In this document: positions 1 to 64,000 of the stretch, one piece after another
How positions within the stretch are numbered: the stretch's first letter is position 1
Layout: the number at the start of each line of letters is the position of its first letter
Source of the DNA: an uncultured Gammaproteobacteria bacterium
Lineage (GTDB): Bacteria > Patescibacteriota > Patescibacteriia > Magasanikbacterales > UBA922
DNA: 64,000 nt
Assembly: GCA_964550845.1 (NCBI GenBank)
Contig: CAZKAD010000001.1
Location: 21,342-85,341, forward strand
Direction: 5' to 3'
Notes under the pieces: generated by a model
Seen by the model: only the letters and a program-made list of their open reading frames with translations
Told to the model about the DNA's origin: nothing
The model's database searches: none
Position numbers and translations under genes: made by a program

Positions 1-53
1 AGAATCCTCTCTCACAGTCATGTATATGGTTAAAAACACTCGCAATTGGTAAG

Positions 54-410
54 ATGATGTCAATAGTCAAATACTTTCGAGAGCAATTTCCCTCGGTGAA
101 GAAAATGAAATCCCATCTCGAGGTCACATACTTTTGGAACGGAAAAATGTTTTGTGTTCATGTACCAATTCGAATGCAATCAAAATTGCTGAATATTAAA
201 AATCAAGCAGATCAAGACATAACTGAAGAAGTTCGAAAATACCTTGGCCCGCATGAAGATTTTCATGGCTCTTTACATCATCTGCAAAAAGTTTTTACCG
301 AGCATGGTATGATTACACTCACTATGCTAAATGGAAAAGTTGAACTTCGGAACTTGGACGATTTTCATAATTACTTTTTTGGTCTTCATAAGACTTATGT
401 CAAAAACTGA
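54..410 (+). CDS. hypothetical protein (118 aa)
   Basis: Intact ATG-to-stop ORF with no recognisable motif. Confidence 0.35.
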   Translation: MMSIVKYFREQFPSVKKMKSHLEVTYFWNGKMFCVHVPIRMQSKLLNIKNQADQDITEEVRKYLGPHEDFHGSLHHLQKVFTEHGMITLTMLNGKVELRNLDDFHNYFFGLHKTYVKN

Positions 411-459
411 TATTTTACTCCATCAAATAAGACTTTATCATTACCATTACAATAGAAAA

Positions 460-1422
460 ATGTCAATTAACTTCGAAATCTGGGAAGATAAAGTCTTATT
501 AGTTGAAGACTTCAATAACGATCTAAATCTTTTCTTGATTGATTTTAATCAATTGACTTTCAGGAATGTAATTTCTTTTTTCTCAATTGCCATTGATGGT
601 TATCTGCTTATTTTAACTCGGAAAAAGGTCTTTTTGCTTGATCGGAATATTCAAAGGGTGCAAAAACTTGATGTATATATTAATCATGCAATTAAATATG
701 AACGAGGAATTGCAATTATTGAACATATAGCAGGTTCAAGTTTGTTCCATTATTTTAGTTTTGATCCAGCAAAAGATAATTTTTTGATTCGAGAGCCTTT
801 CTTCACAGGATCTCTCGACGCAAAAACATACAACATTGTTGCTCGTGGGAACGAACTGATTCATTCTTATAAGCATGGGATCAATAGTATTGCACCAAAC
901 GGAAAGGATTACAAATTCAAGACTCTGTTTCCTTTTTTCGAAATTCTTAATCAACTCTTTGAATATAACGGATATATTTATTCATCTTCGTTTAAGCGCG
1001 ATTTGTTTAAAATAAATGATATCGATCCAAATAAAACTCAGGTAACTTTGTTTCATTCCATCTTGAAACCGGAAACTATTTTTCAAGATCGAAATTGGCT
1101 CATTTTAATCACATACGAAGGAATTCAAATTTTTGATATGGAAACAGAGACAATTTTTTGGCAATCTTCTTACTCACATCTTGATCAAAATATGTTACGT
1201 AATTCGGTCTACAAAAAGGGATTTGTCTGCCATTATGATACACATGGCACAAGTGTTCAAGTTTCGAAGTTAACCAATGCAATTGTCCCGATTGGCTTTC
1301 TTACTTTAATCGCAACAGGTCTAAGTTTTGTTGGAACGTCGGTGTGGTCTTCTTTTCTGATCAAAGATCTGTATGATCCTCGATTATTGGTGTTAATTTG
1401 GAGGATGGCTTTTTCAGATTAA
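460..1422 (+). CDS. LYDPR-box family protein, type I (large N-terminal domain)
   Basis: C-terminus VWSSFLIKDLYDPRLLVLIWRMAF matches the box shared with 11 other ORFs. Start placed at ATG 460 (MSINFEIW) because the 331 extension overlaps the previous ORF. Confidence 0.7.
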   Translation: MSINFEIWEDKVLLVEDFNNDLNLFLIDFNQLTFRNVISFFSIAIDGYLLILTRKKVFLLDRNIQRVQKLDVYINHAIKYERGIAIIEHIAGSSLFHYFSFDPAKDNFLIREPFFTGSLDAKTYNIVARGNELIHSYKHGINSIAPNGKDYKFKTLFPFFEILNQLFEYNGYIYSSSFKRDLFKINDIDPNKTQVTLFHSILKPETIFQDRNWLILITYEGIQIFDMETETIFWQSSYSHLDQNMLRNSVYKKGFVCHYDTHGTSVQVSKLTNAIVPIGFLTLIATGLSFVGTSVWSSFLIKDLYDPRLLVLIWRMAFSD

Positions 1423-1446
1423 TGTTTTCAATCTTTTCGGAGATTA

Positions 1447-1454
1447 AAAATTGA
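1447..1454 (+). promoter_or_regulatory. AAAATTGA promoter-like octamer
   Basis: 10 nt upstream of ATG 1464. Confidence 0.55.
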
Positions 1455-1463
1455 TTACTTGAA

Positions 1464-2471
1464 ATGAAAATGAAAGTGAAAAGGCATCCAATGTACGATA
1501 TTGGTGCAAATTTCTTTATCTCGATTTATGGGGTTTTATTTTATCTTCTTTCGGTACTTTTAGTGAAAAGGGTCGATTTTGTCGAAAATTTGTTTTGGAT
1601 CTTTATAGGCAAACTCACCAATTGGCATTGGTATGCGATCGAACAAGACAAAGTTTATACAATACTCAATATGAGCTCTTACTCTTCAATTAAAGATCCA
1701 AGACTTGAGGCTGATTTCTTTATTTCCATCGGGAAATATTTTGTTCTTTGTGGTGCTCGGATGTTTCGGGATAGTGCTCATTTGTTTATCCATCAATCTC
1801 AATATGAGAAAATTTTTCTAGCTAGATGCTCTGACAAAAAAACAGAGAAAAAACTTGGTTTGATTGAGTTGTTTTATCGAACAGGGACTATTGATCAAAC
1901 AACTTACAAAAAACAATATTTTTCTGTCAAACATAATGAGTATAAATTTCAGACTGAAGTAATTGATCAAGTGTTAAAGATCTACGAACAAAAAGACAAA
2001 TGTGTCTGTGTTTTTAGTGGTCCTCCTCGAGCTTGCAAATCTTACACATCTCTATTGATCAACAAACGTTTTTCGACAAATGGAAATCATTCTTATTTTT
2101 GCGATTCATTTAATCCTACCGATCATGGGGATAATTTTTCTCTGCTATATTCGGTTGTCTCGCCGAAAAAGGAAAGTCCTTTGATTGTGATGCTGGAGGA
2201 ATTTGACGCAATTCTCTTAAACTTAGACAAAGAAAGATCTTTACATCTGAATCAAAGAGTAATGGTGCAGACAAAGAAAGATTGGAATCTCTTTCTCGAT
2301 AAATTTGATCGAGGGATGTATCCCCATGTCATTTTGGTAATGACAACCAACAAATCATTTGTCGAACTTGAACAATTTGACAAATCTTTTCTTCGCGAAG
2401 GGCGCGTAGATTTCAAGCACGAATTTCATCTTGAAGGGAAAAGTGTTGTCAAAATTGATTCCCAATCTTAA
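1464..2471 (+). CDS. AAA+ ATPase (BCS1-like, N-terminal TM helix)
   Basis: Walker A-like SGPPRACKS, Walker B LIVMLEEFD, sensor-1 LVMTTN, Arg-finger region REGRVD. Hydrophobic N-terminal helix FFISIYGVLFYLLSVLLV. Confidence 0.7.
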   Translation: MKMKVKRHPMYDIGANFFISIYGVLFYLLSVLLVKRVDFVENLFWIFIGKLTNWHWYAIEQDKVYTILNMSSYSSIKDPRLEADFFISIGKYFVLCGARMFRDSAHLFIHQSQYEKIFLARCSDKKTEKKLGLIELFYRTGTIDQTTYKKQYFSVKHNEYKFQTEVIDQVLKIYEQKDKCVCVFSGPPRACKSYTSLLINKRFSTNGNHSYFCDSFNPTDHGDNFSLLYSVVSPKKESPLIVMLEEFDAILLNLDKERSLHLNQRVMVQTKKDWNLFLDKFDRGMYPHVILVMTTNKSFVELEQFDKSFLREGRVDFKHEFHLEGKSVVKIDSQS

Positions 2472-2489
2472 GCATCATGAATAATTGTC

Positions 2490-2732
2490 ATGCAGTGCTC
2501 TTCACGACAAGTAGATCGAATCGTACTCAAACGATTAAGAAATCTCGATCGAAGTGTCTGTTGTATTCCAAAAGAATGTTCCTTTTTTCCAGATCGAGTG
2601 TTGTACATTATGACCGATTGGAGGGGAAATATTCGCAAACAAATATGGGTATTTGCAGATAAATTTGAATATCAAAATCGGAGATATCCGACTGTCGATA
2701 AATTACTCAAAGCAATTCATAGGGAATTATAA
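2490..2732 (+). CDS. hypothetical small protein (80 aa)
   Basis: ORF followed directly by hairpin 2741..2765. No motif. Confidence 0.3.
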   Translation: MQCSSRQVDRIVLKRLRNLDRSVCCIPKECSFFPDRVLYIMTDWRGNIRKQIWVFADKFEYQNRRYPTVDKLLKAIHREL

Positions 2733-2740
2733 ACATCTTA

Positions 2741-2765
2741 TTTTTCACTCCAAGGAGTGAAAAAA
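2741..2765 (+). terminator. gene-end hairpin
   Basis: tttttcactcc-aa-ggagtgaaaaa. Confidence 0.55.
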
Positions 2766-2769
2766 TTGA
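2762..2769 (+). promoter_or_regulatory. AAAATTGA promoter-like octamer
   Basis: 55 nt upstream of the polB ATG. Confidence 0.65.
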
Positions 2770-2823
2770 TCATTCTTTTTATTCTCAATTATATAAATAC
2801 CTCCTTCCAATTACCGTTTAAAA

Positions 2824-5781
2824 ATGTCACAGCTCACAACAGGAACTGCGTATATTTTTTCATGGTTTGCGGAAGATGACGGAATGATCCATGCATTCGG
2901 AATGACTCCAGAAAACGAAACTGTTCACTTAATTATTCTCAACTTTACTCGATATTGTTATATTGAATTACCTCCCGAAATTGACTGGGACAATCCAATT
3001 CATCAACGAAGTTTCCAAGAAGCTGTTGGATCAATGAATCAAGAAATTTATCCTCAACAAATGGTCTTTATGAAAAAGCATCGATTGTATCGAGCTCATA
3101 TGGTCAAAACCGATCAAGGTTATCAACGATGTTTATTCCCTTATCTTTTTGTTTGTTTCAAAACGCAAAAGGCAATGATTGATTTCACTCGTCGAGTTAG
3201 TTGGGGAATCTATATTGAATCAATTGGAAGAAAAATTAATTTACGTTCGCATGAACAAGACGCAAGTCCTTTTTTGCAACTCGCAGTTTGTCGCAACATC
3301 CCAATTACCGGTTGGATTGACTTCACTGGAGTGAAGCAATCCGATGACTGGAATAGCTCTTATTGTAAACATGAATATGTACTCAATTGGAATACACTGT
3401 CTGCTTCGAAAGACCAAAAATTGCTCAAGACTTTGCCCAAAGTTAAAATCGTTTCTTTTGATTGGGAGGCAAACTCAACCAATCATAATCGAATGCCAAA
3501 TGAAAAGAAGCCCGGAGATGTCTTGTTTCAATGTTCGATGAGTGTGTTTGAACATGGATCGGATAAAATCGAAAATCATCTTTTGACTCTTGGTTATCCT
3601 GATCCAGCGAAAGTAAGTGAAGGAAGAACCGATCCAGTCAAAATTCATCACTACGCAACTGAAGCTGACATTTTGGAAGGATTTGCCAAAATGATCATTG
3701 AGCTCGATCCACAAGTGATTACCGGATACAATATCATGGGCTGGGATTTCAATTATATGATTGCCCGCGCTAAACTAAACAATGTCTATCAATCATTTTC
3801 CCAATTTGGATACATCAAAGGAATGTCTGCGAAAGAAAAGAACATTACCTGGTCAAGCTCCGCATTTAGCAAACAAAGTTTTTCTTATCCTGCAATTGCC
3901 GGACGAATTATTATTGACATGCTTCCTGTGATTAAAAGAGGGTTTAAGTTTGCCAGTTACACGTTGAGTAATGTTTCAGTTGAAATCCTCGGGCCGAATC
4001 AAACCAAGGATCCTCTCACTCCACAAGGCATTTTCAAATGCTTTCAAATTGGATCACCTGAGACACTATCGATAGTAGGCAAGTATTGTGTGAGAGATTC
4101 CGAAGTCACTTCGTTTCTGTTCCAAAAACTCAAGACTTGGGTTGACAGCTGTCAAATGTCAAGTATTATGGGTGTTCCGATCTTTGATCTTTCGACACAA
4201 GGACAACAAGTTAAGATTTACGCTCAAATTTATCGAGATTGTTTTCTTAAGAATACGGTCGTTGAAAAGAATGGCTATGTCTGTGAAAAAGACGAGAGTT
4301 ATACCGGTGCAATCGTGTTGACACCTATTCCAGGTCTTCATGAAAATGTGGTTACGTTTGATTTCGCCAGTCTGTATCCATCAGTAATTGTGGAAAAGAA
4401 TATTTGTTATTCGACTTGGGTGATTGATCCAAATATTCCAGATGAAGATTGTCACGTACTTGAATGGGAGGATCATATTAATTGTCCTCATGATACCGAA
4501 AAAAGATCCGACAAAAAGAAAGTGATGTGTGCGAAACGTAAATATCGATTTCTTAAGACTCCGCAAGGAATTTTGCCAAATATTCTCACGCGATTGACTG
4601 CTGAAAGAAAGAAAGTGAAGAAAGAGCTCGAGGGGGTTGAAGAAAAGGAGAAGGAAGAAAAAGATCCTATGTTGAAGAAAGATTTGAAGATGTATGCAAC
4701 CATTCTTGACATGACTCAAATTGCAATTAAAACTGTATCCAATAGTATGTATGGTGTGATGGGTGTTACCGAAGGCCGACTGCCTTTTATGCCAGGTGCA
4801 ATGTCGACTACCGCTGGTGGTCGAGCTGCAATTATGAAAGCGAAGAAAATCATCCTTGATCGTCATCCTGGCAAAGTTATTTATGGTGATACCGATTCGT
4901 TGATGTATATCTTCGATGATATGAAGCGTTTCGAAGATGAAAAGGGGAAGATCGATTACAAAGCTCTTGAAAAGTTCTGCAACAAAGTGTCAGAGGAAAT
5001 CTCTTGTCACTTTGCAAAACCGATGAAACTCGAATTTGAAAACATTGCGGAACAATTCTTTATTTTAACCAAGAAAAGATACATTTCAAAACTCAGTAAT
5101 GGAAAAGTTAAAAAGCGAGGTATCATGTTAACTCGACGAGATAACGCCGCTTGCTCGAGAAAAGCTTATGAAGGATTGCTTAATCTTATCTTTCAAAAGG
5201 CACCCCTGGATAAAATTTTTGACTATATTGTTGAAGCTCTCAATCAAATCTATAGCCATTATTACCCAAGCAAAGATTATGCAATCACAAAGAGTATCAA
5301 AGACATCGATACTTACAAAGTCAAAGCTCTTTCAACCGAACTAGTCGCTCGTCAACGACAATTGAAGAATAAGTTTCTTCCTTATGTTGAACCAAACAAT
5401 CCACAGGCCTCGAAGATCGAAGATGAATACAAATTTCGATCTTTGCCAGCCCATGTTCAGTTGGCTGAAACAATGAGATCAAGAGGGTCAATTGTTGAGT
5501 CTGGAAGTCGATTTGCTTATGTAGTGACTACTAAAGGTGGTCCTTCGGGAAAAATGTGGCAAAAGATCGAAAGTCTTGAATATTATTCTCGTCATCAGGG
5601 AATGATCAATTTAGATAGCAATTACTATGGCAAGGCCCTGATTAATCCGTTTGATGAAGTACTTCAAATCATGTTCCAACGACAAAATTTTACTAAACAA
5701 CAACACAAAATTCGTCTGCAAAAATATGAGATGCTCCAAGAGCTGAAGAGATTGATGGCTCCTCAACTTATTGCTGAATAA
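2824..5781 (+). CDS. polB: DNA polymerase, family B
   Basis: Exo I SFDWE, motif A FDFASLYPS, motif B KTVSNSMYG, motif C YGDTDS. 985 aa, uninterrupted. Confidence 0.97.
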   Translation: MSQLTTGTAYIFSWFAEDDGMIHAFGMTPENETVHLIILNFTRYCYIELPPEIDWDNPIHQRSFQEAVGSMNQEIYPQQMVFMKKHRLYRAHMVKTDQGYQRCLFPYLFVCFKTQKAMIDFTRRVSWGIYIESIGRKINLRSHEQDASPFLQLAVCRNIPITGWIDFTGVKQSDDWNSSYCKHEYVLNWNTLSASKDQKLLKTLPKVKIVSFDWEANSTNHNRMPNEKKPGDVLFQCSMSVFEHGSDKIENHLLTLGYPDPAKVSEGRTDPVKIHHYATEADILEGFAKMIIELDPQVITGYNIMGWDFNYMIARAKLNNVYQSFSQFGYIKGMSAKEKNITWSSSAFSKQSFSYPAIAGRIIIDMLPVIKRGFKFASYTLSNVSVEILGPNQTKDPLTPQGIFKCFQIGSPETLSIVGKYCVRDSEVTSFLFQKLKTWVDSCQMSSIMGVPIFDLSTQGQQVKIYAQIYRDCFLKNTVVEKNGYVCEKDESYTGAIVLTPIPGLHENVVTFDFASLYPSVIVEKNICYSTWVIDPNIPDEDCHVLEWEDHINCPHDTEKRSDKKKVMCAKRKYRFLKTPQGILPNILTRLTAERKKVKKELEGVEEKEKEEKDPMLKKDLKMYATILDMTQIAIKTVSNSMYGVMGVTEGRLPFMPGAMSTTAGGRAAIMKAKKIILDRHPGKVIYGDTDSLMYIFDDMKRFEDEKGKIDYKALEKFCNKVSEEISCHFAKPMKLEFENIAEQFFILTKKRYISKLSNGKVKKRGIMLTRRDNAACSRKAYEGLLNLIFQKAPLDKIFDYIVEALNQIYSHYYPSKDYAITKSIKDIDTYKVKALSTELVARQRQLKNKFLPYVEPNNPQASKIEDEYKFRSLPAHVQLAETMRSRGSIVESGSRFAYVVTTKGGPSGKMWQKIESLEYYSRHQGMINLDSNYYGKALINPFDEVLQIMFQRQNFTKQQHKIRLQKYEMLQELKRLMAPQLIAE

Positions 5782-5809
5782 TTTTCTTTTCGAAGAAAGT
5801 TTAACTTTT

Positions 5810-5834
5810 TTCTTTTTCTCGTTCAGAAAAAGAA
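5810..5834 (+). terminator. polypyrimidine/polypurine hairpin ending on the next start codon
   Basis: ttctttttct-cgttc-agaaaaagaa. The last A is the A of ATG 5834. Confidence 0.5.
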
Positions 5835-7060
5835 TGGGTGCAATTACATCAAACAATAAATTGACCGCAGCTGGAGCTCTCGATCTACAACAAAAACTTT
5901 ACGAAGTTCGAGAAAGTCTCAAGCAGAAATTCAAATATTCTGAAATTAAGTATTCAGATCTTGCTACAGATCCAGAAATATTTCGACAATATGAGGGTGG
6001 TCGATTCGAAATACATATTTTAGCCACTGTTAATAAGGGAGGAAAACCTTATGTTCTTCACACCCTTCTTCCCGATTTACGTGACGTTGAAGGATACAAG
6101 AATATTTTTTTGAGTTACATTCAAATTATTGAACAAGTTCAGCCTTATGTTTCGAAAACTTATCTCCCGGTGATGAAAGGATGGACTGTTATGAAGTATA
6201 ACATTGACGATCATGATATTTTTCTCCCTGCAATTGTGTATGAACCATTTGTTATAACTGATTCAGTCGCAAGTTGGGAAAGCGCGGAATTAACACCATA
6301 CAGCTGTCAAGATGTTTATCAATTTGCGATTAAATCATTTCAAACTTTGATTGTAACTAGAAATCTAAAAGCAGGTTGTCATTTCTCTCGATTTGCGACT
6401 TTCTTTGCTCTTAATGGAAAAGGACTTGTTATGCTTCCGGGCAAACCTTGTAACCAAGGAGCCAATAAATGTGATCAGGACTATTTTAATGATAAAAGTC
6501 CGGCTGCAATTGATGAAATTAATGATATTACTTATCTACTTATTCAATTGATGGTTGGAAATGGGGCAAATCAGTTCATCCAAAAAATAAGCTCTAACAC
6601 TAATCAAATCAATCAAGGAAAACAATTTCTCTCGCAACATGTTGGAAAACTTTGTCAATTGCTGCTCGAGCCTCTTCTCCAAACCGACATTTCAAATATC
6701 TATACTCCGGAAGCATATCTCGAGTATCTCCGATCGAAACCAGTTCTAGACATGTTCACCAAAGTCAGTGGAATTGAACAGACAGACGAAGATGTGCAAA
6801 AAATTGCCCAAGATCTCGCGCTAATTAAATCTGTAAATCAAACTGCATTTCAAGAATATTGTGGTTCTCGAGAACCTTTGAGAGAAGTACTCCGATCGAT
6901 GTTGAAATGTCTCGGAGAAGCAGACAAAACTTTATCTGCGGATGAAAAAGTCAAATTGATTAAGCAGATGATTTCAGATTCAAAAGTTAATCTTTTTGCC
7001 GTTTGCTACAAAGGCGAGGAACTCGAACAAGAAATATCCAATTTGGCAAACCAAGAATAA
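5834..7060 (+). CDS. hypothetical protein with MGxxxS (myristoylation-type) N-terminus
   Basis: Start moved to ATG 5834 (MGAITSN). The 5771 extension reads through hairpin 5810..5834. Confidence 0.6.
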   Translation: MGAITSNNKLTAAGALDLQQKLYEVRESLKQKFKYSEIKYSDLATDPEIFRQYEGGRFEIHILATVNKGGKPYVLHTLLPDLRDVEGYKNIFLSYIQIIEQVQPYVSKTYLPVMKGWTVMKYNIDDHDIFLPAIVYEPFVITDSVASWESAELTPYSCQDVYQFAIKSFQTLIVTRNLKAGCHFSRFATFFALNGKGLVMLPGKPCNQGANKCDQDYFNDKSPAAIDEINDITYLLIQLMVGNGANQFIQKISSNTNQINQGKQFLSQHVGKLCQLLLEPLLQTDISNIYTPEAYLEYLRSKPVLDMFTKVSGIEQTDEDVQKIAQDLALIKSVNQTAFQEYCGSREPLREVLRSMLKCLGEADKTLSADEKVKLIKQMISDSKVNLFAVCYKGEELEQEISNLANQE

Positions 7061-7089
7061 TAATCTAGCAAAAAATTCAACTTTTTCTT

Positions 7090-7113
7090 TTTCTTTTCTT
7101 TCCAGAAAAGAAA
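7090..7113 (+). terminator. polypyrimidine/polypurine hairpin 2 nt before the next start codon
   Basis: tttcttttct-ttcc-agaaaagaaa. Confidence 0.5.
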
Positions 7114-7115
7114 TC

Positions 7116-8768
7116 ATGGCGAATGTAAGTATTTACGATCTTTCTTTCAAAGGAAAGGAAAAACAGACCGGATGGTTTGGAGGAGAAACAATCGCAGAAA
7201 TTGACTCTGGACTCCAAATTACAAGCAAACAAGTCCTTCCGAATGAACAAATCTACAAGGCAGTGAAAAAAGTTCCTTCTGATAAGACTCTTCCAGATGA
7301 CTTTGTTGTCCAAGTTTTTTTTACCTTTGATGAACAAAGCTTTATTCGAAACAAGAATGCTGTCCGAATGATGAAGAAAATCAGTGACAATATGGCACCA
7401 AACGGATTTTATTCAATGCCCTCGTTACCTTTTGTCTATTCTTTCTATCCAAATGATCGTCAAGTGAATCAAAGGACCAATACTACCTACGCAATCATGA
7501 AACCTATCCCAATGTGGAGGCATATTCTCGACACTTCAACGCGAAAATTCCACTGGTTTATGTTCAATGCGCTTTCCACTTTGTTCTATCTTCACAAGCT
7601 CGGAATCATTCACCGAAATATCTCTCCCGACAGTGTCTACTTTGTAACTGACTCGAATGATAATCCTTCGATTTTTATTCATAATTTTGCTTCTGCTTGC
7701 TGGATGAATGATCAAACCGATTTAACCCAGATTGTGAAGTGTAATGAAACTGCTCCACTCCTCGACTACATCGATCCAGTCCTTCTTCCGAAGAGTCGAG
7801 TTCAACTTCAAAAGCTGCAACAACAAGCAGCGAGTAATTTGAGTGAGGCAAGAAAAAAGGAACTTATTGGTCAAATTGACCAGGCTCAGGCAGAATTCAA
7901 TAAGAAAAAGAATGATTTCAATGCGGCTGGAAAAGGAAATCAGATCCAGAATGACCCCAGTATGAAAGTGTTAAGGGAAAAAATTGGTAGATTGAGGGGA
8001 GAACTTGGCGGAGCTCCTCCGCGAGATGTACGTGATAATCAGGCGACTTATGCTCCATTCACTGACAAGTCTGATGTCTACGCAATGGGAATGTTATTTT
8101 ACCAAATTGTGACACAAGGAATTGGTTATGAAAACCAAAATCGTGATCCTTGGGATGAAGCTCTCGCTTCAAATATTGATTTTCCTCAAAATCAAGACAA
8201 GATTTATGCCTCAAGAAAATTGAGATTATCGCGATCAAATCTTGATGCCAGACTCCAAAATTTAATTCTCAAGATGATTCACCCAAATCCAGCACAACGC
8301 TGTGATGCTGAAGAGGGTCTTTTACAATTGATTGTTTCCGCGCCTGGTGCAATTGAGGAAAAAGTTGCCCAATTTAGAATCTCAAATATGGAAGGAGAGC
8401 CACAACGAGCAATTATGAGATTTCTTGGATCTCAATCTCATCCAGAAATTCCCAATTCGAACGAAGGTACGTTGGCTAAAAGAATGCAATTAAAATGGTC
8501 AGACATCGATCAACAAATTCAAAACAGTGAAGAGGCTGCGAATAAGTATGGTTCGATTCGAGAGCGAAAATTTAGTCCTGAACAACAAGGATCTTCATGG
8601 GGACAAGGTTTTTATAAGGCCGGTTTGGCTGCTGCACCTCTCGCAGTACCAGCCGCCGTAGCTGTATTTAATCCATTTGCTGCAGGTGCAATGGTTGCCG
8701 GAGCGGGTTTAATCAAAGTTCACGATCGGTTTCAACAGAAATTGTCACAACGATGGAGAAAAGGATAA
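7116..8768 (+). CDS. protein kinase-like protein, probable pseudokinase with hydrophobic C-terminal tail
   Basis: Kinase subdomains LGIIHRNISPDSVYF, IHNFASA, SDVYAMGMLFYQIV, HPNPAQR. HRD and DFG aspartates are both Asn. Gly/Ala-rich tail GLAAAPLAVPAAVAVFNPFAAGAMVAGAGLI. Start at ATG 7116. Confidence 0.75.
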   Translation: MANVSIYDLSFKGKEKQTGWFGGETIAEIDSGLQITSKQVLPNEQIYKAVKKVPSDKTLPDDFVVQVFFTFDEQSFIRNKNAVRMMKKISDNMAPNGFYSMPSLPFVYSFYPNDRQVNQRTNTTYAIMKPIPMWRHILDTSTRKFHWFMFNALSTLFYLHKLGIIHRNISPDSVYFVTDSNDNPSIFIHNFASACWMNDQTDLTQIVKCNETAPLLDYIDPVLLPKSRVQLQKLQQQAASNLSEARKKELIGQIDQAQAEFNKKKNDFNAAGKGNQIQNDPSMKVLREKIGRLRGELGGAPPRDVRDNQATYAPFTDKSDVYAMGMLFYQIVTQGIGYENQNRDPWDEALASNIDFPQNQDKIYASRKLRLSRSNLDARLQNLILKMIHPNPAQRCDAEEGLLQLIVSAPGAIEEKVAQFRISNMEGEPQRAIMRFLGSQSHPEIPNSNEGTLAKRMQLKWSDIDQQIQNSEEAANKYGSIRERKFSPEQQGSSWGQGFYKAGLAAAPLAVPAAVAVFNPFAAGAMVAGAGLIKVHDRFQQKLSQRWRKG

Positions 8769-8770
8769 TG

Positions 8771-8845
8771 TTCCGAAAGACTCTTTGAAGTGGTTAAACG
8801 TCCGAAGAACTCTTTGAAGTGGTTAAACGTCCCATAGACCAATTA
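8771..8845 (+). repeat. TTAAAC-hairpin repeat array (29-bp unit, 2 copies plus partial)
   Basis: tccgaaRRactctttgaagtggttaaacg twice. Confidence 0.85.
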
Positions 8846-8880
8846 AAAGAAAAGTCATCTTTTTAAACGAAAACTAAGTG

Positions 8881-9219
8881 ATGGCCGAGAACGTTGATTT
8901 TACTGAGATTAACAAACATATTGTTGCAATCACATCTCTTCGAAATCAATTGTCAAAATCGGAGAAAATTGATGAGATTACCAAGATCCGTAATCAAATC
9001 CTTGAGATCGAGGTCAAAATTTTGACCGAACGAGAAAAAGGCTTGAAGAATCTTCAAGTTCGAAAGGAACAGTTACTCCAGAAGACTGCACAGCTTCAAA
9101 TCGAACTCGATAATTCAAAGACTGAACTCGACTCATTAAATCTTCAAATTACTGCTCAAACTGACCGATATCGAAACTCGATCATGAAGCGTATGTTTGA
9201 CCTTGAAAATGACAAGTAA
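8881..9219 (+). CDS. coiled-coil protein (112 aa)
   Basis: Heptad-rich, charged sequence. First ATG at 8881. Confidence 0.5.
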   Translation: MAENVDFTEINKHIVAITSLRNQLSKSEKIDEITKIRNQILEIEVKILTEREKGLKNLQVRKEQLLQKTAQLQIELDNSKTELDSLNLQITAQTDRYRNSIMKRMFDLENDK

Positions 9220-9236
9220 AAATTGTGAATGGACGA

Positions 9237-9244
9237 AAAATTGA
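9237..9244 (+). promoter_or_regulatory. AAAATTGA promoter-like octamer
   Basis: 32 nt upstream of the RNR R2 ATG 9276. Confidence 0.65.
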
Positions 9245-9275
9245 GTTCCATTTTTCTTCCTCTCAAAAAGAAACC

Positions 9276-10253
9276 ATGCAACTCCTCGCCGAACCAAAAA
9301 ATAAGTTTGATCTTTTTACCATTAAGTACCCAAAGATTGAAGAGTTTGGTAACAAACAACTTTCAATGATGTGGCTTCCAGGGGAAATTTCATATGATAA
9401 AGATCGTCAGCACTTCGAGGAGTTGAAGGATGAAAGAATTCGTCATATTTTGAAGCGCATTATTGGTTTTTTCTTTACCAGTGATGGAATTGTATTCGCC
9501 AATCTTGATGAAAATTTCACAGAGGAGTTCAAGGCTCCAGAAATGAAATATCTTTTTGCAGCGATTTCAGCAATTGAAAGTATTCATGCAAAGTCGTACG
9601 GATTTCAACTCGATTCTCTAATTACAAATGTTGAAGAGAAACAAGAAATTATGGATGCAATTGTAAATATTCCATCGATTCGGAAGATGGCTGAATTTGC
9701 TATTAAATACATGGACCAGAGTCATCCTCTGGTTAATCGAATGGTTGCTTTTCTTTGTATTGAAGGCATTTTCTTTTCATCGCCATTTGCATTTATCTTT
9801 TGGATTCGAAAGTATATGCCGAAGAAATTCCCTGGAATCGTGGCAGCCAACGATTTTATTTCGAGAGATGAGAATCTCCACTGTGAAGCAAATGCTTACG
9901 TAATTAATCTCTTTGCTGAAGAAGGACAACTTGATTTCAAAAATGCTGAAAAAGTATTCAGAGAAGCGACACAAATTGCAATTGAGTTTGCCGAGGATAC
10001 TTTCCCGAATGATCTTCTCGGAATGACCGCAGCAATGATGATTACTCATATTAAATTTGTTGCCAATCGGTGGGCTCAAATTATCGGTTTGAAACGTCTG
10101 TATGATGAGGCTCAAAAAACTCCTTTTACTTTTATGGATAACATTGCTTTGACCAAGAAAGACAATATGTTTGAATCTCAAACTCTAACTGATTATCAAG
10201 GTGCACCAAATATGGAAGTTCACTTTGATTATTCATCAGCAGAGAACTTCTAA
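9276..10253 (+). CDS. ribonucleotide reductase small subunit (R2)
   Basis: ESIHAKSY (E-x2-H-x3-Y radical site), EGIFFSSPFA, ISRDENLHCE, C-terminal ...ENF. First ATG at 9276, 32 nt after AAAATTGA. Confidence 0.93.
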   Translation: MQLLAEPKNKFDLFTIKYPKIEEFGNKQLSMMWLPGEISYDKDRQHFEELKDERIRHILKRIIGFFFTSDGIVFANLDENFTEEFKAPEMKYLFAAISAIESIHAKSYGFQLDSLITNVEEKQEIMDAIVNIPSIRKMAEFAIKYMDQSHPLVNRMVAFLCIEGIFFSSPFAFIFWIRKYMPKKFPGIVAANDFISRDENLHCEANAYVINLFAEEGQLDFKNAEKVFREATQIAIEFAEDTFPNDLLGMTAAMMITHIKFVANRWAQIIGLKRLYDEAQKTPFTFMDNIALTKKDNMFESQTLTDYQGAPNMEVHFDYSSAENF

Positions 10254-10317
10254 GATTCGTGAATAAGAAATTACAATCTTTTCGAAAAAAAATAAAATCT
10301 TCCTCATACAAAATCTC

Positions 10318-10518
10318 ATGCATACCCCGATCGCTCTCGTTCTCGCTGTTGCTGCTGCAATCTCGTTGGTGATCAATCTCTATTATGTTGAGAAGGATCC
10401 CGCCAAAGCTAGAAAAGCTTTGATTGCTGCCGTAGTTTTGCTCGCCGTCTTGGCTCTTGTGTTGGTTCACAAGAAGTTCGGTAAGATGATGATGGGTCCT
10501 AGCTATGACATTATGTAA
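10318..10518 (+). CDS. small two-helix membrane protein (66 aa)
   Basis: Two hydrophobic helices, IALVLAVAAAISLVINLYYV and ALIAAVVLLAVLALVLV. Confidence 0.45.
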   Translation: MHTPIALVLAVAAAISLVINLYYVEKDPAKARKALIAAVVLLAVLALVLVHKKFGKMMMGPSYDIM

Positions 10519-10555
10519 TTAGATATTGAATATTGGATATTGAATATAAATTTCG

Positions 10556-10563
10556 AAAATTGA
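10556..10563 (+). promoter_or_regulatory. AAAATTGA promoter-like octamer
   Basis: 65 nt upstream of ATG 10628. Confidence 0.6.
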
Positions 10564-10627
10564 TTTCTTAATCAATCAATAATCAAACTTATTAGGAGTT
10601 TGATTATCTTTTCAAAAAGTAAAGGTT

Positions 10628-11158
10628 ATGAATGATGCAGCCAATGATATTTGTATTATTTGTCTGTCTCGCAAAGGTATAGCTAAATATTGTACACATT
10701 TCTATTGTGATATTTGTCTGAGAGAAATGTGCACAATTCGTCTTCAACATCATCAAAAATGTGGATGTGCAATTCCAGGTTGTATTGAATACGACCAAAA
10801 ACAAATTGATGCTATTCTTGACAATGAAGGCAAAACTGCACAAATTGAAGCTTATCTTCGACAACATGGACAAAAATGTACAAAGTGTCACGAATGGGTA
10901 ACCAAAGGTGATGGATGTAACTTTGTTAATTGTCGCTGTGGGTTATCATGGGATTGGCGTCATGGACCTCCAGATTTTGTTAATCAGACTTCTCCCTCTT
11001 CTTGGTGTTTTCGATGGTTTCGAGATGATACAAAAATTTTACTCGGGCAATTAAGTACGACTACGCTCAAAATGATTGAGCAAGAACTTACATTGCATAC
11101 ATCGAATAGAAGAGAATATTCAACTCGAAATATTCTTGAACATCTTAAGAAGTTGTAA
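10628..11158 (+). CDS. RING-between-RING (RBR)-type E3 ubiquitin ligase, minimal
   Basis: RING1 CIICLS...CTHFYCDICL, IBR-like CGCAIPGC, RING2-like CTKCHEWVTKGDGCNFVNCRCG. Confidence 0.65.
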   Translation: MNDAANDICIICLSRKGIAKYCTHFYCDICLREMCTIRLQHHQKCGCAIPGCIEYDQKQIDAILDNEGKTAQIEAYLRQHGQKCTKCHEWVTKGDGCNFVNCRCGLSWDWRHGPPDFVNQTSPSSWCFRWFRDDTKILLGQLSTTTLKMIEQELTLHTSNRREYSTRNILEHLKKL

Positions 11159-11160
11159 TT

Positions 11161-11190
11161 CACAAAGTCACCTTCTGAGGTGACTTTGTG
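11161..11190 (+). terminator. gene-end hairpin (12-bp stem)
   Basis: cacaaagtcacc-ttctga-ggtgactttgtg. Confidence 0.6.
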
Positions 11191-11265
11191 AAACTCTTTT
11201 TTGAGAAAAATGAGTTTTTTCTTTATCGAGAAGGGAAAATTTGCTCATCAACTTTTCAATCAGAA

Positions 11266-11715
11266 ATGAATCGAAATTTAGAGGCACTCCATCTAAAACC
11301 AACCTCGGCAGGCGTTCTTCTTGTTGCAAAGCATCACATTTTATTCGTCAAAGAAAAATCTTCAGACAAATGGGGACTTCCAAAAGGAAGTATTCAAAAA
11401 GATGAGTCAAAAGTCGATTGCTGGAAAAGAGAATTGAAAGAAGAAACTCAAATCGACATCGATCTTTATAAATATCGTGTTATCTGGAACAAAAGGATTA
11501 ATAGATACATTATTTACACTGTCATTCTATCAATTGACAATGAGACGTTCAACAAAATGAAAGCTCAAGAGTCGAAAAGCGAGGAGATTAACCAAGTTGA
11601 ATGGATCAAGATTGGTGAAATCCCTACTAACGTATACGATTCATTGAATTCAACGGCGAGGACTGCTATTTTTAGTATAAATCATCCATCATCACGCTCT
11701 TTTCGAAGAGAATGA
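11266..11715 (+). CDS. Nudix hydrolase
   Basis: Nudix box GLPKGSIQKDESKVDCWKRELKEETQI. Start at ATG 11266, because the 11188 GTG lies inside hairpin 11161..11190. Confidence 0.85.
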   Translation: MNRNLEALHLKPTSAGVLLVAKHHILFVKEKSSDKWGLPKGSIQKDESKVDCWKRELKEETQIDIDLYKYRVIWNKRINRYIIYTVILSIDNETFNKMKAQESKSEEINQVEWIKIGEIPTNVYDSLNSTARTAIFSINHPSSRSFRRE

Positions 11716-11731
11716 ATCTATCAATTTGAAG

Positions 11732-11739
11732 AAAATTGA
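11732..11739 (+). promoter_or_regulatory. AAAATTGA promoter-like octamer
   Basis: 91 nt upstream of ATG 11830. Confidence 0.55.
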
Positions 11740-11829
11740 TCTGCAAAAATTAACTTAATATAAAAACCTACCCGAAGGGATCTCGTTTTTCGGTTAAAGA
11801 GTTTTTCACTATTTGTACAGAGTTAAAGA

Positions 11830-12678
11830 ATGGTTCCCGCTCCCTTCAAAAGGTACACCATTACTTTTACTGTGGCAACCAACTGGACTATTAATCATGT
11901 TCTTTTCTTCTGGAAACATGACTTTCCAAAAATACAAGACATGTCAAATGTTCCTCTTGGTACAATTCTTTCATTGAAATACAAAGATGAAAATGGCCAT
12001 GTTCATCATCGAGGTCATGGAAAGAGCAATGATAAATGTTTTTCTAATACTACTTCTGTGAATGTTTTTGTTGGAAAAGTTATCAATGTTAAACTTCCAT
12101 CATTCGGTAAGATTCAAATTACCGGATGTCTCGAGGAGAGTCAAGCATATAAGGGAGTTCATGCAATTTGGAAAGCAATTCAAGCAATCGAAGAAAAGAA
12201 TCCTGGTTTTTGTAAATTACCTCCAGATGAACCACCAAAAATTATTTTCAATCCCGTGATGAACAATGTGAGTGTAAATATTGGTTTTGAAGTGAATCGA
12301 CAAAAGTTACAGACATTCTTGTATAGATGCAAAGAAATGGATTTCATTCTTCCGACCAAAGATGAGAGATATGCAGGAACAAAAGTAGAGACAAAAATTC
12401 AAGACATTTCTCATATTCCGCTGGTTAAACAAAGATTTCTCCAAGGAAAATGGTATTCTTCAAATGCGACCATGAATGACTTTCTAGCTCTCTTGAATGC
12501 AAAAAGTCGAAAAGAAGAGAGTCGAAAGACTCATCAACATGTCATTCTTATTTTTCATTCAGGTAAATTGATTTATATTGCTCCTCGATTTGAACTAATG
12601 CCGAAATTCTATGACTTTTTCCTCAAGCTCCTTCATGAGCATCGAAATGAAATTGAAGAAACTTGTCAAGCGCATTAA
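11830..12678 (+). CDS. hypothetical protein, possible TATA-box-binding-protein-like fold
   Basis: Two TBP-repeat-like segments, SFGKIQITGCLEESQAYKGV and LIFHSGKLIYIAPR. Fold assignment is weak. Confidence 0.6.
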   Translation: MVPAPFKRYTITFTVATNWTINHVLFFWKHDFPKIQDMSNVPLGTILSLKYKDENGHVHHRGHGKSNDKCFSNTTSVNVFVGKVINVKLPSFGKIQITGCLEESQAYKGVHAIWKAIQAIEEKNPGFCKLPPDEPPKIIFNPVMNNVSVNIGFEVNRQKLQTFLYRCKEMDFILPTKDERYAGTKVETKIQDISHIPLVKQRFLQGKWYSSNATMNDFLALLNAKSRKEESRKTHQHVILIFHSGKLIYIAPRFELMPKFYDFFLKLLHEHRNEIEETCQAH

Positions 12679-12754
12679 ACTTTAAACCTTAAACTTTAAA
12701 TTCTCCTCAAGATTGATTAAATGTAAAGGATTCTTCTCCTCAAAAGGAAAAGAA

Positions 12755-12850
12755 TTAAACGTCTCTTCAAGACTGGTTAAACGTCTCTTCAAGACTGGTT
12801 AAACGTCTCTTCAAGACTGGTTAAACGTCTCTTCAAGACTGGTTAAACAT
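12755..12850 (+). repeat. TTAAAC-hairpin repeat array (22-bp unit, 4.4 copies)
   Basis: ttaaacgtctcttcaagactgg with TTAAAC at 12755, 12777, 12799, 12821, 12843. Three more TTAAAC at 12675..12700. Confidence 0.95.
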
Positions 12851-13553
12851 TCCCATTCAATTGATTAAACGGAAATTCAATTTCAATCTTCAAGTTCAAT
12901 GTAAGATCAGAAAGATACCATGCTTCTCCTCGTCGATGAATATACGGAGTTTTGAATCTTGGTGTTTCAAATTGGTCGAGAAGATACATATCATGGAATG
13001 GCACTTTTTTCAGTTTAAATAGACTATAATCTTCATTTTGGATCATAAAGATAAATTCTTTGGTTCGTGGAAAGAACCACAAAACTGTCTCTTTGTACTT
13101 ATCAAAAAACTTCCGAGTTTCTTGATCGCAGAGCTTAAATTGAATTGCGCGCGGATTATTTTGAATCCAGTCGGCGACAGAATCGAAGTTTTCGAATTCT
13201 ATCTGAAAACTTTTCGATCCAAGAAATGTCCATCGATTATTCCTCTTTTGGAATGATGGTGCAGGACAATCTGGAAAATTACTACTTGAGATTTGTGCAC
13301 TATAGATTAAATTATCATCACTCGATTCTCGAAGTTTAAACAAAGCTTTATTTTCGGTTCTCTTTTGATCAATCATTAAAATTTGATGCTCATTTTTCGA
13401 CCAGTAAATCTTGAGTGGAGTATAATACCCCTCGACTTTACTCACTTTAAGTTCAATCATTTTAATCATTTCGGAAGGCTTAGCCATCGGGGATGGTTGA
13501 AAGTTGTTCAAATTCCAAATCGAATCAATAAAATTAATCAATTTCTTATTCAT
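12843..13553 (-). CDS. hypothetical protein
   Basis: Start taken at MNKKLINF (13553). The longer extension would overlap the divergent promoter and gene at 13598. Confidence 0.55.
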   Translation of the reverse strand: MNKKLINFIDSIWNLNNFQPSPMAKPSEMIKMIELKVSKVEGYYTPLKIYWSKNEHQILMIDQKRTENKALFKLRESSDDNLIYSAQISSSNFPDCPAPSFQKRNNRWTFLGSKSFQIEFENFDSVADWIQNNPRAIQFKLCDQETRKFFDKYKETVLWFFPRTKEFIFMIQNEDYSLFKLKKVPFHDMYLLDQFETPRFKTPYIHRRGEAWYLSDLTLNLKIEIEFPFNQLNGNV

Positions 13554-13557
13554 CTTA

Positions 13558-13565
13558 AAAATTGA
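13558..13565 (+). promoter_or_regulatory. AAAATTGA promoter-like octamer
   Basis: 33 nt upstream of ATG 13598. Confidence 0.6.
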
Positions 13566-13597
13566 TTGCTTCCGAAGTGTCAAAGAGTAAAAACAAG

Positions 13598-13963
13598 ATG
13601 TGGGGGTTTTATGTTTTGATTGCAAGTATAACTTGTTGTATTCCAACGGCGTTTTGTTGCCTTTCATCAGAAAAAATGAAAAAAATGGAAGACCCGGTTT
13701 TACATGGAGAAGAATGGCGACCAAAATTTTCATCAACTCATGTCGAACAAAGATTATCGCCAATTGCGAATGAGGAAACAGATCGCCAAGAAATTTCATC
13801 AGAAGATGAAATTGAAGTCAAAATTTCAAATCCAACTCCTCCTTCATCACCGGTTCCCCCTTCATCACCGGTTCCCCCTTCATCACCGGTTCCGAGAAAT
13901 CGAACTGATATCAATTGGACGCCAGTCTTCGACGAAGATGATGATTATGAATATCTCGTTTAA
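13598..13963 (+). CDS. Cys-rich N-terminal anchor protein with PPSSPV repeats and acidic tail
   Basis: MWGFYVLIASITCCIPTAFCCL, then 3x PPSSPV. AAAATTGA lies 33 nt upstream. Confidence 0.55.
   Translation: MWGFYVLIASITCCIPTAFCCLSSEKMKKMEDPVLHGEEWRPKFSSTHVEQRLSPIANEETDRQEISSEDEIEVKISNPTPPSSPVPPSSPVPPSSPVPRNRTDINWTPVFDEDDDYEYLV
13841..13894 (+). repeat. 18-bp coding tandem repeat x3 (PPSSPV)
   Basis: ccttcatcaccggttccc x3. Confidence 0.9.
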
Positions 13964-13980
13964 CCAATCCGTCAGGATGT

Positions 13981-14454
13981 TTAATTCTTCCATTCATTAA
14001 TATGTTTCTTACAATATCGATTTGGAAAGGGTAAATAAGAATTGTAGAGACCAAGCTTTTCCGCTTTGGCTAAAAGGCGATTGTTTATCTTTTCAAATTC
14101 AGGAGGATGTTCAGGATCGTCAGGAGGACCAACGAATTGTGAAGGAGTTAAAACGTGAGCTATTTCATGAAGATATGCATAAACAAGAAAATTCTCAAAA
14201 TAAGGAGAATTTTCTTCATTGCCGAGACAAAGATGTATTTCTGATTTACCAAGAGTGTAAGTATCAGATTTACTTGGGTAAACATCAATTTCAGCAATAA
14301 TTGGGTGAACAGGAGAAAGCTTTTCCTTCAATCTTTGAATACGAAGTTTATCATCTGGATGATGTGACTGGAACCGAATCGGCAACACATATTTCTCCTT
14401 CCATTTGTACCAAATTATGAACAACAAAATTACAAAAACGACGATCTCCTTCAT
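13981..14454 (-). CDS. putative Zn-metallopeptidase (HExxH) with N-terminal TM anchor
   Basis: YAYLHEIAHVL motif and N-terminal helix IVVFVILLFIIWY. Confidence 0.55.
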   Translation of the reverse strand: MKEIVVFVILLFIIWYKWKEKYVLPIRFQSHHPDDKLRIQRLKEKLSPVHPIIAEIDVYPSKSDTYTLGKSEIHLCLGNEENSPYFENFLVYAYLHEIAHVLTPSQFVGPPDDPEHPPEFEKINNRLLAKAEKLGLYNSYLPFPNRYCKKHINEWKN

Positions 14455-14497
14455 CGCTAATCCCTAAGCTCTAATCTTTATCAAGCTGAGAAAAATT

Positions 14498-14716
14498 TCA
14501 ACCCGAAGGTTGTAATTTTGATTCTTTTTCCTTTTCTTTTAACGATTTCTTATTTTGATCGCTCTTACATTTACACTGTCGATTGATGATCACCGATTGA
14601 CATGTAATACAATATTTTGCAGGTGATGCAAGGCTTCCTTTTCTTGCACAAGTTGAACAAACTTGTGAATGATACGGAATTTCAGTGTCACAACTCGGAC
14701 AGATATTGGGATCCAT
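14498..14716 (-). CDS. zinc-ribbon protein (72 aa)
   Basis: CPSC...CSTC and CITC...CKC cysteine pairs. Confidence 0.5.
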   Translation of the reverse strand: MDPNICPSCDTEIPYHSQVCSTCARKGSLASPAKYCITCQSVIINRQCKCKSDQNKKSLKEKEKESKLQPSG

Positions 14717-14764
14717 TTTATTTTTCTTCCTTTCTTAGGAAGAAAAATCATTTTTGTTATTGAT

Positions 14765-15553
14765 TTATCCATAGCGCAAACAGACATTTTTTATTTCATC
14801 TCCGTTCGATTCGACGACTAGAACATTGTCCCACAATCCAGGAAAGAAAATTATCTCTTTTTGCATTGAGCTATACCATACTGGCCGACTCGTTTCTATA
14901 AGAATAAGAGTAACGTCTTTCTTTTCTTTTGACAAGATTGGCCCAGATTTTGTAATGATATTTTCTGGTATGTGATCATAATTTGCCTGTTTCCGAAGAG
15001 CTTCTTCAAGCTGACTTACTTTCCATGTGGACATTTCAGAAATAAGTTCCATTCGAAATGAAGGATGTTGCTCGCTTTTTGGCTTAGGAATAACGTAATG
15101 GTCGTAAATTCCAGGAATTGCCACTCTCAAAATAAAATTAACTTCCTTTTTATCTACAAATTTGACAATTTTATTCAACCATGATCTATTGATTAATCCT
15201 CCAAAATACTTTTTGTTTGGCTCTCCTATAAACTGTTGGGCTTTATCTTGATGATAAATACTGTAAATACACTGTTTGTCACAGTAGATAAAATCATATT
15301 GTTTATATTTATTACACTCTCGACATTTCCCACATTGCTGGCAACTTTGATCAAATGAAAAAGTAACGCCAAATACACATGAATTTGAATAAAAATTAAA
15401 TGCCCTTGCTTCATGCATATACTGACCAATTGAACCTTTGTTGTCATAGAGTTCCTTCAATTCTGCATAACCAAGCTTGTTTAAAGCAATGAGATTCCGG
15501 TCAGAAAAATATTCATAATCATCAATATCAAATTGATGAAGTGTCACTAACAT
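14765..15553 (-). CDS. hypothetical protein with Cys cluster
   Basis: 262-aa ORF containing CQQCGKCRECNKY...YCDKQC. Terminal hairpin about 14721..14744. Confidence 0.6.
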   Translation of the reverse strand: MLVTLHQFDIDDYEYFSDRNLIALNKLGYAELKELYDNKGSIGQYMHEARAFNFYSNSCVFGVTFSFDQSCQQCGKCRECNKYKQYDFIYCDKQCIYSIYHQDKAQQFIGEPNKKYFGGLINRSWLNKIVKFVDKKEVNFILRVAIPGIYDHYVIPKPKSEQHPSFRMELISEMSTWKVSQLEEALRKQANYDHIPENIITKSGPILSKEKKDVTLILIETSRPVWYSSMQKEIIFFPGLWDNVLVVESNGDEIKNVCLRYG

Positions 15554-15576
15554 ATTTTGTATAGTTAAATCGCGGT

Positions 15577-16212
15577 TTAATTATCATTTACACCAGATAG
15601 TTGAACATCAGGCATAAAGATCCATCGTCCCGGTTTGAGAAAAGGAAACGCGTCAACACAAACATTATAGTACGAGGCTGATTTTTGAGGATGAAAGTCA
15701 TTAAATTGGTCATTATTTCCAATAATGTTCAATGCAAAATCGTTACTGGCCACTTCAATCCCGATATAAAATAGCGAAGACACTTCTTTTCCCATTATTC
15801 GATGAAGCATTGGATACAACCCAGAATAAACCGGTTCAACTAAGAGCAGCTTCGAAATGGAATTTTTGCCATGAAAACGATGGAGAGATTGTTCAACTAA
15901 CTTTTGGAATTCCGGATGATCCAATTTGTCAAGATCTTCAAACTGATCTTCGGGATCAACGGTTTGTCCGATTTTTTCTGCAAGTTGGGGGCAAAGTTTT
16001 GTCTCAGGGAAAAGATGCGACTTTGGAACATATCGTGTTCCATACAATTGATTGAATCGATAATAATCTTGTTCGAATAGACTACTTAGATCTCGATCAT
16101 TAATTTTTGTCCAATCCACATCAAGCTTTGCATCTTGTTCGAGAAATTTGATCAGTTCATCCCGAGAGACAACTGAGCCGTAGAGTAAATACGCACCAGC
16201 AATTGTAGCCAT
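15577..16212 (-). CDS. hypothetical protein
   Basis: 211-aa ORF with no motif. Confidence 0.6.
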   Translation of the reverse strand: MATIAGAYLLYGSVVSRDELIKFLEQDAKLDVDWTKINDRDLSSLFEQDYYRFNQLYGTRYVPKSHLFPETKLCPQLAEKIGQTVDPEDQFEDLDKLDHPEFQKLVEQSLHRFHGKNSISKLLLVEPVYSGLYPMLHRIMGKEVSSLFYIGIEVASNDFALNIIGNNDQFNDFHPQKSASYYNVCVDAFPFLKPGRWIFMPDVQLSGVNDN

Positions 16213-16274
16213 GTTTTGTTTATTGGAATGTTTTTAAGTTTGTTAAGCTAATTAAAGTGCTTCACAAAGTCTTC

Positions 16275-18800
16275 TCAAAATTCATTTTGAATTGGTATCA
16301 CAATCACGGGATCTTTGATTGCAGCCATCTTTAGAATCCGAAGTTGAGACTCAAGATCCTTAATCTTCTTTTCATAATCAAGTTGACGTCGTTTGAAATC
16401 ACTGGTTGTTTCTTGGAGTTTAAGTTGATTATTTTTCAAACCGTCTTCAAGTGTCTTAACATGTTGTTTCTTTCCTTCAAGTTGAGACTTCAGTTCTTCT
16501 TCGACAATCGATAATTTTGAATACTTTTCATGGAGTTGAAGGAGTTCTTCTTTTGTCTTTGTATCTTCCTCGGTTGGTTTCCACGTTTTACTCATATTCT
16601 CACGAAGAGTATTGTTTTCATCACACAAGTTAGCCACTTTACCTCGAAGTCCAATATTTTCTTCTTCTAAAGTTTGAGTTCGAACATTTGCAAATTTAAT
16701 TGCTTGTTCGGCAGTCTCATCTTTCTCTTTTAGCAATAAATCGACTTTACTCAATTGTCCTTCGAGTTGAGCAATTTTATCGAGATAATTTGTTTGATTC
16801 GCTCGAAGAGATTCAATTTCGATTATCTTTTGATTCAAATCATCCTGGCAATGTCGAAGATCATCTCGTGAACGATCCGCAACAGATCGAATATTTTCAA
16901 TTTCATTTTTCACTAATGAAATACTTTTCTGAAGTTCAGTGACTAACGCAGTTTTACTGTCAAGTTCTTCAGCCATCTTTTGGAATTGATCAAGTGATTC
17001 TTCATAATTAGCTGGCGTGAGAGTCGGTTGAACAATCAAATTGTATTCTTTCTTAAAGTCTTTCACATCGATACCTTTCTTTTCACAAAGTTCAATTAGC
17101 TTATTAAGATCTTTAGTCAAAGCTGAAATAATGATTTGTTGAGTAGCAAGTTTTTCATTCGCTTCAAAGAGAAGACGTTTGTATTCTTCAACATTCATTT
17201 CAAGATTAACCACCGGTTTGTTCAAAATGGTTTGAGTAATAGCACCAAATCTCAGCGTTGAAAGAGTTTCTTCATAATTGAATTTCGCAGGTGAACAAGT
17301 AATTACCAAATGAGTTTTACTGTTTCCACCGAGGGAATCGGTCAAAAGACGAGTCAATTTTGAATCTCGATATGGAATGAAACTCTTTTTTTCAGCCAAA
17401 CTTCGAATCACCAATCCAAGAGTCAATAATGATTTGTTAGTTGAACTGGCTTGCTTCAACAGCAATCCTTCAGCCTTTGTTTTCGCTACCTTTTCAGATC
17501 CGGCCAAATCGACAAACACTATTCGCGAGATAATTTTCTTTCCAGTCTTCAGTTCATTTTGTTGAAGATGCATCACCAGTACTGAATGACTTCTCGACGA
17601 ATGAGCGTTCATCGCCGTTTCAGCAACTGTTCGATTCAATTCTCCCTTTCTCATTACACGGACAGCATCTTCAAAACAATTGACATAAGTTTCAGTCACA
17701 TCTTCAATCCATAATCCTCGGAAACGATCCTCACGAATCTTTAGGTCATCGCGAAGAGGTGAGAGCAGATCTCGAATTCGCTCGAGATAAATTTCAACAT
17801 ATGACATGCTAACCAAAAATTCATATCCTTTTTTCCCACGAATCGCGGTAAATAAATCTTTGATTAACCGTGGAACTACACCCATCTCAGTTTCGGTTTT
17901 CCAGAGTTCTCCCTCCTGAGACAGAGCATCGGGATTGTCTACCGATGCAGCGTATCCAGTCATTGTAGTAGTTTTTCCTGAATTATGTGTAATAGTTCCA
18001 TCGGCAAGCAAAAATCGTTCAGGACGATCTTTAATCGGTTCAAGTTGAAATCCTGAATACAACCCCATTCCAACATCTTCAATTTCGAATGAATAAGTTT
18101 CAAGGCCCTTCGAGGCCGGTTCAAGGCCCTTCGGGGTTGGTCCAATTTTCTTATCCTCTTTTCCGATCATTCGAACTCCAAGATAATCTTGTTTATTCTT
18201 TTGTTTCAATAGTTCCTTGACTGACATATCAATCAGCTTTGACTCAAATTGGAGTGTCAAAACGTGATCAAGATTCACCGTGTAAAAACTTTTCTTTTTC
18301 ACATCTCGAATTTTAAACATATGTGAAATTCCAGTAAACAACTTGATCACTTCTCGAACATTTCCTTTTTCGTCAACAAGTTTGTCACCGACTTGAACAT
18401 CTCGTGCTTGAATAATAGATCCATCGATCAGTAAGATTAGTGTCTCAGGAGAAAGGCATCCAGACTGACCATAAGCAAAGATAGTTGCATTGTATCCTTG
18501 AAGAATCTCATCAAGTAAAGGTTTACCAACAGCTTGATATACTTGTTCTTGAGTTGCTTTTTCTTCAAACACTTTGTCGTAATAATATCGATTATCTTTT
18601 ACCTCTTGTGGAAGATTAACAACGTTCCCATTCACCACAATCATTCGATTACCTCCATTTTTTAATTCCGTTTCATTACAAGGGCGAAATCGACAAAAAA
18701 CTTTAACATTTCGATCATCTCTTGGCTCTGTCTCATCCGATTTTTTAGACTCTGGTTTAGACTCTCGGGGAGAAAATGGTTTTGATTTTGCTTTCATCAA
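16275..18800 (-). CDS. kinesin motor protein (N-terminal motor, C-terminal coiled coil) interrupted by a mini-intein
   Basis: Switch I SSRSHSV, switch II DLAGSEK, NKSLLTLG, IPYRDSKLTRLL. P-loop split GQSG/SGKTTTM. Long heptad-rich tail. Confidence 0.93.
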   Translation of the reverse strand: MMKAKSKPFSPRESKPESKKSDETEPRDDRNVKVFCRFRPCNETELKNGGNRMIVVNGNVVNLPQEVKDNRYYYDKVFEEKATQEQVYQAVGKPLLDEILQGYNATIFAYGQSGCLSPETLILLIDGSIIQARDVQVGDKLVDEKGNVREVIKLFTGISHMFKIRDVKKKSFYTVNLDHVLTLQFESKLIDMSVKELLKQKNKQDYLGVRMIGKEDKKIGPTPKGLEPASKGLETYSFEIEDVGMGLYSGFQLEPIKDRPERFLLADGTITHNSGKTTTMTGYAASVDNPDALSQEGELWKTETEMGVVPRLIKDLFTAIRGKKGYEFLVSMSYVEIYLERIRDLLSPLRDDLKIREDRFRGLWIEDVTETYVNCFEDAVRVMRKGELNRTVAETAMNAHSSRSHSVLVMHLQQNELKTGKKIISRIVFVDLAGSEKVAKTKAEGLLLKQASSTNKSLLTLGLVIRSLAEKKSFIPYRDSKLTRLLTDSLGGNSKTHLVITCSPAKFNYEETLSTLRFGAITQTILNKPVVNLEMNVEEYKRLLFEANEKLATQQIIISALTKDLNKLIELCEKKGIDVKDFKKEYNLIVQPTLTPANYEESLDQFQKMAEELDSKTALVTELQKSISLVKNEIENIRSVADRSRDDLRHCQDDLNQKIIEIESLRANQTNYLDKIAQLEGQLSKVDLLLKEKDETAEQAIKFANVRTQTLEEENIGLRGKVANLCDENNTLRENMSKTWKPTEEDTKTKEELLQLHEKYSKLSIVEEELKSQLEGKKQHVKTLEDGLKNNQLKLQETTSDFKRRQLDYEKKIKDLESQLRILKMAAIKDPVIVIPIQNEF
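17982..18458 (-). other. mini-intein (159 aa, Hint domain, no endonuclease) inside the kinesin P-loop
   Basis: Begins CLSPETLILLIDGS (block A), has internal TVNLDHVLTL (block B-like), ends FLLADGTITHN followed by +1 Ser. Excision restores GQSGSGKT. Confidence 0.85.
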
Positions 18801-18855
18801 AAGCGATTTCTTTTCTTTTCTTTTCTTTCAGTGGAAAAAAGCTTTCTTTTTCTTG

Positions 18856-18863
18856 AAAATTGA
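18856..18863 (+). promoter_or_regulatory. AAAATTGA promoter-like octamer
   Basis: 86 nt upstream of the ATG8 start, with the TTAAAC array in between. Confidence 0.6.
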
Positions 18864-18880
18864 TAATTTTTCCAGATAAA

Positions 18881-18947
18881 TTAAACATCCTAAAGAACCG
18901 GTTAAACATTCGAAAGACCGGTTAAACATTCGAAAGGAAAATTAAAC
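18881..18947 (+). repeat. TTAAAC-hairpin repeat array (20-21 bp unit, about 3 copies)
   Basis: ttaaacattcgaaagaccgg. Lies between AAAATTGA (18856) and the ATG8 start codon. Confidence 0.9.
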
Positions 18948-18948
18948 A

Positions 18949-19383
18949 ATGAGTTGGGCCGATATGTTTCGTAAAGGGGGTCGATTTTCCGAGGCTCTTC
19001 AAAAGCTCGAACAAAAAAGTCTTGAACAAAGACGAGTCGAAATCAAAAAAATTACCTTTCGATCTCCAGATTCTACTCCAGTAATCGTGATTCCTGAAAA
19101 TGGAATTCGGTTAGACAAAATGAAATATGTTTGTCCATCTGATGTTGACGTTGGACGATTGAATTACATTGTGACAAAGAAAATTCAATCAGCAACTCCA
19201 AATACCGAAAGGGCCTACTTCTTCTTTACTGAAGGAAAGCAAATTCCTCCGACAAGTCAATTGATCAAGGATCTATGCGCAAAAAATAAAAATGAAGATT
19301 TTTCTCTCCATCTTTATTTAACAGCTGAAGAAACGTTTGGATTTTCTTTTCCCATCCAAAATGAACATCCAGAAAGTCTTTGA
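18949..19383 (+). CDS. ATG8: ATG8/LC3/GABARAP-family ubiquitin-like protein
   Basis: Aligns by eye along GABARAP: PDSTPVIVIP, LDKMKYVCPSDVDVG, AYFFFTEGKQIPPTS, EDFSLHLYLTAEETFG followed by a 13-aa tail. Confidence 0.85.
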   Translation: MSWADMFRKGGRFSEALQKLEQKSLEQRRVEIKKITFRSPDSTPVIVIPENGIRLDKMKYVCPSDVDVGRLNYIVTKKIQSATPNTERAYFFFTEGKQIPPTSQLIKDLCAKNKNEDFSLHLYLTAEETFGFSFPIQNEHPESL

Positions 19384-20113
19384 TGATTTCCGTCAAAAGC
19401 CCGGCCGATATCAAAAATTTCTGACTAAATTTGGTCGCGATTTGAAGGGTATTCAAATTGAGACCCTTGAACAATTTCGAAATGTAATTGATCAAATTCA
19501 AGTCAAAGATGATGGTAAAGACGATGGTATTGTTGCTCGAGGTAATGCAAGAGCTCGAGAAATTGATGAAGCGAGTCGAAGAAAAAAATTCCATGATCAT
19601 CTTTATTTTGATTTTGGGTGCTCTGATGGTAAATTGACCCTTGAGATTGCCAAACAGCTTAAGATTCCAACTGAAAATGTATATGGTGCTGATATGGCGT
19701 CGTTTACTGGAGTTAGAATTAACCCTGTGCTCCGTAAACAAAATTTTGAACTAATTGAAAAAGAGGGACAAAAATTGCCCTACAACGATCAAACTTTTGG
19801 TCTCGTGACATGTTTTCAAGTTTTGCATCATCTTCAATTTCCAGAATTGGCAATTGCCGAATTTCATCGAATCCTTCGAAAAGATGGAATGTTGATTATC
19901 CGTGAACATGATGCAAGAGAAGAGGATAAAAGATTGATTGATTTTGAACACTTGATTTATCCTCATGAAAACATCGAACAAACTTATATTGGCAATTATC
20001 ATCAAGCTTCTGAATGGGATCGAATGATGCTTAAACATGGATTTGTTGCATTTGGATTTACGATGACCAAAGGAGAAACTTTTTACTACACTCAATCTTA
20101 CTTGAAGATGTAA
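19361..20113 (+). CDS. class I SAM-dependent methyltransferase
   Basis: Motif I YFDFGCSDG, FGLVTCFQVLHHL, LRKDGMLIIRE. Start uncertain (19337 or 19361) and overlaps the ATG8 3' end. Confidence 0.72.
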   Translation: MNIQKVFDDFRQKPGRYQKFLTKFGRDLKGIQIETLEQFRNVIDQIQVKDDGKDDGIVARGNARAREIDEASRRKKFHDHLYFDFGCSDGKLTLEIAKQLKIPTENVYGADMASFTGVRINPVLRKQNFELIEKEGQKLPYNDQTFGLVTCFQVLHHLQFPELAIAEFHRILRKDGMLIIREHDAREEDKRLIDFEHLIYPHENIEQTYIGNYHQASEWDRMMLKHGFVAFGFTMTKGETFYYTQSYLKM

Positions 20114-20125
20114 GATAGTAAAGAC

Positions 20126-20153
20126 TTTTGTATTTCTTTCGAGAAATACAAAA
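20126..20153. terminator. hairpin between convergent genes
   Basis: ttttgtatttc-tttcga-gaaatacaaaa. Confidence 0.6.
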
Positions 20154-20196
20154 TATATGAAATAATTGAAGTAAAGTATTCGGAGTAAAAACATAA

Positions 20197-20985
20197 TTAT
20201 ACCGATTGATAACTTTTCAACTTATCTCGAATTATTTTCCAATAAGGTTCTACACGGATGAGTGCTGATGTATGTCCTCCTCGGAAACAAAGGATTTGAC
20301 TCATTTTCGCTTCGGTACTTCCAAATGCGGGAGGAACTTGAAAGTCATCTTGAGCAACGACAAATAAATATAGATGTTTTGACAGTTGAATCATCTCAGC
20401 TAGTCCGGAGAGAAAAGAAGATTCCGGATGCATCGGTTGATAACGCTTTGCTCTCAGGGGAAGAAATCGAAGTGCTGGTGCTCCACGAAAAGGAGTATTA
20501 ATCGTAATTACTTGAGTTGAATATGGAATTGATTTTTCTGCAATCCAGGCTGCCAATAATCCTCCCATTGAAGTTCCAATTATGGCGCTGATTCTAATAC
20601 GTTCTCCATTCAAATCACACACAAGCTTATCGAGAAAGGAAAAATAATCATTAAACGAAAGATCTTTTCGAGAAAAATTCGGTAAAATAATTGAATGATG
20701 TGGGTAAATCTTTCTCAATTCGGGAAGAGTATAACTCCATTGAAGTGGACAACTTGAACTTCCGTGGATACAAATAATCACTTGCTCTTCAATTGATTTT
20801 TCCGGAAATTCGTGATAAGTTTGATCGGATACTTCAATAACATCATGTTGATCGGAGAAATCATGCCCAAAGCATCGTTTGAATAGATACACAATTTTTG
20901 CTGGAAGATCAAGCAATTCGTAGATCAATCCAGTTAAAGTAATGTATTGAACTGAAAATTGAAATAATTCTTTGAGAAAACCCAT
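20197..20985 (-). CDS. alpha/beta hydrolase (lipase/esterase-like)
   Basis: ICIHGSSS and nucleophile elbow GTSMGG. Confidence 0.7.
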   Translation of the reverse strand: MGFLKELFQFSVQYITLTGLIYELLDLPAKIVYLFKRCFGHDFSDQHDVIEVSDQTYHEFPEKSIEEQVIICIHGSSSCPLQWSYTLPELRKIYPHHSIILPNFSRKDLSFNDYFSFLDKLVCDLNGERIRISAIIGTSMGGLLAAWIAEKSIPYSTQVITINTPFRGAPALRFLPLRAKRYQPMHPESSFLSGLAEMIQLSKHLYLFVVAQDDFQVPPAFGSTEAKMSQILCFRGGHTSALIRVEPYWKIIRDKLKSYQSV

Positions 20986-21062
20986 AAAAAATAATTATCT
21001 ACTCTTGAAAAGGACTTTTTATCTTATAAAGAAGAAGTCCGATCAATTTATCCGATAACGAT

Positions 21063-22580
21063 ATGCAAGCTCTTCTTGATCAAATTGACGACTCAGTTCG
21101 TTCAATGGACGATGATATTCGAGTTTTGGTCGACAACCTTAAACAACTTAATACCGAAGATATTTTAGAAATACATCTTGATATCCTTTCGAAAAAGCTT
21201 TCCAACGTCCCAGACACTTTTGAGTCTCGAGATCAAGTGATTGAAGTTATTCTCGATTCATGTAAATATGCTGAAAAAATGCGGATTTTTAACGGTCATT
21301 CAAACGGAATTTACAACAACGTTTCGTATCCTTATGCAGTCGCAATTCAAACGATATGTTATTTTGACGTCTACGGAGAAATGACCAAACAAAGTTTGCT
21401 TGAATGCATTTCTTTTGTTGCTTTGTTGGAAGAACCTTCTTGTAGTGATGACTTGATCTCTGAATGGTATGAAGATAAAAAAGATATTCATCTCGAACAA
21501 TTTCAATATGCACTTCAATTTGCGTCGAAGATTCGAGACATTTATCTTCCTACACCAGATAGAGAGATTGGTTTATTCACTGGAGATTATCTCTCAGTTG
21601 AAGTTCACCAAAAAATAATCGAATTTCTGAAAAAGAATCGGTTTACTGACCGAGGATCTTATCTTGAATTACTTCCAGAAAAAGATCGTCAGGCATTTCT
21701 TGCTTTTTCGAGGATTACTCCACAATGGATAGCAAAAAGAGCTTTTGTACCTCATCAAGAAGATAAAAGTATGGAACAAGGTTCTCACGCACTTGTTCGA
21801 AGATGGATTGATCCTGAAACTCATGAATATTACGTTGTTAAAACATACGGAATTAATTCTGAATACAACGCTGGTCTTCGAGAACTTCTCGCATTTCATA
21901 TCTTTTCACATCCGAATATTATTCGATGTCATAGCTGGGCAGTGAATGAAGATTTTACTGCACTTCAATTTTTCCTCGAAGATGGAGGTGAAGAAGTGAA
22001 CAATAAATATACCAGTGTAAGATGGATCAAAAAATATGTTCCACAAATTCTTCGTGCTCTTCGTCACATTCATACTCGAGGTTTTGCTTATCGTGACTTA
22101 AAAATGTGTAATCTTGTCTTTCAGAGGGGAAAAGTGAAACTGATTGATCTTGGAATGATGAGAAGAACAGTTACTTTTGGAGGATCGAATGAAATGATGG
22201 CTTTCGGAGTCGGTCCAGCCGAAGTATTTGAAGGCAGAACCATTTATCCTGGTTCGGTTGATATTTGGTCACTTGGAATACTCATGTGTGTGCTGTACAA
22301 AAAGAATCTCGCTATTGGCTATGGTAAATGTAAGATTATGCCTCCTTGGAATAAAAGATCACGAATTCGAGTCTTGTGTATCAAGGATTTTCTTGAGATA
22401 CTGACCAAAGATGAATCCGAAGAACTTGAATCTTTTCAAGAGAAATATCCGGGCTATGGTAATGTCGCCTTTACCATTTCAGAAGTTCGTCATCAAAAAC
22501 TTCTCGCGTTGATTCGAAGATGCTTTCAAAAAGATTCCCCCACTGCTGGAGAACTACTTCGAGATCGATTCTTTCATTAA
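21063..22580 (+). CDS. Ser/Thr protein kinase with about 230-aa unknown N-terminal domain
   Basis: YYVVKTY, FAYRDLKMCNLVF, KLIDLGMM, VDIWSLGILMCVL. Confidence 0.85.
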   Translation: MQALLDQIDDSVRSMDDDIRVLVDNLKQLNTEDILEIHLDILSKKLSNVPDTFESRDQVIEVILDSCKYAEKMRIFNGHSNGIYNNVSYPYAVAIQTICYFDVYGEMTKQSLLECISFVALLEEPSCSDDLISEWYEDKKDIHLEQFQYALQFASKIRDIYLPTPDREIGLFTGDYLSVEVHQKIIEFLKKNRFTDRGSYLELLPEKDRQAFLAFSRITPQWIAKRAFVPHQEDKSMEQGSHALVRRWIDPETHEYYVVKTYGINSEYNAGLRELLAFHIFSHPNIIRCHSWAVNEDFTALQFFLEDGGEEVNNKYTSVRWIKKYVPQILRALRHIHTRGFAYRDLKMCNLVFQRGKVKLIDLGMMRRTVTFGGSNEMMAFGVGPAEVFEGRTIYPGSVDIWSLGILMCVLYKKNLAIGYGKCKIMPPWNKRSRIRVLCIKDFLEILTKDESEELESFQEKYPGYGNVAFTISEVRHQKLLALIRRCFQKDSPTAGELLRDRFFH

Positions 22581-22621
22581 ACGTTCCCGAAGAACTGGTT
22601 AAAAGACTTTCAAAAATAAAG

Positions 22622-22647
22622 TAAACATTCCTCTCGAGGAATGTTTA
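22622..22647. terminator. hairpin between convergent genes
   Basis: taaacattcctc-tc-gaggaatgttta. Confidence 0.6.
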
Positions 22648-22655
22648 AGAGATAA

Positions 22656-23144
22656 TTAAGCTTTCTCAATTCTTAACCTCAGCATATAAACAAATGGATT
22701 GCGTAAATCTTGAACTATTTCAAGCAGATCTTTTCGCCGCTGTTCAAATTCTGATATCTTGAAATTTGTATACTTCGAATCGAGAAAGTTGTCAAGAAAA
22801 TCGGCAAGTTTAATTAACAGTGCATCTTCAGAAAGAGATGGTATTTTCTTTTTCATGTAGGCAAGTTTACCTACTTGAGCAATTTCGATTGGATTGTTGG
22901 TCAATTCTTTCACCAGCTTCATTACACGTTCAGAAAATTTCTTCTGGAGTTCCTCTGGTGTTGTTTTAGTATCTTCAAGTGTATCATGGAGCAAGGCAGC
23001 AACTAAAACTTCTTCGTCTTGTATCCCTTCTTGTCGTAGAATTGATGCAACACTACAACAATGAATCTGATAAGACATTCCATTTCCTTTTCTTTTTTGA
23101 CCATCATGCTTTTCGACAATGAATTGCAAAGCTTTTTGAATCAT
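22656..23144 (-). CDS. HD-domain hydrolase of the RelA/SpoT (MESH1-like) type
   Basis: HCCSVASIL...VLVAALLHDTLEDTKTTPEEL...VMKLVKELT. Confidence 0.78.
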   Translation of the reverse strand: MIQKALQFIVEKHDGQKRKGNGMSYQIHCCSVASILRQEGIQDEEVLVAALLHDTLEDTKTTPEELQKKFSERVMKLVKELTNNPIEIAQVGKLAYMKKKIPSLSEDALLIKLADFLDNFLDSKYTNFKISEFEQRRKDLLEIVQDLRNPFVYMLRLRIEKA

Positions 23145-23216
23145 TTTGATTAGTTTGAGATAAATTGATTTTTATTTCCGAGAGAAAGAAGGGTAAATCA
23201 ATTTATTTCATCAGCG

Positions 23217-24566
23217 ATGAAAGCTCGATTTTTAAAGTTGACTCTTATTCCAAATCCGGCAAACTATCGAACAAAATATATCAGTTACATGAGTCAAATC
23301 GCCGTTAAACTGAATATTGAAGATAATATTTTGATTGGTGCAATTGAACTTTTTGATCGACTGCCGTATATTTCCGAAGAATGTTCATTTTTGTTTGCGT
23401 TTGGATGTTTTTATTTAGCTGTACTTCTTTACGAAGGGGGCAACGACATTCGAGAAAAATTGCCTCGATGTTGCAAAGGTGTTTATGAAATTGGTGATTT
23501 GACCAAGATAGTAGATACTTTGGTGGTTGAAATCATGACATGGTTACCTGCACCTATTTATCCAAATAGCTTTTCAAGAGCCTATCATATCGTTACTGGA
23601 AAGCATTTAACGAAAGAAGAAGAACGCTCACTCGTTTTGATTTATCTTAAACAATCAAGTACTCTTGAATCAACTGAATTGAAAACTTTAGCTCTTCCTG
23701 AAAATCAACAAAAGAGAATCAAAGAATTTATGAATCAACCAAGTAAAAATTCTTTGTTTCAAGAGTATCATCCGGATTTTCAAAAAGGCAATTTGCTTGG
23801 ATCAGGTGAATGGGGTCGTGTTGTTGCTCATCCAAATGAATGGGGGAAAGTGATTAAAAAATCACTCAACAAAGAAGAAGCATATGAAACTTTTGTCCGA
23901 GAGATTGCACTGCTCTCTTCAATTAGTCACCCTCACATTATTAAAATGCACGGATGGAGTTACAATGAAGGCAAATTTTATCTCATTCTCGATAAAGGAA
24001 TACCAATTAAATTAACTTCAAGAACAATTCAACAAGAGGGATCTAAACTTCTTCGAGCTCTTGATCATCTTCATTCACAAGGATTTATTCATCGCGACTT
24101 GAAACCAGATAATATATTGTATGTGAATGAAAATATTACTCTTTGTGATTTCGGGATTACTAGAACTCAAGCAAGACGAGGATTGACTGGTATGAGAGTG
24201 CCAGCTGCAAATATCCCTCCCGAAATGCTTAAACAAAGAAAATACAATTACGATTCTGCAGTCGATATTTGGGCTTTCGGATTGTTAGTTGCCTGGATGG
24301 TTAAAGATTTTATTTTTAGTGATATTGTCGAAGATAAGGATAGTCATCATAAAATTCAAATGCAAATAATTGGATTCAAGACTGGTTACAAATTTCCAGA
24401 TAAACAACACACTCCGAGATATTCCCTTCATGACATTGAGAACGAAGACGCAAGAGACTTAATTGAAAGATGTCTGACTGATTGTCCACAACAAAGACCG
24501 AAAGCGAAAGATTTAATTAATCATCCTTTTTTAACCAGTCCCGAAGGGACGTTTAAGGCAAAGTAA
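23217..24566 (+). CDS. Ser/Thr protein kinase with cyclin-box-like N-terminal domain
   Basis: LLGSGEWGRVV, KVIKK, FIHRDLKPDNILY, LCDFGITR, VDIWAFGLLVAW. N-terminus YISYMSQIAVKLNIEDNILIGAIELFDRL...FAFGCFYLAVLLYEG. Confidence 0.85.
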   Translation: MKARFLKLTLIPNPANYRTKYISYMSQIAVKLNIEDNILIGAIELFDRLPYISEECSFLFAFGCFYLAVLLYEGGNDIREKLPRCCKGVYEIGDLTKIVDTLVVEIMTWLPAPIYPNSFSRAYHIVTGKHLTKEEERSLVLIYLKQSSTLESTELKTLALPENQQKRIKEFMNQPSKNSLFQEYHPDFQKGNLLGSGEWGRVVAHPNEWGKVIKKSLNKEEAYETFVREIALLSSISHPHIIKMHGWSYNEGKFYLILDKGIPIKLTSRTIQQEGSKLLRALDHLHSQGFIHRDLKPDNILYVNENITLCDFGITRTQARRGLTGMRVPAANIPPEMLKQRKYNYDSAVDIWAFGLLVAWMVKDFIFSDIVEDKDSHHKIQMQIIGFKTGYKFPDKQHTPRYSLHDIENEDARDLIERCLTDCPQQRPKAKDLINHPFLTSPEGTFKAK

Positions 24567-24609
24567 GTAAAACTGATTTCCTTTTCTCTCGAGAAATGGA
24601 AAAAATAAA

Positions 24610-25014
24610 ATGTCAGTTCAAACTCAAATCGAAACTGAATGGCAATCGATTTGTCAATCAATTCCTTCTTTGTTGAAGAAGAAATCAACCTGGATTTTAT
24701 TGGATCATGTGAAAGGTCCAATTGAATACTTTCTCTTTACCAACACGGAAAGACTTTGTTTTTGGAAAATTTGGTTTGCTCATTCTCTTGATTTAATCGG
24801 AACATCTTATTACCTGGATCAAGAAAATCCGATTGATATTTGTGAATCATTACTGAGAAATTTTAACAATTCTGAAGAGATGATTGAGAAAATGGAGATT
24901 AACTTTGAACAATATATGCAACAACGAAAAGACAGACACGAATATCTTCAATTAAAGAAGAGAGAATATGGTCAACGTCGAAGAGAACGTCTTCGTGAGA
25001 TGACGCTGGTCTAA
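24610..25014 (+). CDS. hypothetical protein
   Basis: 134-aa ORF followed by hairpin 25032..25055. Confidence 0.55.
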   Translation: MSVQTQIETEWQSICQSIPSLLKKKSTWILLDHVKGPIEYFLFTNTERLCFWKIWFAHSLDLIGTSYYLDQENPIDICESLLRNFNNSEEMIEKMEINFEQYMQQRKDRHEYLQLKKREYGQRRRERLREMTLV

Positions 25015-25031
25015 TTACTTTTCATCAAACA

Positions 25032-25055
25032 TTTTATTCTTTTTGAAGAATAAAA
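25032..25055. terminator. hairpin between convergent genes
   Basis: ttttattctt-tttg-aagaataaaa. Confidence 0.55.
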
Positions 25056-25076
25056 ATATTTTTCCGTTTCACATCT

Positions 25077-25547
25077 TTACATAAATTGGCGGAGATTCTT
25101 CTTTGCAATTTGATCTTCAATATTGACTCGAATATCATCATCGGGAGGAACAAAGTTCGGCGGTTTGTTCCATTTACCTCGTTCATCTTGGAATCCACCT
25201 GGACCGAACTTTGTCATATTGGCTTGATGAACTAGATCCCAAATTGGTTGAGGATTAATTCCAGTGTTACTCAAATGTTGAGCTGCGTAATAAATAATAT
25301 CAATGAGAGCATCAACTTCCTCAGTCAAATCTTTTGCCTCGGCAAGTTCTTGCAATTCATCTTGAATCATCTGTGTAATAAACTTTCGATCAATGGTTGC
25401 ACATCCGGTTGGCTGATTGATACAATTGTTGCGAGTTTGTGTAAATTCGAGACAATCTTGGAAAATTGACTTTCTTTGAAGACGAATTTCTCGTCTCAAT
25501 TTTCGACGTTGATTTTTCGAGATATGCTTTGGAGGACGATAAGGCAT
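25077..25547 (-). CDS. all-alpha NTP pyrophosphohydrolase (MazG-like)
   Basis: IQDELQELAEA...EEVDALIDIIYYA...VHQANMTKF...ERGKWNKPPNFVPPD. Confidence 0.65.
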   Translation of the reverse strand: MPYRPPKHISKNQRRKLRREIRLQRKSIFQDCLEFTQTRNNCINQPTGCATIDRKFITQMIQDELQELAEAKDLTEEVDALIDIIYYAAQHLSNTGINPQPIWDLVHQANMTKFGPGGFQDERGKWNKPPNFVPPDDDIRVNIEDQIAKKNLRQFM

Positions 25548-25585
25548 TATTCGGCAGGTTTCTTTCTAATCAAAAATTGTTCAAA

Positions 25586-25593
25586 TCAATTTT
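25586..25593 (-). promoter_or_regulatory. AAAATTGA promoter-like octamer (minus strand)
   Basis: 39 nt upstream of minus-strand ATG 25547. Confidence 0.6.
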
Positions 25594-25604
25594 TATGTCT
25601 GCGA

Positions 25605-25612
25605 AAAATTGA
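25605..25612 (+). promoter_or_regulatory. AAAATTGA promoter-like octamer
   Basis: 50 nt upstream of ATG 25662. Divergent partner of 25586..25593. Confidence 0.65.
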
Positions 25613-25661
25613 TTTGGAAAGTCGGCGTCCATTTAACAAGATTCTTTCTTTGGAAAGGAAA

Positions 25662-27386
25662 ATGGACTACAAATCGGACGACCAGATCGAACTCGATAAA
25701 ATCATTGCTGATTGGAAAAGATTCCTTGAGAATGGAAAGATTCGCCCGACCTTAAATGAACTGGAAAATTTTCCCGATGGAATTGTGATTAGCAACCTTG
25801 TAAAACATGCTGGTGCCTACGGTGCGATTGGTATTTTTGAATTTTCAACTCGACCAAACATTCCATTTGTTTACAAAATTTCAACTGAACCAGGATTTAA
25901 TCTTCGCCATGAAATGGCCAATCTCGATATTCTTCGTGGATCACGAGAATGGTGTCCACATTTCTGTGAGAGTTATGGAATGGTCAATGTCAAAGTTGAT
26001 CCAGAAGGAGGATCTTTGTTCAAAGATAGCGACACTGCAATCAAGAGTGATGTTGCATTGATGGAATTTATCCCTGGTGATGCATTTAGTAAATCGATTG
26101 CGGATCTCTCTCATGATCAAATTGTTTCGGTACTTCAACAAACTCTGTTAGCAGTTGATATTATGCAAACAAAATTTCAAATGACGCATTACGATTTGCA
26201 TACTTCGAATGTAATGTTGATTTGTTGTCATCCCGATACTGTGTTCGTCTACAAATGGAAGGGTCGAACATTTGTAATTCCAACCAGAGGAGTTGTACCT
26301 GTGATTATTGATTTTGGTTTTGCTTATTCGAACTTGCTCGAAGGTCGATTTTATGGACTGATGTCGTTTACCAACGACGGATGTCTTGGTTGTCAGACTG
26401 ATGAAGGCTATGACGCTCGTGTCTTTCTAATTGACACTGTTGATGAGCTCGAAAGACTCGATAAATATCGAAGTCTTCAAACTCTGCTCCGAGATATTTA
26501 CCCGGCCAAGAGTTTTGATCCTCGAACTGGAGAAGAAATGCTCGATTTTGATCCAAAGTCTGGACGTGGTAATGATAAGTTTAATCCTGCCACCAAACGT
26601 GTCGAAGATTTGATTCTTGACATCGAAGAGGAGAAAAAGATTTCCAACTTTCTAGTTGATTTTGTTGAAGCGGACAGTGATTCTGGTAATTCAAGTGATT
26701 CAGAATCGAAGAGTCGTTCTCGATCAAGAAGTCGTTCTTCGCGAAGTTCTGAAAGTTCCGATCGGGACGTTTACTACAATTGTACTTATCTAGTTGAATT
26801 GATTCAAAGCCTTCAAGAATATCCACTCAAATTAACCGGCACACTCAAGACTCATTACAAAGATTTCCGTGCTGCTTACATTGCTTTTGCGAAACAATTT
26901 GTTCACTACGAAAAAACAGTCAAAACCAATTTCCTTCGGTTCCTCATTTTGCGTAATATTGTTGATGCTGCTCATCGAGCTTTGCAAGAAGAAAAAGGAG
27001 TGAATGAAACTTTCCGAAAAACATTCTTCATGCTCATGAATGAAAGTTGTAAGTTTTACACTCCTCCTTCGGAAGTCGATGTTGATATTTTATTGAAATC
27101 AATGGTTGATATGTCAAAGATTATTGTCAATGGAATTAGTCAAGATCTCAAAATGATTAATCGTAAACGAACAAATCGATATCGAATTCAAACCCTTGAA
27201 ATTTTTGATCGAGTTGAAACACGTGTCGACCAGAATTTCAATGTTGAAGGTCCAATTTACATTTGGGATATCGATCAAAAGAAAAAGTCTTCTTTTCAAC
27301 TCACCAATGAACAGCTTATCGAGATAAAGAAAATGAAAAGAAAGAGTGCAGGTCTGATTCGAATTCTTGAAAAACATGCCAGTTAA
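25662..27386 (+). CDS. protein-kinase-like fold protein with Ser/Arg-rich acidic insert
   Basis: MTHYDLHTSNVML, VIIDFGFAY. Insert DSDSGNSSDSESKSRSRSRSRSSRSSESSD. Start at ATG 25662, 50 nt after AAAATTGA. Confidence 0.7.
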   Translation: MDYKSDDQIELDKIIADWKRFLENGKIRPTLNELENFPDGIVISNLVKHAGAYGAIGIFEFSTRPNIPFVYKISTEPGFNLRHEMANLDILRGSREWCPHFCESYGMVNVKVDPEGGSLFKDSDTAIKSDVALMEFIPGDAFSKSIADLSHDQIVSVLQQTLLAVDIMQTKFQMTHYDLHTSNVMLICCHPDTVFVYKWKGRTFVIPTRGVVPVIIDFGFAYSNLLEGRFYGLMSFTNDGCLGCQTDEGYDARVFLIDTVDELERLDKYRSLQTLLRDIYPAKSFDPRTGEEMLDFDPKSGRGNDKFNPATKRVEDLILDIEEEKKISNFLVDFVEADSDSGNSSDSESKSRSRSRSRSSRSSESSDRDVYYNCTYLVELIQSLQEYPLKLTGTLKTHYKDFRAAYIAFAKQFVHYEKTVKTNFLRFLILRNIVDAAHRALQEEKGVNETFRKTFFMLMNESCKFYTPPSEVDVDILLKSMVDMSKIIVNGISQDLKMINRKRTNRYRIQTLEIFDRVETRVDQNFNVEGPIYIWDIDQKKKSSFQLTNEQLIEIKKMKRKSAGLIRILEKHAS

Positions 27387-27588
27387 ATTGGCTCCATTAC
27401 AAGAAATGTTATTGTATTATGTGCCTCAAAAAATTGCATGGGTAGTCAATCAGAAATCGCAAAATTTCACATCTTGACTGCTTAAAGTGCCTACTGTCTA
27501 GGTTCAATTAAGCATATGTTTTTGAATTTTCTATGGAAAATTCAATCGATTTCCCTTCGATTTTCCTCATTTCCGTCAAAAAATTTCA

Positions 27589-27861
27589 TCAAAGAGTCAT
27601 CCATTTAATAAGTAACCATCGTGGCTTTTCGGGAGGCCATTCTTGATAGTCAAAGTAGAGAGATGGAATATGAGATGTCACTACATAAAGCTCTTTCCGA
27701 GTATAAATATCCTTTGCATTCAAATACCATTTTACTCCATCATCAAATTGCACCGCAAAATCTTCCATCACAATACAAGCATTCCATCTTAAATTTAAGC
27801 GGAAATAATTGTAGGTCATCTTGAATAAAACAATCCATCCGCAAACAGCTTGATAGATCAT
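27589..27861 (-). CDS. hypothetical protein (90 aa)
   Basis: ORF only. Confidence 0.35.
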   Translation of the reverse strand: MIYQAVCGWIVLFKMTYNYFRLNLRWNACIVMEDFAVQFDDGVKWYLNAKDIYTRKELYVVTSHIPSLYFDYQEWPPEKPRWLLIKWMTL

Positions 27862-27906
27862 AGATCATAAAGATTACTTTTTCTAAGTAATCTTTTTTTA
27901 ATTTCA

Positions 27907-28128
27907 TTACAATGAACTGAATGGGTATGGGAGACGAGTATTATTCCAAAATCCGTTGGGATCGAGAGAACCTCTCGATTTTCGGGGAGTATATACCGTT
28001 CTACTTACATTATTGTAATTTTGTTTTCGATGAACTCCAGCTTTCATCATCACTGATCTCATCATCAATCCAAGTAACACTACCGAAAGCAAAATTATTG
28101 CAATTGCGACAAGCCAACCCGGATCCAT
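27907..28128 (-). CDS. small N-terminally anchored membrane protein
   Basis: WLVAIAIILLSVVLLGLMM. Confidence 0.45.
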   Translation of the reverse strand: MDPGWLVAIAIILLSVVLLGLMMRSVMMKAGVHRKQNYNNVSRTVYTPRKSRGSLDPNGFWNNTRLPYPFSSL

Positions 28129-28175
28129 TGCGGTTTCTAAAAGGAAGAAAAAATTATTACAAATCGATGAACATT

Positions 28176-28841
28176 TTATCGCGGAATTAATGTATAAGTC
28201 AAAAGGAAAATTCTTGCTGCAAGTTGGTTATAAGTATGCGCATCAATTTGTGGAACAGAACCTATCTCTGTGTGTGATGGATCGGACAATCCTTGAACAA
28301 CAGTATTTACTGGCTGTTTAGTTCGAAGAGTTGTATGCAATGGAAAGTACCCAGTTCCAAGTTTAAGGAAAATTCGTTGGGTATCATTCGGTCCAAGGTA
28401 TTGATAGAGATCTCCTTCAATTACAGATTGATCAAGATCAATTGCAGAAAACATTCCAATTCGAATCAGCATAGCAGGTCCGTATCCATCAACTAAATGA
28501 TTAGCTGAAACGTATCTGTACATTGTGGTTGATCTTCCTGCAACTGGTTGAACACTGTTATTTAGGTACACCACTTCTTGGTTATTATATTTCTCAGAGC
28601 GATTTGATATTGTTCCATCGCTGTAGACAACTAAAATTGGCCATTCTCCATCAGTCGGCTGAGAGTTGAATGCGGCTTTGAGTGTATACACATCTTCAGC
28701 GAGAAGATATCCAACAATTTGCTTCTTTGCTACTTGATTTGATCCTTTTGCTCTTAATTTTGGGCTGTTGATTACTCCATATACAATTGCAAGGAGGAGT
28801 AACAAAATTGCAAGAAAGACAATTCCAATTTTGAGCGGCAT
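28176..28841 (-). CDS. N-terminally anchored membrane protein
   Basis: IGIVFLAILLLLLAIVYGV, then about 190 aa. Confidence 0.65.
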   Translation of the reverse strand: MPLKIGIVFLAILLLLLAIVYGVINSPKLRAKGSNQVAKKQIVGYLLAEDVYTLKAAFNSQPTDGEWPILVVYSDGTISNRSEKYNNQEVVYLNNSVQPVAGRSTTMYRYVSANHLVDGYGPAMLIRIGMFSAIDLDQSVIEGDLYQYLGPNDTQRIFLKLGTGYFPLHTTLRTKQPVNTVVQGLSDPSHTEIGSVPQIDAHTYNQLAARIFLLTYTLIPR

Positions 28842-28872
28842 TTTATGGATTAAAGAAAATTAAAATTGGAAA

Positions 28873-29415
28873 TTACATCATCAAATATTGGAAATCAGAA
28901 TCGCGAGTCACACTAAAAGCACCTAGACTCTCTTTACCAGGAATAACAAATGTATCTCCATCTCGAAGTTTTTTGCCATATTGAGCAGGAAGATTAATAA
29001 TGATATCCTTATAAGTATCAACTACCCGGTATTCGAATGATTCATCGGTGAAAGGAGGTACATAACGTTGCTCAAGTGAGTAAACGGTATCATCACTGGT
29101 CGAAACTGAGCTTAAAATACCGACGCGTTCCCAGTTTCGAGACAAGTTTCTCGGTGCTGCCCCATAAAAACGAAGAGGTCCTTCAAGGCCCTTGGTGATT
29201 GGAATCGCATGAACATTTGCTCCAGTCAAGATTTCTCCCATCGGAGGTTGCTCAAAAGTTTGATAATATGGCGGTGAGGTGTATTGAGATCTTCGAGGAG
29301 GGCGAGGCGCCGATGTGTCGAGATTGTGAGCAATTTGCAATCCTTTTGTATAGAGGTAGATAAAAGTGAATGCAACAATAGTCATCAATCCGGCGATGAT
29401 AGCGAGTAAGATCAT
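28873..29415 (-). CDS. N-terminally anchored membrane protein
   Basis: MILLAIIAGLMTIVAFTFIYLY, then a Pro-rich linker. Confidence 0.65.
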   Translation of the reverse strand: MILLAIIAGLMTIVAFTFIYLYTKGLQIAHNLDTSAPRPPRRSQYTSPPYYQTFEQPPMGEILTGANVHAIPITKGLEGPLRFYGAAPRNLSRNWERVGILSSVSTSDDTVYSLEQRYVPPFTDESFEYRVVDTYKDIIINLPAQYGKKLRDGDTFVIPGKESLGAFSVTRDSDFQYLMM

Positions 29416-29446
29416 TTCTTTTCCTTTGTTCAGAAAAAGAAAAAGA

Positions 29447-29454
29447 AAAATTGA
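29447..29454 (+). promoter_or_regulatory. AAAATTGA promoter-like octamer
   Basis: 33 nt upstream of the FEN1 ATG. Confidence 0.65.
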
Positions 29455-29486
29455 TTTCTTTGAAATTGCTCAATTAGAGATCAAAC

Positions 29487-30521
29487 ATGGGTGTTGACGG
29501 ATTGTTTGATTTTTTCCGGAAGAAATATCCAGATGTGTTTCGGACAGTTTATTTCCACCAATTTCGAGGAAAGAGTTTTGCCATCGATGTTTCGGGCTTA
29601 ATTTGGAAGTTCAAAGTGACAAATCCAAGTAATTGGCTAACAACATTTGCCAATTTTATTTTTGCACTTCGTCGAAATCAAATCCATCCGATCTTTGTTT
29701 TTGATGGTAAACCTCCGGCTGAAAAAGAAACTGAACGCGCTTCAAGAGAACAACAGAGAATTCAATTGAAAGAAAAAACAGCTCAACTTCGTGAAGATCT
29801 CGATAAATATTATGCTGAAGGTGAAGCTTCACAGCTCTTGCTTGAAAAATCCCTCGAACTCCGACCAAATACTCTTGCCAATGTTGTACATGCTCCATTG
29901 CTTGAACAAAAATATCACAAGATGAATGCTCAGATTAATAATTTCACTGATGAAGATAAACAAAAGTTACTGACATTATTTAATCTTTCTGGTGTAAGAG
30001 TACTTAAAGCTCCATCTGAAGCTGAGACTTTGTGTGCTTCTTTGTATCACGAAGGTAAAGTCGCAGCGGTTGTAAGCGGCGATTCTGATGTTTGTGTTTA
30101 TCAAGTCGGAACTTTTCTTTACGACATCAGCCATTTTTCCGAAACCGCCACCGAAGTTGATTTTCAAAGGATTCTTCGTCTAACTGGATTAACTGCCGCT
30201 CAATTTGTTGATTTTTGTATTATGTGCAAGGTTGATTACAATTCACGTATACCTGGCATAGGTCCTGTTAAAGCATTTGCTTTGGTTAAAGAACATGGAT
30301 CAATTGAAGCTATTGGAGCTCTTGGTACTTATGATATCACTGTGTTGAACCATATTAAAGCAAGAGAAATCTTCAATACTCGACAATCGGTAATGACTGA
30401 AGTAATCTGCGGTCCGCCGAATAAAATCGAACTGTACAATTTTCTTATTATGAACAATTCTCGAATTCAATATGAGGCAATTGAAGAGGCATACGCACCT
30501 CCAAAAATCGTATTTGAATGA
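29487..30521 (+). CDS. FEN1: FEN1/XPG-family flap endonuclease
   Basis: MGVDGLFDF, FVFDGKPPAEK, EAETLCASL...VVSGDSDVCVY, H3TH GIGPVKAFALV. Confidence 0.9.
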   Translation: MGVDGLFDFFRKKYPDVFRTVYFHQFRGKSFAIDVSGLIWKFKVTNPSNWLTTFANFIFALRRNQIHPIFVFDGKPPAEKETERASREQQRIQLKEKTAQLREDLDKYYAEGEASQLLLEKSLELRPNTLANVVHAPLLEQKYHKMNAQINNFTDEDKQKLLTLFNLSGVRVLKAPSEAETLCASLYHEGKVAAVVSGDSDVCVYQVGTFLYDISHFSETATEVDFQRILRLTGLTAAQFVDFCIMCKVDYNSRIPGIGPVKAFALVKEHGSIEAIGALGTYDITVLNHIKAREIFNTRQSVMTEVICGPPNKIELYNFLIMNNSRIQYEAIEEAYAPPKIVFE

Positions 30522-30600
30522 TTTGAATTTCTTCGGAAGTTCAAAAAATTGATTTTTACAATTAATCAAATTGACAGAAAACAATAACTCCTTTTTCGAG

Positions 30601-30608
30601 AAAATTGA
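30601..30608 (+). promoter_or_regulatory. AAAATTGA promoter-like octamer
   Basis: 42 nt upstream of ATG 30650. A second copy lies at 30545..30552. Confidence 0.6.
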
Positions 30609-30649
30609 TTAATCTATCATCAATTAATTGTTAAAATCAACTCATTGCA

Positions 30650-31519
30650 ATGTCAGTCAATACTCCTCAACTCGGAATGCCTCAACTCGGAATGCCCGGA
30701 ATGCCTCAACTCGGAATGCCTCAACTCGGCGTTCCAGCTGGTCTCCCACAACAAATGCCCGCTCAAGTTCAAGGAGATTTCGCTGAAAGTCTGAGTAAGA
30801 CTTTGAGCAAGACGATTCTTGATCAAGCAACTGCACGTATTCGAGACCAGCTCACCTCTTTTGCAAACATTGTTTGCTCTTTTCCAGAGGCGACTGCAAA
30901 GGGAATCACAGCTCAGTACATCCTCGATTTGTGGAACTCAGTTGCTCCCGAATTGGCTATTTCTACGACCGCTCCAGTTCAAGCTGTGGCAGGAGTTACT
31001 TGTGCTGCAAAATTGCTCAAGGGAAAGAATGCCAATGAGACCTGTAAAAACAAGCCAACCGCCGGTTCTGCTTATTGCTCTCGGCATAAGAATCATGCTG
31101 TACCTCCAATGGTTGGCGCACCTCCTCAAGGTGTTCCTGGAGTTGTTCAAGGCGTTCCTGGAATGCCTCCTCAAGGAATGCCCGGAATGATGCCTCAAGG
31201 AATTGTTCAATTGAATGTTCCTGCCGCTCATGTCGCTCCTGTTGCTCCGCAAGCCGCGGCCCCTCAAACCTGTCAAGTAACTCTAAAGAGTGGTGCTCGC
31301 AAAGATCAACAATGTGGAGGAAAACTCGTTGCCGGAGGTACCACTTGTAGCAGACATGCTCCAAAGTCCGCGGCTCCAGTTGTACCTCAGCTTGGAATGC
31401 CTGCAGCGCAACCCATTGGAGTTCCAGCGGCTAATTTGCCTCAATATGGAATTCCTCAACCAATCGCAATGCCATCTGGAATTCCCATGCTGGCAATGCC
31501 TCCGCCCCCTCATCAATAA
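30650..31519 (+). CDS. Pro/Gln/Met/Gly-rich protein with two C-x13-C-x10-C-x2-H motifs
   Basis: PQLGMP repeats. CAAKLLKGKNANETCKNKPTAGSAYCSRH and CQVTLKSGARKDQQCGGKLVAGGTTCSRH. Confidence 0.7.
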   Translation: MSVNTPQLGMPQLGMPGMPQLGMPQLGVPAGLPQQMPAQVQGDFAESLSKTLSKTILDQATARIRDQLTSFANIVCSFPEATAKGITAQYILDLWNSVAPELAISTTAPVQAVAGVTCAAKLLKGKNANETCKNKPTAGSAYCSRHKNHAVPPMVGAPPQGVPGVVQGVPGMPPQGMPGMMPQGIVQLNVPAAHVAPVAPQAAAPQTCQVTLKSGARKDQQCGGKLVAGGTTCSRHAPKSAAPVVPQLGMPAAQPIGVPAANLPQYGIPQPIAMPSGIPMLAMPPPPHQ

Positions 31520-31628
31520 AGAATGATAACTTTTCGAAGTTTGATTAACTTTTCATTACGGATTATTTATGTTTTACATCTTTTGAAAGATGTAAATAAT
31601 AAGTTTCTTACCTCTTATCTCTTAACTC

Positions 31629-32033
31629 TTAAAATTCAGGAATCGATTTCGGTTTGGACAATTCGGATGGCCAGATCCACAGGCCTGAATTTTCTTTGTC
31701 AACATAAGTATTCCATCCTTTTGTCTTCAATTCTTGTTCGGCTACTTTAACCAAACCAACAAATTCTTCGACACGAATATCTCTCTTCTTTCGAAAGTCG
31801 GCCAATGAAAATGGATCTTCGAATGGAAGCATAACCGAATTTGATAGTTCGATTGTCGACAGATTGATCGGTTTATCGGCAAATTTTTCCTCTTTGGTGG
31901 CTGTCTTCGCTTGACGAACCTTTAAGAAATGTTCATAAATCGCTTCTCGAAGATATTGTTGATTTCGATTCAAATCGGTTGTCGCGAAAGTTTTCCAATT
32001 CGCGGGAATAAATGTTGCTGGAAATTCTTTCAT
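31629..32033 (-). CDS. hypothetical protein
   Basis: 134-aa ORF. Confidence 0.6.
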   Translation of the reverse strand: MKEFPATFIPANWKTFATTDLNRNQQYLREAIYEHFLKVRQAKTATKEEKFADKPINLSTIELSNSVMLPFEDPFSLADFRKKRDIRVEEFVGLVKVAEQELKTKGWNTYVDKENSGLWIWPSELSKPKSIPEF

Positions 32034-32061
32034 TTTGTATGACGAAAGAGCGTTTAATTGA

Positions 32062-32165
32062 ATTACTTCGTCTTCCGAGAAACATTTTGGCGTTTCTCGG
32101 ATTACTTCGTCTTCCGAGAAACATTTTGGCGTTTCTCGGATTATATCGTCTTCCGAGAAACATTT
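32062..32165. repeat. 39-bp tandem repeat, about 2.7 copies, each with a 9-bp-stem hairpin
   Basis: attacttcgtcttccgagaaacattttggcgtttctcgg, with stem ccgagaaac/gtttctcgg. Confidence 0.92.
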
Positions 32166-32214
32166 AAAATGAAATAAACCTTGGCAGATCTTTGAAAAAG
32201 AAAGTTCTATTTTA

Positions 32215-32222
32215 AAAATTGA
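32215..32222 (+). promoter_or_regulatory. AAAATTGA promoter-like octamer
   Basis: 36 nt upstream of ATG 32258. Confidence 0.65.
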
Positions 32223-32257
32223 ACTGAAAAGATTTCCAGCTTAGAAATATATGGCTC

Positions 32258-33235
32258 ATGAGTTCGAAGTTAACAAGGCAAGATCTGATTGAACGACTCA
32301 AAAATGTTGGTTATACTTCATTAAGCAGATTAAGAAAGGGAGAACTTGAACAGCTTTATCTGAAGATGCAAAAACAAGAGGAGAAGAAAGAAGAGAAAAA
32401 CGTGACGTTCCGAGAAACTGTAAGTATGAACATTATTACACAAAATATATCGACTCCCTCGAGTATATCAAATCATTCGACTTCCTCGAACATAACAACT
32501 CTTTCGGAACGTCCTTCGAATCCTTCAACACGCTTACCCACATCAGAACGTTTAACAACCAGACGAAATAAAAAGCCTGATCCAGTGTATTTTGAAGAAG
32601 AATTTGAGAAACTTCGAAATACAGAGATATCAAAATATACCAAAATTGTTCAGCTTGGGCAACCAGGAAAAGAAGGCACTACTTATTTAGTGATGGATCC
32701 AGTTCGTCCTGAAAAACGATATGCAATGAAATGTTTCCGGAGAACAAAATCAGAAAATCGCCTTGCCGAAGAGGCTCATTATCAATGGATTGTTTCAAAA
32801 GCTGGGTTAGCACCAAAAGTATATGAATTTAATCCGAGAGAAAAGTACATTTTAATGGAAGCTCTTGATCGAACACTCCTTAATATTCTTCATGAAAATC
32901 ATGGAAAATTTCCCGAATCACTTCAACAGAAAGTGATTGATTTGTACAAACAACTTGACGAAACTGGTGTAGCAGTCAATGATGGAAATCCAAGGAATAT
33001 TATGGAGAAAAATGGGAAACTTTATATGATTGATTATGGACTAGCTAAATTTTCGAATTCTTCTTCATTTCGCAAGTATCCAACACCAAATATGACGTTA
33101 CTTCCAAATGCCCTCTTTTTCTATATCAAAGAGAAGTTCGATACACGCGATTGGACATTACTTCGAAAATTGGTTCCAGCTGAAGCACTTCGAGAATACG
33201 ATCGATCATATTTACTCAAACATCAAAAGAGATAA
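32258..33235 (+). CDS. HeH/SAP-like motif plus atypical protein kinase
   Basis: N-terminus LTRQDLIERLKNVGYTSLSRLRKGELEQLYLKM. Kinase GKEGTTYLV, YAMKCF, NDGNPRNIM, MIDYGLAKF. Confidence 0.7.
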   Translation: MSSKLTRQDLIERLKNVGYTSLSRLRKGELEQLYLKMQKQEEKKEEKNVTFRETVSMNIITQNISTPSSISNHSTSSNITTLSERPSNPSTRLPTSERLTTRRNKKPDPVYFEEEFEKLRNTEISKYTKIVQLGQPGKEGTTYLVMDPVRPEKRYAMKCFRRTKSENRLAEEAHYQWIVSKAGLAPKVYEFNPREKYILMEALDRTLLNILHENHGKFPESLQQKVIDLYKQLDETGVAVNDGNPRNIMEKNGKLYMIDYGLAKFSNSSSFRKYPTPNMTLLPNALFFYIKEKFDTRDWTLLRKLVPAEALREYDRSYLLKHQKR

Positions 33236-33275
33236 AATTGATATTCGATGTTTGAGTAAAACATCAAAAGAGATA

Positions 33276-33283
33276 AAAATTGA
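33276..33283 (+). promoter_or_regulatory. AAAATTGA promoter-like octamer
   Basis: 27 nt upstream of ATG 33310. A duplicated copy lies at 33234..33241. Confidence 0.6.
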
Positions 33284-33309
33284 TCTCCCATTTTATTCTA
33301 CAATTCAAA

Positions 33310-34415
33310 ATGAACTTCCTCATTACACACGGTCCTTGTCTTGATGGTGAAACTTGCGCTTTGTTTCTCAAACAATGGGCAGATGAGCAAAAAGAAACAT
33401 TGCAAACGGTATTTTGTTTCGCTGGGCAACTTTCAGTTGATTTGATTAAGAGGAAAATGCCTGAGAATACATGTCGAATCTTTATTTGCGATTTGACTGT
33501 GAATCAAGAAACACTCGAATATCTTAATAATCTGAACAAAGAAGTCTGGATCATCGATCATCATCGATCATCATCGATCATCATCAAAAACTTTCCAATG
33601 TTCCTGAAAAAATTACTTATCTTCATCGAGATCGTTGTGCGGCGTGGATTGTTTGGGAAAAATTTCGATCGAATTCTGAAGCAGTCACTCCAATTCTTCG
33701 GGGAGTTCAGCCTGAACTTCTTCAATATATCGACGAACAAGACCGAGGTCTTCATCACCGTCCTTATTTGAAAGAAATCATTTCTGCAGTTCATTTTGAG
33801 AAGAAGAGGATTGGACTTGAAAGAGTGTTTCAAGAATTTTCTGTCGATCGATATATTCAAATCGGAACGATTCTTGCTGAATATCGAAAAACCCAGGTCG
33901 ATGAGATGATTAAATATGGCTACAAACGAAAGTTTAATTGGAAGGGAAAAGAATATAACGTCTTGTTGATGAGTGGAGATCGAACTCTCCGAAGTGAGGG
34001 TCTCGAAGAATCAAAGGCTGACATTACCATGTTTTACACTTACGATGCAGCAACGAATGAATTTTGGGTTGCTTGTCGAAGTCAAGAACTTGATCTTTTG
34101 CCTATCATTTCAAATATCACCTGGTGTAGCGGGAATGAATTTCGAAAAGGTGGAGGGCATCCTAAAGCTTGCGGTTTTACCGTCAATCAAGCAACCACCT
34201 TCGAATTCATCACAATGATGGAAGGATCGGTGTCGCCTGCAAGTTATCATCAACCGAGTCAGACAGGATATAAAATTGAGCTACAGGGACTTGTCCCGCA
34301 AAAGTTTTGCTTTCCAATTTTCTTCCATAGTTGGATTAACGATTTGCTCAAAGCAATTGAGAAATTTGATCAAGTAATTTCTGAAGGGACTTCGAGGGTT
34401 GACGAAATTTATTAA
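33310..34415 (+). pseudogene. DHH/DHHA1 phosphoesterase disrupted by a frameshift in a 3x 10-bp repeat
   Basis: Motif I THGPCLDGETCA and motif III IIDHH lie in frame 1. Continuation ...QKLSNVPEKITYLHRDRCAAW... and DHHA1 GGGHPKACGF lie in the frame of ORF 33768..34415. The junction is at GATCATCATC x3. Confidence 0.75.
33556..33585 (+). repeat. 10-bp tandem repeat x3 (GATCATCATC, encodes DHH)
   Basis: Exact copies at 33556, 33566, 33576. Confidence 0.95.
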
Positions 34416-34525
34416 ACGTCTCTTCGAGACTAGTTAAACATCGAGACGATTGGTTAAACGTTCCGGAGGAACTGATTAAACGTTCCGGAGGAACTGATTA
34501 AACATTCCGGAGGAACTGATTAAAA
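34412..34525 (+). repeat. TTAAAC-hairpin repeat array (22-bp unit, 5 copies)
   Basis: TTAAAC at 34412, 34434, 34454, 34476, 34498. Units ttaaacgttccggaggaactga. Confidence 0.95.
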
Positions 34526-34528
34526 ATC

Positions 34529-34558
34529 TTTTTTCTTTCCTCGAAAGGAAAGAAAAAA
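34529..34558. terminator. hairpin between convergent genes (12-bp stem)
   Basis: ttttttctttcc-tcgaaa-ggaaagaaaaaa. Confidence 0.6.
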
Positions 34559-34567
34559 TAATGAAAA

Positions 34568-34798
34568 TTATCCCGAGACATTCAAAATGACTCTCAATTG
34601 GTGCCATCGTCGAGAACACTCTTCTTGATCTTTGATATTTTCAAAAAGATAAGAGTCTCCATTGGCTACAGTTCGAATTGTAATTTGACATTCATTATTA
34701 GTGTCTTCTTTCGACACTTTGATAATCTTATGAGAATTTAAAAGCTGGCCGTCGAAAACGAAAAATTTATCACTCCAAATACTTGACTTATCCGACAT
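34568..34798 (-). CDS. hypothetical protein (76 aa)
   Basis: ORF with minus-strand AAAATTGA 42 nt upstream. Confidence 0.5.
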   Translation of the reverse strand: MSDKSSIWSDKFFVFDGQLLNSHKIIKVSKEDTNNECQITIRTVANGDSYLFENIKDQEECSRRWHQLRVILNVSG

Positions 34799-34839
34799 TG
34801 ATAATTAGGATAATTATATTTTTCGTCTGGTAAGAAAAT

Positions 34840-34847
34840 TCAATTTT
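34840..34847 (-). promoter_or_regulatory. AAAATTGA promoter-like octamer (minus strand)
   Basis: 42 nt upstream of minus-strand ATG 34798. Confidence 0.6.
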
Positions 34848-34864
34848 CATACTCAATCGAGAGG

Positions 34865-35998
34865 TTAATTTACCCTCAATCCGTATCGAGCTGCAAAGAC
34901 GTTTTCCAACCGCTTCTCTTCTTTTACGGTCATAAATTGTCCATTTTGAAAATAAACCAACCAGAGAGAAGCTTCATTGTACGACAAAGTTTGAATCATT
35001 TGATCAGGAAAGAAATTAATGATTAATTCCTCTCTCAGTCGATAATCCTTGACCAATTTGTCGGCTAATGTCTTCAATGACGATCCGAGTGAAGAAGGAA
35101 AAGATGAGATTAGTCCGTCTTCTTTCAGGCAAGCATAATCAATCATTGCAATCTCTTGTGGAGCTGGTCCATCAAAACATAATGCCAAATCAAAGTCAAT
35201 GATTGCAAATCCAGATCCTGAACGAACCAAGTTTCGAATGTAGAGATCATTGTGAACAATACCAATATGATGAAGTTTTTCAACCAAGGCCACAATCTTC
35301 TTTTGCTCGGCAGATGAAAATTTTCGAGCATGATCAAACGGGGTACATTGGGCAAGAATCGCCAAACCATATTGAACCTGACCAACTTGACAAACTTGAT
35401 AAGCGAGTAATTTCGCTCCAACTCCTGCCTTCCCAGCTCGCTGGAGCATTGTCAGCTCCCATTTAAATGCATCAAATCCTCGTTCACGAAGATCGGTCAG
35501 TTTGAATACAACATTTTTACCTCCATAAACTCCCTTGAAGACAACTCCTCCAGATCCTCTTCCAATCTCATCACCTTGTCCAAAATCTGTAAGACATTTA
35601 TCCATTGATGAATACATCTTGACCTGAATTTTTTGTCCAATTTCTTGGTAATCTTCAAGAGGAGAAGTTAGCAAAGCTTCTTCAGCTTCGGTACATTCAT
35701 TAATTGAAATATTACCTCCGGTTATAAGTCGATGCAAGAGTTCTGCAACTACATCAGCTTTATTTCCTGCAATTGGAGGATTGGCTTGTTTAGCAAGTTC
35801 TTGAATCTTTTTCGCTGAAGCATGAATAATTTCGATTGCACTTGGAGTCTGCAAAGCCCGATTTCTCTTTAAGAGCCGTTCGCGAATTTCACTAATTGAA
35901 TCTGACGAATAAAACGAAACCGGATATGCCAACTTCATATTCAACTCGAGGAGAGCCTTTTTTGTCTCGGCTCGGCGGATTTTTGCTTCAAGATCCAT
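34865..35998 (-). CDS. HeH/SAP-like motifs plus protein kinase
   Basis: AKKIQELAKQANPPIAGNKADVVAELLHRL. Kinase IGRGSGGVVFKG, VVFKL, IVHNDLYIRNLV, IIDFDLA. Confidence 0.8.
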   Translation of the reverse strand: MDLEAKIRRAETKKALLELNMKLAYPVSFYSSDSISEIRERLLKRNRALQTPSAIEIIHASAKKIQELAKQANPPIAGNKADVVAELLHRLITGGNISINECTEAEEALLTSPLEDYQEIGQKIQVKMYSSMDKCLTDFGQGDEIGRGSGGVVFKGVYGGKNVVFKLTDLRERGFDAFKWELTMLQRAGKAGVGAKLLAYQVCQVGQVQYGLAILAQCTPFDHARKFSSAEQKKIVALVEKLHHIGIVHNDLYIRNLVRSGSGFAIIDFDLALCFDGPAPQEIAMIDYACLKEDGLISSFPSSLGSSLKTLADKLVKDYRLREELIINFFPDQMIQTLSYNEASLWLVYFQNGQFMTVKEEKRLENVFAARYGLRVN

Positions 35999-36038
35999 TC
36001 TTTTAAGATGAAAAAATTCCCGTAATCAAAAAAAGAAG

Positions 36039-36581
36039 ATGGATGTTCTTGAACTTTTGTCTGATTGGTGGAACGAAAAAGGTGGATATTTTGTGATTGG
36101 GTTTTTTATTTTGTTTATTTTTTGGAGATTACTTTTTCATCGGCGGAGTCTTCAAACTTCCTTTTCCGATTACCTCGACAAACAAACCGGGATCCAACGG
36201 AAATATCAACGGGGAAGTCAACCAGAAAGAGAGGCTCGAAGATTACTTGAAGAAATGTTTCAACGACCCTTTCCGTGTAGGAGACCAGACTTTTTGAAAA
36301 ATCCAGCCACTGGACGCAATCTTGAATGTGATATGTTAAATGATGAGCTGAAATTGTGTGTTGAATATCAAGGACGTCAACATGCCGTTCATACGCCTCA
36401 TTTTCATACCGCAGGACAATTTGAAGATCAGCAAGCACGAGATATTTTGAAGAAACGATTATTGAAGGAAAATGGATACAATTTAATTGAAATTCCTCAT
36501 ACGGTAAAAGGTAAGGATTTATATCCGTTCCTGAAGGTGAATTTAGCTCATTATCCTGAGTATTCGGGGTATTATACATAA
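36039..36581 (+). CDS. TM-anchored PD-(D/E)xK-like nuclease-fold protein
   Basis: GYFVIGFFILFIFWRLLF, then NLECDM...LCVEYQGRQH...ARDILKKRLLKENGYNLIEIPH. Fold call is tentative. Confidence 0.5.
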   Translation: MDVLELLSDWWNEKGGYFVIGFFILFIFWRLLFHRRSLQTSFSDYLDKQTGIQRKYQRGSQPEREARRLLEEMFQRPFPCRRPDFLKNPATGRNLECDMLNDELKLCVEYQGRQHAVHTPHFHTAGQFEDQQARDILKKRLLKENGYNLIEIPHTVKGKDLYPFLKVNLAHYPEYSGYYT

Positions 36582-36595
36582 GATGATAAGGATGC

Positions 36596-36603
36596 AAAAT
36601 TGA
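36596..36603 (+). promoter_or_regulatory. AAAATTGA promoter-like octamer
   Basis: 58 nt upstream of the recombinase ATG 36661. Confidence 0.6.
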
Positions 36604-36660
36604 AAATAATTTTGGCATTTACAAGCGAAACATGGAACGCAACTCATTTCGAAACTTGAA

Positions 36661-37644
36661 ATGACATATCGAAAAGCAATCATTTATCGACGTGTGTCGA
36701 CTGCAGCCCAGCTTAATGGAAATGCATTGTTGACACAACAATTGCAATGTGAAGAATGGATTCAAGCTAGATATCCCGAATTAGAAATCAAAACTCGAAC
36801 TGACGTCGGAAGTGGCTGGAATAAAAATAAACGAGAGCCATATCAATTGCTTGAGAAAATGCAGAATATAGTTGATTCATGCACGAAGACATTGATTGTC
36901 ATTTATTGTATCGATCGATTCCTTCGAGATGTTAAAACGGCAGAAGAAATCTTACCTAAACTCAAGGAGAATAAAAATCGAATCGTGTTTTTGCTTGAAA
37001 ATCTTGACTATCACAATTTTTCTGGCAAGGATGTCTACTTGAAAATTATTAGGGGAGTCGAATCTGCTCAAACAGAATCAGATGTTAAATCCAAACGCAT
37101 GAAAGATGCCTGGAAAACAAAATGTATGCTGGAAAACAGCCCTGAACTTGAAGATGAGGAATGGAAACTTGAATATGATTCAGAATCTGAATCTGATGAT
37201 GAAAACAAAAGTGCTTTGAATCGAAGGAAAATTGAACCTGTAAAAGTTCAAGAAACTAAACTCGTTCAAGCTCCTGCTTATCGTTTGGCTAATCGACCTC
37301 AAGCGTCGATTCAACCTCCTCAAGCGTCGATTCAACCTCCTCAAGCGTCGATTTATCAATGGCCTCCCCAATTATTGATTGACAATCACTTCGACGATCC
37401 TCTCTTTTCAAAGAAAGAGAAAATTAAAAGGTTAATTCAGACTTGTTCAGAAGGACGTTATACTATCAAATCATTGAATCAACATCTTCTTCAACTTTCT
37501 TCAGTCGCCTTTTCTCTTCAAGTCGAAGAAGTTCCAACCTCGTGGGATGGAATGGCAACTTTACTAAATCTTTTTGAGATCTGCTGGGTGCCAGAAATTC
37601 CGAAAGGAGAATGGACTGCCGAGAAAGCAAAGGCTTTTAATTAA
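36661..37644 (+). CDS. serine recombinase (resolvase/invertase catalytic domain)
   Basis: AIIYRRVSTAAQ (nucleophile Ser), IYCIDRFLRD. Internal 3x PQASIQP repeat. Confidence 0.75.
   Translation: MTYRKAIIYRRVSTAAQLNGNALLTQQLQCEEWIQARYPELEIKTRTDVGSGWNKNKREPYQLLEKMQNIVDSCTKTLIVIYCIDRFLRDVKTAEEILPKLKENKNRIVFLLENLDYHNFSGKDVYLKIIRGVESAQTESDVKSKRMKDAWKTKCMLENSPELEDEEWKLEYDSESESDDENKSALNRRKIEPVKVQETKLVQAPAYRLANRPQASIQPPQASIQPPQASIYQWPPQLLIDNHFDDPLFSKKEKIKRLIQTCSEGRYTIKSLNQHLLQLSSVAFSLQVEEVPTSWDGMATLLNLFEICWVPEIPKGEWTAEKAKAFN
37297..37356 (+). repeat. 21-bp coding tandem repeat, about 2.8 copies (PQASIQP)
   Basis: cctcaagcgtcgattcaacct at 37297, 37318, 37339. Confidence 0.9.
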
Positions 37645-37684
37645 AAGCCTTTTTATAATAACCCAAAAAACTTAAAAAAATAAT

Positions 37685-37710
37685 TTTCTTGACTCTTCGG
37701 AGTCAAGAAA
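37685..37710 (+). terminator. gene-end hairpin (11-bp stem, TTCG loop)
   Basis: tttcttgactc-ttcg-gagtcaagaaa. Confidence 0.6.
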
Positions 37711-37713
37711 TGT

Positions 37714-37721
37714 AAAATTGA
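37714..37721 (+). promoter_or_regulatory. AAAATTGA promoter-like octamer
   Basis: 36 nt upstream of ATG 37757. Confidence 0.65.
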
Positions 37722-37756
37722 TTTATATTCACTCTCTGACTTGAGTAAAGATATCA

Positions 37757-39193
37757 ATGAGTATTCGAGCTGGCTGCCGAATTCCATCAAAAGGGTTATT
37801 AATTAATTTAGATACCAAAGAGATTCTTAATTTCTCAGATCATCTTAACTTGAACATAGGAGGCATCTATGATTACTCACCTCAACGGAAATGCGGATCT
37901 CTTGATTTCCCGTCCGATGATGAAATAAAAGGATACAATATGGTTTGTTACAATGGCAAACTTGATAAGTTTGCCACAATGACTAGAAAATATATTTATT
38001 TCTGGGATCTTTCCACAATTAGAGAAAAGGTTCCTTATCAGAGATGCAAACGTCCATCCTCACCATGTGTGAATTTCGGATATCTTGATAATGAATGTGT
38101 AATTGTGCTTGAAGACGAATCTTACAAAGATATTTATACCTTATACACTTACAAAACAAATTTTGTTGGACAAAAGCTTGAATTAATTGCCAAGATTCCA
38201 ACCGAATGTGATAATATTGTGACAGATGGAAATCAAATTATAGTCGGTGACGAACATTCTTCGGTTTACTCAATTTTTGAATTTGATGAAAAACAGAGAT
38301 TGATATTTAGTGACGTCATTCAAGTTGAACAACCTGACCATTTAATAACTAGTATTTGTACGCCGAAGTTTCAGGTATTTCTATCAAATTTTCAAATGCA
38401 GATTCGCTGTAAAATCGGTAACTTTTCTACTCGAACAAGTAGCACCGTCCAAGATGCTGATCCAACTACATTATATGTTATTCGAACATATAATGTAGTT
38501 GGATCAGCATCTTCAATAATCCATTTCAACTCGTTCAATCACGATAATTTCGACTTTATTATCATCGCCAATGATTACGGTTTTGACGACGAATCTAATT
38601 TCGAGGATATTGATGAATTTTGGGATAATTATACTCCTTTGAATATCTATCGAATAAATCTCCCAAATAAAGAGATTATTCAAATCGACGAAGAAGTCGA
38701 TTACTGGGAAAATAATGATCAATTTCGAGCAGCTAGACAAATAGTTCATTATCCGGCTCATGATTTTTTAATCCTCCAAAGAGATGTTATCGAAATATGG
38801 AATCTTTTTCCTATGTTTAAGCTGTGGGCATCTGATCAAATGTTCGATAAATGGGAAAAGATTGCAATTACCAATAAACTCGAAGCAACTGGAATCACCC
38901 ATGGTGTTCAAAAAACAACCATCTTTCTTGCACCATGCATTTTTGCAAATCTGATTGCATCAGGGTTATTTGAATTAAACAAGGAGGAAATTTTAACTTC
39001 CTTTTTACAAAAAGATTTGTATGATCCTCGTTTGTTAATGACGATTTGGTCTTTTGTTTACGAGCCAAGATTGGCAAGTGGAGATTACCAGATTAATGAA
39101 ATCTCTTCAGATGATGATTCCTTAAATGAAGATGAAGATTCGTTCTTCCGTCTACGATCCATGATTGTCGAATGGAGATTACCAGATCAATAA
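37757..39193 (+). CDS. LYDPR-box family protein, type I (large), with acidic C-terminal extension
   Basis: ILTSFLQKDLYDPRLLMTIWSFVY. N-terminal region resembles ORF 460..1422. Confidence 0.8.
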   Translation: MSIRAGCRIPSKGLLINLDTKEILNFSDHLNLNIGGIYDYSPQRKCGSLDFPSDDEIKGYNMVCYNGKLDKFATMTRKYIYFWDLSTIREKVPYQRCKRPSSPCVNFGYLDNECVIVLEDESYKDIYTLYTYKTNFVGQKLELIAKIPTECDNIVTDGNQIIVGDEHSSVYSIFEFDEKQRLIFSDVIQVEQPDHLITSICTPKFQVFLSNFQMQIRCKIGNFSTRTSSTVQDADPTTLYVIRTYNVVGSASSIIHFNSFNHDNFDFIIIANDYGFDDESNFEDIDEFWDNYTPLNIYRINLPNKEIIQIDEEVDYWENNDQFRAARQIVHYPAHDFLILQRDVIEIWNLFPMFKLWASDQMFDKWEKIAITNKLEATGITHGVQKTTIFLAPCIFANLIASGLFELNKEEILTSFLQKDLYDPRLLMTIWSFVYEPRLASGDYQINEISSDDDSLNEDEDSFFRLRSMIVEWRLPDQ

Positions 39194-39319
39194 AATCTCT
39201 TTAAATGCCGATTCTCTAAACGATAATGAAGATTGACATCATCTTTTAGTATTATTTATCTCTCGAGATAGATAAAATGATTTTATTATGCGTTCTCAAA
39301 AGTAAAGACGTTCCATCCC

Positions 39320-39982
39320 ATGAATATCGATTTGTTTGACAAATTTCCTTTATCATGTCTAAAATTTAGCGGATCAATTCGGGCCCGTTATGAAAACTTT
39401 GATCAATTTGTTCAGCTTTGTTCCATTATTGCTGAGAAAAAACAGTATCACACTATACATTTCAATCAAGAAGATGCCCGAAAAACTAATTTTACTGATA
39501 TTTCAATTCAATATCATTCGATAAAGAGGATTAATGAAGTTTGTTATTCATCTGAGATGAACGTATTAAAAATAAAGAAAACAATTTTAGGCATTCGATA
39601 CATCAACATCGATAATCTTGATGTACTGCAAAAATTACTTCAGTCACCTACGTTGTATCCTGGAGCTACATTGGACATTGATATTGATTTAGATTATGAA
39701 TCAAGCAACGAAACGAAAAATATAAGCACTAAAAATGAATTGGCTGTATTGGACATGATGATTCAGTCAGAATCACCATTGAGGAATCTTGATATTAAAT
39801 ATTATGTTGGCAATCTTGGTGGAATGAGAGAATTGAATATCAGTAGCTTACTCCGATTGATGCAGTTTGTTTGCTGCGGGTTGAATCTACGTGATTATTC
39901 TACATGGTCTTCCTTTCTAACTCGAGAATTATATGATCCGAGAATACTTAGTTTAATTGCGAAATTTGCATTTTGCATGTAA
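39320..39982 (+). CDS. LYDPR-box family protein, type II
   Basis: ESPLRNL...LMQFVCCGLN...WSSFLTRELYDPRILSLIAKFAF. Confidence 0.8.
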   Translation: MNIDLFDKFPLSCLKFSGSIRARYENFDQFVQLCSIIAEKKQYHTIHFNQEDARKTNFTDISIQYHSIKRINEVCYSSEMNVLKIKKTILGIRYINIDNLDVLQKLLQSPTLYPGATLDIDIDLDYESSNETKNISTKNELAVLDMMIQSESPLRNLDIKYYVGNLGGMRELNISSLLRLMQFVCCGLNLRDYSTWSSFLTRELYDPRILSLIAKFAFCM

Positions 39983-39988
39983 AATTGA
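39981..39988 (+). promoter_or_regulatory. AAAATTGA promoter-like octamer
   Basis: 43 nt upstream of ATG 40031. Confidence 0.65.
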
Positions 39989-40030
39989 TTTCTCTTCGAG
40001 ATAAAAACAATTTATATTATAATTATAGTA

Positions 40031-40693
40031 ATGTTTTCAAACTTACATGAAATAAAATCAGAATTAGTTGGTACAATTAAAACTATTTCTCGATCAGGTG
40101 AAGAGTTTGTCAAACTTTGCGATCAACTTCAACATCTAAATCGTCATACTATTTATTTTTCGACTAATTTTCGATGGTATGCTAATGTTGATGAAAAATT
40201 GGAAGATTTTGAGGACTACGATAGCATTTTTTCTCTTACGATCATTGAATTTGGGACTCAAAATCAATTTGAATTTGAAGCTAAAACTGCCATCTTCAGA
40301 AATAAATGTGTTGAACAAATTCCCCGAATTAACCATATTGATCTCTGGCATGCAGAAGAAATGAATTATCAACTTAATTGCCCTGGTGCAACAGTCGAAC
40401 ATCATTATCGTTCGGGACATAAGAAGGAGATTCATAAAAATTATTTCATACTGCTTCATGATCTCCTCAAATCAGAATCGATGTTGCGCAATTTGAACAA
40501 TGTGGTAACCACGAAAAATGCCATTCGAATCACAGAACTTCTCTCTTTAATGAAAATCATTTGTCTTGGGCTTGTAGATGAGAGCGATTTGAATTCTTTT
40601 TTAACTCGAGAATTGTATGATCCTCGATTGTTAATTACGATTGCCGAATTTACAGATCAACATTCGATTTTAATCAGCGTCAGCCCTTTTTGA
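40031..40693 (+). CDS. LYDPR-box family protein, type II
   Basis: ESMLRNL...LMKIICLGL...NSFLTRELYDPRLLITIAEF. Confidence 0.8.
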   Translation: MFSNLHEIKSELVGTIKTISRSGEEFVKLCDQLQHLNRHTIYFSTNFRWYANVDEKLEDFEDYDSIFSLTIIEFGTQNQFEFEAKTAIFRNKCVEQIPRINHIDLWHAEEMNYQLNCPGATVEHHYRSGHKKEIHKNYFILLHDLLKSESMLRNLNNVVTTKNAIRITELLSLMKIICLGLVDESDLNSFLTRELYDPRLLITIAEFTDQHSILISVSPF

Positions 40694-40710
40694 TGTTTAA
40701 AAACAAAAAT

Positions 40711-40737
40711 GATTTCTCTCTTCTCGAAGAGAGGAAA
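40711..40737 (+). repeat. family-associated intergenic palindrome GATTTCTCTCTTCTCGAAGAGAGGAAA
   Basis: Near-identical copies at about 41457..41485, 42244..42273 and 42901..42929, each just upstream of a type II start codon. Confidence 0.85.
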
Positions 40738-40749
40738 AATAACAATCTC

Positions 40750-41460
40750 ATGTTATCTTCTCTAAAAGAATCGGGACTTGAACTCGTCGGAACATTAAAA
40801 ATTGTTTCACGCAGTTGTGATGATTTTGTCAAACTGTGCCAACAATTTGACAATCTTTATTTTCATCGCCTCTCTTTTTCGGACAATTTCGAATCATATG
40901 TACAAGAGGACAGTAGATTGATCGATTTTGAAGATCAAGACGAAATCTTTGCTCTCACGGTCGTTCAGTTCTTATCAGAATCGGAATATAAATTTAAGGT
41001 AAATAGTTATATTTTCGGAAATGAATGTAATTATCAGATTCCGAATGTTTCTGAAGTTGAACTTTGGGAAGAAAAAGAAATTGATTGTGACTTTGATTGC
41101 CCGAATGCGAGAGTTATTCACAATTATTTTCCTCGATTTGGATTGGAAGTAAATTCTGGAAAAATCTCAAGAAGTCAGGAGGTTTGTAAAAATTATTTAG
41201 TGATGCTTCAACGACTACTCACTTCGGAATCGAGATTGAGAAACTTAGACAATGTAGTGGACCGTTTTAATCATCGAATAAGAGAATTACTGCAATTAAT
41301 GAGACTTATTTGTCTTGGGCTGAATGAAGAGAATTCAAATTCGTCCTTTCGGGACTCGAATATTTTGTCTACCTTTTTGGTCAAAGATTTGTATGATCCT
41401 CGATTGCTGATTCTTATTGCACAATTTGTTGACCAATATTCAATTGTCTTTCAAAACTGA
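40750..41460 (+). CDS. LYDPR-box family protein, type II
   Basis: ESRLRNL...LMRLICLGL...STFLVKDLYDPRLLILIAQF. Start moved to ATG 40750 downstream of the palindrome. Confidence 0.8.
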   Translation: MLSSLKESGLELVGTLKIVSRSCDDFVKLCQQFDNLYFHRLSFSDNFESYVQEDSRLIDFEDQDEIFALTVVQFLSESEYKFKVNSYIFGNECNYQIPNVSEVELWEEKEIDCDFDCPNARVIHNYFPRFGLEVNSGKISRSQEVCKNYLVMLQRLLTSESRLRNLDNVVDRFNHRIRELLQLMRLICLGLNEENSNSSFRDSNILSTFLVKDLYDPRLLILIAQFVDQYSIVFQN

Positions 41461-41500
41461 TTTCTCTCTTCTCGAAGAGAGGAAAATTATTATTTCAGTT

Positions 41501-42187
41501 ATGTTCCCTGCTCTCAGCGAATTAAATCCCGAATTAATCGGAACATTTAAAATCGTCTCCCGATCAAGTGAAGATTTTATTAAACTTTGTCACAAGCTGC
41601 AGAATCAATCTCATCATATAATCTCCTTTTCGGAGAATTTTCAATCATGTATTGAAGATGACGAAAGATTGATCAATTTTGAAAACCAAAATGAAATTTT
41701 CGCCCTTACGGTGCTTGAATTCAGATCAGAAAATCAATTTCAATTAGATGTTGAGACCTTTATTTTCCGTCAGCAATGCGATTCACAAATTCCTGGTGTT
41801 TCCACGATTGAACTTTGGAGTGAAATGGAAATTAATTACCAATTTGATTGTCCCGGTGCAACGGTGGTTCATCGTTACTTTCCTTCACGTCAGAAAAATA
41901 GAATGACTGGTAAAACTACATTGATACCGCAAAGTAAAAAGTATTTCCAAATGTTGCAAAGGTTTCTTCTTTCTGAGTCGCCTTTCCGTAACTTGAATAA
42001 TGTAATTCCTCCTTATGATAGTGTTTCAGTCTCAGAACTCCTTCATTTAATGAGAATTACTTGTCTCGGTCTTGTGGATGATGGGATAATGAACTACTTT
42101 TTAACTCGTGAATTGTACGATCCTCGATTGCTATATTTGATTGCGAAGTTTGGAGATACTTATTCAATTGTGGGGGAATTGGAGTAA
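41501..42187 (+). CDS. LYDPR-box family protein, type II
   Basis: ESPFRNL...LMRITCLGL...NYFLTRELYDPRLLYLIAKF. Start at ATG 41501. Confidence 0.8.
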   Translation: MFPALSELNPELIGTFKIVSRSSEDFIKLCHKLQNQSHHIISFSENFQSCIEDDERLINFENQNEIFALTVLEFRSENQFQLDVETFIFRQQCDSQIPGVSTIELWSEMEINYQFDCPGATVVHRYFPSRQKNRMTGKTTLIPQSKKYFQMLQRFLLSESPFRNLNNVIPPYDSVSVSELLHLMRITCLGLVDDGIMNYFLTRELYDPRLLYLIAKFGDTYSIVGELE

Positions 42188-42245
42188 TCAGAGCAATAGA
42201 AGTAATCGGAGTAATCGGAGTAATCGGAGTAATCAGAGTAAAACT
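42183..42245 (+). repeat. 9-bp tandem repeat, 7 copies (AGTAATCRG)
   Basis: Starts at the stop codon of gene 41501..42187. Confidence 0.85.
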
Positions 42246-42277
42246 GATTTTCTCTCTTCTCGAAGAGAGGAAAAGTA

Positions 42278-42904
42278 ATGTCTTTTTTCAAAGATATAGA
42301 TCCATCAGAGTTTACATCTCTTACAGCAGAGTTAAAGTTTAGTACATTTGAAAGATTAGTTCATTTCATTCAACAAAGTAAAACTGAAAACTCTTATATC
42401 ACCTTAACTTTTAACCGGAGTATCACTGATACATTTGAGGCTAATGCTGAAGTTTGTAGATATTCAGATTCATCTTTCGTCATTCATATACATGTCGAAT
42501 TGAAAGAAGGTCAATCCTTAACTATTCCAAATATAGACGAAGTAAACATCGATCTTAAATATTTATCCACTAAACCCGACATTGATTTTCCGCAAGCAAT
42601 AGTAAAATTACTTTGTGATAGTTCAAGTAGAAATCAACTTGAACCAAAAGCTTTATCCATTTTACTTAATTCAACTTCAAAGCTAAGAAATCTTCCTTTC
42701 TTCTATACTTCATTACATGATAATAATGATGAAGAGCTCAAACTCAACTTTTTGATTCGATTGATGAGACTGGTTTGTTGTGGAATGAGCGAAGAGAATT
42801 CAAACATTTGGTCTACCTTTCTCACAAAAGAATTGTATGATCCTCGATTAATGATTCTGATTGCGCGATTCATCGATCAATGTTCAGATGTCTTACAAAA
42901 CTGA
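42278..42904 (+). CDS. LYDPR-box family protein, type II
   Basis: TSKLRNL...LMRLVCCGM...WSTFLTKELYDPRLMILIARF. Confidence 0.8.
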   Translation: MSFFKDIDPSEFTSLTAELKFSTFERLVHFIQQSKTENSYITLTFNRSITDTFEANAEVCRYSDSSFVIHIHVELKEGQSLTIPNIDEVNIDLKYLSTKPDIDFPQAIVKLLCDSSSRNQLEPKALSILLNSTSKLRNLPFFYTSLHDNNDEELKLNFLIRLMRLVCCGMSEENSNIWSTFLTKELYDPRLMILIARFIDQCSDVLQN

Positions 42905-42936
42905 TTTCCTCTCTTTTCGAAGAGAGGAAAGTAATA

Positions 42937-43571
42937 ATGTCACTCATTAAAGATGTCGATCTTTCAGAGATTATATCTTTGAAAATGGAACTTAAATTTG
43001 GTACCCCTGAAAAATTAATCCGTTTCATTCAACAAAATAAAGGCCAAAATTTTCAATGCAAATTGACCTTTAGCCGTAGTAAAACTGACACATTTGAGGC
43101 TGCTGTCGAAGTTCGCAAACTTTCGAAAATTTTCGTTGTTGATATGCATGTCGAGATGAAAGAAGATCAATCTATAACCATTCCGGATATAGATGAAATC
43201 AACATTAATTTTTCATATTTATCCGAAAAACCAGATATCGATTGCCCGGGAGCAAAAGTATATTTATACTGCGGTGGTTCAATTACTGATCAAATCGAGA
43301 TAGAAACTTTAACTATTTTACTTAATTCAACTTCAAAGCTGAGAAATCTTCCTTTCTTTTGCGTTCCATGGAACAGTATTGACAGAGAAATCTTCCTTTC
43401 TTTTGCGTTCCATGGAACAGTATTGACAGAGAGCTCAAACTCAACTTTCTGATTCGATTGATGAGACTTGTTTGTTGTGGTGTTTGTGAAGAGGATAATG
43501 TATGGCAATTCTTTTTGACTCAAGAATTGTATGATCCGAGATTACTTAGTGGCATTGCAGCGTTTAATTAA
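42937..43571 (+). pseudogene. LYDPR-box family member, type II, frameshifted by a 44-bp tandem duplication
   Basis: Reads ...TSKLRNLPFFCVPWNSIDRE, then duplicated unit 43341..43384 / 43385..43428. Removing one copy restores ...LKLNFLIRLMRLVCCGVCEEDNVWQFFLTQELYDPRLLSGIAAFN, with stop at 43569..43571. Confidence 0.75.
43341..43428 (+). repeat. 44-bp exact tandem duplication
   Basis: gagaaatcttcctttcttttgcgttccatggaacagtattgaca x2. Confidence 0.95.
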
Positions 43572-43620
43572 TTTAGAGAGTCTCGAAGAGACGTTTAACT
43601 AATTCAGAGAGTCAAGAGAA
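43562..43620 (-). repeat. TTAAAC-hairpin repeat, reverse orientation (about 31-bp unit, 2 copies)
   Basis: gtttaaYtaattYagagagtc twice, with gtctc-gaa-gagac stem. Confidence 0.7.
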
Positions 43621-43719
43621 AGTAGCTAATTCAAAATATTCATCTCCTTTCGAAGAGATAAAAAGTGATTAATTCTTTTGCGTATAAAAGAATTAAAATA
43701 AAAGAATTAAAATTAAAAG

Positions 43720-44403
43720 ATGGACAAACCTTTTAACCAGTCTCAAGAGACGTTTAATCCAATTGAGATTTTTCGTATTGAATCTGACACTTTGATTAAG
43801 AAGCTGGGAAAAGGTCCACGTGGAAATATATTGAATGAATATTTTGAAGTGCCTAAAAAATTTACTCAAGGAATGTTGTACTTCTATTTTTCGCATCATG
43901 TATTTGACCACTTTGAAGAAAAGCTCGACACAAAAATTATCTTCCCTCGAAATCAGATAAAAAATTTTCAACTCTTTCTTAAGCAAAATTACCCGGATAC
44001 TTCATCATTTCGATTTCTCTATTATTTACATCAAATACATCCAGAACATTGTATTATTGGTATCGAAAATGGACAAGGTGTCCATCATTTTTTCAAACAT
44101 GACTATGGATTGTACGGAGATATGTATGAAAACTACTATCATTTTCTCGAAATCATTGTTCGATTGATTGGTGAAAAAGTTGATCATGGTTATGATCCAC
44201 TTGGAGAATTGGTTGCCAATGGATTGATCGACAATGGACAATTTTATGCCTTTCTCACAAAAGAATTGTATGATCCTCGTGTTTTAATTATGATTCATCA
44301 ATTTGCCTTCGATCCAAATAAAACTCGATATTTGTCTGCTTCCGGAGAAGTTATGGAAGAAGAAATTAAACAGCTTCAACAAGATGAAAATAATGAAGAT
44401 TAA
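43720..44403 (+). CDS. LYDPR-box family protein, type III
   Basis: FNPIEIFRI...YFYFS...NYPDT...GEKVDHGYDPLGELVANGL...FLTKELYDPRVLIMIHQFAFDP. Confidence 0.8.
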   Translation: MDKPFNQSQETFNPIEIFRIESDTLIKKLGKGPRGNILNEYFEVPKKFTQGMLYFYFSHHVFDHFEEKLDTKIIFPRNQIKNFQLFLKQNYPDTSSFRFLYYLHQIHPEHCIIGIENGQGVHHFFKHDYGLYGDMYENYYHFLEIIVRLIGEKVDHGYDPLGELVANGLIDNGQFYAFLTKELYDPRVLIMIHQFAFDPNKTRYLSASGEVMEEEIKQLQQDENNED

Positions 44404-44487
44404 ATTCTTTTATCTCCTCTCGGGGAGATATAAAAAATGAATTTCCGACGAAACTCAAAGGTATAAAAGAAAGATAGAATAAAAGAA

Positions 44488-45189
44488 ATGACTCAATTTA
44501 CACCAATTGATATCTTTCGAATTGATGCCCAGATTCTAAGTGAGAAAATTGATAATATTAAAAAATATGTCCAGCTCGATGAAAAATTTTCTCGAGGTAT
44601 ATTATACTTTTATTTTTCATGGGAAATAGAAATGGTAAAAGTTTCTCAAAAAGACTGCTTTCACAAGTTCAAGGAATTTCTTCGGCAAAATTATCCAGAT
44701 ACTTTTCCTTTCCATTTTCTCTATCATCTTCATCGGAAAGCAAACAGATCTTACACTTTAGCCGAAAATAACCGAGGAGTTATATATACATATATACATG
44801 ATTATGGTTTGTATGGGAATGAAGTTAGTAATCGTGATAGCTTTTTTGAAACTACTATTCGAACATTTGGTGAAAAAGTTGATCATGGTTATGATCCCCT
44901 TGGCGAATTAGTTGCTTCAGGATTAAACAGTGAAGGCATTTTTCATGCCTTTCTCACAAAAGAATTGTATGATCCTCGTGTTTTGATTTTGATTCATCGA
45001 TTCGCCTTTGATCCAGATAAAGAAAAATTCTACAATGTATATGGAAAGATTGTCGAAGAAGACCTCGACGAGAACGATTCGATGTCATTTGACATAGCAT
45101 CAGACGAAGAGATATTCGATGAAAGTGATGAGGAGATATTCGATGAAAGTGACGATGAAAGTGACGATGAAAGTGATGAAGAGAATTAA
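44488..45189 (+). CDS. LYDPR-box family protein, type III, acidic repeat tail
   Basis: Same architecture, FLTKELYDPRVLILIHRFAFDP, with tail SDEEIFDESDEEIFDESDDESDDE. Confidence 0.8.
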   Translation: MTQFTPIDIFRIDAQILSEKIDNIKKYVQLDEKFSRGILYFYFSWEIEMVKVSQKDCFHKFKEFLRQNYPDTFPFHFLYHLHRKANRSYTLAENNRGVIYTYIHDYGLYGNEVSNRDSFFETTIRTFGEKVDHGYDPLGELVASGLNSEGIFHAFLTKELYDPRVLILIHRFAFDPDKEKFYNVYGKIVEEDLDENDSMSFDIASDEEIFDESDEEIFDESDDESDDESDEEN

Positions 45190-45248
45190 TTATGTTTGTT
45201 TCCTCAAGAGGAAGCAAAAAATTTTAGTTTGTAATCAACACCCGTTGT

Positions 45249-45992
45249 TTAGTCTTCATTATCACTATTATCACTATTCGCCATGGCCAAAATAGCCGCG
45301 TACTCTGGACCAGGGGCGAGATGCTCATCACGATAATTATTAAAATCTTCTTCAAATTCCTCACCAAAGGCATCAAAATCTTTGATTTTGTTCGGATCGA
45401 AGGCAAATTGATGAATCAAAATCAGAATTCTCGGGTCATACAATTCTCGAGTCAAAAATGTATGAAAACAACTATTTCCTTCCGAATCATTCAGTCCTGA
45501 AGCAACCAATTCTCCAAGTGGATCGTAGCCGTGATCAACTTTTTCACCGAGCAAGCGAACAAAAATTTCAAGAAGATGATGATGACAGTCTACTGTATCT
45601 CCATACATTCCATAGTCATGAGTGTAATATCTCGTAATTCCTTGATTATTTTCAAGTAAAATAAGACAATATTTTGGATTATCACCATGAAGACGTATCA
45701 AATAACGAAATGCTGAAGTATCAGGGTAATTCTGTTGAAGAAAAAGTTTAAAATTTTCATACTGGCTTTGAGTGAAGACTATTTCACTATTTTCGGATTT
45801 GTGTTTGCTACGCTTAAATATATGATGAGAAAAATAAAAGTACAATGTCCCTTGAGAAATCTTTTTTGATAATTCGAAATGTTCATTTAGCGCATTACCA
45901 CGATGACATTTCCCCAGCTTTTCAATCAAGATTTGCGCGTCAATTCGAAAGATTTCAATTGGATTAAATGTCGCAAGGGACTGGTTAAACAT
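45249..45992 (-). CDS. LYDPR-box family protein, type III
   Basis: FNPIEIFRI...GEKVDHGYDPLGELVASGL...FLTRELYDPRILILIHQFAFDP. Start at ATG 45992, because the GTG at 46055 lies in hairpin 46051..46078. Confidence 0.8.
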   Translation of the reverse strand: MFNQSLATFNPIEIFRIDAQILIEKLGKCHRGNALNEHFELSKKISQGTLYFYFSHHIFKRSKHKSENSEIVFTQSQYENFKLFLQQNYPDTSAFRYLIRLHGDNPKYCLILLENNQGITRYYTHDYGMYGDTVDCHHHLLEIFVRLLGEKVDHGYDPLGELVASGLNDSEGNSCFHTFLTRELYDPRILILIHQFAFDPNKIKDFDAFGEEFEEDFNNYRDEHLAPGPEYAAILAMANSDNSDNED

Positions 45993-46050
45993 CTCTTTAG
46001 TTTGACTATCTAATGATATCTTTACAATTTGATCAATGGACAAAGGTAAA

Positions 46051-46078
46051 ATCACTTTTCCTCTTGAGGAAAAGTGAT
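46051..46078 (-). terminator. gene-end hairpin
   Basis: atcacttttcctc-tt-gaggaaaagtgat. Confidence 0.55.
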
Positions 46079-46082
46079 AGAT

Positions 46083-46448
46083 TTATTGCTTAGCTCCTTC
46101 TTCGAAACGCTTATTGAGTTCTTCGAAACGCTTATTGAGTTCTTCGAAACGCTCATTGAGTTCTTCGAAACGCTTATTGAGTTCTTCGAAACGTGTGTCC
46201 TTTGAATTTATTTGCAAACTTCCTTTGAATTTTGTTAAAGCATTTCGAAATGAGTCTGGATCATCTATATTGAACATATACGAAGTCTCCGAACAATTTG
46301 ACGAAATGGTACCTCGAAATAAATTCAAATGTACAATCACATTTCTGCTATGAATTGAAACAGTTTCACGATTTGGAGATATCCGGATAATTGGACTTTC
46401 CAATTTAAGTTCGTTGGCAACTATTTCTGCCATCTCTAAAGCAGACAT
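46083..46448 (-). CDS. hypothetical protein with C-terminal RFEELNK heptad repeats
   Basis: Paralogue of 46547..46891 (MAEIVANELKLESPII / MAEMIAKELKLANPII). About 4.6 x 21-bp repeat. Confidence 0.6.
   Translation of the reverse strand: MSALEMAEIVANELKLESPIIRISPNRETVSIHSRNVIVHLNLFRGTISSNCSETSYMFNIDDPDSFRNALTKFKGSLQINSKDTRFEELNKRFEELNERFEELNKRFEELNKRFEEGAKQ
46100..46196 (-). repeat. 21-bp coding tandem repeat, about 4.6 copies (RFEELNK)
   Basis: cttcgaaacgcttattgagtt at 46100, 46121, 46142, 46163, 46184. Confidence 0.9.
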
Positions 46449-46546
46449 TTTAGATGTCTTTCGGGAGTTATTGAATGGTTTGATTTATTAACGATTAACT
46501 AATAACTTAAAAATCATTTTTCCTCGAGAGGAACAATGATACATTT

Positions 46547-46891
46547 TTATTGCTTGATTCCCTCAACTGGATTCTTATTGACTTCTTCGGGGCTTTTAAC
46601 TTCTGAATTCACTTTCAAACTCTCTTTAATCCCTAACAACGCGCCTTGCAACGAAGATGGACTATCGAACATGTACATGTTCGAAGTGTTCGATGAAATC
46701 GTGCCAAGAAATCGATCCAGTTCAATAATTACATTCCCACTTTGAATTGAGACACAATCCGAATTATTTGGATGTACCTGAATAATCGGGTTTGCCAATT
46801 TGAGTTCTTTGGCGATCATTTCTGCCATTTTCACGGTAGACATTTCGGATGTTTTTCGGGTGCTTTTTGAGTGCTTTTGAATATTTTCCAT
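46547..46891 (-). CDS. hypothetical protein, paralogue of 46083..46448
   Basis: Shared LGTISSNxS..YMF and LKL.xPII segments. Minus-strand AAAATTGA 17 nt upstream. Confidence 0.6.
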   Translation of the reverse strand: MENIQKHSKSTRKTSEMSTVKMAEMIAKELKLANPIIQVHPNNSDCVSIQSGNVIIELDRFLGTISSNTSNMYMFDSPSSLQGALLGIKESLKVNSEVKSPEEVNKNPVEGIKQ

Positions 46892-46907
46892 TCGCCGAAC
46901 AAGAAAA

Positions 46908-46915
46908 TCAATTTT
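46908..46915 (-). promoter_or_regulatory. AAAATTGA promoter-like octamer (minus strand)
   Basis: 17 nt upstream of minus-strand ATG 46891. Confidence 0.5.
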
Positions 46916-46916
46916 G

Positions 46917-46972
46917 GAATCGAATGAATTGAATGAATTAAATGAATTGAATGAATTGAATGAATTGAATTC
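46917..46972. repeat. 9-bp satellite (GAATGAATT-like), block 1
   Basis: gaatcgaatgaattgaatgaattaaatgaattgaatgaattgaatgaattgaattc. Confidence 0.9.
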
Positions 46973-47030
46973 AATAAAGTCGAATTCAAAAGTCTATAAA
47001 TTTCAAATCGAAAATGGAAAAGTTTTGAAA

Positions 47031-47077
47031 TCGAATGAATTGAATGAATCGAATGAATTGAATCGAATGAATTGAAT
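47031..47077. repeat. 9-bp satellite (GAATGAATT-like), block 2
   Basis: tcgaatgaattgaatgaatcgaatgaattgaatcgaatgaattgaat. Confidence 0.9.
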
Positions 47078-47100
47078 TTTATTCCCCAAAGGGAATAAAA
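47077..47100 (-). terminator. hairpin after the capping-enzyme gene
   Basis: ttttattccc-caaa-gggaataaaa. Confidence 0.6.
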
Positions 47101-47116
47101 TGCCTGTCAATAGACG

Positions 47117-50100
47117 TTAACAGATCTTGTTTCGAATTCCTTTAACCAAGGGATCATTTGGACCGAAAATTCGGTGAATCACGTTTCCTTGACCAACTCT
47201 TCCGACTGTTTCGTAGTGATTATTGTCTCGATAAGAAACTAACACAATGCTTGGTCTTCCTTCGGTATAACTACAATCAACTGGAATTGGTTTTCCATCT
47301 TCATCAAGCAAATAGATATCATGGCGAATAAATTCAGACAAAATTTCAAGTACTTCGAGACCAACTTCATTGCCACTCGTTCCAAGATTATCAATGAAAT
47401 TTGCATACGCTTCTTGTTCGGCGAGCTCAAAGATTTTCTTCAAATCAAGCAAACCTCCAGCAGACAAATCTTTTCGAAGAGCTTGTAGTTGAAATGTATT
47501 TTCGAGTTCTTTTTTGTAAACTTCGATCATCTTTGATTGAAGAACTTTATCTTGTTCAAGACGAAGTAAATATTTTTCAAGCTGATATTGATTTCCCATC
47601 ATTGCAACCAAATTGGCTCGACGGCCAAGAAAACCTTCGTTTTTATTGGTCAAATAATAGTGAACAATTGAGTCAAAGCCTGGAACTTTTCTTCCAAATC
47701 CCATTCGTGCAATTCTTCCTTCTCCAACTTTCTTCCATTGGGCAATTGGAATGTTGACTGTTTTTCTCCAATTTTTGACGAACTCTTTCTTCTCATCGTC
47801 TTTCATTTTACGATAATCGATACTTAATGCTGTCTGTAAGGCATGGAAGAAATCATTTCCATCTACAAGAGTACCTGTACGAACCAATCCTTTCTCTTCA
47901 AGAACGATACTGTATACTTTATTCTTTCCAGGGTCAATTGGTTGAAGCGCAAGATCTTCTTGGATATTTACTCCACGAGCAAATCCGGTCAACGGATAGT
48001 AACTTTCTCGAACAAAGAGGAAAGATCGATACAGTCGAGCAAGTTGTTGTTCTTCAGGATCGAGCCATATCGGAGGTGAAAAGATCTCACTCTTTTCAAG
48101 TTTGAATCCGATTGTTTTCATTTTGTCGACGAAGTAATCCCAGTCAACAAGATATTCAATTTGCGTCTCAGCGACTGTCTGACTTCCTTTGTATTGATAT
48201 TCAAGTCCCTTGTTAAATAGAATATTTCCGGAAAATGGTTGATACAATCTCTTCAAAGTCACATTTCCAAGCTGGACAATCCCCTTTTCAAGTATTCGCC
48301 GAGTCGCTTGTCCATCAATGGTGGTTCCAAGGAAATATCCATTTTTCTCAACACTTTCATCAAGTGTTTGAAGAAGACCGTTGAGTGGATCTTCGTTTTC
48401 AAAGAAGAATGACAGCACAAAGAATGAAGTGGCAACTTGGACACGAGATCCGCGCAAAGCTTTCACAATTGTTTCAGTATCTTGCGCTCGAGCTTGAATA
48501 TCAATCAAATTTAGTCGTTGATTGCGAAATTCCATTTCGCTTGCTCTTTGTTTCAATTCGAGGAGAAACTCCGGATTTGGTTCAATTGCAATCAGTCTCG
48601 CTACATGAGCAGTGTAATATTTCATCAAATCTCCTCCTTTTCCAGAACCCAGATCAAGGATAGTTCTTTCGGGGCAGTACAGATTAATCAATTCTCGTTT
48701 AATCGTATTGCTAAACTTACGGAAAGCATCTCGATCTGAACTTTGTTTCAAGGCATTAATTAGTTCTTGTTCGGTGAGAGGATTTTGAATATCAATCCAA
48801 ACGTCTTTTGCAATGTCAACGTAATTTGGTTCAGTTTTATCTGGACGTGCCTTCACCAGTTCAAAAGTTCCGTTGTGCCAACGATATTCTCCAATCTTTG
48901 GAGGATAAAATTTGCTGCGAATGGTACCACGAAAGCCAGGAGGTGTAAAATGAATCAAACCATTTTTACCACCAACCATCAAATTGTACATTTCACCATA
49001 GACTTTCACTGCTGCAAAATCAATGGTCAATTCGTGGACTGGTTTCCACTTATAAGTATGGAAATTTAAATAAGGTTCTGCAATTGGAGTGAGAATTAAA
49101 CCATCATAATTAGGATTATTTCGAATCTCGTTCAACAATTGTTCAGTGTCTTCGGCAATTTGATAAGTCATGAAAAATTGTTTCTTAATGATATCAACAT
49201 CACGCAGACTATTGACCAATTGCTCAATGTATTCAAATCTCTTATCAAGAGTCAATTGACGGACATCTCGATCATGAAGGCAAATCATATCAAAGATATG
49301 AACTTGATTCTTAAAGAATTCACAATCAAAGATTGTTCCATCAAGATCTTCACGAATCTTACTTCGAAAGAGTTCGATGTTACCTTTCATTCCAGCCAGA
49401 AAAAGTTTTTGATCTGTAATAATCCCAATCATCCGCACTCCATTTAATTTTTTAGTCACTGCGTAGGCAGAGAGGTTTAAATTCCATCGTTTCAAATTGA
49501 TCGGTTGAGGAAGACCACGTTTGAACAAAACTGATTCGTCGAACTTTGCGCCATCTTGTTGTTTGAAAAAATTATTAAAGAAGCGAAGTGCGACTTTTGT
49601 ATCAACATTAATCTTCTCTTTGAGAGCATCAAAAGAAGCCCAGATCAACTTAAGTGGCATAAAGAAGGTTTTCAAATCAATATTCTTTGAAAAATATTCA
49701 ACTTCAACTTCATAACTCTCTTGAGTTGAAGTCATCTCAATTGAATGTGAAGCATCCTTAGCAAAGAAAGTAACTCGAGATTTTTCACGAGTCATTTGAA
49801 TTGATCCTGGTTCATCTTGAGTAGGTATTTCCTCTGAAGTGACTAAGTCGATCTTAATAGTATATTCTCCTTGAACTCGATCAAACAAAGTGAATCTCGA
49901 CTTCATCATTTTCCTCACTTTGGTTATTGGTACGTTATCAGTTAAAACTTCTTCAATTCGGATATTATTATCTGACAATTGTGCAAATGTCTTGGAAAAT
50001 TTCCCCTGTTGATAGAGATCAGAATCAGTAATAATTTTGAGTAGCCACATCCATCTCTTTTGATCAGCATTCGGAAATCCAGCCTGAGCTTTACCTTGAT

Positions 50101-50239
50101 AAATAAACCCAAGTCGAGCTTCAATCTCGGTATTTGGTTTACCGAGACTTTCTTTCAACACCGATTGAATTCGATTACAAACATCCGGTTGGATGCCAAT
50201 CTTCGAATTCCCGAGGATCTCTGCAGCACATTGATCCAT
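47117..50239 (-). CDS. mRNA capping enzyme (TTM triphosphatase, guanylyltransferase, cap N7-methyltransferase) with C-terminal OTU-like domain
   Basis: EIEARLG and EVEVEY (TTM), KKLNGVR (KxDG-like), ILDLGSGKGGDL (SAM site). C-terminus LVDGNDFFHAL ... GLEVLEILSEFIRHDIYLL ... NNHYETV. Confidence 0.92.
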   Translation of the reverse strand: MDQCAAEILGNSKIGIQPDVCNRIQSVLKESLGKPNTEIEARLGFIYQGKAQAGFPNADQKRWMWLLKIITDSDLYQQGKFSKTFAQLSDNNIRIEEVLTDNVPITKVRKMMKSRFTLFDRVQGEYTIKIDLVTSEEIPTQDEPGSIQMTREKSRVTFFAKDASHSIEMTSTQESYEVEVEYFSKNIDLKTFFMPLKLIWASFDALKEKINVDTKVALRFFNNFFKQQDGAKFDESVLFKRGLPQPINLKRWNLNLSAYAVTKKLNGVRMIGIITDQKLFLAGMKGNIELFRSKIREDLDGTIFDCEFFKNQVHIFDMICLHDRDVRQLTLDKRFEYIEQLVNSLRDVDIIKKQFFMTYQIAEDTEQLLNEIRNNPNYDGLILTPIAEPYLNFHTYKWKPVHELTIDFAAVKVYGEMYNLMVGGKNGLIHFTPPGFRGTIRSKFYPPKIGEYRWHNGTFELVKARPDKTEPNYVDIAKDVWIDIQNPLTEQELINALKQSSDRDAFRKFSNTIKRELINLYCPERTILDLGSGKGGDLMKYYTAHVARLIAIEPNPEFLLELKQRASEMEFRNQRLNLIDIQARAQDTETIVKALRGSRVQVATSFFVLSFFFENEDPLNGLLQTLDESVEKNGYFLGTTIDGQATRRILEKGIVQLGNVTLKRLYQPFSGNILFNKGLEYQYKGSQTVAETQIEYLVDWDYFVDKMKTIGFKLEKSEIFSPPIWLDPEEQQLARLYRSFLFVRESYYPLTGFARGVNIQEDLALQPIDPGKNKVYSIVLEEKGLVRTGTLVDGNDFFHALQTALSIDYRKMKDDEKKEFVKNWRKTVNIPIAQWKKVGEGRIARMGFGRKVPGFDSIVHYYLTNKNEGFLGRRANLVAMMGNQYQLEKYLLRLEQDKVLQSKMIEVYKKELENTFQLQALRKDLSAGGLLDLKKIFELAEQEAYANFIDNLGTSGNEVGLEVLEILSEFIRHDIYLLDEDGKPIPVDCSYTEGRPSIVLVSYRDNNHYETVGRVGQGNVIHRIFGPNDPLVKGIRNKIC

Positions 50240-50271
50240 TGCTTTTATTTCGAGAAAGAAAAAGGAAGATT

Positions 50272-50279
50272 TCAATTTT
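50272..50279 (-). promoter_or_regulatory. AAAATTGA promoter-like octamer (minus strand)
   Basis: 33 nt upstream of the capping-enzyme ATG 50239. Confidence 0.65.
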
Positions 50280-50354
50280 CTTTGGAAAAGTGAAAATGGA
50301 TCTTATTTTAGTCTTAATCCTTGAACAGACTTTATATCGAGATTAAGACTAAGA

Positions 50355-50747
50355 TTAAAATAAAAGGGTTGGATTTTGTGGCTGTTGAGCAGGAACTTTA
50401 TCCATAAAAATTTTGATTAGTTTAATTAAGTCTGGATGCAATTTGGCTAAGTCAAAACTGACCATTTTTGGTTTGACAGTCAGTTGCAGAAAATCATTTA
50501 GTCCAAACAAATGACTATGAATTCGGATCAGCATATAAATATTATTTTGTATGTCTGGTCCAAGAGTCTTTTCTTTTGATCGAGTTTTAACATCTTCATA
50601 CAATTGTTCCATTTCTTTTTCATTTAATGGAGCTCGTTGAGCAATCAACGGGGCCAGATTTGCATAAAGAGGATATTGATTTGTGTATGGAGTAATCGAA
50701 GTAATCGAAGTACTTGTTACGGTTGTTTTGGAGTCGTTGACTGACAT
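50355..50747 (-). CDS. hypothetical protein
   Basis: 130-aa ORF. May be the 3' part of a longer gene (see findings). Confidence 0.5.
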   Translation of the reverse strand: MSVNDSKTTVTSTSITSITPYTNQYPLYANLAPLIAQRAPLNEKEMEQLYEDVKTRSKEKTLGPDIQNNIYMLIRIHSHLFGLNDFLQLTVKPKMVSFDLAKLHPDLIKLIKIFMDKVPAQQPQNPTLLF

Positions 50748-50887
50748 TGCGGTGAAATGGTGAGTTTTTCAAACTGAGCTGCAAGTACAACTTCTTGAGT
50801 AGCTGAATACGTAGAGGGAATAATTACTGAGTTTGGAATAGAAGGAAGAGATGTTGTTCCCGGATAAATCCGAATCGGTTGGCTCAT

Positions 50888-50895
50888 AAAATTGA
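50888..50895 (+). promoter_or_regulatory. AAAATTGA promoter-like octamer
   Basis: 66 nt upstream of the RNase H ATG 50961. Confidence 0.6.
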
Positions 50896-50960
50896 TTTTA
50901 CTTTCTGGATTGAGAGATCAAATCAATTTATTTGTTTATTTATTCAAGTGAAAAAAGGAG

Positions 50961-51533
50961 ATGAAATTCTATGCAGTTGCAGTCGGTCGTGTACCAGGGA
51001 TTTATACATCTTGGCCTGAAGCGCAAAAACAAATTCATGGCTATTCAGGAGCGAAATATAAGTCTTTTTCTGAGAAATCTCAAGCCGAGACCTATATGAA
51101 ACTTTTTGTTCATCGAGATGAAGAGAAAAAAGAAGATCGCCACATTATCTACACCGATGGTAGCGCGGTAAATGGAACTGCTGGAGCTGCTGCTGTTTCG
51201 CTGGAGAAGAAATTGGTTTACTACGGAAGACCATCCGGTGAACAGACGAATAATCGAGGAGAACTTTCCGGCATTCGTCTTGCTCTTTGTTTTGAAGGTT
51301 CTTTATTGATCTATTCTGACTCAGAATATGCAATTGGTGTAATCACTGGAAGTCTTGCTGCAAAGAAGAATCTTGATTTAATCGAGATTATTCGAAAGGA
51401 AATGGCCGGTCGAGATATCGTTTTTCGCAAAGTGCTTGCTCATTCTGGAGTTGAAGGGAATGAATTGGCCGATCATTACGCGGATAAAGGACGATCTTTA
51501 TCTGAAGGTACAATTGTACAAGAAAAACTTTAA
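50961..51533 (+). CDS. RNase H1 with N-terminal hybrid-binding domain
   Basis: FYAVAVGRVPGIYTSWPEAQKQIHGYSGAKYKSF. Catalytic IYTDGS, NNRGELSGI, IYSDSEY, GNELADHYA. Confidence 0.9.
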   Translation: MKFYAVAVGRVPGIYTSWPEAQKQIHGYSGAKYKSFSEKSQAETYMKLFVHRDEEKKEDRHIIYTDGSAVNGTAGAAAVSLEKKLVYYGRPSGEQTNNRGELSGIRLALCFEGSLLIYSDSEYAIGVITGSLAAKKNLDLIEIIRKEMAGRDIVFRKVLAHSGVEGNELADHYADKGRSLSEGTIVQEKL

Positions 51534-51573
51534 CCAACCCTTTAGACGTTCAAACGTCTCTCGGACTGGTTAA
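51529..51573. repeat. nested palindrome of the TTAAAC family between convergent genes
   Basis: ttaaccaaccc...agacgttcaaacgtct...ggactggttaa. Confidence 0.7.
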
Positions 51574-52055
51574 ATACGATTATCTTTTCGAAGATCTTGT
51601 TCGAACTTTTCGAGTTGTCGGCAAAAATATAAATTCGGAGAAGCAACTTCGCGCTTAGATTTAATTGATTTTAATATCTCCTGAAATGGTTTCTTTTCCG
51701 ACCACATTAAATAACCTGCTAATATTGATGCAGATCGAGAAATTCCTTGTGCACAATGAATTAATACCGCTTCTCCATTTTTAAGATGTTGATCAATAAT
51801 TGGAATAATTTTTGGAAGAATAGTTAGAATGTCTTGTTGATGATCATCATTCATACTCAGAAAGTAATGAGTAAGATTTTGATGGCCAAAAAGTTTTGAT
51901 TCTACTTCAATGGCACAATTAACTACAACTGTAATGTTCAACTGTTGCAAGAGCCAAATTGAATTTGCCATCTTGGCATTACCAAGGAAAAGATTTTTTC
52001 TTATTTCTGCACCAGCAAATCTTGCCGGTTGAGCAAATACTGCGCGGTTGAGCAT
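51570..52055 (-). CDS. dual-specificity protein phosphatase
   Basis: VLIHCAQGISRSASILAGYLM. Start at MLNRAVF (52055), because the 52166 extension reads through repeat 52113..52152. Confidence 0.88.
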   Translation of the reverse strand: MLNRAVFAQPARFAGAEIRKNLFLGNAKMANSIWLLQQLNITVVVNCAIEVESKLFGHQNLTHYFLSMNDDHQQDILTILPKIIPIIDQHLKNGEAVLIHCAQGISRSASILAGYLMWSEKKPFQEILKSIKSKREVASPNLYFCRQLEKFEQDLRKDNRI

Positions 52056-52112
52056 ATTTTTCTTTCTTCGAGAAGAAAGAAAATGTTTTAAATATGACAA
52101 CGAGTTTTTAAG

Positions 52113-52152
52113 GACGTTTAACCACTTCAGAGAGTCCTTCGGGACGTTTAAA
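52113..52152 (-). repeat. TTAAAC-hairpin repeat, reverse orientation (2 copies)
   Basis: gacgtttaac...gtccttcgggacgtttaaa. The second copy contains the stop of gene 52148..53866. Confidence 0.8.
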
Positions 52153-53866
52153 GAAATGAGGCGCAATGTTGCAACTGATCGGCGTTTATTTTTCTTCCAA
52201 CCGCTGCATTTGGAATAGTTTGGAGGTCCATTGGAGGTGCGCTTGGAATTTGAAGTGCTCGAGGGATAAGCTGATCGACTACAGGAGCTGATGTCGGAGT
52301 TGGAGCCATGCTCAGTTGTGGTACACCCGATTGTGATGGAGCCATACTCAACCGACCAGCTTGAGCTGAAGTCATCAAAGGAAAGCCTGGGACACTTCTT
52401 CCGGAACCTTGTGAGACTGACATTGCCCGAACTGAAGATTTGTTCAAACCAAAAGTGGCCTGAAGAGCGGGAGAAACTGAGCTTCTTGCTTTTCTTCGAA
52501 TCGATCGAACCAATGAATCCTTTTTCTTCTTTGAGATATTTTCAATCCCCATTTGCTGAGCAATTTCTTTCAAGTCAGCCACCTTCAATTCTCGAAGCTC
52601 AGTCGTTGAAGGAATCTCCATTGATCGATCGTCAACAATTTTTGGTTGATCGACTACTCCAGCTACACCAATATCCTTGTTGAGCAAAATTCGTCTCAAA
52701 GAGCGAGGAGAATATCTTGAATATCCCCTGACACCTTCAGCCTTGGCGAGCTCTCGAAGGTCACCCACGCTCAGATCTTGAACCACAGATTCGTAATCTC
52801 GGACGTTGTATTTACGTGGTGAAATAGCTCTTACTGATTTCTGTTTGATCTTTTCAATTAAATCAATTTTCTTCAAATCCTTCTCATCGATAACGTTGAG
52901 ATCTTTTGCAATTTTGTGTAGGGCTTTTGCACTCTTCAAACTCAAGTTAACTTCTCCACTTTCATTTCCAATCAACAAAGGTCGTCGAGGGCTCTTCAAT
53001 CCGTAAGGAACATCCGCCTCGGGCAATGATTTGGCGATATCAAGAAACATCTCACGCATGATGGCCAATGCTTCTTTGCGAGATGATCCACTTGGAACCT
53101 TGACACCAATCTTTTTTCCGAAACTCACCATTTCTTTGACCTTCATATCGAGAACATCTTGCCAAGCAATTCCGTCAAGAGACAGATCTTCAACTCTTGG
53201 AGCAACTTTTGATCCTCGCAATTGAGGCAAACTGTTCGGGTCGACTTTGATTCGTTGAGCGAAAGAATTCAAAGCTGCTTGAGAACCATAGACCGGACGA
53301 GAATTGATTTCAACGCGAGCTGAGTCTTTAGGCAAACCTCGAGGAATGTCACAGTCTTGTTTATCAAGATTGCAAATGAGTTCATCACGACATCCGACAA
53401 AGTCACCTTCCGAACTCACATTCAAATTACATTTTTCACTGTCGAGGAAAGCCAACAGAGCACTTCTCAACAATTTCAGATCTCTATCACTGTCACGAAA
53501 TTGGGAATATCCAGGCATATTCACTTTCTTCGCAATTTCCTTCAGGCCTGAGATATAAGGTTCTTCGATAATTTTTTGTCTCATCACTGCACGTCGACCT
53601 TGTTTGGTTCGGCTTTCTTTTTGTTCTGCGCGTCCAGAAACAAACGATTTGGCTGCGAGAAGAGTTTCACGCATCACTTCTCTTTTTTGAGATGGAGTTC
53701 GATATTTCCGATTCAATTCAGCCAAGCAGCTTTCATCACAACTTTCGATTGCGAGGAGAAATTGTTTCCAAATTTGATCTACTTCCTCTGATTCGAGGTA
53801 AAGAATATCGTTCGGGGTTGCGACTTTAGCAAATCTTGATTCAGGATCTAAGCGAATGTTCGACAT
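52148..53866 (-). CDS. protein with about five HeH/SAP (Rho_N-like) motifs and Pro/Ala/Ser-rich tail
   Basis: LKEIAKKVNMPGYSQF, MVSFGKKIGVKVPSGSSRKEALAIM, LHKIAKDLNVIDEKDLKKIDLIEKI, VGDLRELAKAEGVRGYSRYSPRSLRRIL, VADLKEIAQQMGIENISKKKKDSLVRSI. Confidence 0.7.
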   Translation of the reverse strand: MSNIRLDPESRFAKVATPNDILYLESEEVDQIWKQFLLAIESCDESCLAELNRKYRTPSQKREVMRETLLAAKSFVSGRAEQKESRTKQGRRAVMRQKIIEEPYISGLKEIAKKVNMPGYSQFRDSDRDLKLLRSALLAFLDSEKCNLNVSSEGDFVGCRDELICNLDKQDCDIPRGLPKDSARVEINSRPVYGSQAALNSFAQRIKVDPNSLPQLRGSKVAPRVEDLSLDGIAWQDVLDMKVKEMVSFGKKIGVKVPSGSSRKEALAIMREMFLDIAKSLPEADVPYGLKSPRRPLLIGNESGEVNLSLKSAKALHKIAKDLNVIDEKDLKKIDLIEKIKQKSVRAISPRKYNVRDYESVVQDLSVGDLRELAKAEGVRGYSRYSPRSLRRILLNKDIGVAGVVDQPKIVDDRSMEIPSTTELRELKVADLKEIAQQMGIENISKKKKDSLVRSIRRKARSSVSPALQATFGLNKSSVRAMSVSQGSGRSVPGFPLMTSAQAGRLSMAPSQSGVPQLSMAPTPTSAPVVDQLIPRALQIPSAPPMDLQTIPNAAVGRKINADQLQHCASFL

Positions 53867-53934
53867 CGTCTTTTGGGTAGCGATTTAATTTCTAGAAATA
53901 ATTTTTGAAGATTTGAATTTTTCTTCGGGGGAGA

Positions 53935-53998
53935 TTAAACGTCCCGAAGGACTGATTAAACGTCCAAAGGACTGATTAAACGTCCCGAAGGACTGATT
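53935..53998 (+). repeat. TTAAAC-hairpin repeat array (20-21 bp unit, 3 copies)
   Basis: ttaaacgtcccgaaggactga x3, immediately upstream of AAAATTGA 54001 and the RPB1 start. Confidence 0.95.
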
Positions 53999-54000
53999 AA

Positions 54001-54008
54001 AAAATTGA
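54001..54008 (+). promoter_or_regulatory. AAAATTGA promoter-like octamer
   Basis: 43 nt upstream of the RPB1 ATG 54051. Confidence 0.65.
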
Positions 54009-54050
54009 TGAAACTTTTCAATCTCTCTTTGAAAAAGATATAGATATCCA

Positions 54051-56987
54051 ATGCAGATTGGAGAGGTGGTTGTACGTCTCCTATCACCAGAAGAAATATG
54101 TGCCTTTTCTGTTTGTGAGGTAAAGTATGAGAAGATTCGAAAGAACGATGATAATACTGAAACTCCAGCTGATCCAAGACTTGGAACTCTTGATGAAACA
54201 CCATGCAAAACATGTGGATGTGAATTTCGAGACTGTCCAGGGCACTTTGGTCATATTGTACTTGCAACGCCTATCATTCATCCTCTTGATCGATTTCCGA
54301 TTATTACGGCCGAACTTCTTTCTTGTTTTTGTAGCAATTGTTGTAGATTGCTAGTAACCCGAGAGATGTTAATGATTGAGCGAATAGGTAAATTGCAGAA
54401 AAATAAACGTCTCGCTAAAATCGTAGCTCTTTGTACGAAAATGGGTATTTGTTATCACTGTAATCAAAAAACATTGAAATATAAGCTTGATACCAGCTCG
54501 GGAAGAGCCAAAATCTATTCTCAAATAAAAACGATCACCGGAAACGATGATACCCCAGTTGAGATTCCCGTTGAACAAATTTACAACATTTTCTCCAGAG
54601 TCTTAGATGATGATCTTAAATTGCTTGGAATCAATCCAAAACAATTTCATCCCAAGAATTTGATTATACGTATCTTACCTGTATTGCCATTGAAAACAAT
54701 GCCTTATATTGTTACAGATAATGAAAAGAGAGAAGATGATTTAATGACTTTCTATCGAAATATCCTTAAGGTTAATTCAAGAATTCTTTCTCATTCATAT
54801 GTTGATCTTGACAAAGAGATTAGCAGTCTTGTCTTTTACATCAGTAATTTTATGGATAATTCAAAAAAGAAAGTTCGCCAACCGAACGGAAGAGCACATA
54901 AATCACTTCGTGAACTTCTTTCAAGTAAAAAAGGTCTACCCCGTATGTGCCTCCTTGGTAAAAGAGTGCACTATTCAAGTCGTACTGTAATTGGAGGTGA
55001 TCCAACTCTTGCGACTGACGAAATCTTTATTCCAAATTGCATTGCTTCAACTGTTTCTGTTCCAGAAACAGTCACTTCGTTCTCAAAAACCAAGCTTGAA
55101 GCACTGTTGAATAAGGGAGAGATTAATTTTATCTCTCGAATCGAGAATGGAACGAAGCGTGTACTCAATCCAAGAATTGCAACCAAAACACAAGGAACAA
55201 TCTTACTTCCGGGTGACAGAGTCTTTCGAAATGAGGTTGAAGTTAAACTTCAACGGAGCGGAGATTTACGCCAAGGAGATCGAATTGTCCGAAAAGTGCT
55301 TAAAAATGGTCAAACAATTGAAGAAACTCTACACGCCGAAGAACCAAAGAAAAGATCTTTCCTTCTTCATGATGGAGATATTGCCCATCGATGGTTACAG
55401 AATGGAGACTGGGTGATTGTCAATCGACAGCCTTCTCTTCATGCTCAATCAATGCTTGGACTCAAAGTAAAACGAACCAATCAGAAACCTGGGAAATATA
55501 CATTTGAAGAACGATCAATTCGTCTTCCTCCAGATGCAATTACTCCTTTGAATGCAGATTTTGATGGTGATGAAAGTAATGTTCACAATCCACAAAATTT
55601 AATGGCAAAATCAGAATATGCAGTTTTAATTAACATTGCTAACAACATTATTGCGAATCAATCTTCAAGACCTTTGATTGGATTGGTGCAAGATGCTCTG
55701 ATTGGATGTTGGAAAATGACACAAGGATGGGTCCCAATTCCAGTCAGCTTGTTTCAAGATATGATTGTCACTGCAAATATCAGTCTTGAGAGAATTGATC
55801 AAGTCCGGCAAGTATATCAAAGGATTTTCGGCGATGGAGATAAATATCTCTATACTGGAAGAGGTATATTGTCGACTGCATTGCCAATTACTTTCAATTA
55901 TAGCTCAAAGAGCAAATCTTATAACTCAGAATCTCTTCAAATTGAAAGAGGTGTAATAATTTCTGGAGCTTATGGAAAAAGCTCGGTTGGAAATCGAAAC
56001 GGAGCAATCCATCATTTTCTCCGAGAAAAAGAAGCGATTCAATTTCTGACTAAAACTCATACTCTTGCTTACGCGTGGGTAGTTCAAAATGCAATCGGTG
56101 TTGGATTATCTGATTGTATTCCTCCGATTGTAGATAACTTCGGAATGATTCCACAAGCGCGCGAACATATTGAAGCAAGTTATCTGAATGCTGTCATTTC
56201 AGAAGAAATTATTTCAGGACGAATCGCGGAACTCTCAGTTTGTCGCGTCTTGAATAATGCTCGTAATGTTGGTCACAAGATTGCCAGTGAATTGATCGGA
56301 AATTCAAATCGAATCAAGCAAATGATTGATGCCGGGTCAAAAGGATCAATGAACAATTTGACTCAAATCATGGTAGCACTTGGACAAAACACCGTGTACA
56401 ACAGACGAATTCCAATGACAAATATTGATGGACTTCGTACATTGCCACATTTTTCAGCCAATAAAGATAATCTGGCTAAAAAATATGAAGAAAGAGGTTT
56501 TATTGATACTTCGTTCTTCAATGGATTGAATCCAATCCAATTCTTTAATCACGCCCAAACCGGCCGTGAAGGTATTGTTAATACCGGTGTCACTACTCGA
56601 GGTTTCGGATACATTCAGAGAAAACTCACTGCATTGTTGAAGAATATCACTATTGCTCAAGATTTTACTGTTCGAGATTGTGGAACAAATCAAATTGTTC
56701 AATTCATTTATGGAGAATTTGGTTTTGCTCCTTCGAAACAAAATCGAGATAAAGGTCAACTTTATGTTGATATCACGACAGCAATTGATAAAATTACAAT
56801 CGAATATGAACTTAAGCATCAGATTGAAGAAATTTCACTCTCAGAACAACAGAAGAGAGATGCTCAAGAAGAAATTGAAGCTGATCGAATCTCGATTGCA
56901 TCAGGTGCAAGTGATAATGATGGTTCTGCCTCAGAAGATTCTATCTCCAACGCAAGTGGAGATGAAAATGATTTTGATGACTTTTAA
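54051..56987 (+). CDS. RPB1: DNA-directed RNA polymerase largest subunit, N-terminal portion only (A'-like)
   Basis: LSPEEICAFSV, zinc sites CKTCGCEFRDCPGHFGH, NRQPSLH, NADFDGDE, bridge helix GREGIVNTGVTTRGFGYIQRKL, QFIYGEFG. Then an acidic non-homologous tail and stop. No trigger-loop region. Confidence 0.93.
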   Translation: MQIGEVVVRLLSPEEICAFSVCEVKYEKIRKNDDNTETPADPRLGTLDETPCKTCGCEFRDCPGHFGHIVLATPIIHPLDRFPIITAELLSCFCSNCCRLLVTREMLMIERIGKLQKNKRLAKIVALCTKMGICYHCNQKTLKYKLDTSSGRAKIYSQIKTITGNDDTPVEIPVEQIYNIFSRVLDDDLKLLGINPKQFHPKNLIIRILPVLPLKTMPYIVTDNEKREDDLMTFYRNILKVNSRILSHSYVDLDKEISSLVFYISNFMDNSKKKVRQPNGRAHKSLRELLSSKKGLPRMCLLGKRVHYSSRTVIGGDPTLATDEIFIPNCIASTVSVPETVTSFSKTKLEALLNKGEINFISRIENGTKRVLNPRIATKTQGTILLPGDRVFRNEVEVKLQRSGDLRQGDRIVRKVLKNGQTIEETLHAEEPKKRSFLLHDGDIAHRWLQNGDWVIVNRQPSLHAQSMLGLKVKRTNQKPGKYTFEERSIRLPPDAITPLNADFDGDESNVHNPQNLMAKSEYAVLINIANNIIANQSSRPLIGLVQDALIGCWKMTQGWVPIPVSLFQDMIVTANISLERIDQVRQVYQRIFGDGDKYLYTGRGILSTALPITFNYSSKSKSYNSESLQIERGVIISGAYGKSSVGNRNGAIHHFLREKEAIQFLTKTHTLAYAWVVQNAIGVGLSDCIPPIVDNFGMIPQAREHIEASYLNAVISEEIISGRIAELSVCRVLNNARNVGHKIASELIGNSNRIKQMIDAGSKGSMNNLTQIMVALGQNTVYNRRIPMTNIDGLRTLPHFSANKDNLAKKYEERGFIDTSFFNGLNPIQFFNHAQTGREGIVNTGVTTRGFGYIQRKLTALLKNITIAQDFTVRDCGTNQIVQFIYGEFGFAPSKQNRDKGQLYVDITTAIDKITIEYELKHQIEEISLSEQQKRDAQEEIEADRISIASGASDNDGSASEDSISNASGDENDFDDF

Positions 56988-56995
56988 CAAATTTT

Positions 56996-57019
56996 TTATT
57001 TACTCCGAGGAGTAAATAA
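56996..57019. terminator. hairpin between convergent genes
   Basis: ttatttactcc-ga-ggagtaaataa. Confidence 0.6.
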
Positions 57020-57048
57020 TTAATAATTATCGGATATCGATTATTAGC

Positions 57049-57642
57049 CTATACCGAGTTCTTTGGTTGGTAAAATTCATAGAACTGATCTACAATTCGA
57101 TCAGGAAGATATCCATAATTTTCTTCCCAGTAATAGAGTAAGATAGCAATATCATCACTATCTTTGACAGCATAAAGGGGAGCAATATGACTTACTGCGA
57201 GCTCACCTCCGAAATATTCTTCAGTCAATTGCAAAATTTTCTTGTGTTCTGGTGAAAGAAGTTTGCGTGGCATTTCTAAGAGATCTTTTCGATCGGCGCC
57301 GGAAGGTTGTTCAAATGCTTTATTGAACAAAGAGATATCAATTGGTTGGAGACTAAAAAAGGAAATAAATTCCATCAACTTGGCAATAAATTTCTTCTTC
57401 GAGACTCCATAGGCTTCAGGCGTTTGAAGCATGGCATCGACAAGTTGGGTGGAATCTTTGTTCTCCTTCCATTGTTCAAGAAGAATCTTTCGAATTGTAT
57501 CTTCTCGTTCACCACATTTGAGTTTGGTCGCGATTTTCTCGGAGAGAATTCGGTCACCTTGATGAATCAATTCTTCAACCATTAGCTTGCGGATCCGTTT
57601 TTTTGCCTCATATTCTTCGAGAGATTCCTCGGCCTCGGACAT
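57049..57642 (-). CDS. hypothetical protein
   Basis: 197-aa ORF. Confidence 0.6.
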   Translation of the reverse strand: MSEAEESLEEYEAKKRIRKLMVEELIHQGDRILSEKIATKLKCGEREDTIRKILLEQWKENKDSTQLVDAMLQTPEAYGVSKKKFIAKLMEFISFFSLQPIDISLFNKAFEQPSGADRKDLLEMPRKLLSPEHKKILQLTEEYFGGELAVSHIAPLYAVKDSDDIAILLYYWEENYGYLPDRIVDQFYEFYQPKNSV

Positions 57643-57695
57643 TTTGTTTTCTTTCCAACCTATCGAGAAAAAATCATTTTTGATACTTCGTCACG

Positions 57696-57703
57696 AAAAT
57701 TGA
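57696..57703 (+). promoter_or_regulatory. AAAATTGA promoter-like octamer
   Basis: 44 nt upstream of the SNF2 ATG 57747. Confidence 0.65.
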
Positions 57704-57746
57704 TTTTTCAATCTTAAAAAATCTATCACTGCATCACAGTTCAAAA

Positions 57747-59537
57747 ATGGAACAAAAATATTCCCTTGAGGCTAAATATTCATTTGAAGGTGTTTCTCGT
57801 GATGAAATTTTGAAGGCGTACAAAGATAAGCTGGCCGAACAGCCAGCTGAATCGAAGATACCTCTCTTTTATCATCAATTGTACAATATCCGACAAATGC
57901 GCGAGCGAGAAAAGTCACTCTGCATCCCACTGAGTAATGATGACACTGTTCAATCGAGAGTTGGAATTTTGGGAGATCCTCCTGGAACCGGCAAGACGAA
58001 GACTGCAATTTTTGCAATCAAACAGTCTGGTCTCGATTGGCCAAAAACACCCTTCTACACGCAAACAATCCAAGTTTGTTCAAATATTGATGGCAACATC
58101 CGCATTGAACGAAAAGAAAGTTTCATTCGAACTCAGACGACCTGTATTATTACCAATGCGAGTATTTTGAATCAGTGGTTGGAAGAGTTGGTTCTTGCGA
58201 ATATCTCTTACAAAGCGATTCGCAATCATGCTGATTTTCAAACAGATGAAGTGTTTCGATATGAAGTGGTTGTCTGCGTTGATACGATGTATAACGATTT
58301 TGCTGCAAAGTTTCACACTCATGCTTTCAAAGCAATGTACTTCGATGAAATGGATAGCACCTATATTCCAAACATGGAAAGAATGGTGGCTGGATTTTAC
58401 TGGCTCATTTCAGCAACTTTTTCAACTGTGCTTGAGAAGGTCCTTCGTTCGAGAAATCTTCATTTTATGAAGCGATTGTTCAATGAAATTTTGAGCGATA
58501 CTTATTCACAAGAAGATTTGCTAAATGCAATTACGATTCTCTCTCCCGAAGATCTTCGAGATTTGAATCCATTGCCAGATTGTGCATACGTTTTTAACTA
58601 TGAAAATGAAGGATATCATCTTACTCAAGCTCTTTATCCTTTCTTGGACAAAGAGATCATTTCTATGATTGAAAGTGGGGATGTTTGGAATGTACCACAA
58701 AAAATTATTCGAGATACCGAACTTGAAAACTTGTATTCGGTATTGGTCGAAAAAATCGGTCAACAACTTCTTGAAACTGAAGAGAAGATGGCAAAGTATG
58801 CTGGTAAGAGCCTTGCCAAAAAGACCTACGAAGAATGGGTCAAACGAAATCAAATTGTAATCCGAAAGAGAAATCTTCTCTCCGAACTTATCCAGAAAGC
58901 AATGGAAAAACCATGCCCGACTTGTGGTGGGATTATGATTGAACCTCAATTGGCTCTTTGTTGCTATGCCAATGTTTGCTTGAAATGTGCAAAAGGAATG
59001 CACAAAGAAGACTGTAAGATGTGCAAGAAGAAATTCGTTCCCATCCCATTTTTTGAAGCAAAAGAAGATAAAGAAAAATATTGCCCATGTCAAGAAGGTG
59101 TATCAGAGGATGCAAATCTATCGACCAATATTCACCAACCGAAAACCAAGTTGGATCAGGTTCGAGAAATCTTAAAGCAAGGACAGAAAATTTTAATTTT
59201 TGCTTCCTCCAATGGATCGTTTGAAACTTTGACCAAGACGATTGTAGAGATTGGAAAGAAATCTCTTCTCTTCACTGGATCAAATGCAACTCGTGAAAAG
59301 TTACTCTCACAATTTAAATCTGGTAAAGTCGATTGTCTGATCATGAAAGATCAGAAAAATAGTGCTGGAATGAATCTCCAGTGTACGACAGATATTATCA
59401 TTTGGAATTACATGCCACCAGCGTTTGAAAGACAAGCTATCGGTCGAGCTGTTCGACCTGGTCTTGATCATGATGTCAAAATTCACCGATTCAGTCTCCA
59501 AGTCAAGTTCTTTAACGAGTCCCTTGAGGACGTTTAA
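57747..59537 (+). CDS. SNF2-family helicase with embedded RING finger (RAD5/RAD16-like architecture)
   Basis: GDPPGTGKT, MYFDEMDS, RING CPTCGG...CCYANVCLKC...CKMCKK, motif V/VI AGMNLQ...ERQAIGRAVRPG. Confidence 0.85.
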   Translation: MEQKYSLEAKYSFEGVSRDEILKAYKDKLAEQPAESKIPLFYHQLYNIRQMREREKSLCIPLSNDDTVQSRVGILGDPPGTGKTKTAIFAIKQSGLDWPKTPFYTQTIQVCSNIDGNIRIERKESFIRTQTTCIITNASILNQWLEELVLANISYKAIRNHADFQTDEVFRYEVVVCVDTMYNDFAAKFHTHAFKAMYFDEMDSTYIPNMERMVAGFYWLISATFSTVLEKVLRSRNLHFMKRLFNEILSDTYSQEDLLNAITILSPEDLRDLNPLPDCAYVFNYENEGYHLTQALYPFLDKEIISMIESGDVWNVPQKIIRDTELENLYSVLVEKIGQQLLETEEKMAKYAGKSLAKKTYEEWVKRNQIVIRKRNLLSELIQKAMEKPCPTCGGIMIEPQLALCCYANVCLKCAKGMHKEDCKMCKKKFVPIPFFEAKEDKEKYCPCQEGVSEDANLSTNIHQPKTKLDQVREILKQGQKILIFASSNGSFETLTKTIVEIGKKSLLFTGSNATREKLLSQFKSGKVDCLIMKDQKNSAGMNLQCTTDIIIWNYMPPAFERQAIGRAVRPGLDHDVKIHRFSLQVKFFNESLEDV

Positions 59538-59576
59538 CGAGTCCCTTGAGGACGTTTAACGAGTCCCTCGAGGACG
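59511..59576 (-). repeat. TTAAAC-hairpin repeat array, reverse orientation (22-bp unit, 3 copies)
   Basis: tttaacgagtcccttgaggacg x3. Overlaps the last codons and stop of the SNF2 gene. Confidence 0.95.
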
Positions 59577-59589
59577 TAGAAAGAAACTC

Positions 59590-59615
59590 AATAAATTCTC
59601 CTCGGAGAATTTATT
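59590..59615. terminator. hairpin between convergent genes (12-bp stem)
   Basis: aataaattctcc-tc-ggagaatttatt. Confidence 0.6.
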
Positions 59616-59622
59616 ATTCTTA

Positions 59623-62600
59623 TTATCCAAGAATTGCATTATAATACAACACATTATCTTGTTTCCAGACAAGGATGTTCGGCTTACCTTCAGAAAGCAG
59701 TTCAAGTTTATCAGGATTGATAAATACCATAATCACAATTGGCGCTTGGTCGTCCTTCCATTGTCGATAAATTGCAATCGCATTTTCATAAGAGTATGCT
59801 GGCTGACAGAGAAATTTACCCACATTTGTTTCAAGAAGATACACACCTCCGAGATATTTTGGAAAGTTAGACATCTTAATTTTTGATGACTCCGAATCGG
59901 ACCAGTCAAGTAGCTCGGAACCATCTGAAAAAAGAACCGCATTAACATCAACGTTTGTTTTCAAAAAGTCCGATTTTTCAAGGAAAAAATTCTTAAAGAA
60001 GACTTGGTGTCTGTAATTAATCACATTCGACATATTTCGAAGCATGCACAAATAGAGATGGTAGCGAATACCAGGAATTAAGTTTTCAGAATTCAAGATA
60101 AGTTTTCCATCTTTTAGCCAAGAAGATTTCTCAAACTTTCTCTGGAGTGGAGGGTAAGTAAAAGGAAGTTTCTCAGGGATGATAATCTTCTCGGCGAAAA
60201 ATCGATCAAGAGCTTTTTCATCATATGACAACTTCTGTTCAAAACAAAACTTGCTAAAAGTGTATAAAGCGTGTTCAGAGAGAAGTCTTGCTGTTCTCTT
60301 TGCTTGAATAGTTGACATATAATTACTTCGTTGATCAATCTTAATTGGAAAGTAATAAATATAACCTTCCTTTGTTTCGATGTAAATATAGCCATTTTCT
60401 TCGCGAAGAATTTTCCATCCTTTTTCCGAGATATATTCTCGGATCAATTCAATTTCATTATTTGAATATGAAGTTAATCTGGGAACATGGAGAATAGGCA
60501 TTGGCCCGCAGAGCATGTTAATTTTTTTATTCTTATATTGAATCTGCACTCCTCTCATCTTTCCAAAATCATCAATGAACTGGCCAATAATTCCAGATGG
60601 AAGTTGATCTTCACTTGAAGGCAATTTGTAGGGATTATCAATCAAATGGAAAGAGACAATCTTTCGTTGGGCATTTTCGAGAATTGCTGTAATTTCCTTT
60701 GAAAATAAAGCCATCTGGGAAGATTTATCTCCAGCAACAATCAATTCGCATTGGGGATATTCGGCCACATCAGATTCAGTGCCTGAATGTTCAAGAATTA
60801 CCACAGCAGGTTTGGTTTTTGGAAATGATGTATAGAAGTGTTCGTAATAAGGTAGAACAAGCTTAGCTTCGTTTCCTTCACGAGTAAAGATAAAAATCGA
60901 ACAATCGAACAATTCTTCGGCCGAACGGAGATATTTTCTTGGATCAAGATAAGTTTTCGAATCAATCTCTTGTTGTAATTCTGGAATAGTCTGTCGAAAA
61001 TTTGACTGACGATCAAACAATAAAATTTGATCAGTTAACATTGATCGAGAAAAATTCTTTTGTGTCGCCTTTGCCACAGCATGGAAAAAGACATGATGAG
61101 AACGTGTTACTCCTTTACGGAAAAACGATATCTCAACTGGAATAGTCAGCTTGAAGAAATTTGCAATTTCATTCGGTAGATATCCAAGCTCATTTTCAAG
61201 TAAAATTTTCGGTGTCTTCAAAATGTGTGTAAATACTTTCTCATCTTCACGAGTGATATTTTGATAGTATGCAATCATATTCTTTTTTCCAATCTGAGAA
61301 GTTTTGTAACAACAAGGTAAATAAGGAAAATCATTCGAGTTGGCAAGATTACTCTTTTTCAACCCTGGATAGCCTTCTTCACAAACGAACCAATTTTGAG
61401 GCCCTTCTTCTTTTGACTTTGGAAATAAGATTGCTTCTCTATACGTTGGATGTCCGACAATATAGCTGCCTTGATATGGCTCAGGTGGTAAATCTTTAAG
61501 TAGAATAGGTGGATGTTGACAGCTACGAGGATATCCAGATTGGAAAATTGAAGGTAATAAATCTTGTAGACGATTTCCACCAACTTTAACAGTATCAAGT
61601 TCCTTTTTGAATTCGAATGATTCTGGAAGATATTTCTGATAAAATGCAACCATCCCTGGCTCTTCTTGATTGTAGATAGTAAACATTTTACCAATAAATC
61701 TCATCAGATCTTCTGCGATTTTTTGATTTGGCGCATGATTAACTCTTACCTTAACATAAATCGAATTGACTGGAAAATTGAGCTGATCTTTTTGGAAATC
61801 TTTCGCATCTGAAATACCCTCAATCATACTGACGGTAATTTTCTGAGGTAAATTTAAAGGATGGTAGAAAAAACTCAGTCCAGTACGGAATCTTCCAAGT
61901 CTTGCCGATTCATCTGAATAACACATACTCGACAAAAGAGGATTGTTCATAATCAAATCACGGAACAAGACTGAAGAAAATCTTTGTGATGGAACATAGA
62001 ATACAGAGTTGAGACTTTTCTCTTTGATTTGTTTAAAGTCGGGAGGAGTTAAATTGAAACATTCAAAAATTCGCTTGATCAAGAATTGGCTATTTGATTG
62101 AGCTTCAATTGGAGTCTCTAAAGAGATTTTGTAAACTCCATCCTCAATGTTAATAATACCTTCTGAATAATGTTTATCGTAATCATTTCCACTTTCTGTG
62201 TGACGTATGAAAAATCTTAACATATCAGGTAAACTCCCAGTCCATTCTTCCGGAATATTTTTTAGACTTTGATGAGCCTTATGGAAATTTTGAATATTCA
62301 AGTAGGGGATAAAATTGGATACTTTACAGAGATCAAAAAGTTCCATCAGATCATAGTCTGTCGAAAATGGAACTTCAACAGTAATTTTAGTGATTGCGAA
62401 TCGAGTGGTGATGACTGATTTCATTTGATTGAAATCATCAAACTTTGCTTCTAATATTGACTGTTCTTGAAGAAAAGAAGTAATTTCATTCTTAATTGGT
62501 TTTCCTTCACGGAGAAATTCTTCAATCGAATAATTTCCTAGCAAGTCAGCGTATACAATATTAATTACATCTTCAAAATCTCTTTCAAATCCTCCTTTGA

Positions 62601-62892
62601 GTGAAATCAGTCGGAGCCATTCACGAAAAATTTCTTCTCTTGAATAACCAAGCTGAACCCGTAATGAACTTGGAAGTGTATCATAAAATGCGAACTTTGA
62701 TGTTTCAACTCCTTGAAGAATTGATTGATAAAAGTCGACTGCATTAATATCGGTTTTCTCGTCAAGTTCCAGCCCAGATGGAAATAAGAGTAGTTTTGGA
62801 TGAGTCTTGAGTCGAAGGGCAATTCGAGCAAGAATCATTTCCTTGGTATCATCTGCTCGAAGCTGAAATGGTTGACCATTCAAAAGGACCAT
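59623..62892 (-). CDS. large hypothetical protein (about 1089 aa)
   Basis: Uninterrupted ORF. Start at MVLLNGQP (62892), downstream of hairpin 62939..62954. No motif recognised. Confidence 0.8.
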   Translation of the reverse strand: MVLLNGQPFQLRADDTKEMILARIALRLKTHPKLLLFPSGLELDEKTDINAVDFYQSILQGVETSKFAFYDTLPSSLRVQLGYSREEIFREWLRLISLKGGFERDFEDVINIVYADLLGNYSIEEFLREGKPIKNEITSFLQEQSILEAKFDDFNQMKSVITTRFAITKITVEVPFSTDYDLMELFDLCKVSNFIPYLNIQNFHKAHQSLKNIPEEWTGSLPDMLRFFIRHTESGNDYDKHYSEGIINIEDGVYKISLETPIEAQSNSQFLIKRIFECFNLTPPDFKQIKEKSLNSVFYVPSQRFSSVLFRDLIMNNPLLSSMCYSDESARLGRFRTGLSFFYHPLNLPQKITVSMIEGISDAKDFQKDQLNFPVNSIYVKVRVNHAPNQKIAEDLMRFIGKMFTIYNQEEPGMVAFYQKYLPESFEFKKELDTVKVGGNRLQDLLPSIFQSGYPRSCQHPPILLKDLPPEPYQGSYIVGHPTYREAILFPKSKEEGPQNWFVCEEGYPGLKKSNLANSNDFPYLPCCYKTSQIGKKNMIAYYQNITREDEKVFTHILKTPKILLENELGYLPNEIANFFKLTIPVEISFFRKGVTRSHHVFFHAVAKATQKNFSRSMLTDQILLFDRQSNFRQTIPELQQEIDSKTYLDPRKYLRSAEELFDCSIFIFTREGNEAKLVLPYYEHFYTSFPKTKPAVVILEHSGTESDVAEYPQCELIVAGDKSSQMALFSKEITAILENAQRKIVSFHLIDNPYKLPSSEDQLPSGIIGQFIDDFGKMRGVQIQYKNKKINMLCGPMPILHVPRLTSYSNNEIELIREYISEKGWKILREENGYIYIETKEGYIYYFPIKIDQRSNYMSTIQAKRTARLLSEHALYTFSKFCFEQKLSYDEKALDRFFAEKIIIPEKLPFTYPPLQRKFEKSSWLKDGKLILNSENLIPGIRYHLYLCMLRNMSNVINYRHQVFFKNFFLEKSDFLKTNVDVNAVLFSDGSELLDWSDSESSKIKMSNFPKYLGGVYLLETNVGKFLCQPAYSYENAIAIYRQWKDDQAPIVIMVFINPDKLELLSEGKPNILVWKQDNVLYYNAILG

Positions 62893-62975
62893 TTGACTTT
62901 TTGTGGAAGGAAAAAAGAGAAAAAGATAAATCAATTTCATTCTTCGAGAAGAATCAAAAAGTGGAATTATTTCGC

Positions 62976-63821
62976 TCAAACCAATTCTGGTTGTGAAAAA
63001 GACCAAATTAAACCGAGCAATCTTGGATCATATAGATCAGTTAACAAAAAATTGTACCACGGCGAAGCTGGTTTCAAACCATAAAAAATAAGAATTAAGA
63101 AAGTCTGGGAAAGCTCATACACGCCGTAATTCCGAATTGGTATCAACAAATTTGGCGCTGGATTTTTTCTATGAATTAAAAAGTAGAATAGATGACGTAA
63201 AGTTTTATATCTTCTTTCATATCGTTTACACTTTAGACAAGAATAATTCCATTGTATGAGTGTATATATAACGGTTTTAACATTATACTTTGTAGATGAA
63301 TTAAAAAAGTTAAATAATTGGCAATATCCATTAATATGATAAAAATTAACTTTACATTGATCAAGTGGGATTCGATTAATAACACAATGTACCTGGAAAT
63401 TTCCCTCGGCTTGAGTAAAATGATTTATTGGAACTTGATCCAAGACCTGTAATCGATGATAGATTTTTCGAGGTGTATTCAAATTGATTGTAAATTTGTG
63501 ATGGTTTGCGATAAGTTGCAATTTTTTTGCAATCTCCCGTTCAAGTTGAATAAGTTTTCGAGACGGAGCAGTCGGTAATCGAATATATATGCTACATACT
63601 TTTGGTTTGACATTGCTAATAAAAGTATTAAACGGAGAAGATGGTACAAAACCTTCATAATCATAAAAAATATTTATTACAAGTGGCATATAGGGATCAA
63701 ATTTTCTTTCATCAATTTGAGGGACAAAAAGATTCCATTTCGAAATTAATTCATCATCGTCGTTCATAACGAATATATTTCTATCTCTTCGATTAAATGA
63801 GAGATCATTTTTATTGCTCAA
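62976..63821 (-). CDS. LYDPR-box family protein, type IV
   Basis: C-terminus PWYNFLLTDLYDPRLLGLIWSF. N-terminus unrelated to types I-III. Confidence 0.75.
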   Translation of the reverse strand: MSNKNDLSFNRRDRNIFVMNDDDELISKWNLFVPQIDERKFDPYMPLVINIFYDYEGFVPSSPFNTFISNVKPKVCSIYIRLPTAPSRKLIQLEREIAKKLQLIANHHKFTINLNTPRKIYHRLQVLDQVPINHFTQAEGNFQVHCVINRIPLDQCKVNFYHINGYCQLFNFFNSSTKYNVKTVIYTLIQWNYSCLKCKRYERRYKTLRHLFYFLIHRKNPAPNLLIPIRNYGVYELSQTFLILIFYGLKPASPWYNFLLTDLYDPRLLGLIWSFSQPELV

Positions 63822-64000
63822 GTTTAAGAGTGAGAAGTTGAGGCAATTGAACTAACGCAGTCCATGAATAACTTTGTTGACAATGAATGGTTCGTTGACG
63901 TTGTTTCATCTTTTGATCCCGCGCAATAATTAATTCAGCCCATTCTTGGGTAATATTCATATCTTCAATTAAATCAAAGGTTGGAATCAGACCCAAATGA
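63811..64000 (-). CDS. hypothetical protein, 5'-truncated by window edge
   Basis: Reading frame open to position 64000. Confidence 0.3.
   Translation of the reverse strand, partial: HLGLIPTFDLIEDMNITQEWAELIIARDQKMKQRQRTIHCQQSYSWTALVQLPQLLTLKLEQ

Follow-up and report, generated by a model that had tools for sequence, protein, structure and literature searches.

An ATG8-family protein with a remodelled docking surface, encoded beside a kinesin gene in a giant virus

Does a virus bring an ATG8 protein of its own and, if so, what would it use it for? Autophagy universally tags its membranes with ATG8 proteins, a family that numerous pathogens attack or exploit. We know of viruses that direct effectors at host ATG8 and of none that carries its own ATG8 with altered specificity; to our knowledge, the ATG8 genes of giant viruses appear in survey lists and none of them has been studied. 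The question is raised here by a single open reading frame (positions 18949..19383, plus strand) in a 64,000-nucleotide stretch of DNA, hereafter the window. This ORF begins with ATG, contains no introns and encodes 144 amino acids followed by a stop. An initial annotation described the product as a virus-encoded ATG8 homologue with an intact processing glycine, and the layout it gave is exact in both the ORF listing and the raw sequence: the codon gga at 19339..19341 specifies Gly131 and is followed by the 13-aa tail FSFPIQNEHPESL and a TGA stop (19381..19383). All strings quoted in that annotation are present in the translation, namely PDSTPVIVIP (aa 40–49), LDKMKYVCPSDVDVG (aa 55–69), FFFTEGKQIPPTS (aa 91–103), and EDFSLHLYLTAEETFG (aa 116–131).

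Assignment to the ATG8 family, as opposed to another ubiquitin-like family, was borne out by sequence and by structure. ATG8 (PF02991) was the only significant Pfam match (E = 2.3e-16; 60.3 bits vs a cutoff of 27), with profile positions 1–104 of 104 covering aa 27–131. Neither ubiquitin, NEDD8, SUMO, ATG12, UFM1, and URM1 nor any other ubiquitin-like family was matched in Pfam at E ≤ 10, so that the profile searches proposed earlier as a check place the protein in ATG8 with no competing family. An exhaustive phmmer search gave 1110 homologues at E ≤ 1e-3, and the resemblance is much too strong to be accidental. Among PDB sequences, 113 members of the ATG8 family were matched; the nearest solved structures were GABARAPL2 (E = 6e-16), GABARAP, Atg8, and LGG-1, all aligned through the terminal Phe-Gly. 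The AlphaFold (AF2) model of the protein (pLDDT 88.4, pTM 0.79) displays the architecture expected of ATG8, that is, two N-terminal helices followed by a beta-beta-alpha-beta-alpha-beta core. In a Foldseek search of the PDB, all of the top 50 matches were ATG8-family structures (rmsd 1.7–2.2 Å over about 110 columns); the values for GABARAP were 1.7–2.1 Å, about 1.8 Å. Viral ubiquitin-family proteins in BFVD scored far worse (E of at least 5e-3). The phage collection and NCBIfam gave no matches, as expected of a eukaryotic-virus gene. Word-indexed protein searches returned only two viral clusters and no named close relatives, and the PolB of the window has no named close relative either. The protein is thus a true ATG8 of the GABARAP/Atg8 type, a ubiquitin-like protein encoded by a virus.

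The initial annotation had the N-terminal helices 'replaced or extended'. They are extended, by about 13 residues, and not replaced. The extension (aa 1–13; 18949..18987, plus strand) precedes the canonical helices, is modelled at a pLDDT of 56 for residues 1–10 and is poorly conserved in two relatives, a sister virus and the lineage designated L020. The canonical helices alpha1 (aa 14–20) and alpha2 (aa 25–38) were delimited by DSSP on the model (18988..19062, plus strand) and align with GABARAP residues 3–24. The ubiquitin-like beta-grasp core (aa 39–131; 19063..19341, plus strand), which according to the model and the residue table includes a remodelled LIR-docking surface, consists of strands 42–49 and 59–63, helix 68–82, strand 88–93, helix 106–113, and strand 120–128. 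In its two N-terminal helices, its beta-grasp fold and the putatively removable tail after the glycine the protein resembles cellular GABARAP, GATE-16, and yeast Atg8, with which it shares 35–43% identity. Residues held in common with cellular ATG8s are Arg14, Glu17, Ile21, Pro30, Lys46, Lys48, Tyr49, Phe77, Phe79, Asp102, Leu105, Glu112, Phe115, and Gly116. Unlike its cellular counterparts, it is the product of a viral gene, carries the N-terminal extension, has a beta1–beta2 loop shorter by three residues and contains a three-residue insertion after alpha3.

The viral origin claimed for the gene is confirmed by NCLDV core genes in the window (PolB, capping enzyme, Rpb1, RNR, and FEN1). The window belongs to an uncultured giant virus (NCLDV), which is probably mimivirus-like; its genes include PolB, RNR2, a tri-functional capping enzyme, Rpb1, FEN1, and kinases. 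The ATG8 locus recurs across many assemblies, one contig being 259 kb long, and gene order is identical in more than 10 independent assemblies (NCBI, ENA, JGI, Logan). The sister virus retains the gene in conserved synteny (identity 59% for ATG8 and 76% for PolB). Scans of IMG/VR with the ATG8 alignment, a single ATG8, a single kinesin, and the kinesin alignment revealed no relatives. In a metagenome scan, the kinesin profile matched the sister virus once more; all other matches were kinesins of cells or unrelated ones, none of them next to an ATG8. Comparison of three strain lineages gave dN/dS values of 0.08–0.11 at dS of 0.21–0.63; the gene is under strong purifying selection.

These data bear on the simplest alternative, namely that the gene is a recently captured host ATG8 without an adaptive role, or that it reached a viral bin through contamination with cellular DNA or through misassembly. 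Recently acquired eukaryotic genes are frequent in giant viruses and the nearest cellular homologues of the protein are ordinary GABARAP-type proteins, both of which would suit such an origin. It is opposed by the dN/dS of about 0.1 and the recurrent gene order, by an identity of at most 43% to any protein outside the clade among 1.8 billion representatives, and by the lack of introns, the overlap with a viral gene, and the viral promoter motif. We consider this alternative effectively refuted and leave it a very small chance; the ATG8 gene sits and is kept in a bona fide NCLDV genome.

The promoter motif is the octamer AAAATTGA (18856..18863, plus strand), which precedes the start codon of ATG8 by 93 nt. 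It corresponds to a mimivirus-type early-promoter motif (PMC5294985), is 12-fold enriched in upstream regions of the window (20 of 57 genes) and precedes ATG8 at −93, −73, and −72 in three strains. The exact octamer is absent upstream of ATG8 in the sister virus and L020. Between the motif and the ATG, TRF and a pattern search located a 20-bp tandem repeat, TTAAACATTCGAAAGAACCGG, in 2.7 copies (18881..18936, plus strand), whose copy number varies between strains.

The processing glycine is intact and conserved, as had been proposed. Gly131 is the sole invariant column of the alignment (111 of 111 homologues), forms the C-terminal aromatic-Gly motif F130-G131 and is likewise retained by the sister virus and L020. 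Beyond it, the tail (19342..19380, plus strand) lies outside the fold, as also predicted: it is modelled as disordered (pLDDT 53–63) and is unconserved, the relatives' tails being different. Tail length is 13 aa in the window, 2 aa (CD) in the sister, and 0 aa in L020, with Thr-Phe-Gly kept in all three; this is the pattern expected if the glycine is the mature C-terminus. Downstream lies a class-I methyltransferase gene (19361..20113, plus strand; gene calls in identical contigs; Pfam Methyltransf_11/23/25), which shares 23 nt with the ATG8 tail, read in another frame. There is no such overlap in the sister virus, where the DNA homologous to the tail region is intergenic sequence plus the methyltransferase start. 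Judging from this comparison, the tail is a mere read-through product, the ATG8 frame running on into the 5' end of the gene that follows.

Processing at the glycine has a viral precedent. In cytopathic pestiviruses, ATG8-family inserts in the BVDV polyprotein are cleaved by host ATG4. Like the window gene, these inserts (LC3, GABARAP, or GATE-16) represent ATG8-family sequence carried by a virus, with the C-terminal Gly as a host-protease site (Q8B512, the top BFVD match; PMC13517609). They were captured recently and sporadically from host mRNA into an RNA-virus polyprotein, where they act as a cleavage signal; the window ATG8, by contrast, is a stand-alone gene in a DNA virus, anciently held and under selection, and no protein is fused behind it. 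Could it nevertheless serve as a site at which host ATG4 frees a viral protein that follows it? The reading frames contradict this: Gly131 is followed by 13 residues and a stop, the methyltransferase (ATG at 19361) is out of frame, the sister genes are non-overlapping, and the L020 ORF ends at the glycine. Despite the pestivirus precedent, we give this explanation next to no chance.

Of the 'ATG4-cleavable precursor layout' read into the gene, the layout stands and the cleavability is not assured, since the arginine that contacts ATG4B is replaced by Thr76 (codon aca, 19174..19176, plus strand; Val in the sister). Alignment maps this residue to Arg65 of GABARAP and Arg68 of LC3B, a position occupied by R in 94% and by T in 0% of 107 homologues. 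The arginine forms a salt bridge to Asp171 of ATG4B and R-to-A mutants accumulate the pro-form; in every human ATG8 tested the substitution makes cleavage by ATG4B slower, and lipidation still takes place (PMC3686597). Thr76 would thus be expected to lower cleavage efficiency and would not disqualify the protein as an ATG8-family member; priming by ATG4 may be inefficient, or may rely on a co-adapted host ATG4.

A second change affects the LIR pocket HP1. The codons for Phe118-Ser119 (19300..19305, plus strand) replace Gly-Phe of the family. Residue frequencies at the Ser119 position (Phe104, GABARAP numbering) are 91% F and 0% S, and the sister has Thr. Phe104 is the floor of HP1, a pocket that we take to comprise Glu17, Ile21, Pro30, Lys48, Leu50, and Phe104; in the residue alignment its other positions are kept (E31, I35, P44, K59, V61) and the floor is gone. 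The rim and electrostatic residues Tyr25 and Arg28 are changed to Ser39 and Ser42. Pocket HP2, presumably formed by Tyr49, Val51, Pro52, Leu55, Phe60, and Leu63, is conservatively kept (Y60, C62, P63, V66, L71, I74). The HP1 changes (Ser119, Ser39, Ser42) could weaken LIR/AIM-assisted recruitment of ATG4, ATG7, and ATG3. The ATG4/UIM surface of the Phe77/Phe79 type is retained: these ATG4-recognition residues (yeast numbering) correspond to F91 and F93, and to F and I in the sister, LC3B itself having Leu at the second position. The lipidation-relevant Tyr49/Leu50 are retained or conservatively replaced (Y60, V61); the roles of both residue pairs in ATG4 recognition and lipidation are as summarised in PMC3686597.

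In total, the viral protein departs from the family at positions that are 88–96% invariant (Tyr25 to Ser, Arg28 to Ser, Leu50 to Val, Arg65 to Thr, Phe104 to Ser together with Gly103 to Phe, and Tyr106 to His). The other NCLDV-like ATG8s examined differ from it in keeping the canonical Arg65, Phe104, Tyr25, and Tyr106, and the remodelling of the HP1 pocket and Arg65 is clade-specific. Because this clade has lost both the arginine (Thr76) and the aromatic HP1 floor (Ser119), neither efficient cleavage by ATG4 nor LIR binding of the canonical kind can be taken for granted.

A protein of this kind might never be lipidated and might act as a soluble decoy, titrating the host factors that bind ATG8 (autophagy receptors, ATG4, ATG7, ATG3, or tethering/fusion factors) and thereby blunting antiviral autophagy. 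Loss of the ATG4B-contact arginine is in keeping with this, as is the 13-aa tail, which unless removed would block conjugation, and an early-type promoter is what would be expected of a host-defence antagonist. A pure binder, however, needs no invariant Phe-Gly end, and Thr-Phe-Gly is kept in three lineages with tails of 0–13 aa; the L020 protein, which ends exactly at the glycine, is pre-primed for conjugation. The canonical LIR pocket that a decoy of host receptors would need is the very part that has diverged, and the loss of Arg65 argues against sequestration of ATG4. On balance we regard a decoy as unlikely.

The neighbourhood of the gene suggests another partner. Divergent to ATG8 lies a kinesin-1-like motor gene (16275..18800, minus strand; Pfam Kinesin, 319 bits). 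The divergent pair occurs in three diverged viral lineages (the window, the sister virus, and L020) with differing flanking genes, and the kinesins are orthologous (52% over motor and stalk). No kinesin neighbour was found on the other NCLDV-like contigs with ATG8 that were examined. The adjacency could be plain inheritance of a tightly packed gene pair. The P-loop of the kinesin is interrupted by a 159-aa mini-intein (GQSG/CLSPE...THN/SGKT; 17982..18458, minus strand), recognised by a Hom_end_hint match and its boundaries, which is missing from the L020 orthologue. Just after the coiled coil, the kinesin ends in the peptide DPVIVIPIQNEF (16278..16313, minus strand), in which an alignment of four orthologues reveals a conserved aliphatic strand followed by Pro (VIVIPI, VILIPI, NIVTPI, and NIIVPL). 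This peptide is a candidate cargo- or ATG8-binding site. The only [WFY]xx[LIV] motif conserved in the four orthologues outside the motor, EEYKRLL, belongs to a kinesin-1-type neck, is probably structural and was rejected as a canonical LIR.

If the two proteins do work together, lipidation might not be involved. Members of the ATG8 family first became known as light chains associated with microtubules and as binders of tubulin. The viral ATG8 might likewise be a soluble accessory of the viral kinesin, its fold serving as a protein–protein or microtubule-binding adaptor. The conserved divergent gene pair and the conserved kinesin tail motif would fit such a role; the invariant terminal glycine and the existence of other viral ATG8s without a kinesin speak against it, and we consider it improbable.

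We lean instead towards a 'private' viral ATG8 that is made early in infection, trimmed by host ATG4, and lipidated, with the co-encoded kinesin as the partner that we favour. Host ATG4 would trim the protein after Gly131, the tail being a dispensable read-through. Coupling to membrane lipid would fall to host ATG7 and ATG3, because the window encodes none of ATG4, ATG3, and ATG7 (ATG5 and ATG12 are likewise absent from its ORFs). Given the remodelled LIR-docking surface and ATG4-contact arginine (Ser for Tyr25, Arg28, and Phe104, Thr for Arg65, and His for Tyr106), the protein would most likely tag membranes but recognise partners other than those of the host's ATG8s, and its handling by ATG4 would differ as well. 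Binding of the kinesin through the conserved aliphatic strand and Pro at its tail end would give the virus its own coupling of membranes to a microtubule motor, moving membranes or particles.

A stricter form of this proposal, which we hold to be possible but doubtful, is that ATG8 and the adjacent kinesin make up a self-contained membrane–motor module in which the non-aromatic groove binds the C-terminal aliphatic-Pro motif directly. ATG8 would then be lipid-anchored on a factory precursor, vesicle, or virion envelope, and the virus would drive its cargo on the microtubules of the host, out of reach of host LIR proteins and of delipidation by ATG4. Cells couple ATG8s to kinesins through LC3-FYCO1-kinesin-1 and through GABARAP with KIF5, and LC3C binds the non-aromatic 'CLIR' of NDP52. 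These cases may be working analogues of, respectively, recruitment of a plus-end motor by a lipid-anchored ATG8 and docking of an aliphatic strand without an aromatic residue in HP1. In cells, however, the link between ATG8 and motor is made by adaptor proteins, while here both partners are viral and genetically paired, their direct binding being hypothetical.

A virus-encoded ATG8 is already on record, so that the gene as such is not new; new are its pairing with a kinesin and the remodelled docking surface. PelV-1 (Mesomimiviridae) carries an annotated ATG8, gene PelV1_394 (PMC12338748), in a report that does not contain the word 'kinesin', and ATG8 was listed as a 'viral eukaryotic signature protein' in a 2023 survey (bioRxiv 10.1101/2023.07.11.548585). 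Like the window gene, these are ATG8-family genes of giant viruses from the mimivirus-like world; both reports are confined to annotation or phylogeny, and the function of the ATG8s was not assayed there. The locus described here is a concrete, testable case, in which the conjugation chemistry is kept (Phe-Gly, Phe77/Phe79), the docking pocket and the ATG4 contact are rewritten, and a kinesin is linked in three lineages. Should ATG8 and kinesin cooperate, this would be the first virus to supply the membrane anchor for intracellular transport as well as the motor, and its ATG8 would be a natural 'orthogonal' one, separating those functions of the family that depend on LIR docking from those that depend on lipidation. 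Should they not, the locus would be a further case of a eukaryotic gene copied into a giant virus.

Two minor observations concern similarities found in the course of these comparisons. The pentapeptide PIQNE is common to the ATG8 tail and the kinesin C-terminus (P ~0.01 for any shared 5-mer; 7e-5 for the last 20 aa, calculated post hoc). It was rejected as a shared motif and is treated as chance, since the homologous DNA of the sister virus is intergenic and would read PFKDE, the sister ATG8 having stopped two residues after the glycine. Also, several 'ubiquitin-like proteins' of Marseillevirus and Pithovirus in BFVD (D2XB42, A0A481YU40, A0A481YW55, and W5S5B8; 100–146 aa), annotated without reference to ATG8 and sharing 19–23% identity with the window protein, superpose on it over 100–121 columns with target-normalised TM values of 0.70–0.88.

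The ATG8 gene of the virus (18949..19383, + strand) begins with ATG and encodes 144 amino acids in the ORF listing, and all four peptide strings quoted in the initial annotation were recovered in its translation. Codon 131 (19339..19341) is indeed gga and is followed by the 13 residues FSFPIQNEHPESL and a TGA stop. Membership in the ATG8 family rather than another one was confirmed: Pfam ATG8 (PF02991) was the sole significant match (E=2.3e-16; 60.3 bits, gathering score 27), with residues 27-131 covering all 104 positions of the profile. A search of the prokaryote-oriented NCBIfam database gave no match. The best match among all PDB chains was human GABARAPL2/GATE-16 (E=6e-16), followed by Arabidopsis ATG8f, insect Atg8, GABARAP, GABARAPL1, LGG-1, and yeast Atg8; the alignments spanned approximately residue 20 through the terminal FG(F).

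An AlphaFold2 model based on a 111-sequence alignment had a mean pLDDT of 88.4 and a pTM of 0.79, with core blocks at 91-98 and low confidence confined to residues 1-10 and 132-144. Helices were predicted at residues 14-20, 25-38, 68-82, and 106-113 and strands at 42-49, 59-63, 88-93, and 120-128; the first two helices are the ATG8-specific N-terminal pair, with the beta-grasp after them. In a Foldseek search against the PDB, 50 of the top 50 chains belonged to the ATG8 family, and GABARAP matched the model at 1.7-2.1 A over approximately 110 columns. The model and these matches show that the N-terminal helices, earlier described as 'replaced or extended', are not replaced but are preceded by a variable extension of approximately 13 residues, and that the poorly modelled tail lies outside the fold. 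Residue 110, at a conserved core position of ATG8, shows a strain-specific change to Cys in the window strain (codon 19276-19278); the residue is Tyr in the sister virus and the remaining strains, as it is in 89% of the family.

Gly131 forms the sole invariant column of the 111-sequence alignment. Thr-Phe-Gly is kept in the window, in the sister virus, and in a third, more distant viral contig (L020), where it is followed by FSFPIQNEHPESL, CD, and no residues, respectively. In the window, ATG8 and the downstream methyltransferase gene share 23 nt in different frames, at the tail of the former and the start of the latter; the corresponding DNA of the sister lies between genes, as a stop codon directly follows Gly-Cys-Asp. 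The 13-residue tail is thus read-through lacking conserved content, as expected if the tail were removed and Gly formed the mature end. Inserts of LC3, GABARAP, or GATE-16 occur in cytopathic strains of BVDV (PMC13517609), but a pestivirus-style role of the viral ATG8 as a cleavage signal is contradicted by the reading frames and is hardly credible.

Functional sites were compared using a table of LC3B and GABARAP references checked against the PDB, with residue frequencies taken from 107 homologues outside the clade formed by the window and sister proteins. In GABARAP numbering, the residues kept are Arg14 (viral R28), Glu17 (E31), Ile21 (I35), Pro30 (P44), Lys46 (K57), Lys48 (K59), Tyr49 (Y60), Phe77 (F91), and Phe79 (F93), and likewise Asp102, Leu105, Glu112, Phe115, and Gly116. 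Altered residues, at family positions 84-96% invariant among these homologues, are as follows: Tyr25 to Ser39 (Lys in the sister), Arg28 to Ser42 (Asn), Leu50 to Val61, Val51 to Cys62, Arg65 to Thr76 (Val), Gly103-Phe104 to Phe118-Ser119 (Phe-Thr), and Tyr106 to His121. Phe104 forms the floor of HP1, the aromatic pocket in the LIR-docking site, and Tyr25 and Arg28 line its rim. GABARAP Arg65 is the equivalent of LC3B Arg68, the salt-bridge partner of ATG4B Asp171; R-to-A substitution in LC3A, LC3B, LC3C, GABARAP, and GABARAPL1 leads to build-up of the uncleaved pro-form, with some lipidation remaining (PMC3686597). By its residues, the viral ATG8 thus keeps an intact conjugation end but has a remodelled ATG4 contact and aromatic LIR pocket. 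The missing ATG4-contact arginine could also mean that the protein is a non-conjugated decoy; this is unlikely, given the conserved Phe-Gly end and the pre-primed L020 protein. No homologues of ATG4, ATG3, ATG7, ATG5, ATG12, or ATG16 were identified among the ORFs of the window, i.e., in 64 kb of a genome of at least 259 kb.

The viral origin proposed for the gene agrees with its surroundings. The window belongs to a nucleocytoplasmic large DNA virus and encodes a B-family DNA polymerase (PolB; 2824-5781), a tri-functional mRNA capping enzyme (47117-50275, - strand), RNA polymerase Rpb1, RNR small subunit, FEN1/XPG, NUDIX, RNase H, dual-specificity phosphatase, serine recombinase, and at least five protein kinases. 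Within the 100 nt preceding start codons, the most strongly enriched word was the octamer AAAATTGA, found at 20 of 57 genes against 1.6 expected (12-fold) and occurring 40 times in the window (e.g., 18856-18863). The same octamer precedes approximately 45% of mimivirus genes and is tied to early expression (PMC5294985). Its enrichment points to an Imitervirales-like transcription system, and on this basis the virus is probably mimivirus-like (Imitervirales). No named close relative of the window PolB was found.

In three strain lineages, AAAATTGA precedes the ATG8 start by 93, 73, and 72 nt, and the intervening sequence contains 2.7, about 1, and 0 copies of a 20-bp unit. This tandem repeat (TTAAACATTCGAAAGAACCGG; 18881-18936, 2.7 copies) occupies the presumed ATG8 5' leader in the window, with about one copy in strain-lineage contig L011 and none recognisable in L009. 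By analogy with mimiviruses, the upstream octamer suggests that ATG8 is transcribed early; the exact octamer is absent upstream of ATG8 in the sister and L020.

An identical ATG8 protein with constant neighbours occurs in NCBI, ENA, JGI, and Logan assemblies, on one contig of 259 kb among others. Across the three strain lineages, ATG8 shows dS of 0.21-0.63, dN of 0.024-0.05, and dN/dS of 0.08-0.11. When 1.8 billion representative proteins were searched exhaustively with HMMER, one sister cluster was found (P0012, 59% identity) and, beyond it, no protein with >43% identity to the viral ATG8. The PolB of the sister virus is 76% identical to that of the window, and both share the order kinesin with intein (-), ATG8 (+), methyltransferase (+), alpha/beta-hydrolase (-), kinase (+), HD protein (-), kinase (+). 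The shared order and low dN/dS show that ATG8 was present in the common ancestor of the two viruses and has been kept by selection. A recent passenger or contaminant is ruled out by this synteny and dN/dS, and a passenger gene or artefact is a highly improbable explanation.

The divergent pairing of ATG8 with a kinesin gene (16275-18800, - strand) recurs in the sister locus L003 (7485-10411) and in L020 (750-3112), with spacers of 148, 23, and 23 bp, respectively, and different flanking genes. In L020, the kinesin lies on the opposite strand with its start 23 bp from that of ATG8, and the ATG8 is 40% identical to that of the window. The L020 kinesin is an orthologue, since its motor and whole coiled-coil stalk are 52% identical to those of the window kinesin. 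Of the other L020 genes, only one small ORF, which has moved, has a homologue in the window (64 kb) or the sister locus (20 kb); the kinesin/ATG8 pair has therefore outlasted rearrangements around it. Derived features common to the three kinesin-linked ATG8s are an N-terminal extension, a beta1-beta2 loop 3 residues shorter, VI(V/I)IP for VIVEK, and Phe60 to Leu. Because the L020 protein (C-terminus exactly Gly) is kinesin-linked yet keeps Arg65, Phe104, and Tyr106, kinesin linkage came first, and remodelling of the ATG4 contact and HP1 followed in the lineage leading to the window and sister viruses.

The C-terminus of every kinesin orthologue, immediately after the coiled coil, carries a short aliphatic strand and then a Pro (DPVIVIPIQNEF, DPVILIPIQNEF, RNIVTPIQNEN, and NNIIVPLKY). 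The PIQNE pentapeptide common to the kinesin C-terminus and the ATG8 tail is best explained as chance, since the sister's equivalent DNA would read PFKDE. EEYKRLL, the sole conserved canonical LIR-like core in the kinesin, was rejected as a candidate; it sits in the kinesin-1-type neck. A 159-aa mini-intein (Hom_end_hint; 17982-18458, - strand), starting with CLSPE and ending with THN, is inserted between GQSG and SGKT of the kinesin P-loop; the sister has it too, but the L020 orthologue (GQTSSGKT) does not. The first report of inteins in cytoskeletal motors dates from 2023 and concerns Anaeramoeba (PMC10710043), which makes a viral kinesin intein an apparent rarity.

On balance, we lean towards a viral ATG8 that would be expressed early, trimmed after Gly131 and then lipidated by host enzymes, and that, because of its rewritten docking surface, would serve viral partners over host ones. 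The co-encoded kinesin is the most attractive candidate; its binding would link ATG8-tagged membranes to a plus-end-directed motor. Of this picture, the family, the fold, the invariant Gly, selection, the viral setting, the pairing of the genes, and which particular residues are kept or lost have been shown; cleavage, lipidation, timing, and binding to the kinesin are inferred. That the protein acts merely as a soluble kinesin accessory seems quite doubtful.

Virus-encoded ATG8 as such is already on record. An Atg8 (PelV1_394) is annotated in PelV-1, a cultured member of the Mesomimiviridae, in a paper that does not mention kinesin (PMC12338748), and a 2023 preprint counts ATG8 among viral eukaryotic signature proteins and finds its viral clades unusually deep (bioRxiv 10.1101/2023.07.11.548585). 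Our literature search with phrases such as 'viral ATG8' and 'virus-encoded ATG8' found no paper. An ATG8-like fold is also found in 'ubiquitin-like proteins' of Marseillevirus and Pithovirus. The novelty lies in the conserved kinesin-ATG8 gene pair and in two losses specific to this clade, that of the arginine contacting ATG4 and that of the phenylalanine in HP1.

Outside the clade, most of the nearest ATG8s are encoded on compact, ORFan-rich, virus-like metagenomic contigs, with neighbours such as Rpb5, YqaJ, NUDIX, RNase T, DUF5832, kinases, and RING proteins. Except in L020, these ATG8s keep all canonical residues and have no kinesin beside them. ATG8 genes thus recur in giant viruses, where they seem widespread, and several top 'cellular-looking' matches are probably viral. 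At least three more virus-like lineages (the 99-kb contig L014, L016/L017, and L018/L019) have canonical ATG8s with unrelated neighbours, stopping at Gly or Gly plus 2 residues. The second-best homologue, P0013 (211 aa, from a metagenomic contig of 2.2 kb), comprises two ATG8 domains in tandem, each ending in FG.

Several other features of the virus were recorded. A PolB from another assembly (P0163; 95% identical, 1465 aa) contains an intein (PF14890) that the 985-aa window PolB lacks, a presence/absence polymorphism between close strains. The Rpb1 ORF (54051-56987, +) encodes only 978 aa and ends early in domain 5; the largest RNA polymerase subunit may be split, interrupted, or continued elsewhere. 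A run of eight ORFs on one strand (39320-45189, +; 190-256 aa each) are mutual paralogues (pairwise BLASTP down to 6.6e-81) with no Pfam match and form a lineage-specific tandem gene family. The ORFs at 59623-63006 (-) and 54-410 (+) match DUF5757 and DUF5772, virus-associated Pfam families of unknown function, which may help in the taxonomic placement of the virus.

Follow-up and report, generated by a model that had tools for sequence, protein, structure and literature searches.

The locus described here raises the question of why a gene that would otherwise read as a complete DHH/DHHA1 phosphoesterase is interrupted exactly at the codons of its own catalytic Asp-His-His motif, and which of the three options left by an earlier sequence-only reading, i.e. 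a recent pseudogenisation, a slippage-prone on/off switch or an assembly artefact, best accounts for it. The 64,000-nt stretch of DNA analysed (hereafter the window) carries genes for a family B DNA polymerase, the RNA polymerase Rpb1, a three-domain capping enzyme, a kinesin with a Hint domain, an XPG nuclease and several Ser/Thr kinases, and represents an intact, compactly organised genome of a nucleocytoplasmic large DNA virus; since open frames of 300 nt or more make up 94% of it, this genome is not decaying. Tandem Repeats Finder and direct reading delimited within it a period-10 tandem array, ATCATCGATC x3.6 with 100% matches over 36 nt (33550..33585), whose sequence is ATCATCGATC ATCATCGATC ATCATCGATC ATCATC. 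This equals ATCATC followed by three GATCATCATC units, i.e. the three exact copies of a 10-mer spelling D-H-H from which the sequence-only reading had started (its array start, 33547, counted in the TGG codon). The self-match run at offset 10 reaches 26 at the array, the maximum in 100 shuffles of the window being 15 (offsets 4-30); the array is perfect and stands far above chance. The features needed to follow the argument are these:

33550..33585, plus strand: tandem array, ATCATCGATC x3.6, 20 nt longer than the 16-nt stretch present in all other alleles.
33552, plus strand: private silent substitution ATT>ATC in codon 81, ATT being present in 8/8 intact DNA loci (6 in the codon comparison).
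33310..33771, plus strand: ORF1, 153 aa, ATG start and TGA stop, with native residues 1-85 followed by 68 out-of-frame residues.
33531..34415, plus strand: second open frame, -1 relative to ORF1, with native residues 83-361 from the third DHH copy.
33310..34415, plus strand: the whole disrupted gene, which minus 20 nt would encode a 361-aa DHH/DHHA1 (NrnB-like) phosphoesterase.

When the array is rebuilt with a single unit (16 nt), the gene becomes an uninterrupted 361-aa ORF reading ...VWIIDHHQKLSNVPEK...GGGHPKACGF..., matching the clean product of about 360 aa that had been anticipated for one copy. Four units also restore the frame, as had been claimed, but with a 10-aa insertion in a 371-aa ORF whose protein reads DHHRSSSIIIDHH; rebuilds with 0, 2, 3, 5 or 6 units are out of frame. 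In the state found in the window the first DHH (33556..33564) lies within ORF1, whose out-of-frame tail reads RSSSIIIKNFPMF..., and the third (33576..33584) leads into the second frame, which then includes motif IV (D138) and the DHHA1 GGGH. The ORF tool lists ORF1 from a TTG start at 33280, the ATG start being at 33310, and lists the second frame as ORF2 (33768..34415; TTG at 33768; 215 aa), though this frame is open from 33531. Both frames are open across 241 nt, the overlap previously reported for ORFs 33280..33771 and 33768..34415 having been 240 nt. The second frame offers an ATG only far downstream, near native residue 193, and nothing points to its being expressed independently. The initial description of the locus was correct in all its factual elements. 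Upstream of the gene start, the region 33213-33284 holds two direct copies of AACATCAAAAGAGATAAAA(A)TTGAT (33219-33242 and 33260-33284), the first of them overlapped by the inverted repeat TACTCAAACATC / GATGTTTGAGTA (33213-33224 / 33247-33258). In some alleles gene callers lengthen the DHH ORF by 19-20 codons upstream (MSKTLKEIKLISHFILQFK), the conserved start being the ATG at 33310.

Assignment of the restored protein to the DHH superfamily rests on its family profile and fold, not on the Pfam score of the single sequence. By itself it falls below the Pfam gathering cut-offs for both DHH (20.3 bits, cut-off 28.1) and DHHA1 (19.1 bits, cut-off 25.9), and its RecJ matches in NCBIfam are weak. 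A profile search over 1.84 billion representative proteins retrieved 161 relatives at E <= 1e-3. Within an 80-sequence alignment of the family, Pfam DHH is matched by 41/80 members and DHHA1 by 58/80, and the columns D12, G13, D61, D83-H84-H85, D138, R250 and G276-H277 are invariant; these can be assigned, on alignment, to DHH motifs I (second Asp), II (D61), III and IV (D138) and to the GGGH of DHHA1, which spans G274-G275-G276-H277, its first two glycines being conserved in at least 90% of the 80 sequences. The Asp-His-His of motif III follows strand 78-82 of the AlphaFold2 model, as expected at the end of a beta-strand. When the PDB was searched by sequence from the shallow alignment, no match came up; the deeper family profile matched 6mtz_A over its full length (E 2e-18) and, over the DHHA1 domain, also NrnA, GdpP, TM1595, Rv2837c and RecJ. 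Likewise, an earlier AlphaFold2 model from a shallow 17-sequence alignment was poor (pLDDT 47) and was superseded by one built on the 80-sequence alignment of distant homologues (pLDDT 90, pTM 0.82), which has a two-domain fold with a linker helix. All 50 Foldseek matches to the PDB at E <= 1e-3 belong to the DHH family (PAP phosphatase 8a8k, RecJ, Cdc45, DhhP, NrnA, PggH and family II PPase), and the best matches in a viral structure library were DHH phosphohydrolases of Marseillevirus LCMAC101, Lausannevirus, Klosneuvirus, Pithovirus LCPAC401 and Hokovirus, followed by jumbo-phage NrnB-like proteins. The identification first proposed from the letters is thereby borne out by the family profile, the Pfam matches across the family, 6mtz_A, the predicted structure and the Foldseek results, and the restored gene is confidently predicted to encode a DHH/DHHA1 (NrnB-like) phosphoesterase, a known class of viral accessory enzymes. 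The motif I region of the protein reads H7-G-P-C10-L-D12-G13, with D12 and G13 invariant and with Cys in place of the first Asp of the DxD in at least 90% of the family, the 6mtz equivalent in the profile alignment being D-L-D-G. This H-x-x-C-x-D-G is a peculiarity of the DHH subfamily and could mean an altered chemistry of the metal site.

The origin of the array can be read from its relatives. A word-index search led to two clusters of close orthologues, and the cluster look-up to 16 distinct intact proteins from many samples (Logan, ENA, JGI and NCBI). A single DHH, in the context WIIDHHQKL, is present in 16/16 of these intact alleles from other samples, and all eight intact loci read as DNA carry TGG ATT ATC GAT CAT CAT CAA AAA C (TGGATTATCGATCATCATCAAAAAC). 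The comparison of orthologues, which the sequence-only reading had proposed as a check, thus found the array in none of the 16 other alleles, and a duplicated DHH..DHH occurs in 0/172 family proteins examined. Pattern scans of viral_contigs and metagenome_contigs with the restored protein yielded no relatives, and the DNA pattern TGGATYATCGATCATCATC had no match in viral_contigs and 25 in metagenome_contigs, none of which aligns to the window, these being chance matches. Since all other alleles are in the single-copy state, the 20 extra bases are, by sequence comparison, derived and private to the strain of the window. The silent ATT>ATC change turns the flank ATTATC into ATCATC, creating a perfect 6-nt direct repeat with the next ATCATC 10 nt away; it is one of only four codon differences private to the window in 361 codons, and is unlikely to adjoin the array by coincidence.

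The same alleles inform on selection. dN/dS values among seven alleles range from 0.11 to 0.28 (Nei-Gojobori), and the restored window allele gives 0.13-0.16 against its closest relatives (0.13 against L008, the closest), with no relaxation of selection seen downstream of the frameshift. These ratios indicate that the gene is under purifying selection and functional in the lineage, and the scarcity of private codon changes, together with the lack of downstream relaxation, points to a very recent break. As a separate observation, the DHH gene alleles are put together from alternative blocks in mosaic fashion (window 33856-33951 and 34090-34415), in combinations that differ by sample: residues 183-214 exist in two versions, AEYRKTQVDEMIKYGYKRKFNWKGKEYNVLLM or NEHRQRQIEEMIKFGYKRQMKWQGKDYQILFI, and a divergent C-terminal block is found in P0004, P0007, P0010, P0011, P0013 and P0014. 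This pattern suggests recombination between co-circulating strains.

We consider it probable, with reasonable confidence, that the window records a real and very recent allele in which a non-essential giant-virus DHH/DHHA1 (NrnB-like) gene has lost its function. Among the options initially listed this is the recent pseudogenisation, and it is upheld by the intact state of the other alleles, by purifying selection and by the almost complete lack of private changes. The ancestral sequence would have been TGG ATT ATC GAT CAT CAT CAA (W-I-I-D-H-H-Q), kept by every other strain. Written in ATC, GAT and CAT codons, I-I-D-H-H becomes (ATC)2-G-(ATC)3, a string that by itself forms a cryptic 10-nt direct repeat; with the silent ATT>ATC change the two 6-nt flanks became the same, which may have left the site prone to slippage. 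A first 10-nt duplication could have followed by slipped-strand mispairing between the ATCATC copies, or by a microhomology-mediated event, the resulting +1 shift being already null, and the 16 nt of repeat homology left by this duplication would have allowed a second unit to be added easily (1 to 2 to 3 units). Presumably the substitution came first and the expansions after it. The spelling of DHH by the repeat unit is a consequence of the motif and of the codons that write it, and is not evidence of design. The +20 nt shifts the frame directly after the first DHH, leaving a product that keeps residues 1-85 and lacks the helix that follows motif III, together with motif IV (D138), the linker and all of DHHA1 with its GGGH. 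Because motif IV, the linker and DHHA1 are all missing, the ORF1 product is expected to be inactive.

This reading supposes that the array exists in the virus. The exact ORF1 product (P0018) was recovered from three Logan assemblies (SRR10036080, SRR10036081 and SRR10036082) and the exact ORF2 product from SRR10036080 and SRR10036081, whose contigs reach the end of ORF2; both products are also recorded from an NCBI source (longest contig 259,314 bp). The three Logan contigs match the window with 100% identity across 1.8-2.5 kb, the 36-nt array included, and they and the window are the only carriers of the array, although the three runs are consecutively numbered and may be replicates of one sample or the NCBI contig's own reads, so that their independence is limited. 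An assembly or sequencing artefact would mean that the true genome holds one unit, or at least four collapsed to 3.6, and that the gene is intact. Besides the possible non-independence of the runs, this explanation draws on the appearance of the window as an uncultured-virus assembly, with polymerase relatives that are all environmental, and on the length of the array, 36 nt being the longest of the series that a de Bruijn graph with the k of the Logan assemblies (k=31) holds without a repeated k-mer. According to our computation, there is no repeated 31-mer with 1-3 full units, and repeated 31-mers appear from 4 units up (a 4.6-copy array), in which case an array of at least 4.6 units would form an equal-coverage loop. 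The behaviour of the Logan contigs at such loops can be seen upstream: the only repeated 31-mers in 32000..34900 are at 32062..32113, inside a 39-nt tandem array, and contigs L004 and L005 begin exactly at 32114, right after them and 1.4 kb upstream of the 10-mer array. These assemblies thus interrupt their contigs at k-mer loops instead of collapsing the loops, and since all three contigs cross the 10-mer array, a longer true array is unlikely. A one-unit template fares no better, as de Bruijn assemblers do not produce exact extra units from it; a precise 20-nt insertion is also atypical as an error on any sequencing platform, and four assemblies agree base by base over 1.8-2.5 kb. With the identical allele in three separately assembled read sets and in the NCBI contig, and with the k=31 argument, the artefact put forward by the sequence-only reading is disfavoured and we hold it to be quite unlikely.

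The slippage-prone on/off switch is the remaining option of that reading. Such a contingency locus would change copy number at a high rate by slipped-strand mispairing, so that the viral population would alternate between ON states of 1 or 4 units and OFF states of 2 or 3, and it accords with a perfect array whose unit length is not a multiple of 3, with the in-frame state of both 1 and 4 units, and with a downstream frame that is undecayed and shows dN/dS like that of the intact alleles. The absent downstream decay would fit a reversible state, or a mutation arising during sampling or culture, equally well. However, the 16 other alleles not only are devoid of the array but have an ATT codon that interrupts even the cryptic repeat, and none of the 172 family proteins has a tandem DHH..DHH; the alternative ON state, with four units, would add RSSSIIIDHH (10 residues) to the catalytic motif. 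Only the three-unit state was found: exact look-ups of the 1-, 2-, 4-, 5- and 6-unit products among 15 billion proteins were negative, each of the three read sets was assembled through a single state, and no copy-number variation was detected among the four assemblies, in which ON and OFF states were not both seen. Three 10-nt units are, in addition, a weak slippage substrate in comparison with known contingency tracts. A switch thus goes unsupported, with a repeat absent in relatives, one copy-number state and a four-copy form that disrupts the catalytic motif, and we judge it quite improbable. Copy-number heterogeneity, if present, would represent a rare case of repeat-mediated gene switching in a giant virus, and nothing found points there.

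A newly born variant of the same idea supposes that the silent mutation made a slippage tract, that ON and OFF variants then arose, and that the OFF form swept because loss of the enzyme was advantageous in the host. If true, it would be the first contingency-type locus in a nucleocytoplasmic large DNA virus; we give it only a slim chance.

Programmed recoding, in which a -1 ribosomal frameshift or transcriptional slippage within the 241-nt zone would join ORF1 to ORF2 into a full-length enzyme, is suggested by the -1 frame of ORF2, the long overlap, one canonical heptamer (A_AAT_TTC at 33660, read in the frame of ORF1) and an A5 run after the array, but was rejected as extremely unlikely, given that neither site is followed by a stable structure (z 0.08 and -0.32 against shuffles), that the heptamer is ordinary native coding (E-K-F) of which about one is expected by chance per 80 AT-rich codons, that a shift at 33660 would replace native residues 86-111, including the conserved block before W106, and that the relatives are all single-frame, the arrangement being derived and not conserved. 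An A5 run is too short for efficient polymerase stuttering. Pressure from GATC methylation or restriction was likewise rejected (371 GATC sites observed and 392 expected, with no enrichment in the window), as was a DNA hairpin driving the expansion, the single-stranded fold of the array being no better than that of shuffles (z 0.60).

Other features of the window were recorded along the way. Intergenic tandem arrays with units of 20-29 nt (mostly 20-22) lie at 8772-8832, 12755-12880, 18881-18936, 34412-34524, 53933-54001 and 59511-59577; in most arrays the unit consists of TTAAACG and then a short hairpin whose stem varies by array (GTTCC/GGAAC, GTCT/AGAC, GTCC/GGAC). TTAAACG occurs 31 times in the window, 9.5 being expected, and often overlaps or directly follows a same-strand stop, the TAA of the DHH gene itself being inside TTAAACG at 34412-34418. 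These arrays may be a 3'-end or termination signal of the virus lineage. A second tandem duplication is found at 43341-43432, where a perfect 44-nt unit with the palindrome GTTCCATGGAAC is repeated 2.1 times at the 3' end of ORF 42880-43452; removal of one unit alters the C-terminus and extends the ORF from 190 to 215 aa, and this may be another case of a unit indivisible by 3 affecting a coding end.

On the minus strand, the ORF at 16275-18800 (841 aa) contains a kinesin motor domain (E 4e-95) into which a Hom_end-associated Hint domain is inserted (residues 115-190), separating the microtubule-binding part from the remaining motor; it has the appearance of a viral kinesin with an intein. The family B DNA polymerase (2824-5781, plus strand, 985 aa) is intein-free, whereas a relative with 95% identity (P0174, 1465 aa) carries an intein (PF14890), as do many that are more distant; the presence of the intein therefore varies between very close strains. 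Among named sequences the best polymerase match is to a mis-binned marine MAG (38% identity). The Rpb1 ORF (54051-56987, plus strand, 978 aa) ends just 64 positions into Pfam domain 5, and a second frame (56641-57015) is open across its last 346 nt, so this gene may be split, intron-interrupted or frameshifted.

For annotation, our analysis implies that the 153-aa and 215-aa ORFs should be taken as one frameshifted DHH/DHHA1 phosphohydrolase pseudogene and not as two hypothetical proteins. It also illustrates cleanly, in a natural sequence, how the codons chosen for a conserved motif (ATC ATC GAT CAT CAT) yield a cryptic direct repeat that one silent change renders slippage-prone, and suggests that at least one strain of the virus in circulation can do without the enzyme.

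Among known enzymes, the closest counterparts of the restored protein are the DHH phosphohydrolases of giant viruses (LCMAC101 A0A481YR33, Lausannevirus F2WKW5, Klosneuvirus A0A1V0SIW3 and Pithovirus LCPAC401 A0A481ZBZ3), with which it shares the DHH/DHHA1 fold (E 3e-18 to 1e-15, TM about 0.55-0.6). Literature searches on giant-virus DHH enzymes, and on the run and assembly accessions, brought up nothing specific. NrnB of Bacillus phage AR9 has the same two-domain fold (Foldseek E 5e-11, TM 0.49; 16% identity), and the bacterial NrnB-like protein 6mtz is the one matched over its full length by the family profile. The family of the window differs from these viral and bacterial enzymes in a C-terminal extension of about 60 aa and in the Cys at the first motif I Asp, its sequence identity, AR9 NrnB apart, being only 18-23%; the strain of the window differs further from the known viral phosphohydrolases in that its gene is frameshifted.

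With regard to the mutation itself, bacterial contingency loci undergo phase variation through coding repeats of 1-7 nt, as in Haemophilus, Neisseria and Campylobacter. The locus resembles them in having an intragenic repeat whose unit (10 nt) is indivisible by 3, with in- and out-of-frame copy numbers, but differs in that the tract is not conserved in relatives, is very short (3.6 x 10 nt) and shows no copy-number variation, and in that the alternative ON state would disrupt the active site. Streisinger-type slipped-strand frameshifts, i.e. tandem duplications between short direct repeats, are classical in phage T4 rII and lysozyme and are found in many pseudogenes. Here, likewise, the duplicated unit lies between copies of a short direct repeat (ATCATC, 10 nt apart), and the array, itself perfect, adds a length indivisible by 3, giving a frameshift null that would in principle be revertible by deletion. 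The locus departs from that model in the addition of two units instead of one, in the placement of the event exactly on the codons of a catalytic motif, and in the neighbouring silent substitution that seems to have perfected the repeat first. What we describe looks like an ordinary frameshift produced by this well-known mutational process, rather than a new mechanism or switch.

Follow-up and report, generated by a model that had tools for sequence, protein, structure and literature searches.

A giant-virus serine recombinase found beside ELYDPR-box genes, and its possible role in their mobility

The 64-kb stretch of DNA analyzed here (the window) is a piece of a giant-virus (NCLDV) genome. 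It carries a gene for a 327-aa serine recombinase, and at every locus where this recombinase subfamily was found (the clade of the window, L021, L016, and L017) the immediate neighbour of the recombinase is a member of the fast-evolving ELYDPR-box family. These loci span three deep recombinase lineages, and two of them are clearly independent as evidence for linkage. The adjacency supports a genetic link between the recombinase and the ELYDPR family and suggests that the recombinase has a role in moving or reshuffling ELYDPR-box genes. A 180-aa nuclease gene lies immediately upstream, and it is unrelated in function to the recombinase. The sequence-only reading of this region had correctly placed the two genes directly 5' of the first array gene (37757-39193), and it had proposed recombinase-mediated amplification or shuffling of cassettes. 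The association of recombinase paralogues with family clusters was indeed found elsewhere, while the evidence drawn from the palindromes did not hold.

Multigene families of giant viruses expand and contract quickly, and the usual explanation is unequal homologous recombination (the "genomic accordion"). A site-specific recombinase that is under selection and accompanies one such family in deeply diverged viruses would offer a testable candidate for an enzyme that drives this plasticity. If the link is coincidental, the annotation still gains a Vsr-type nuclease of 180 aa, a non-IS607 recombinase, and the assignment of the palindrome as a transcript-end hairpin. Our best explanation, held tentatively and at somewhat less than an even chance, is a functionally unrelated nuclease next to a resident island recombinase that mobilizes ELYDPR modules, with the family growing mainly by ordinary duplication. 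The features are listed in Table 1.

Table 1. Features of the nuclease-recombinase-array region (positions in the window)
Feature	Position	Strand	Basis or remark
Membrane-anchored Vsr-like PD-(D/E)xK nuclease gene, 180 aa (predicted)	36039..36581	+	conserved giant-virus gene
N-terminal hydrophobic segment Y17-F33, then HRR; predicted signal-anchor/TM helix	36087..36137	+	sequence, homologues, AF2
Nuclease domain, residues about 60-170	36216..36548	+	invariant residues
Imperfect hairpin after nuclease stop codon	36593..36617	+	sequence; overlaps AAAATTGA
Promoter-like octamer AAAATTGA, mimivirus-type	36596-36603	+	65 nt upstream of recombinase ATG
Serine recombinase gene, 327 aa, apparently derived from large-serine-recombinase type	36661..37644	+	ORF, Pfam PF00239, TP901-1 match, dN/dS
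Catalytic (resolvase) domain, residues 6-153	36676..37119	+	Pfam PF00239
Nucleophile S13	36697-36699	+	within recombinase catalytic domain
Acidic low-complexity linker, residues 161-237	37141..37371	+	pLDDT about 30-45
Conserved C-terminal domain, residues 238-327, 90 aa	37372..37641	+	clade alignment, profile comparisons
Perfect 24-nt palindrome over recombinase stop codon	37629..37652	.	100% conserved in L001-L005
Second hairpin, 11-nt arms, 4-nt loop, between recombinase and first array gene	37685..37710	.	followed by AAAATTGA at 37714
Array of 10 ELYDPR-box genes (9 on +, last on -)	37757..46055	.	ORFs; synteny in L006 and L010
Representative inter-unit junction: promoter-like AAAAATGA, then palindrome TTTCTCTCTTC-TC-GAAGAGAGGAA	40704..40741	.	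sequence

The upstream gene had been described as a membrane-anchored protein with a PD-(D/E)xK-like signature, and both features are confirmed. The segments LECDM, VEYQGRQH, and NLIEIPH are found at residues 95-99, 108-115, and 148-154, respectively. The anchor segment is hydrophobic in all homologues, where G21 is invariant, and it forms part of a long helix (residues 3-54) in the AF2 model (pLDDT 81.5). Nine residues (D84, E96, D98, E109, Q114, H115, H123, D135, and K138) are invariant in seven homologues down to 39% identity. The fold is restriction-endonuclease-like and is closest to Vsr. At the sequence level nothing in PDB is matched, and among PHROG families the homing/HNH-associated nucleases are matched with E-values from 3e-13 to 4e-9. 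Vsr, DUF559-like proteins, the catalytic domain of the homing endonuclease I-Bth0305I, and RAP domains share the motif pattern D...E.D...E..G..H with the 180-aa protein. Unlike these, the 180-aa protein has an N-terminal membrane anchor and is encoded by a stand-alone giant-virus gene outside of any intron or intein. The gene is under strong purifying selection (dN/dS 0.05-0.09). Its product, a membrane-anchored Vsr-type nuclease of predicted activity, is widespread in giant viruses. An antisense ORF (36115-36618) is treated as spurious; it matches no family and lies opposite the strongly constrained gene. No Rfam family is found between 35.5 and 47.2 kb, and a PADLOC scan gave zero matches.

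The nuclease and the recombinase do not form one module. L011, L012, L013, and L015 have no recombinase beside the nuclease, and in L021 five genes lie between the two. Nuclease homologues are present on 24 IMG/VR giant-virus contigs, none of which (0/24) has a recombinase within 6 kb; the position of the nuclease beside the recombinase is therefore incidental. In L012 the nuclease is followed by the capping-enzyme gene (on the minus strand) and by homologues of 50961-51533 and 51570-52166, with neither recombinase nor array. Since the nuclease adjoins the capping-enzyme gene in this distant relative, the recombinase and the array constitute a lineage-specific island. The nuclease would then be a vertically inherited, strongly constrained gene that merely borders a variable island reaching to the capping-enzyme gene. 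In L021 the same interval contains the five genes, a WD40-ELYDPR gene, the recombinase, and two ELYDPR genes before the capping-enzyme gene (minus strand).

The recombinase had been recognized from the motifs IIYRRVSTAAQ and IDRFLRD, which are found at residues 7-17 and 84-90. Its identity as a serine recombinase is confirmed by a match to PF00239 (E 1.4e-14, 54.8 bits against a cutoff of 23.3). As had been noted, no MerR-type HTH precedes the catalytic domain, which begins at residue 6. The catalytic residues R11, S13, D85, R86, and R89 are present. Among 16 aligned sequences S13, R86, and R89 do not vary, R11 hardly varies, and most of the sequences have D85. The catalytic residues are retained across recombinases of just 23-60% identity. 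The best PDB match is the catalytic domain of TP901-1 integrase and the best PHROG match is the integrase family phrog_95. The catalytic domain is followed by a disordered linker of ~77 residues, in which a 21-nt tandem repeat (37297-37359) encodes PQASIQ; the copy number of this repeat differs among relatives.

The C-terminal domain is nearly invariant in the clade and is also present in P0033, P0034, and P0181. Pfam finds nothing in this domain alone, including PF07508, and its profile has no significant match among PDB sequences. By hhalign the domain matches giant-virus-like small recombinases (92% probability, E 7.5e-7), and these in turn match bona fide Recombinase domains (95%, E 4.9e-8); the direct profile comparison with the Recombinase domain is weak (P 0.015). 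The AF2 model is poor here (pLDDT 52 for the whole recombinase and about 50 for this domain). On these profile matches, the domain is a putative DNA-binding module derived from the initial portion of the Recombinase domain of large serine recombinases, and the protein appears to descend from the large-serine-recombinase lineage.

Among large serine recombinases, TP901-1 and phiC31 are phage integrases, TnpX and TndX are transposases, and SpoIVCA and XisF are developmental excisases. They share with the 327-aa protein the N-terminal catalytic domain with R-x-S and D-R-x-x-R, and the putative C-terminal DNA-binding module appears to be related to the first part of their PF07508 domain via intermediates. 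Unlike these enzymes, the recombinase of the window is short, at only 327 aa, and has no coiled coil and no zinc ribbon; no Zn_ribbon_recom match is found, and the Recombinase-like segment is immediately followed by the end of the protein at residue 327. Also, the GxxPYGY segment at which this domain starts in related recombinases is replaced by the acidic, repeat-containing linker, and the host is a eukaryotic giant virus. In the small resolvase/invertase group (gamma-delta, Tn3, Hin, and Gin), a C-terminal HTH_7-type domain directly follows helix E. The recombinase does not fit that layout of about 180-200 aa with HTH_7, considering its length, its long linker, and the absence of an HTH_7 match.

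Small serine recombinases of 250-300 aa from AT-rich giant-virus-like metagenomes (P0041, P0042, P0044, P0054, and P0183, among others) have the same layout, with a conserved Cys30, and share helix E..I..fI..C(R) and the IA..LN....W(T/S) motif with the 327-aa protein. Unlike the window clade, they retain GxxPYGY, and the identity is only 22-28%. At the P0183 locus (L022), unlike at the loci of the subfamily found in the window, no ELYDPR gene was found nearby. No functional studies of these small recombinases were found in the literature, and the present family did not turn up in literature searches on the assemblies or on giant-virus serine recombinases. A tblastn search of a phage collection with the recombinase gave no match. 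IMG/VR scans with the recombinase clade, the ELYDPR family alignment, P0183, and P0042 returned no relatives. The 327-aa protein could represent a novel compact serine recombinase encoded by a eukaryotic virus.

The earlier suggestion that the gene is a remnant of a mobile element is contradicted by its conservation. The dN/dS ratio of the recombinase is about 0.2-0.3 (0.19-0.24 for the catalytic and 0.17-0.20 for the C-terminal part) and, with its catalytic residues kept, the gene is not decaying. It appears to be functional and maintained by purifying selection, and its product would be an active enzyme. Positive selection on the catalytic domain was considered and rejected: a dN/dS of about 0.2 together with saturated dS points to old alleles that have been exchanged by recombination. 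The alleles of the recombinase are mosaic between genomes that are near-identical elsewhere. When the window is compared with L021, identity is 60-65% for core genes and 23% for the recombinases, and the ELYDPR family genes retain the C-terminal box alone. The recombinase evolves about three times faster than the core genes.

In the preferred explanation, a module consisting of a recombinase and an ELYDPR gene most likely either entered this lineage or originated within it. The 327-aa enzyme would be the resident recombinase of the island, genetically linked to the ELYDPR-box multigene family, and would integrate, excise, or relocate modules of this kind in a site-specific manner. Growth of the ELYDPR family itself would be due mainly to ordinary tandem duplication and to unequal recombination at the junctions, where promoter and hairpin are repeated. 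Activity of the enzyme, its action on this locus, and the sites that it uses are points that we infer.

It is less likely, while still a serious alternative, that the adjacency is a coincidence within a hypervariable island, the recombinase being a stand-alone selfish or domesticated gene whose function is separate from the ELYDPR family. The content of the interval between the nuclease and the capping enzyme differs among L012, L021, and the window. ELYDPR genes are abundant and also dispersed, e.g., at 331-1422 and 62976-63821, far from any recombinase, and the probability of adjacency by chance is not negligible (roughly 0.1 for L017 alone). The loci of the window, L021, and L016 may moreover represent a single ancestral locus, and the junction palindromes are generic. 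Against coincidence, the deeply diverged paralogue in L017 (26-28% identity) adjoins the sole family member in an unrelated neighbourhood of 15.9 kb. In L021 the recombinase is flanked on both sides by family genes, with which it has the junction element and even the first codons ATGGATTTT in common. In L016 the upstream neighbour has been swapped and the family gene directly after the recombinase has been retained. One genome may hold two such recombinase-ELYDPR modules, as L018, an L017-type contig, and L021 come from the same sample with coverages of 16.7 and 17.1. A scan of GTDB genomes recovered the L017-type contig alone, and one metagenome scan with the ELYDPR family alignment gave a single 2.2-kb contig with two family genes and an uninformative flank.

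The array units had been said to share a 27-nt palindrome. An exact copy of 26 nt does exist, at 4 of about 10 junctions (40712, 41460, 42248, and 42905), and degenerate copies are found at 43630 and 44400; it is not a property of every unit. Further copies of the junction element begin at 41452, 42240, and 42897. Nor is the palindrome specific to the array. Of the 29 perfect palindromes in the window, 22 lie between genes, for the most part 17-56 nt beyond the end of a gene, and T/C-rich palindromes of a similar kind follow unrelated genes in the window, L017, and L021. The array palindrome is thus a variant of the hairpins found behind most genes genome-wide and is best read as an ordinary transcript-end hairpin, in agreement with the hairpin rule for transcript 3' ends in Mimiviridae (PMC4402537). 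As a member of this genome-wide class, it does not point specifically to a recombination site. The palindrome over the recombinase stop codon is most simply a 3'-end hairpin as well. A 20-nt likeness to the array palindrome inside the recombinase gene (37398-37417) was judged to be due to chance.

Structural heterogeneity, which the sequence-only reading had proposed to look for, does exist in the array. Whole units have been gained or lost with breakpoints inside the inter-unit palindromes, and the unit indel that distinguishes the window from L010 has its breakpoint in the junction element shown in Table 1. Homologous recombination at the repeated junctions accounts for these indels equally well. 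Because the palindromes are generic and homologous recombination fits the indels, cassette shuffling is put forward here only as a conceivable mechanism.

Integrons (IntI/attC), the shufflon (Rci), and invertases (Gin, Cin, and Hin) likewise have a recombinase at the edge of a co-oriented array whose units are separated by imperfect palindromes, and here, as in those systems, one unit (the last of the array) is inverted. Integrons and shufflons use tyrosine recombinases, and Gin and Hin, at about 190 aa, carry their HTH at the C-terminus. It is improbable that the recombinase acts in such a manner on the inter-unit palindromes to duplicate, delete, invert, and capture ELYDPR cassettes. The junctions, with 11-12-nt arms and a central dinucleotide, do resemble crossover sites of serine recombinases, the breakpoints lie within palindromes in two lineages, and the L021 recombinase is itself flanked by the same junction element. 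However, the units here are paralogues, and the same palindrome type stands behind most genes, non-family genes included, which is the known hairpin rule of Mimiviridae (PMC4402537). Recombination sites specific to cassette boundaries, as integrons have, are not seen, since the palindromes are gene-end hairpins of the whole genome. The exact palindrome is confined to the four junctions, and the window recombinase is flanked by different palindromes. The window and L010 have colinear arrays, and no inversion or rearrangement beyond unit indels is found in comparison with L010 or L006. We likewise give only a slender chance to the broader proposal that a recombinase derived from large serine recombinases captures, relocates, duplicates, and deletes ELYDPR-box host-interaction genes, with the junction elements, or sites within them, as crossovers. 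Such a cassette system, if true, would be a counterpart of integrons in a eukaryotic virus, with a serine recombinase as its basis, and could explain the expansion of multigene families in giant viruses.

A role in genome maintenance, in which the recombinase resolves replication concatemers or dimers or isomerizes the genome and the array is irrelevant, is quite improbable. Purifying selection on the recombinase, its single copy in the window (it is the sole protein of its subfamily seen on the 259-kb contig), and its early-type promoter motif would agree with such a role. A core replication function is, however, expected to be widespread and conserved, whereas L012 and the sequenced neighbourhoods of more distant relatives lack the recombinase, which evolves about threefold faster than core genes and has just 2 representatives scoring <1e-30 in a search of 1.84 billion proteins.

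A degraded IS607-type transposase is very improbable, and identity with IS607 TnpA is effectively refuted: the best NCBIfam match is indeed an IS607 transposase (E 6.8e-8), but it scores 32 bits against a cutoff of 110 and spans only profile positions 54-132 (the catalytic core), and the dN/dS ratio, the intact catalytic residues, and a position conserved across viruses with 60-65% identical core genes all argue against decay. The 327-aa protein shares with IS607 TnpA the serine-recombinase catalytic core, the absence of terminal inverted repeats, and the occurrence in giant viruses, in which IS607 elements are known (PMC6188088). IS607 TnpA is defined by an N-terminal DNA-binding domain and is normally paired with tnpB (PMC6188088). 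The present protein, by contrast, has its catalytic domain at the N-terminus and the DNA-binding-like, Recombinase-like domain at the C-terminus. The earlier observation that no TnpB partner exists is upheld by the absence of an OrfB_IS605-type Pfam match from 28 scanned ORFs, a set that took in both neighbours of the recombinase and left out the array units at 40031-44403 and 45249-46055. Terminal inverted repeats are likewise absent, both around the recombinase gene and around the gene plus array.

The octamer AAAATTGA upstream of the recombinase occurs 40 times against 25.9 expected, and it is located 40-65 nt upstream of many ATGs. The recombinase thus probably has its own early-type promoter, as judged from this motif. 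In the host virus both the mimivirus-type promoter motif and the hairpin rule are seen.

The window derives from a giant virus (Nucleocytoviricota) and has a G+C content of about 36%. In addition to the genes in the table, it has genes for the small subunit of ribonucleotide reductase, for several protein kinases, and for a kinesin; a Hint (intein-type) domain at residues 115-190 interrupts the kinesin motor gene (16275-18800, minus strand). The recombinase protein has its record on a 259,314-bp NCBI contig. In the window, the octamer AAAATTGA, a mimivirus-type early promoter motif, is enriched (40 occurrences vs 25.9 expected) and is found 40-65 nt upstream of many start codons. It often overlaps the 3' arm of the preceding gene's hairpin.

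Features of the window and their synonymous divergence (dS) from related contigs
Feature	Position	Strand	dS (contig compared)
Promoter octamer, examples	1447, 2762, 29447, 32215, 36596, 37714, 54001, 57696
Family-B DNA polymerase gene	2824-5781
Upstream kinase-like gene	32258-33235		0.08 (L001)
Adjacent kinase	34865-35998		0.45 (L001)
Nuclease ORF, 180 aa	36039-36581	plus	0.075 (L001)
Recombinase ORF, 327 aa, directly upstream of first array gene	36661-37644	plus	catalytic part 1.9, C-terminal domain 0.39 (L001)
First array gene, directly 3' of recombinase gene	37757-39193		0.19 (L003)
Capping enzyme gene, trifunctional type	47117-50275	minus
RNA polymerase Rpb1 gene	54051-56987

The sequence-only reading had identified a nuclease-like gene and a serine recombinase gene upstream of the array of ELYDPR-box genes. 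Both identifications are correct, and each ORF is present where it had been placed, with every peptide motif quoted. Within a variable island, the recombinase shows a consistent link with the ELYDPR-box family. In the distant relative L012 (capping enzyme 38% and nuclease 40% identical), the nuclease gene lies beside the capping enzyme gene, followed by homologues of window genes 50961-51533 and 51570-52166. This is the window order minus everything at 36.6 to 47.1 kb, so recombinase and array occupy a lineage-specific island. In L021, whose core genes are 60-65% identical to those of the window, the island holds, in order, five other genes, a WD40 protein, a recombinase (255 aa, 23% identical), two more family genes, and the capping enzyme. 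The WD40 protein ends in the ELYDPR C-terminal box; with the box fused to a beta-propeller, the family looks like a set of variable N-terminal domains joined to a shared C-terminal adaptor box. The recombinase of L016 is 86% identical to that of L021; here the first family unit is absent, the junction falls in the intergenic element that is repeated between units, and another gene stands upstream. The L017 recombinase is only 26-28% identical to the others and its neighbourhood is unrelated. The sole family gene in its 15.9 kb is the immediate downstream neighbour of the recombinase, convergent and 85 nt away. L018, a contig of the L017 type, shares its sample of origin with L021 and has almost equal coverage, implying that one virus may carry two recombinase-ELYDPR modules.

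Thus every known member of the recombinase subfamily adjoins an ELYDPR-box gene. At L022, the locus of a more distant recombinase, no family gene is found nearby. The converse does not hold: outside the array, window ELYDPR genes 331-1422 (plus) and 62976-63821 (minus), at distances of about 35 kb and 25 kb from it, have no recombinase nearby. Since just two loci are clearly independent and the family is abundant, the association is suggestive, not proven. The best explanation, with somewhat less than an even chance, is that the recombinase serves a mobile or rearranging module made up of itself and ELYDPR-box genes, which it would mobilise or rearrange; ordinary duplication would be the main source of array growth. 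Coincidental co-residence of these genes in a plastic island agrees with the family genes that stand apart from any recombinase, and the family gene kept as neighbour throughout the subfamily speaks against it; it is rather unlikely.

The earlier proposal saw in a recombinase beside an array whose units share a palindrome either cassette amplification or shuffling or, equally, a mobile-element remnant. The linkage is supported, and the shuffling is kept only as an alternative. Allowing arms of 10 nt or more and a loop of at most 8 nt, a scan of the window found 29 perfect palindromes, of which 22 lie in the intergenic 9.7% of the sequence, mostly 17-56 nt beyond a gene 3' end. Mimiviridae transcripts end, with polyadenylation, at hairpin-forming palindromes (PMC4402537), and the window palindromes behave as described there. 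The T/C-rich arm design of the array palindrome recurs in several outside the array (34529, 52058, 14720, 5810, and 7090, among others) and beside non-family genes in L017 and L021. Only four junctions have the array palindrome in its exact form, and two further copies are degenerate. A promoter-like AAAA(A/C)TGA precedes the exact form, some 45 nt ahead of the following ATG. Between relatives, whole units have been gained or lost with breaks inside junction elements: window 39971-40705 is missing from L010, and unit 1 of L021 is missing from L016. In L021, the same element flanks the recombinase gene itself. Such breaks fit a site-specific mechanism, but equally unequal homologous recombination between the array's only well-conserved sequences. 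Apart from these unit indels, the array is colinear between the window and L010. Direct shuffling by the recombinase at the junction palindromes, as candidate sites, is quite improbable. As a separate observation, the hairpin TCCGAGAAACATTTTGGCGTTTCTCGGA occurs twice at 32074-32140, the copies 39 nt apart, and varies in copy number, as a 39-nt indel in L001 indicates.

The recombinase is best read, from its sequence, as a truncated, rearranged large serine recombinase (LSR) without zinc ribbon or coiled coil. In PHROG it matches an integrase family best, and among solved structures the TP901-1 integrase catalytic domain. It carries R11, S13, D85, R86, and R89, of which S13, R86, and R89 are invariant in a 16-protein alignment (20-63% identity). 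In the window clade, the linker after helix E combines an acidic stretch with a 21-nt tandem repeat that encodes PQASIQ and differs in copy number among relatives. The 90-aa C-terminal domain is nearly invariant in the window clade and common to P0033, P0034, and P0181, three related recombinases. Among 1.84 billion representative proteins, only two matches fall below 1e-30, both belonging to the recombinase's own family; the next best (1e-21 to 1e-12) are proteins of 250-360 aa. The wider relatives are small recombinases, coded by AT-rich sequence, that carry a GxxPYGY motif and match Pfam Recombinase weakly. The C-terminal domain matches the C-terminal halves of these proteins (92% probability, E 7.5e-7), and these, for their part, match the first part of genuine LSR Recombinase domains (95%, E 4.9e-8). 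Direct comparison with the Recombinase domain is weak (P 0.015), though in the expected register, that of the IA..LN..GI....W motif. The AlphaFold model is poor (pLDDT 52), so this assignment rests on sequence profiles. A genome-maintenance role for the recombinase is very improbable. That it is an IS607 remnant is scarcely credible, and the sequence-only reading set it apart from IS607 correctly. Two defining features were looked for and neither was found: the Pfam Resolvase match begins at residue 6 (6-153, E 1.4e-14), leaving no room for an N-terminal HTH, and no TnpB Pfam match occurs in the 28 ORFs scanned, both neighbours of the recombinase among them. The NCBIfam IS607 model covers the catalytic core only (32 bits vs a cutoff of 110). 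As noted before, there are no terminal inverted repeats around recombinase or island.

The recombinase gene is alive, its dN/dS being 0.19-0.24 over the catalytic part and 0.17-0.20 over the C-terminal part; it evolves fast and is probably LSR-derived. In the comparison of the window with L001, dS is very uneven along the region (table; the first array gene was compared with L003, a contig of the same L001-type virus). The nucleotide profile agrees, with 44-81% identity at 36618-37373 and 95-100% in much of the flanks. Comparison with L006 gives the opposite picture, with 81% identity for the recombinase and 66% for the first array gene. This divergence reflects old alleles reshuffled by recombination between co-circulating strains; positive selection or decay was rejected in favour of this explanation. 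A second patch of very low identity to L001 (9-75%, large gaps at 34231-34530) is found at 34131-34920 and is another recombinant or mosaic segment. It spans the 3' end of the DHHA1 ORF and a small ORF, 34568-34798, in sequence otherwise 95-100% identical. The window carries the DHH/DHHA1 phosphoesterase gene (33280-34415) as two overlapping ORFs of 163 and 215 aa; L001, L006, and L007 each have it undivided, at 345-380 aa.

The PD-(D/E)xK assignment of the nuclease is correct; more precisely, it belongs to the Vsr-like branch. D84, E96, D98, E109, Q114, H115, H123, D135, and K138 do not vary in homologues as distant as 39% identity, and the gene is strongly constrained (dN/dS 0.05-0.09). The proposed membrane anchor corresponds to a hydrophobic stretch, Y17-F33, followed by HRR, and its hydrophobic character is kept in all homologues. 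No recombinase adjoins the nuclease gene in L011, L012, L013, or L015, and five genes separate the two in L021. Homologues (33-57% identity) are carried by 24 giant-virus contigs in IMG/VR; within 6 kb of them, no contig shows a gene for a serine recombinase, a capping enzyme, or an ELYDPR protein. The nuclease gene is thus widespread in giant viruses and borders the recombinase gene only incidentally, and it is dropped as a partner.

Several other repeats are found in and beside the array. The coding region of the first array gene contains a perfect 63-nt palindrome (38451-38513; 29-nt arms, 5-nt loop), a 51-nt, 17-codon insertion missing from L010 and L006. In L003, CA/TG is swapped in both arms, so that perfect complementarity is retained. 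Its form suggests an inverted duplication that arose by template switching and is kept perfect by conversion or selection. In array unit 42880-43452, a 44-nt exact tandem duplication (43341-43428) shifts the reading frame, so the unit is either an assembly artefact or a recently formed pseudogene. Removal of one copy restores a 197-aa ORF ending FLTQELYDPRLLSGIAAFN, and the L010 counterpart is an intact 196-aa gene. Five copies of a 21-nt tandem repeat (46098-46202) encode a heptad-like repeat of EELNKRF type in ORF 46083-46448. A 9-nt repeat of GAATGAATT type (46903-47081) lies in the spacer that separates ORF 46547-46891 from the capping enzyme gene's 3' end.
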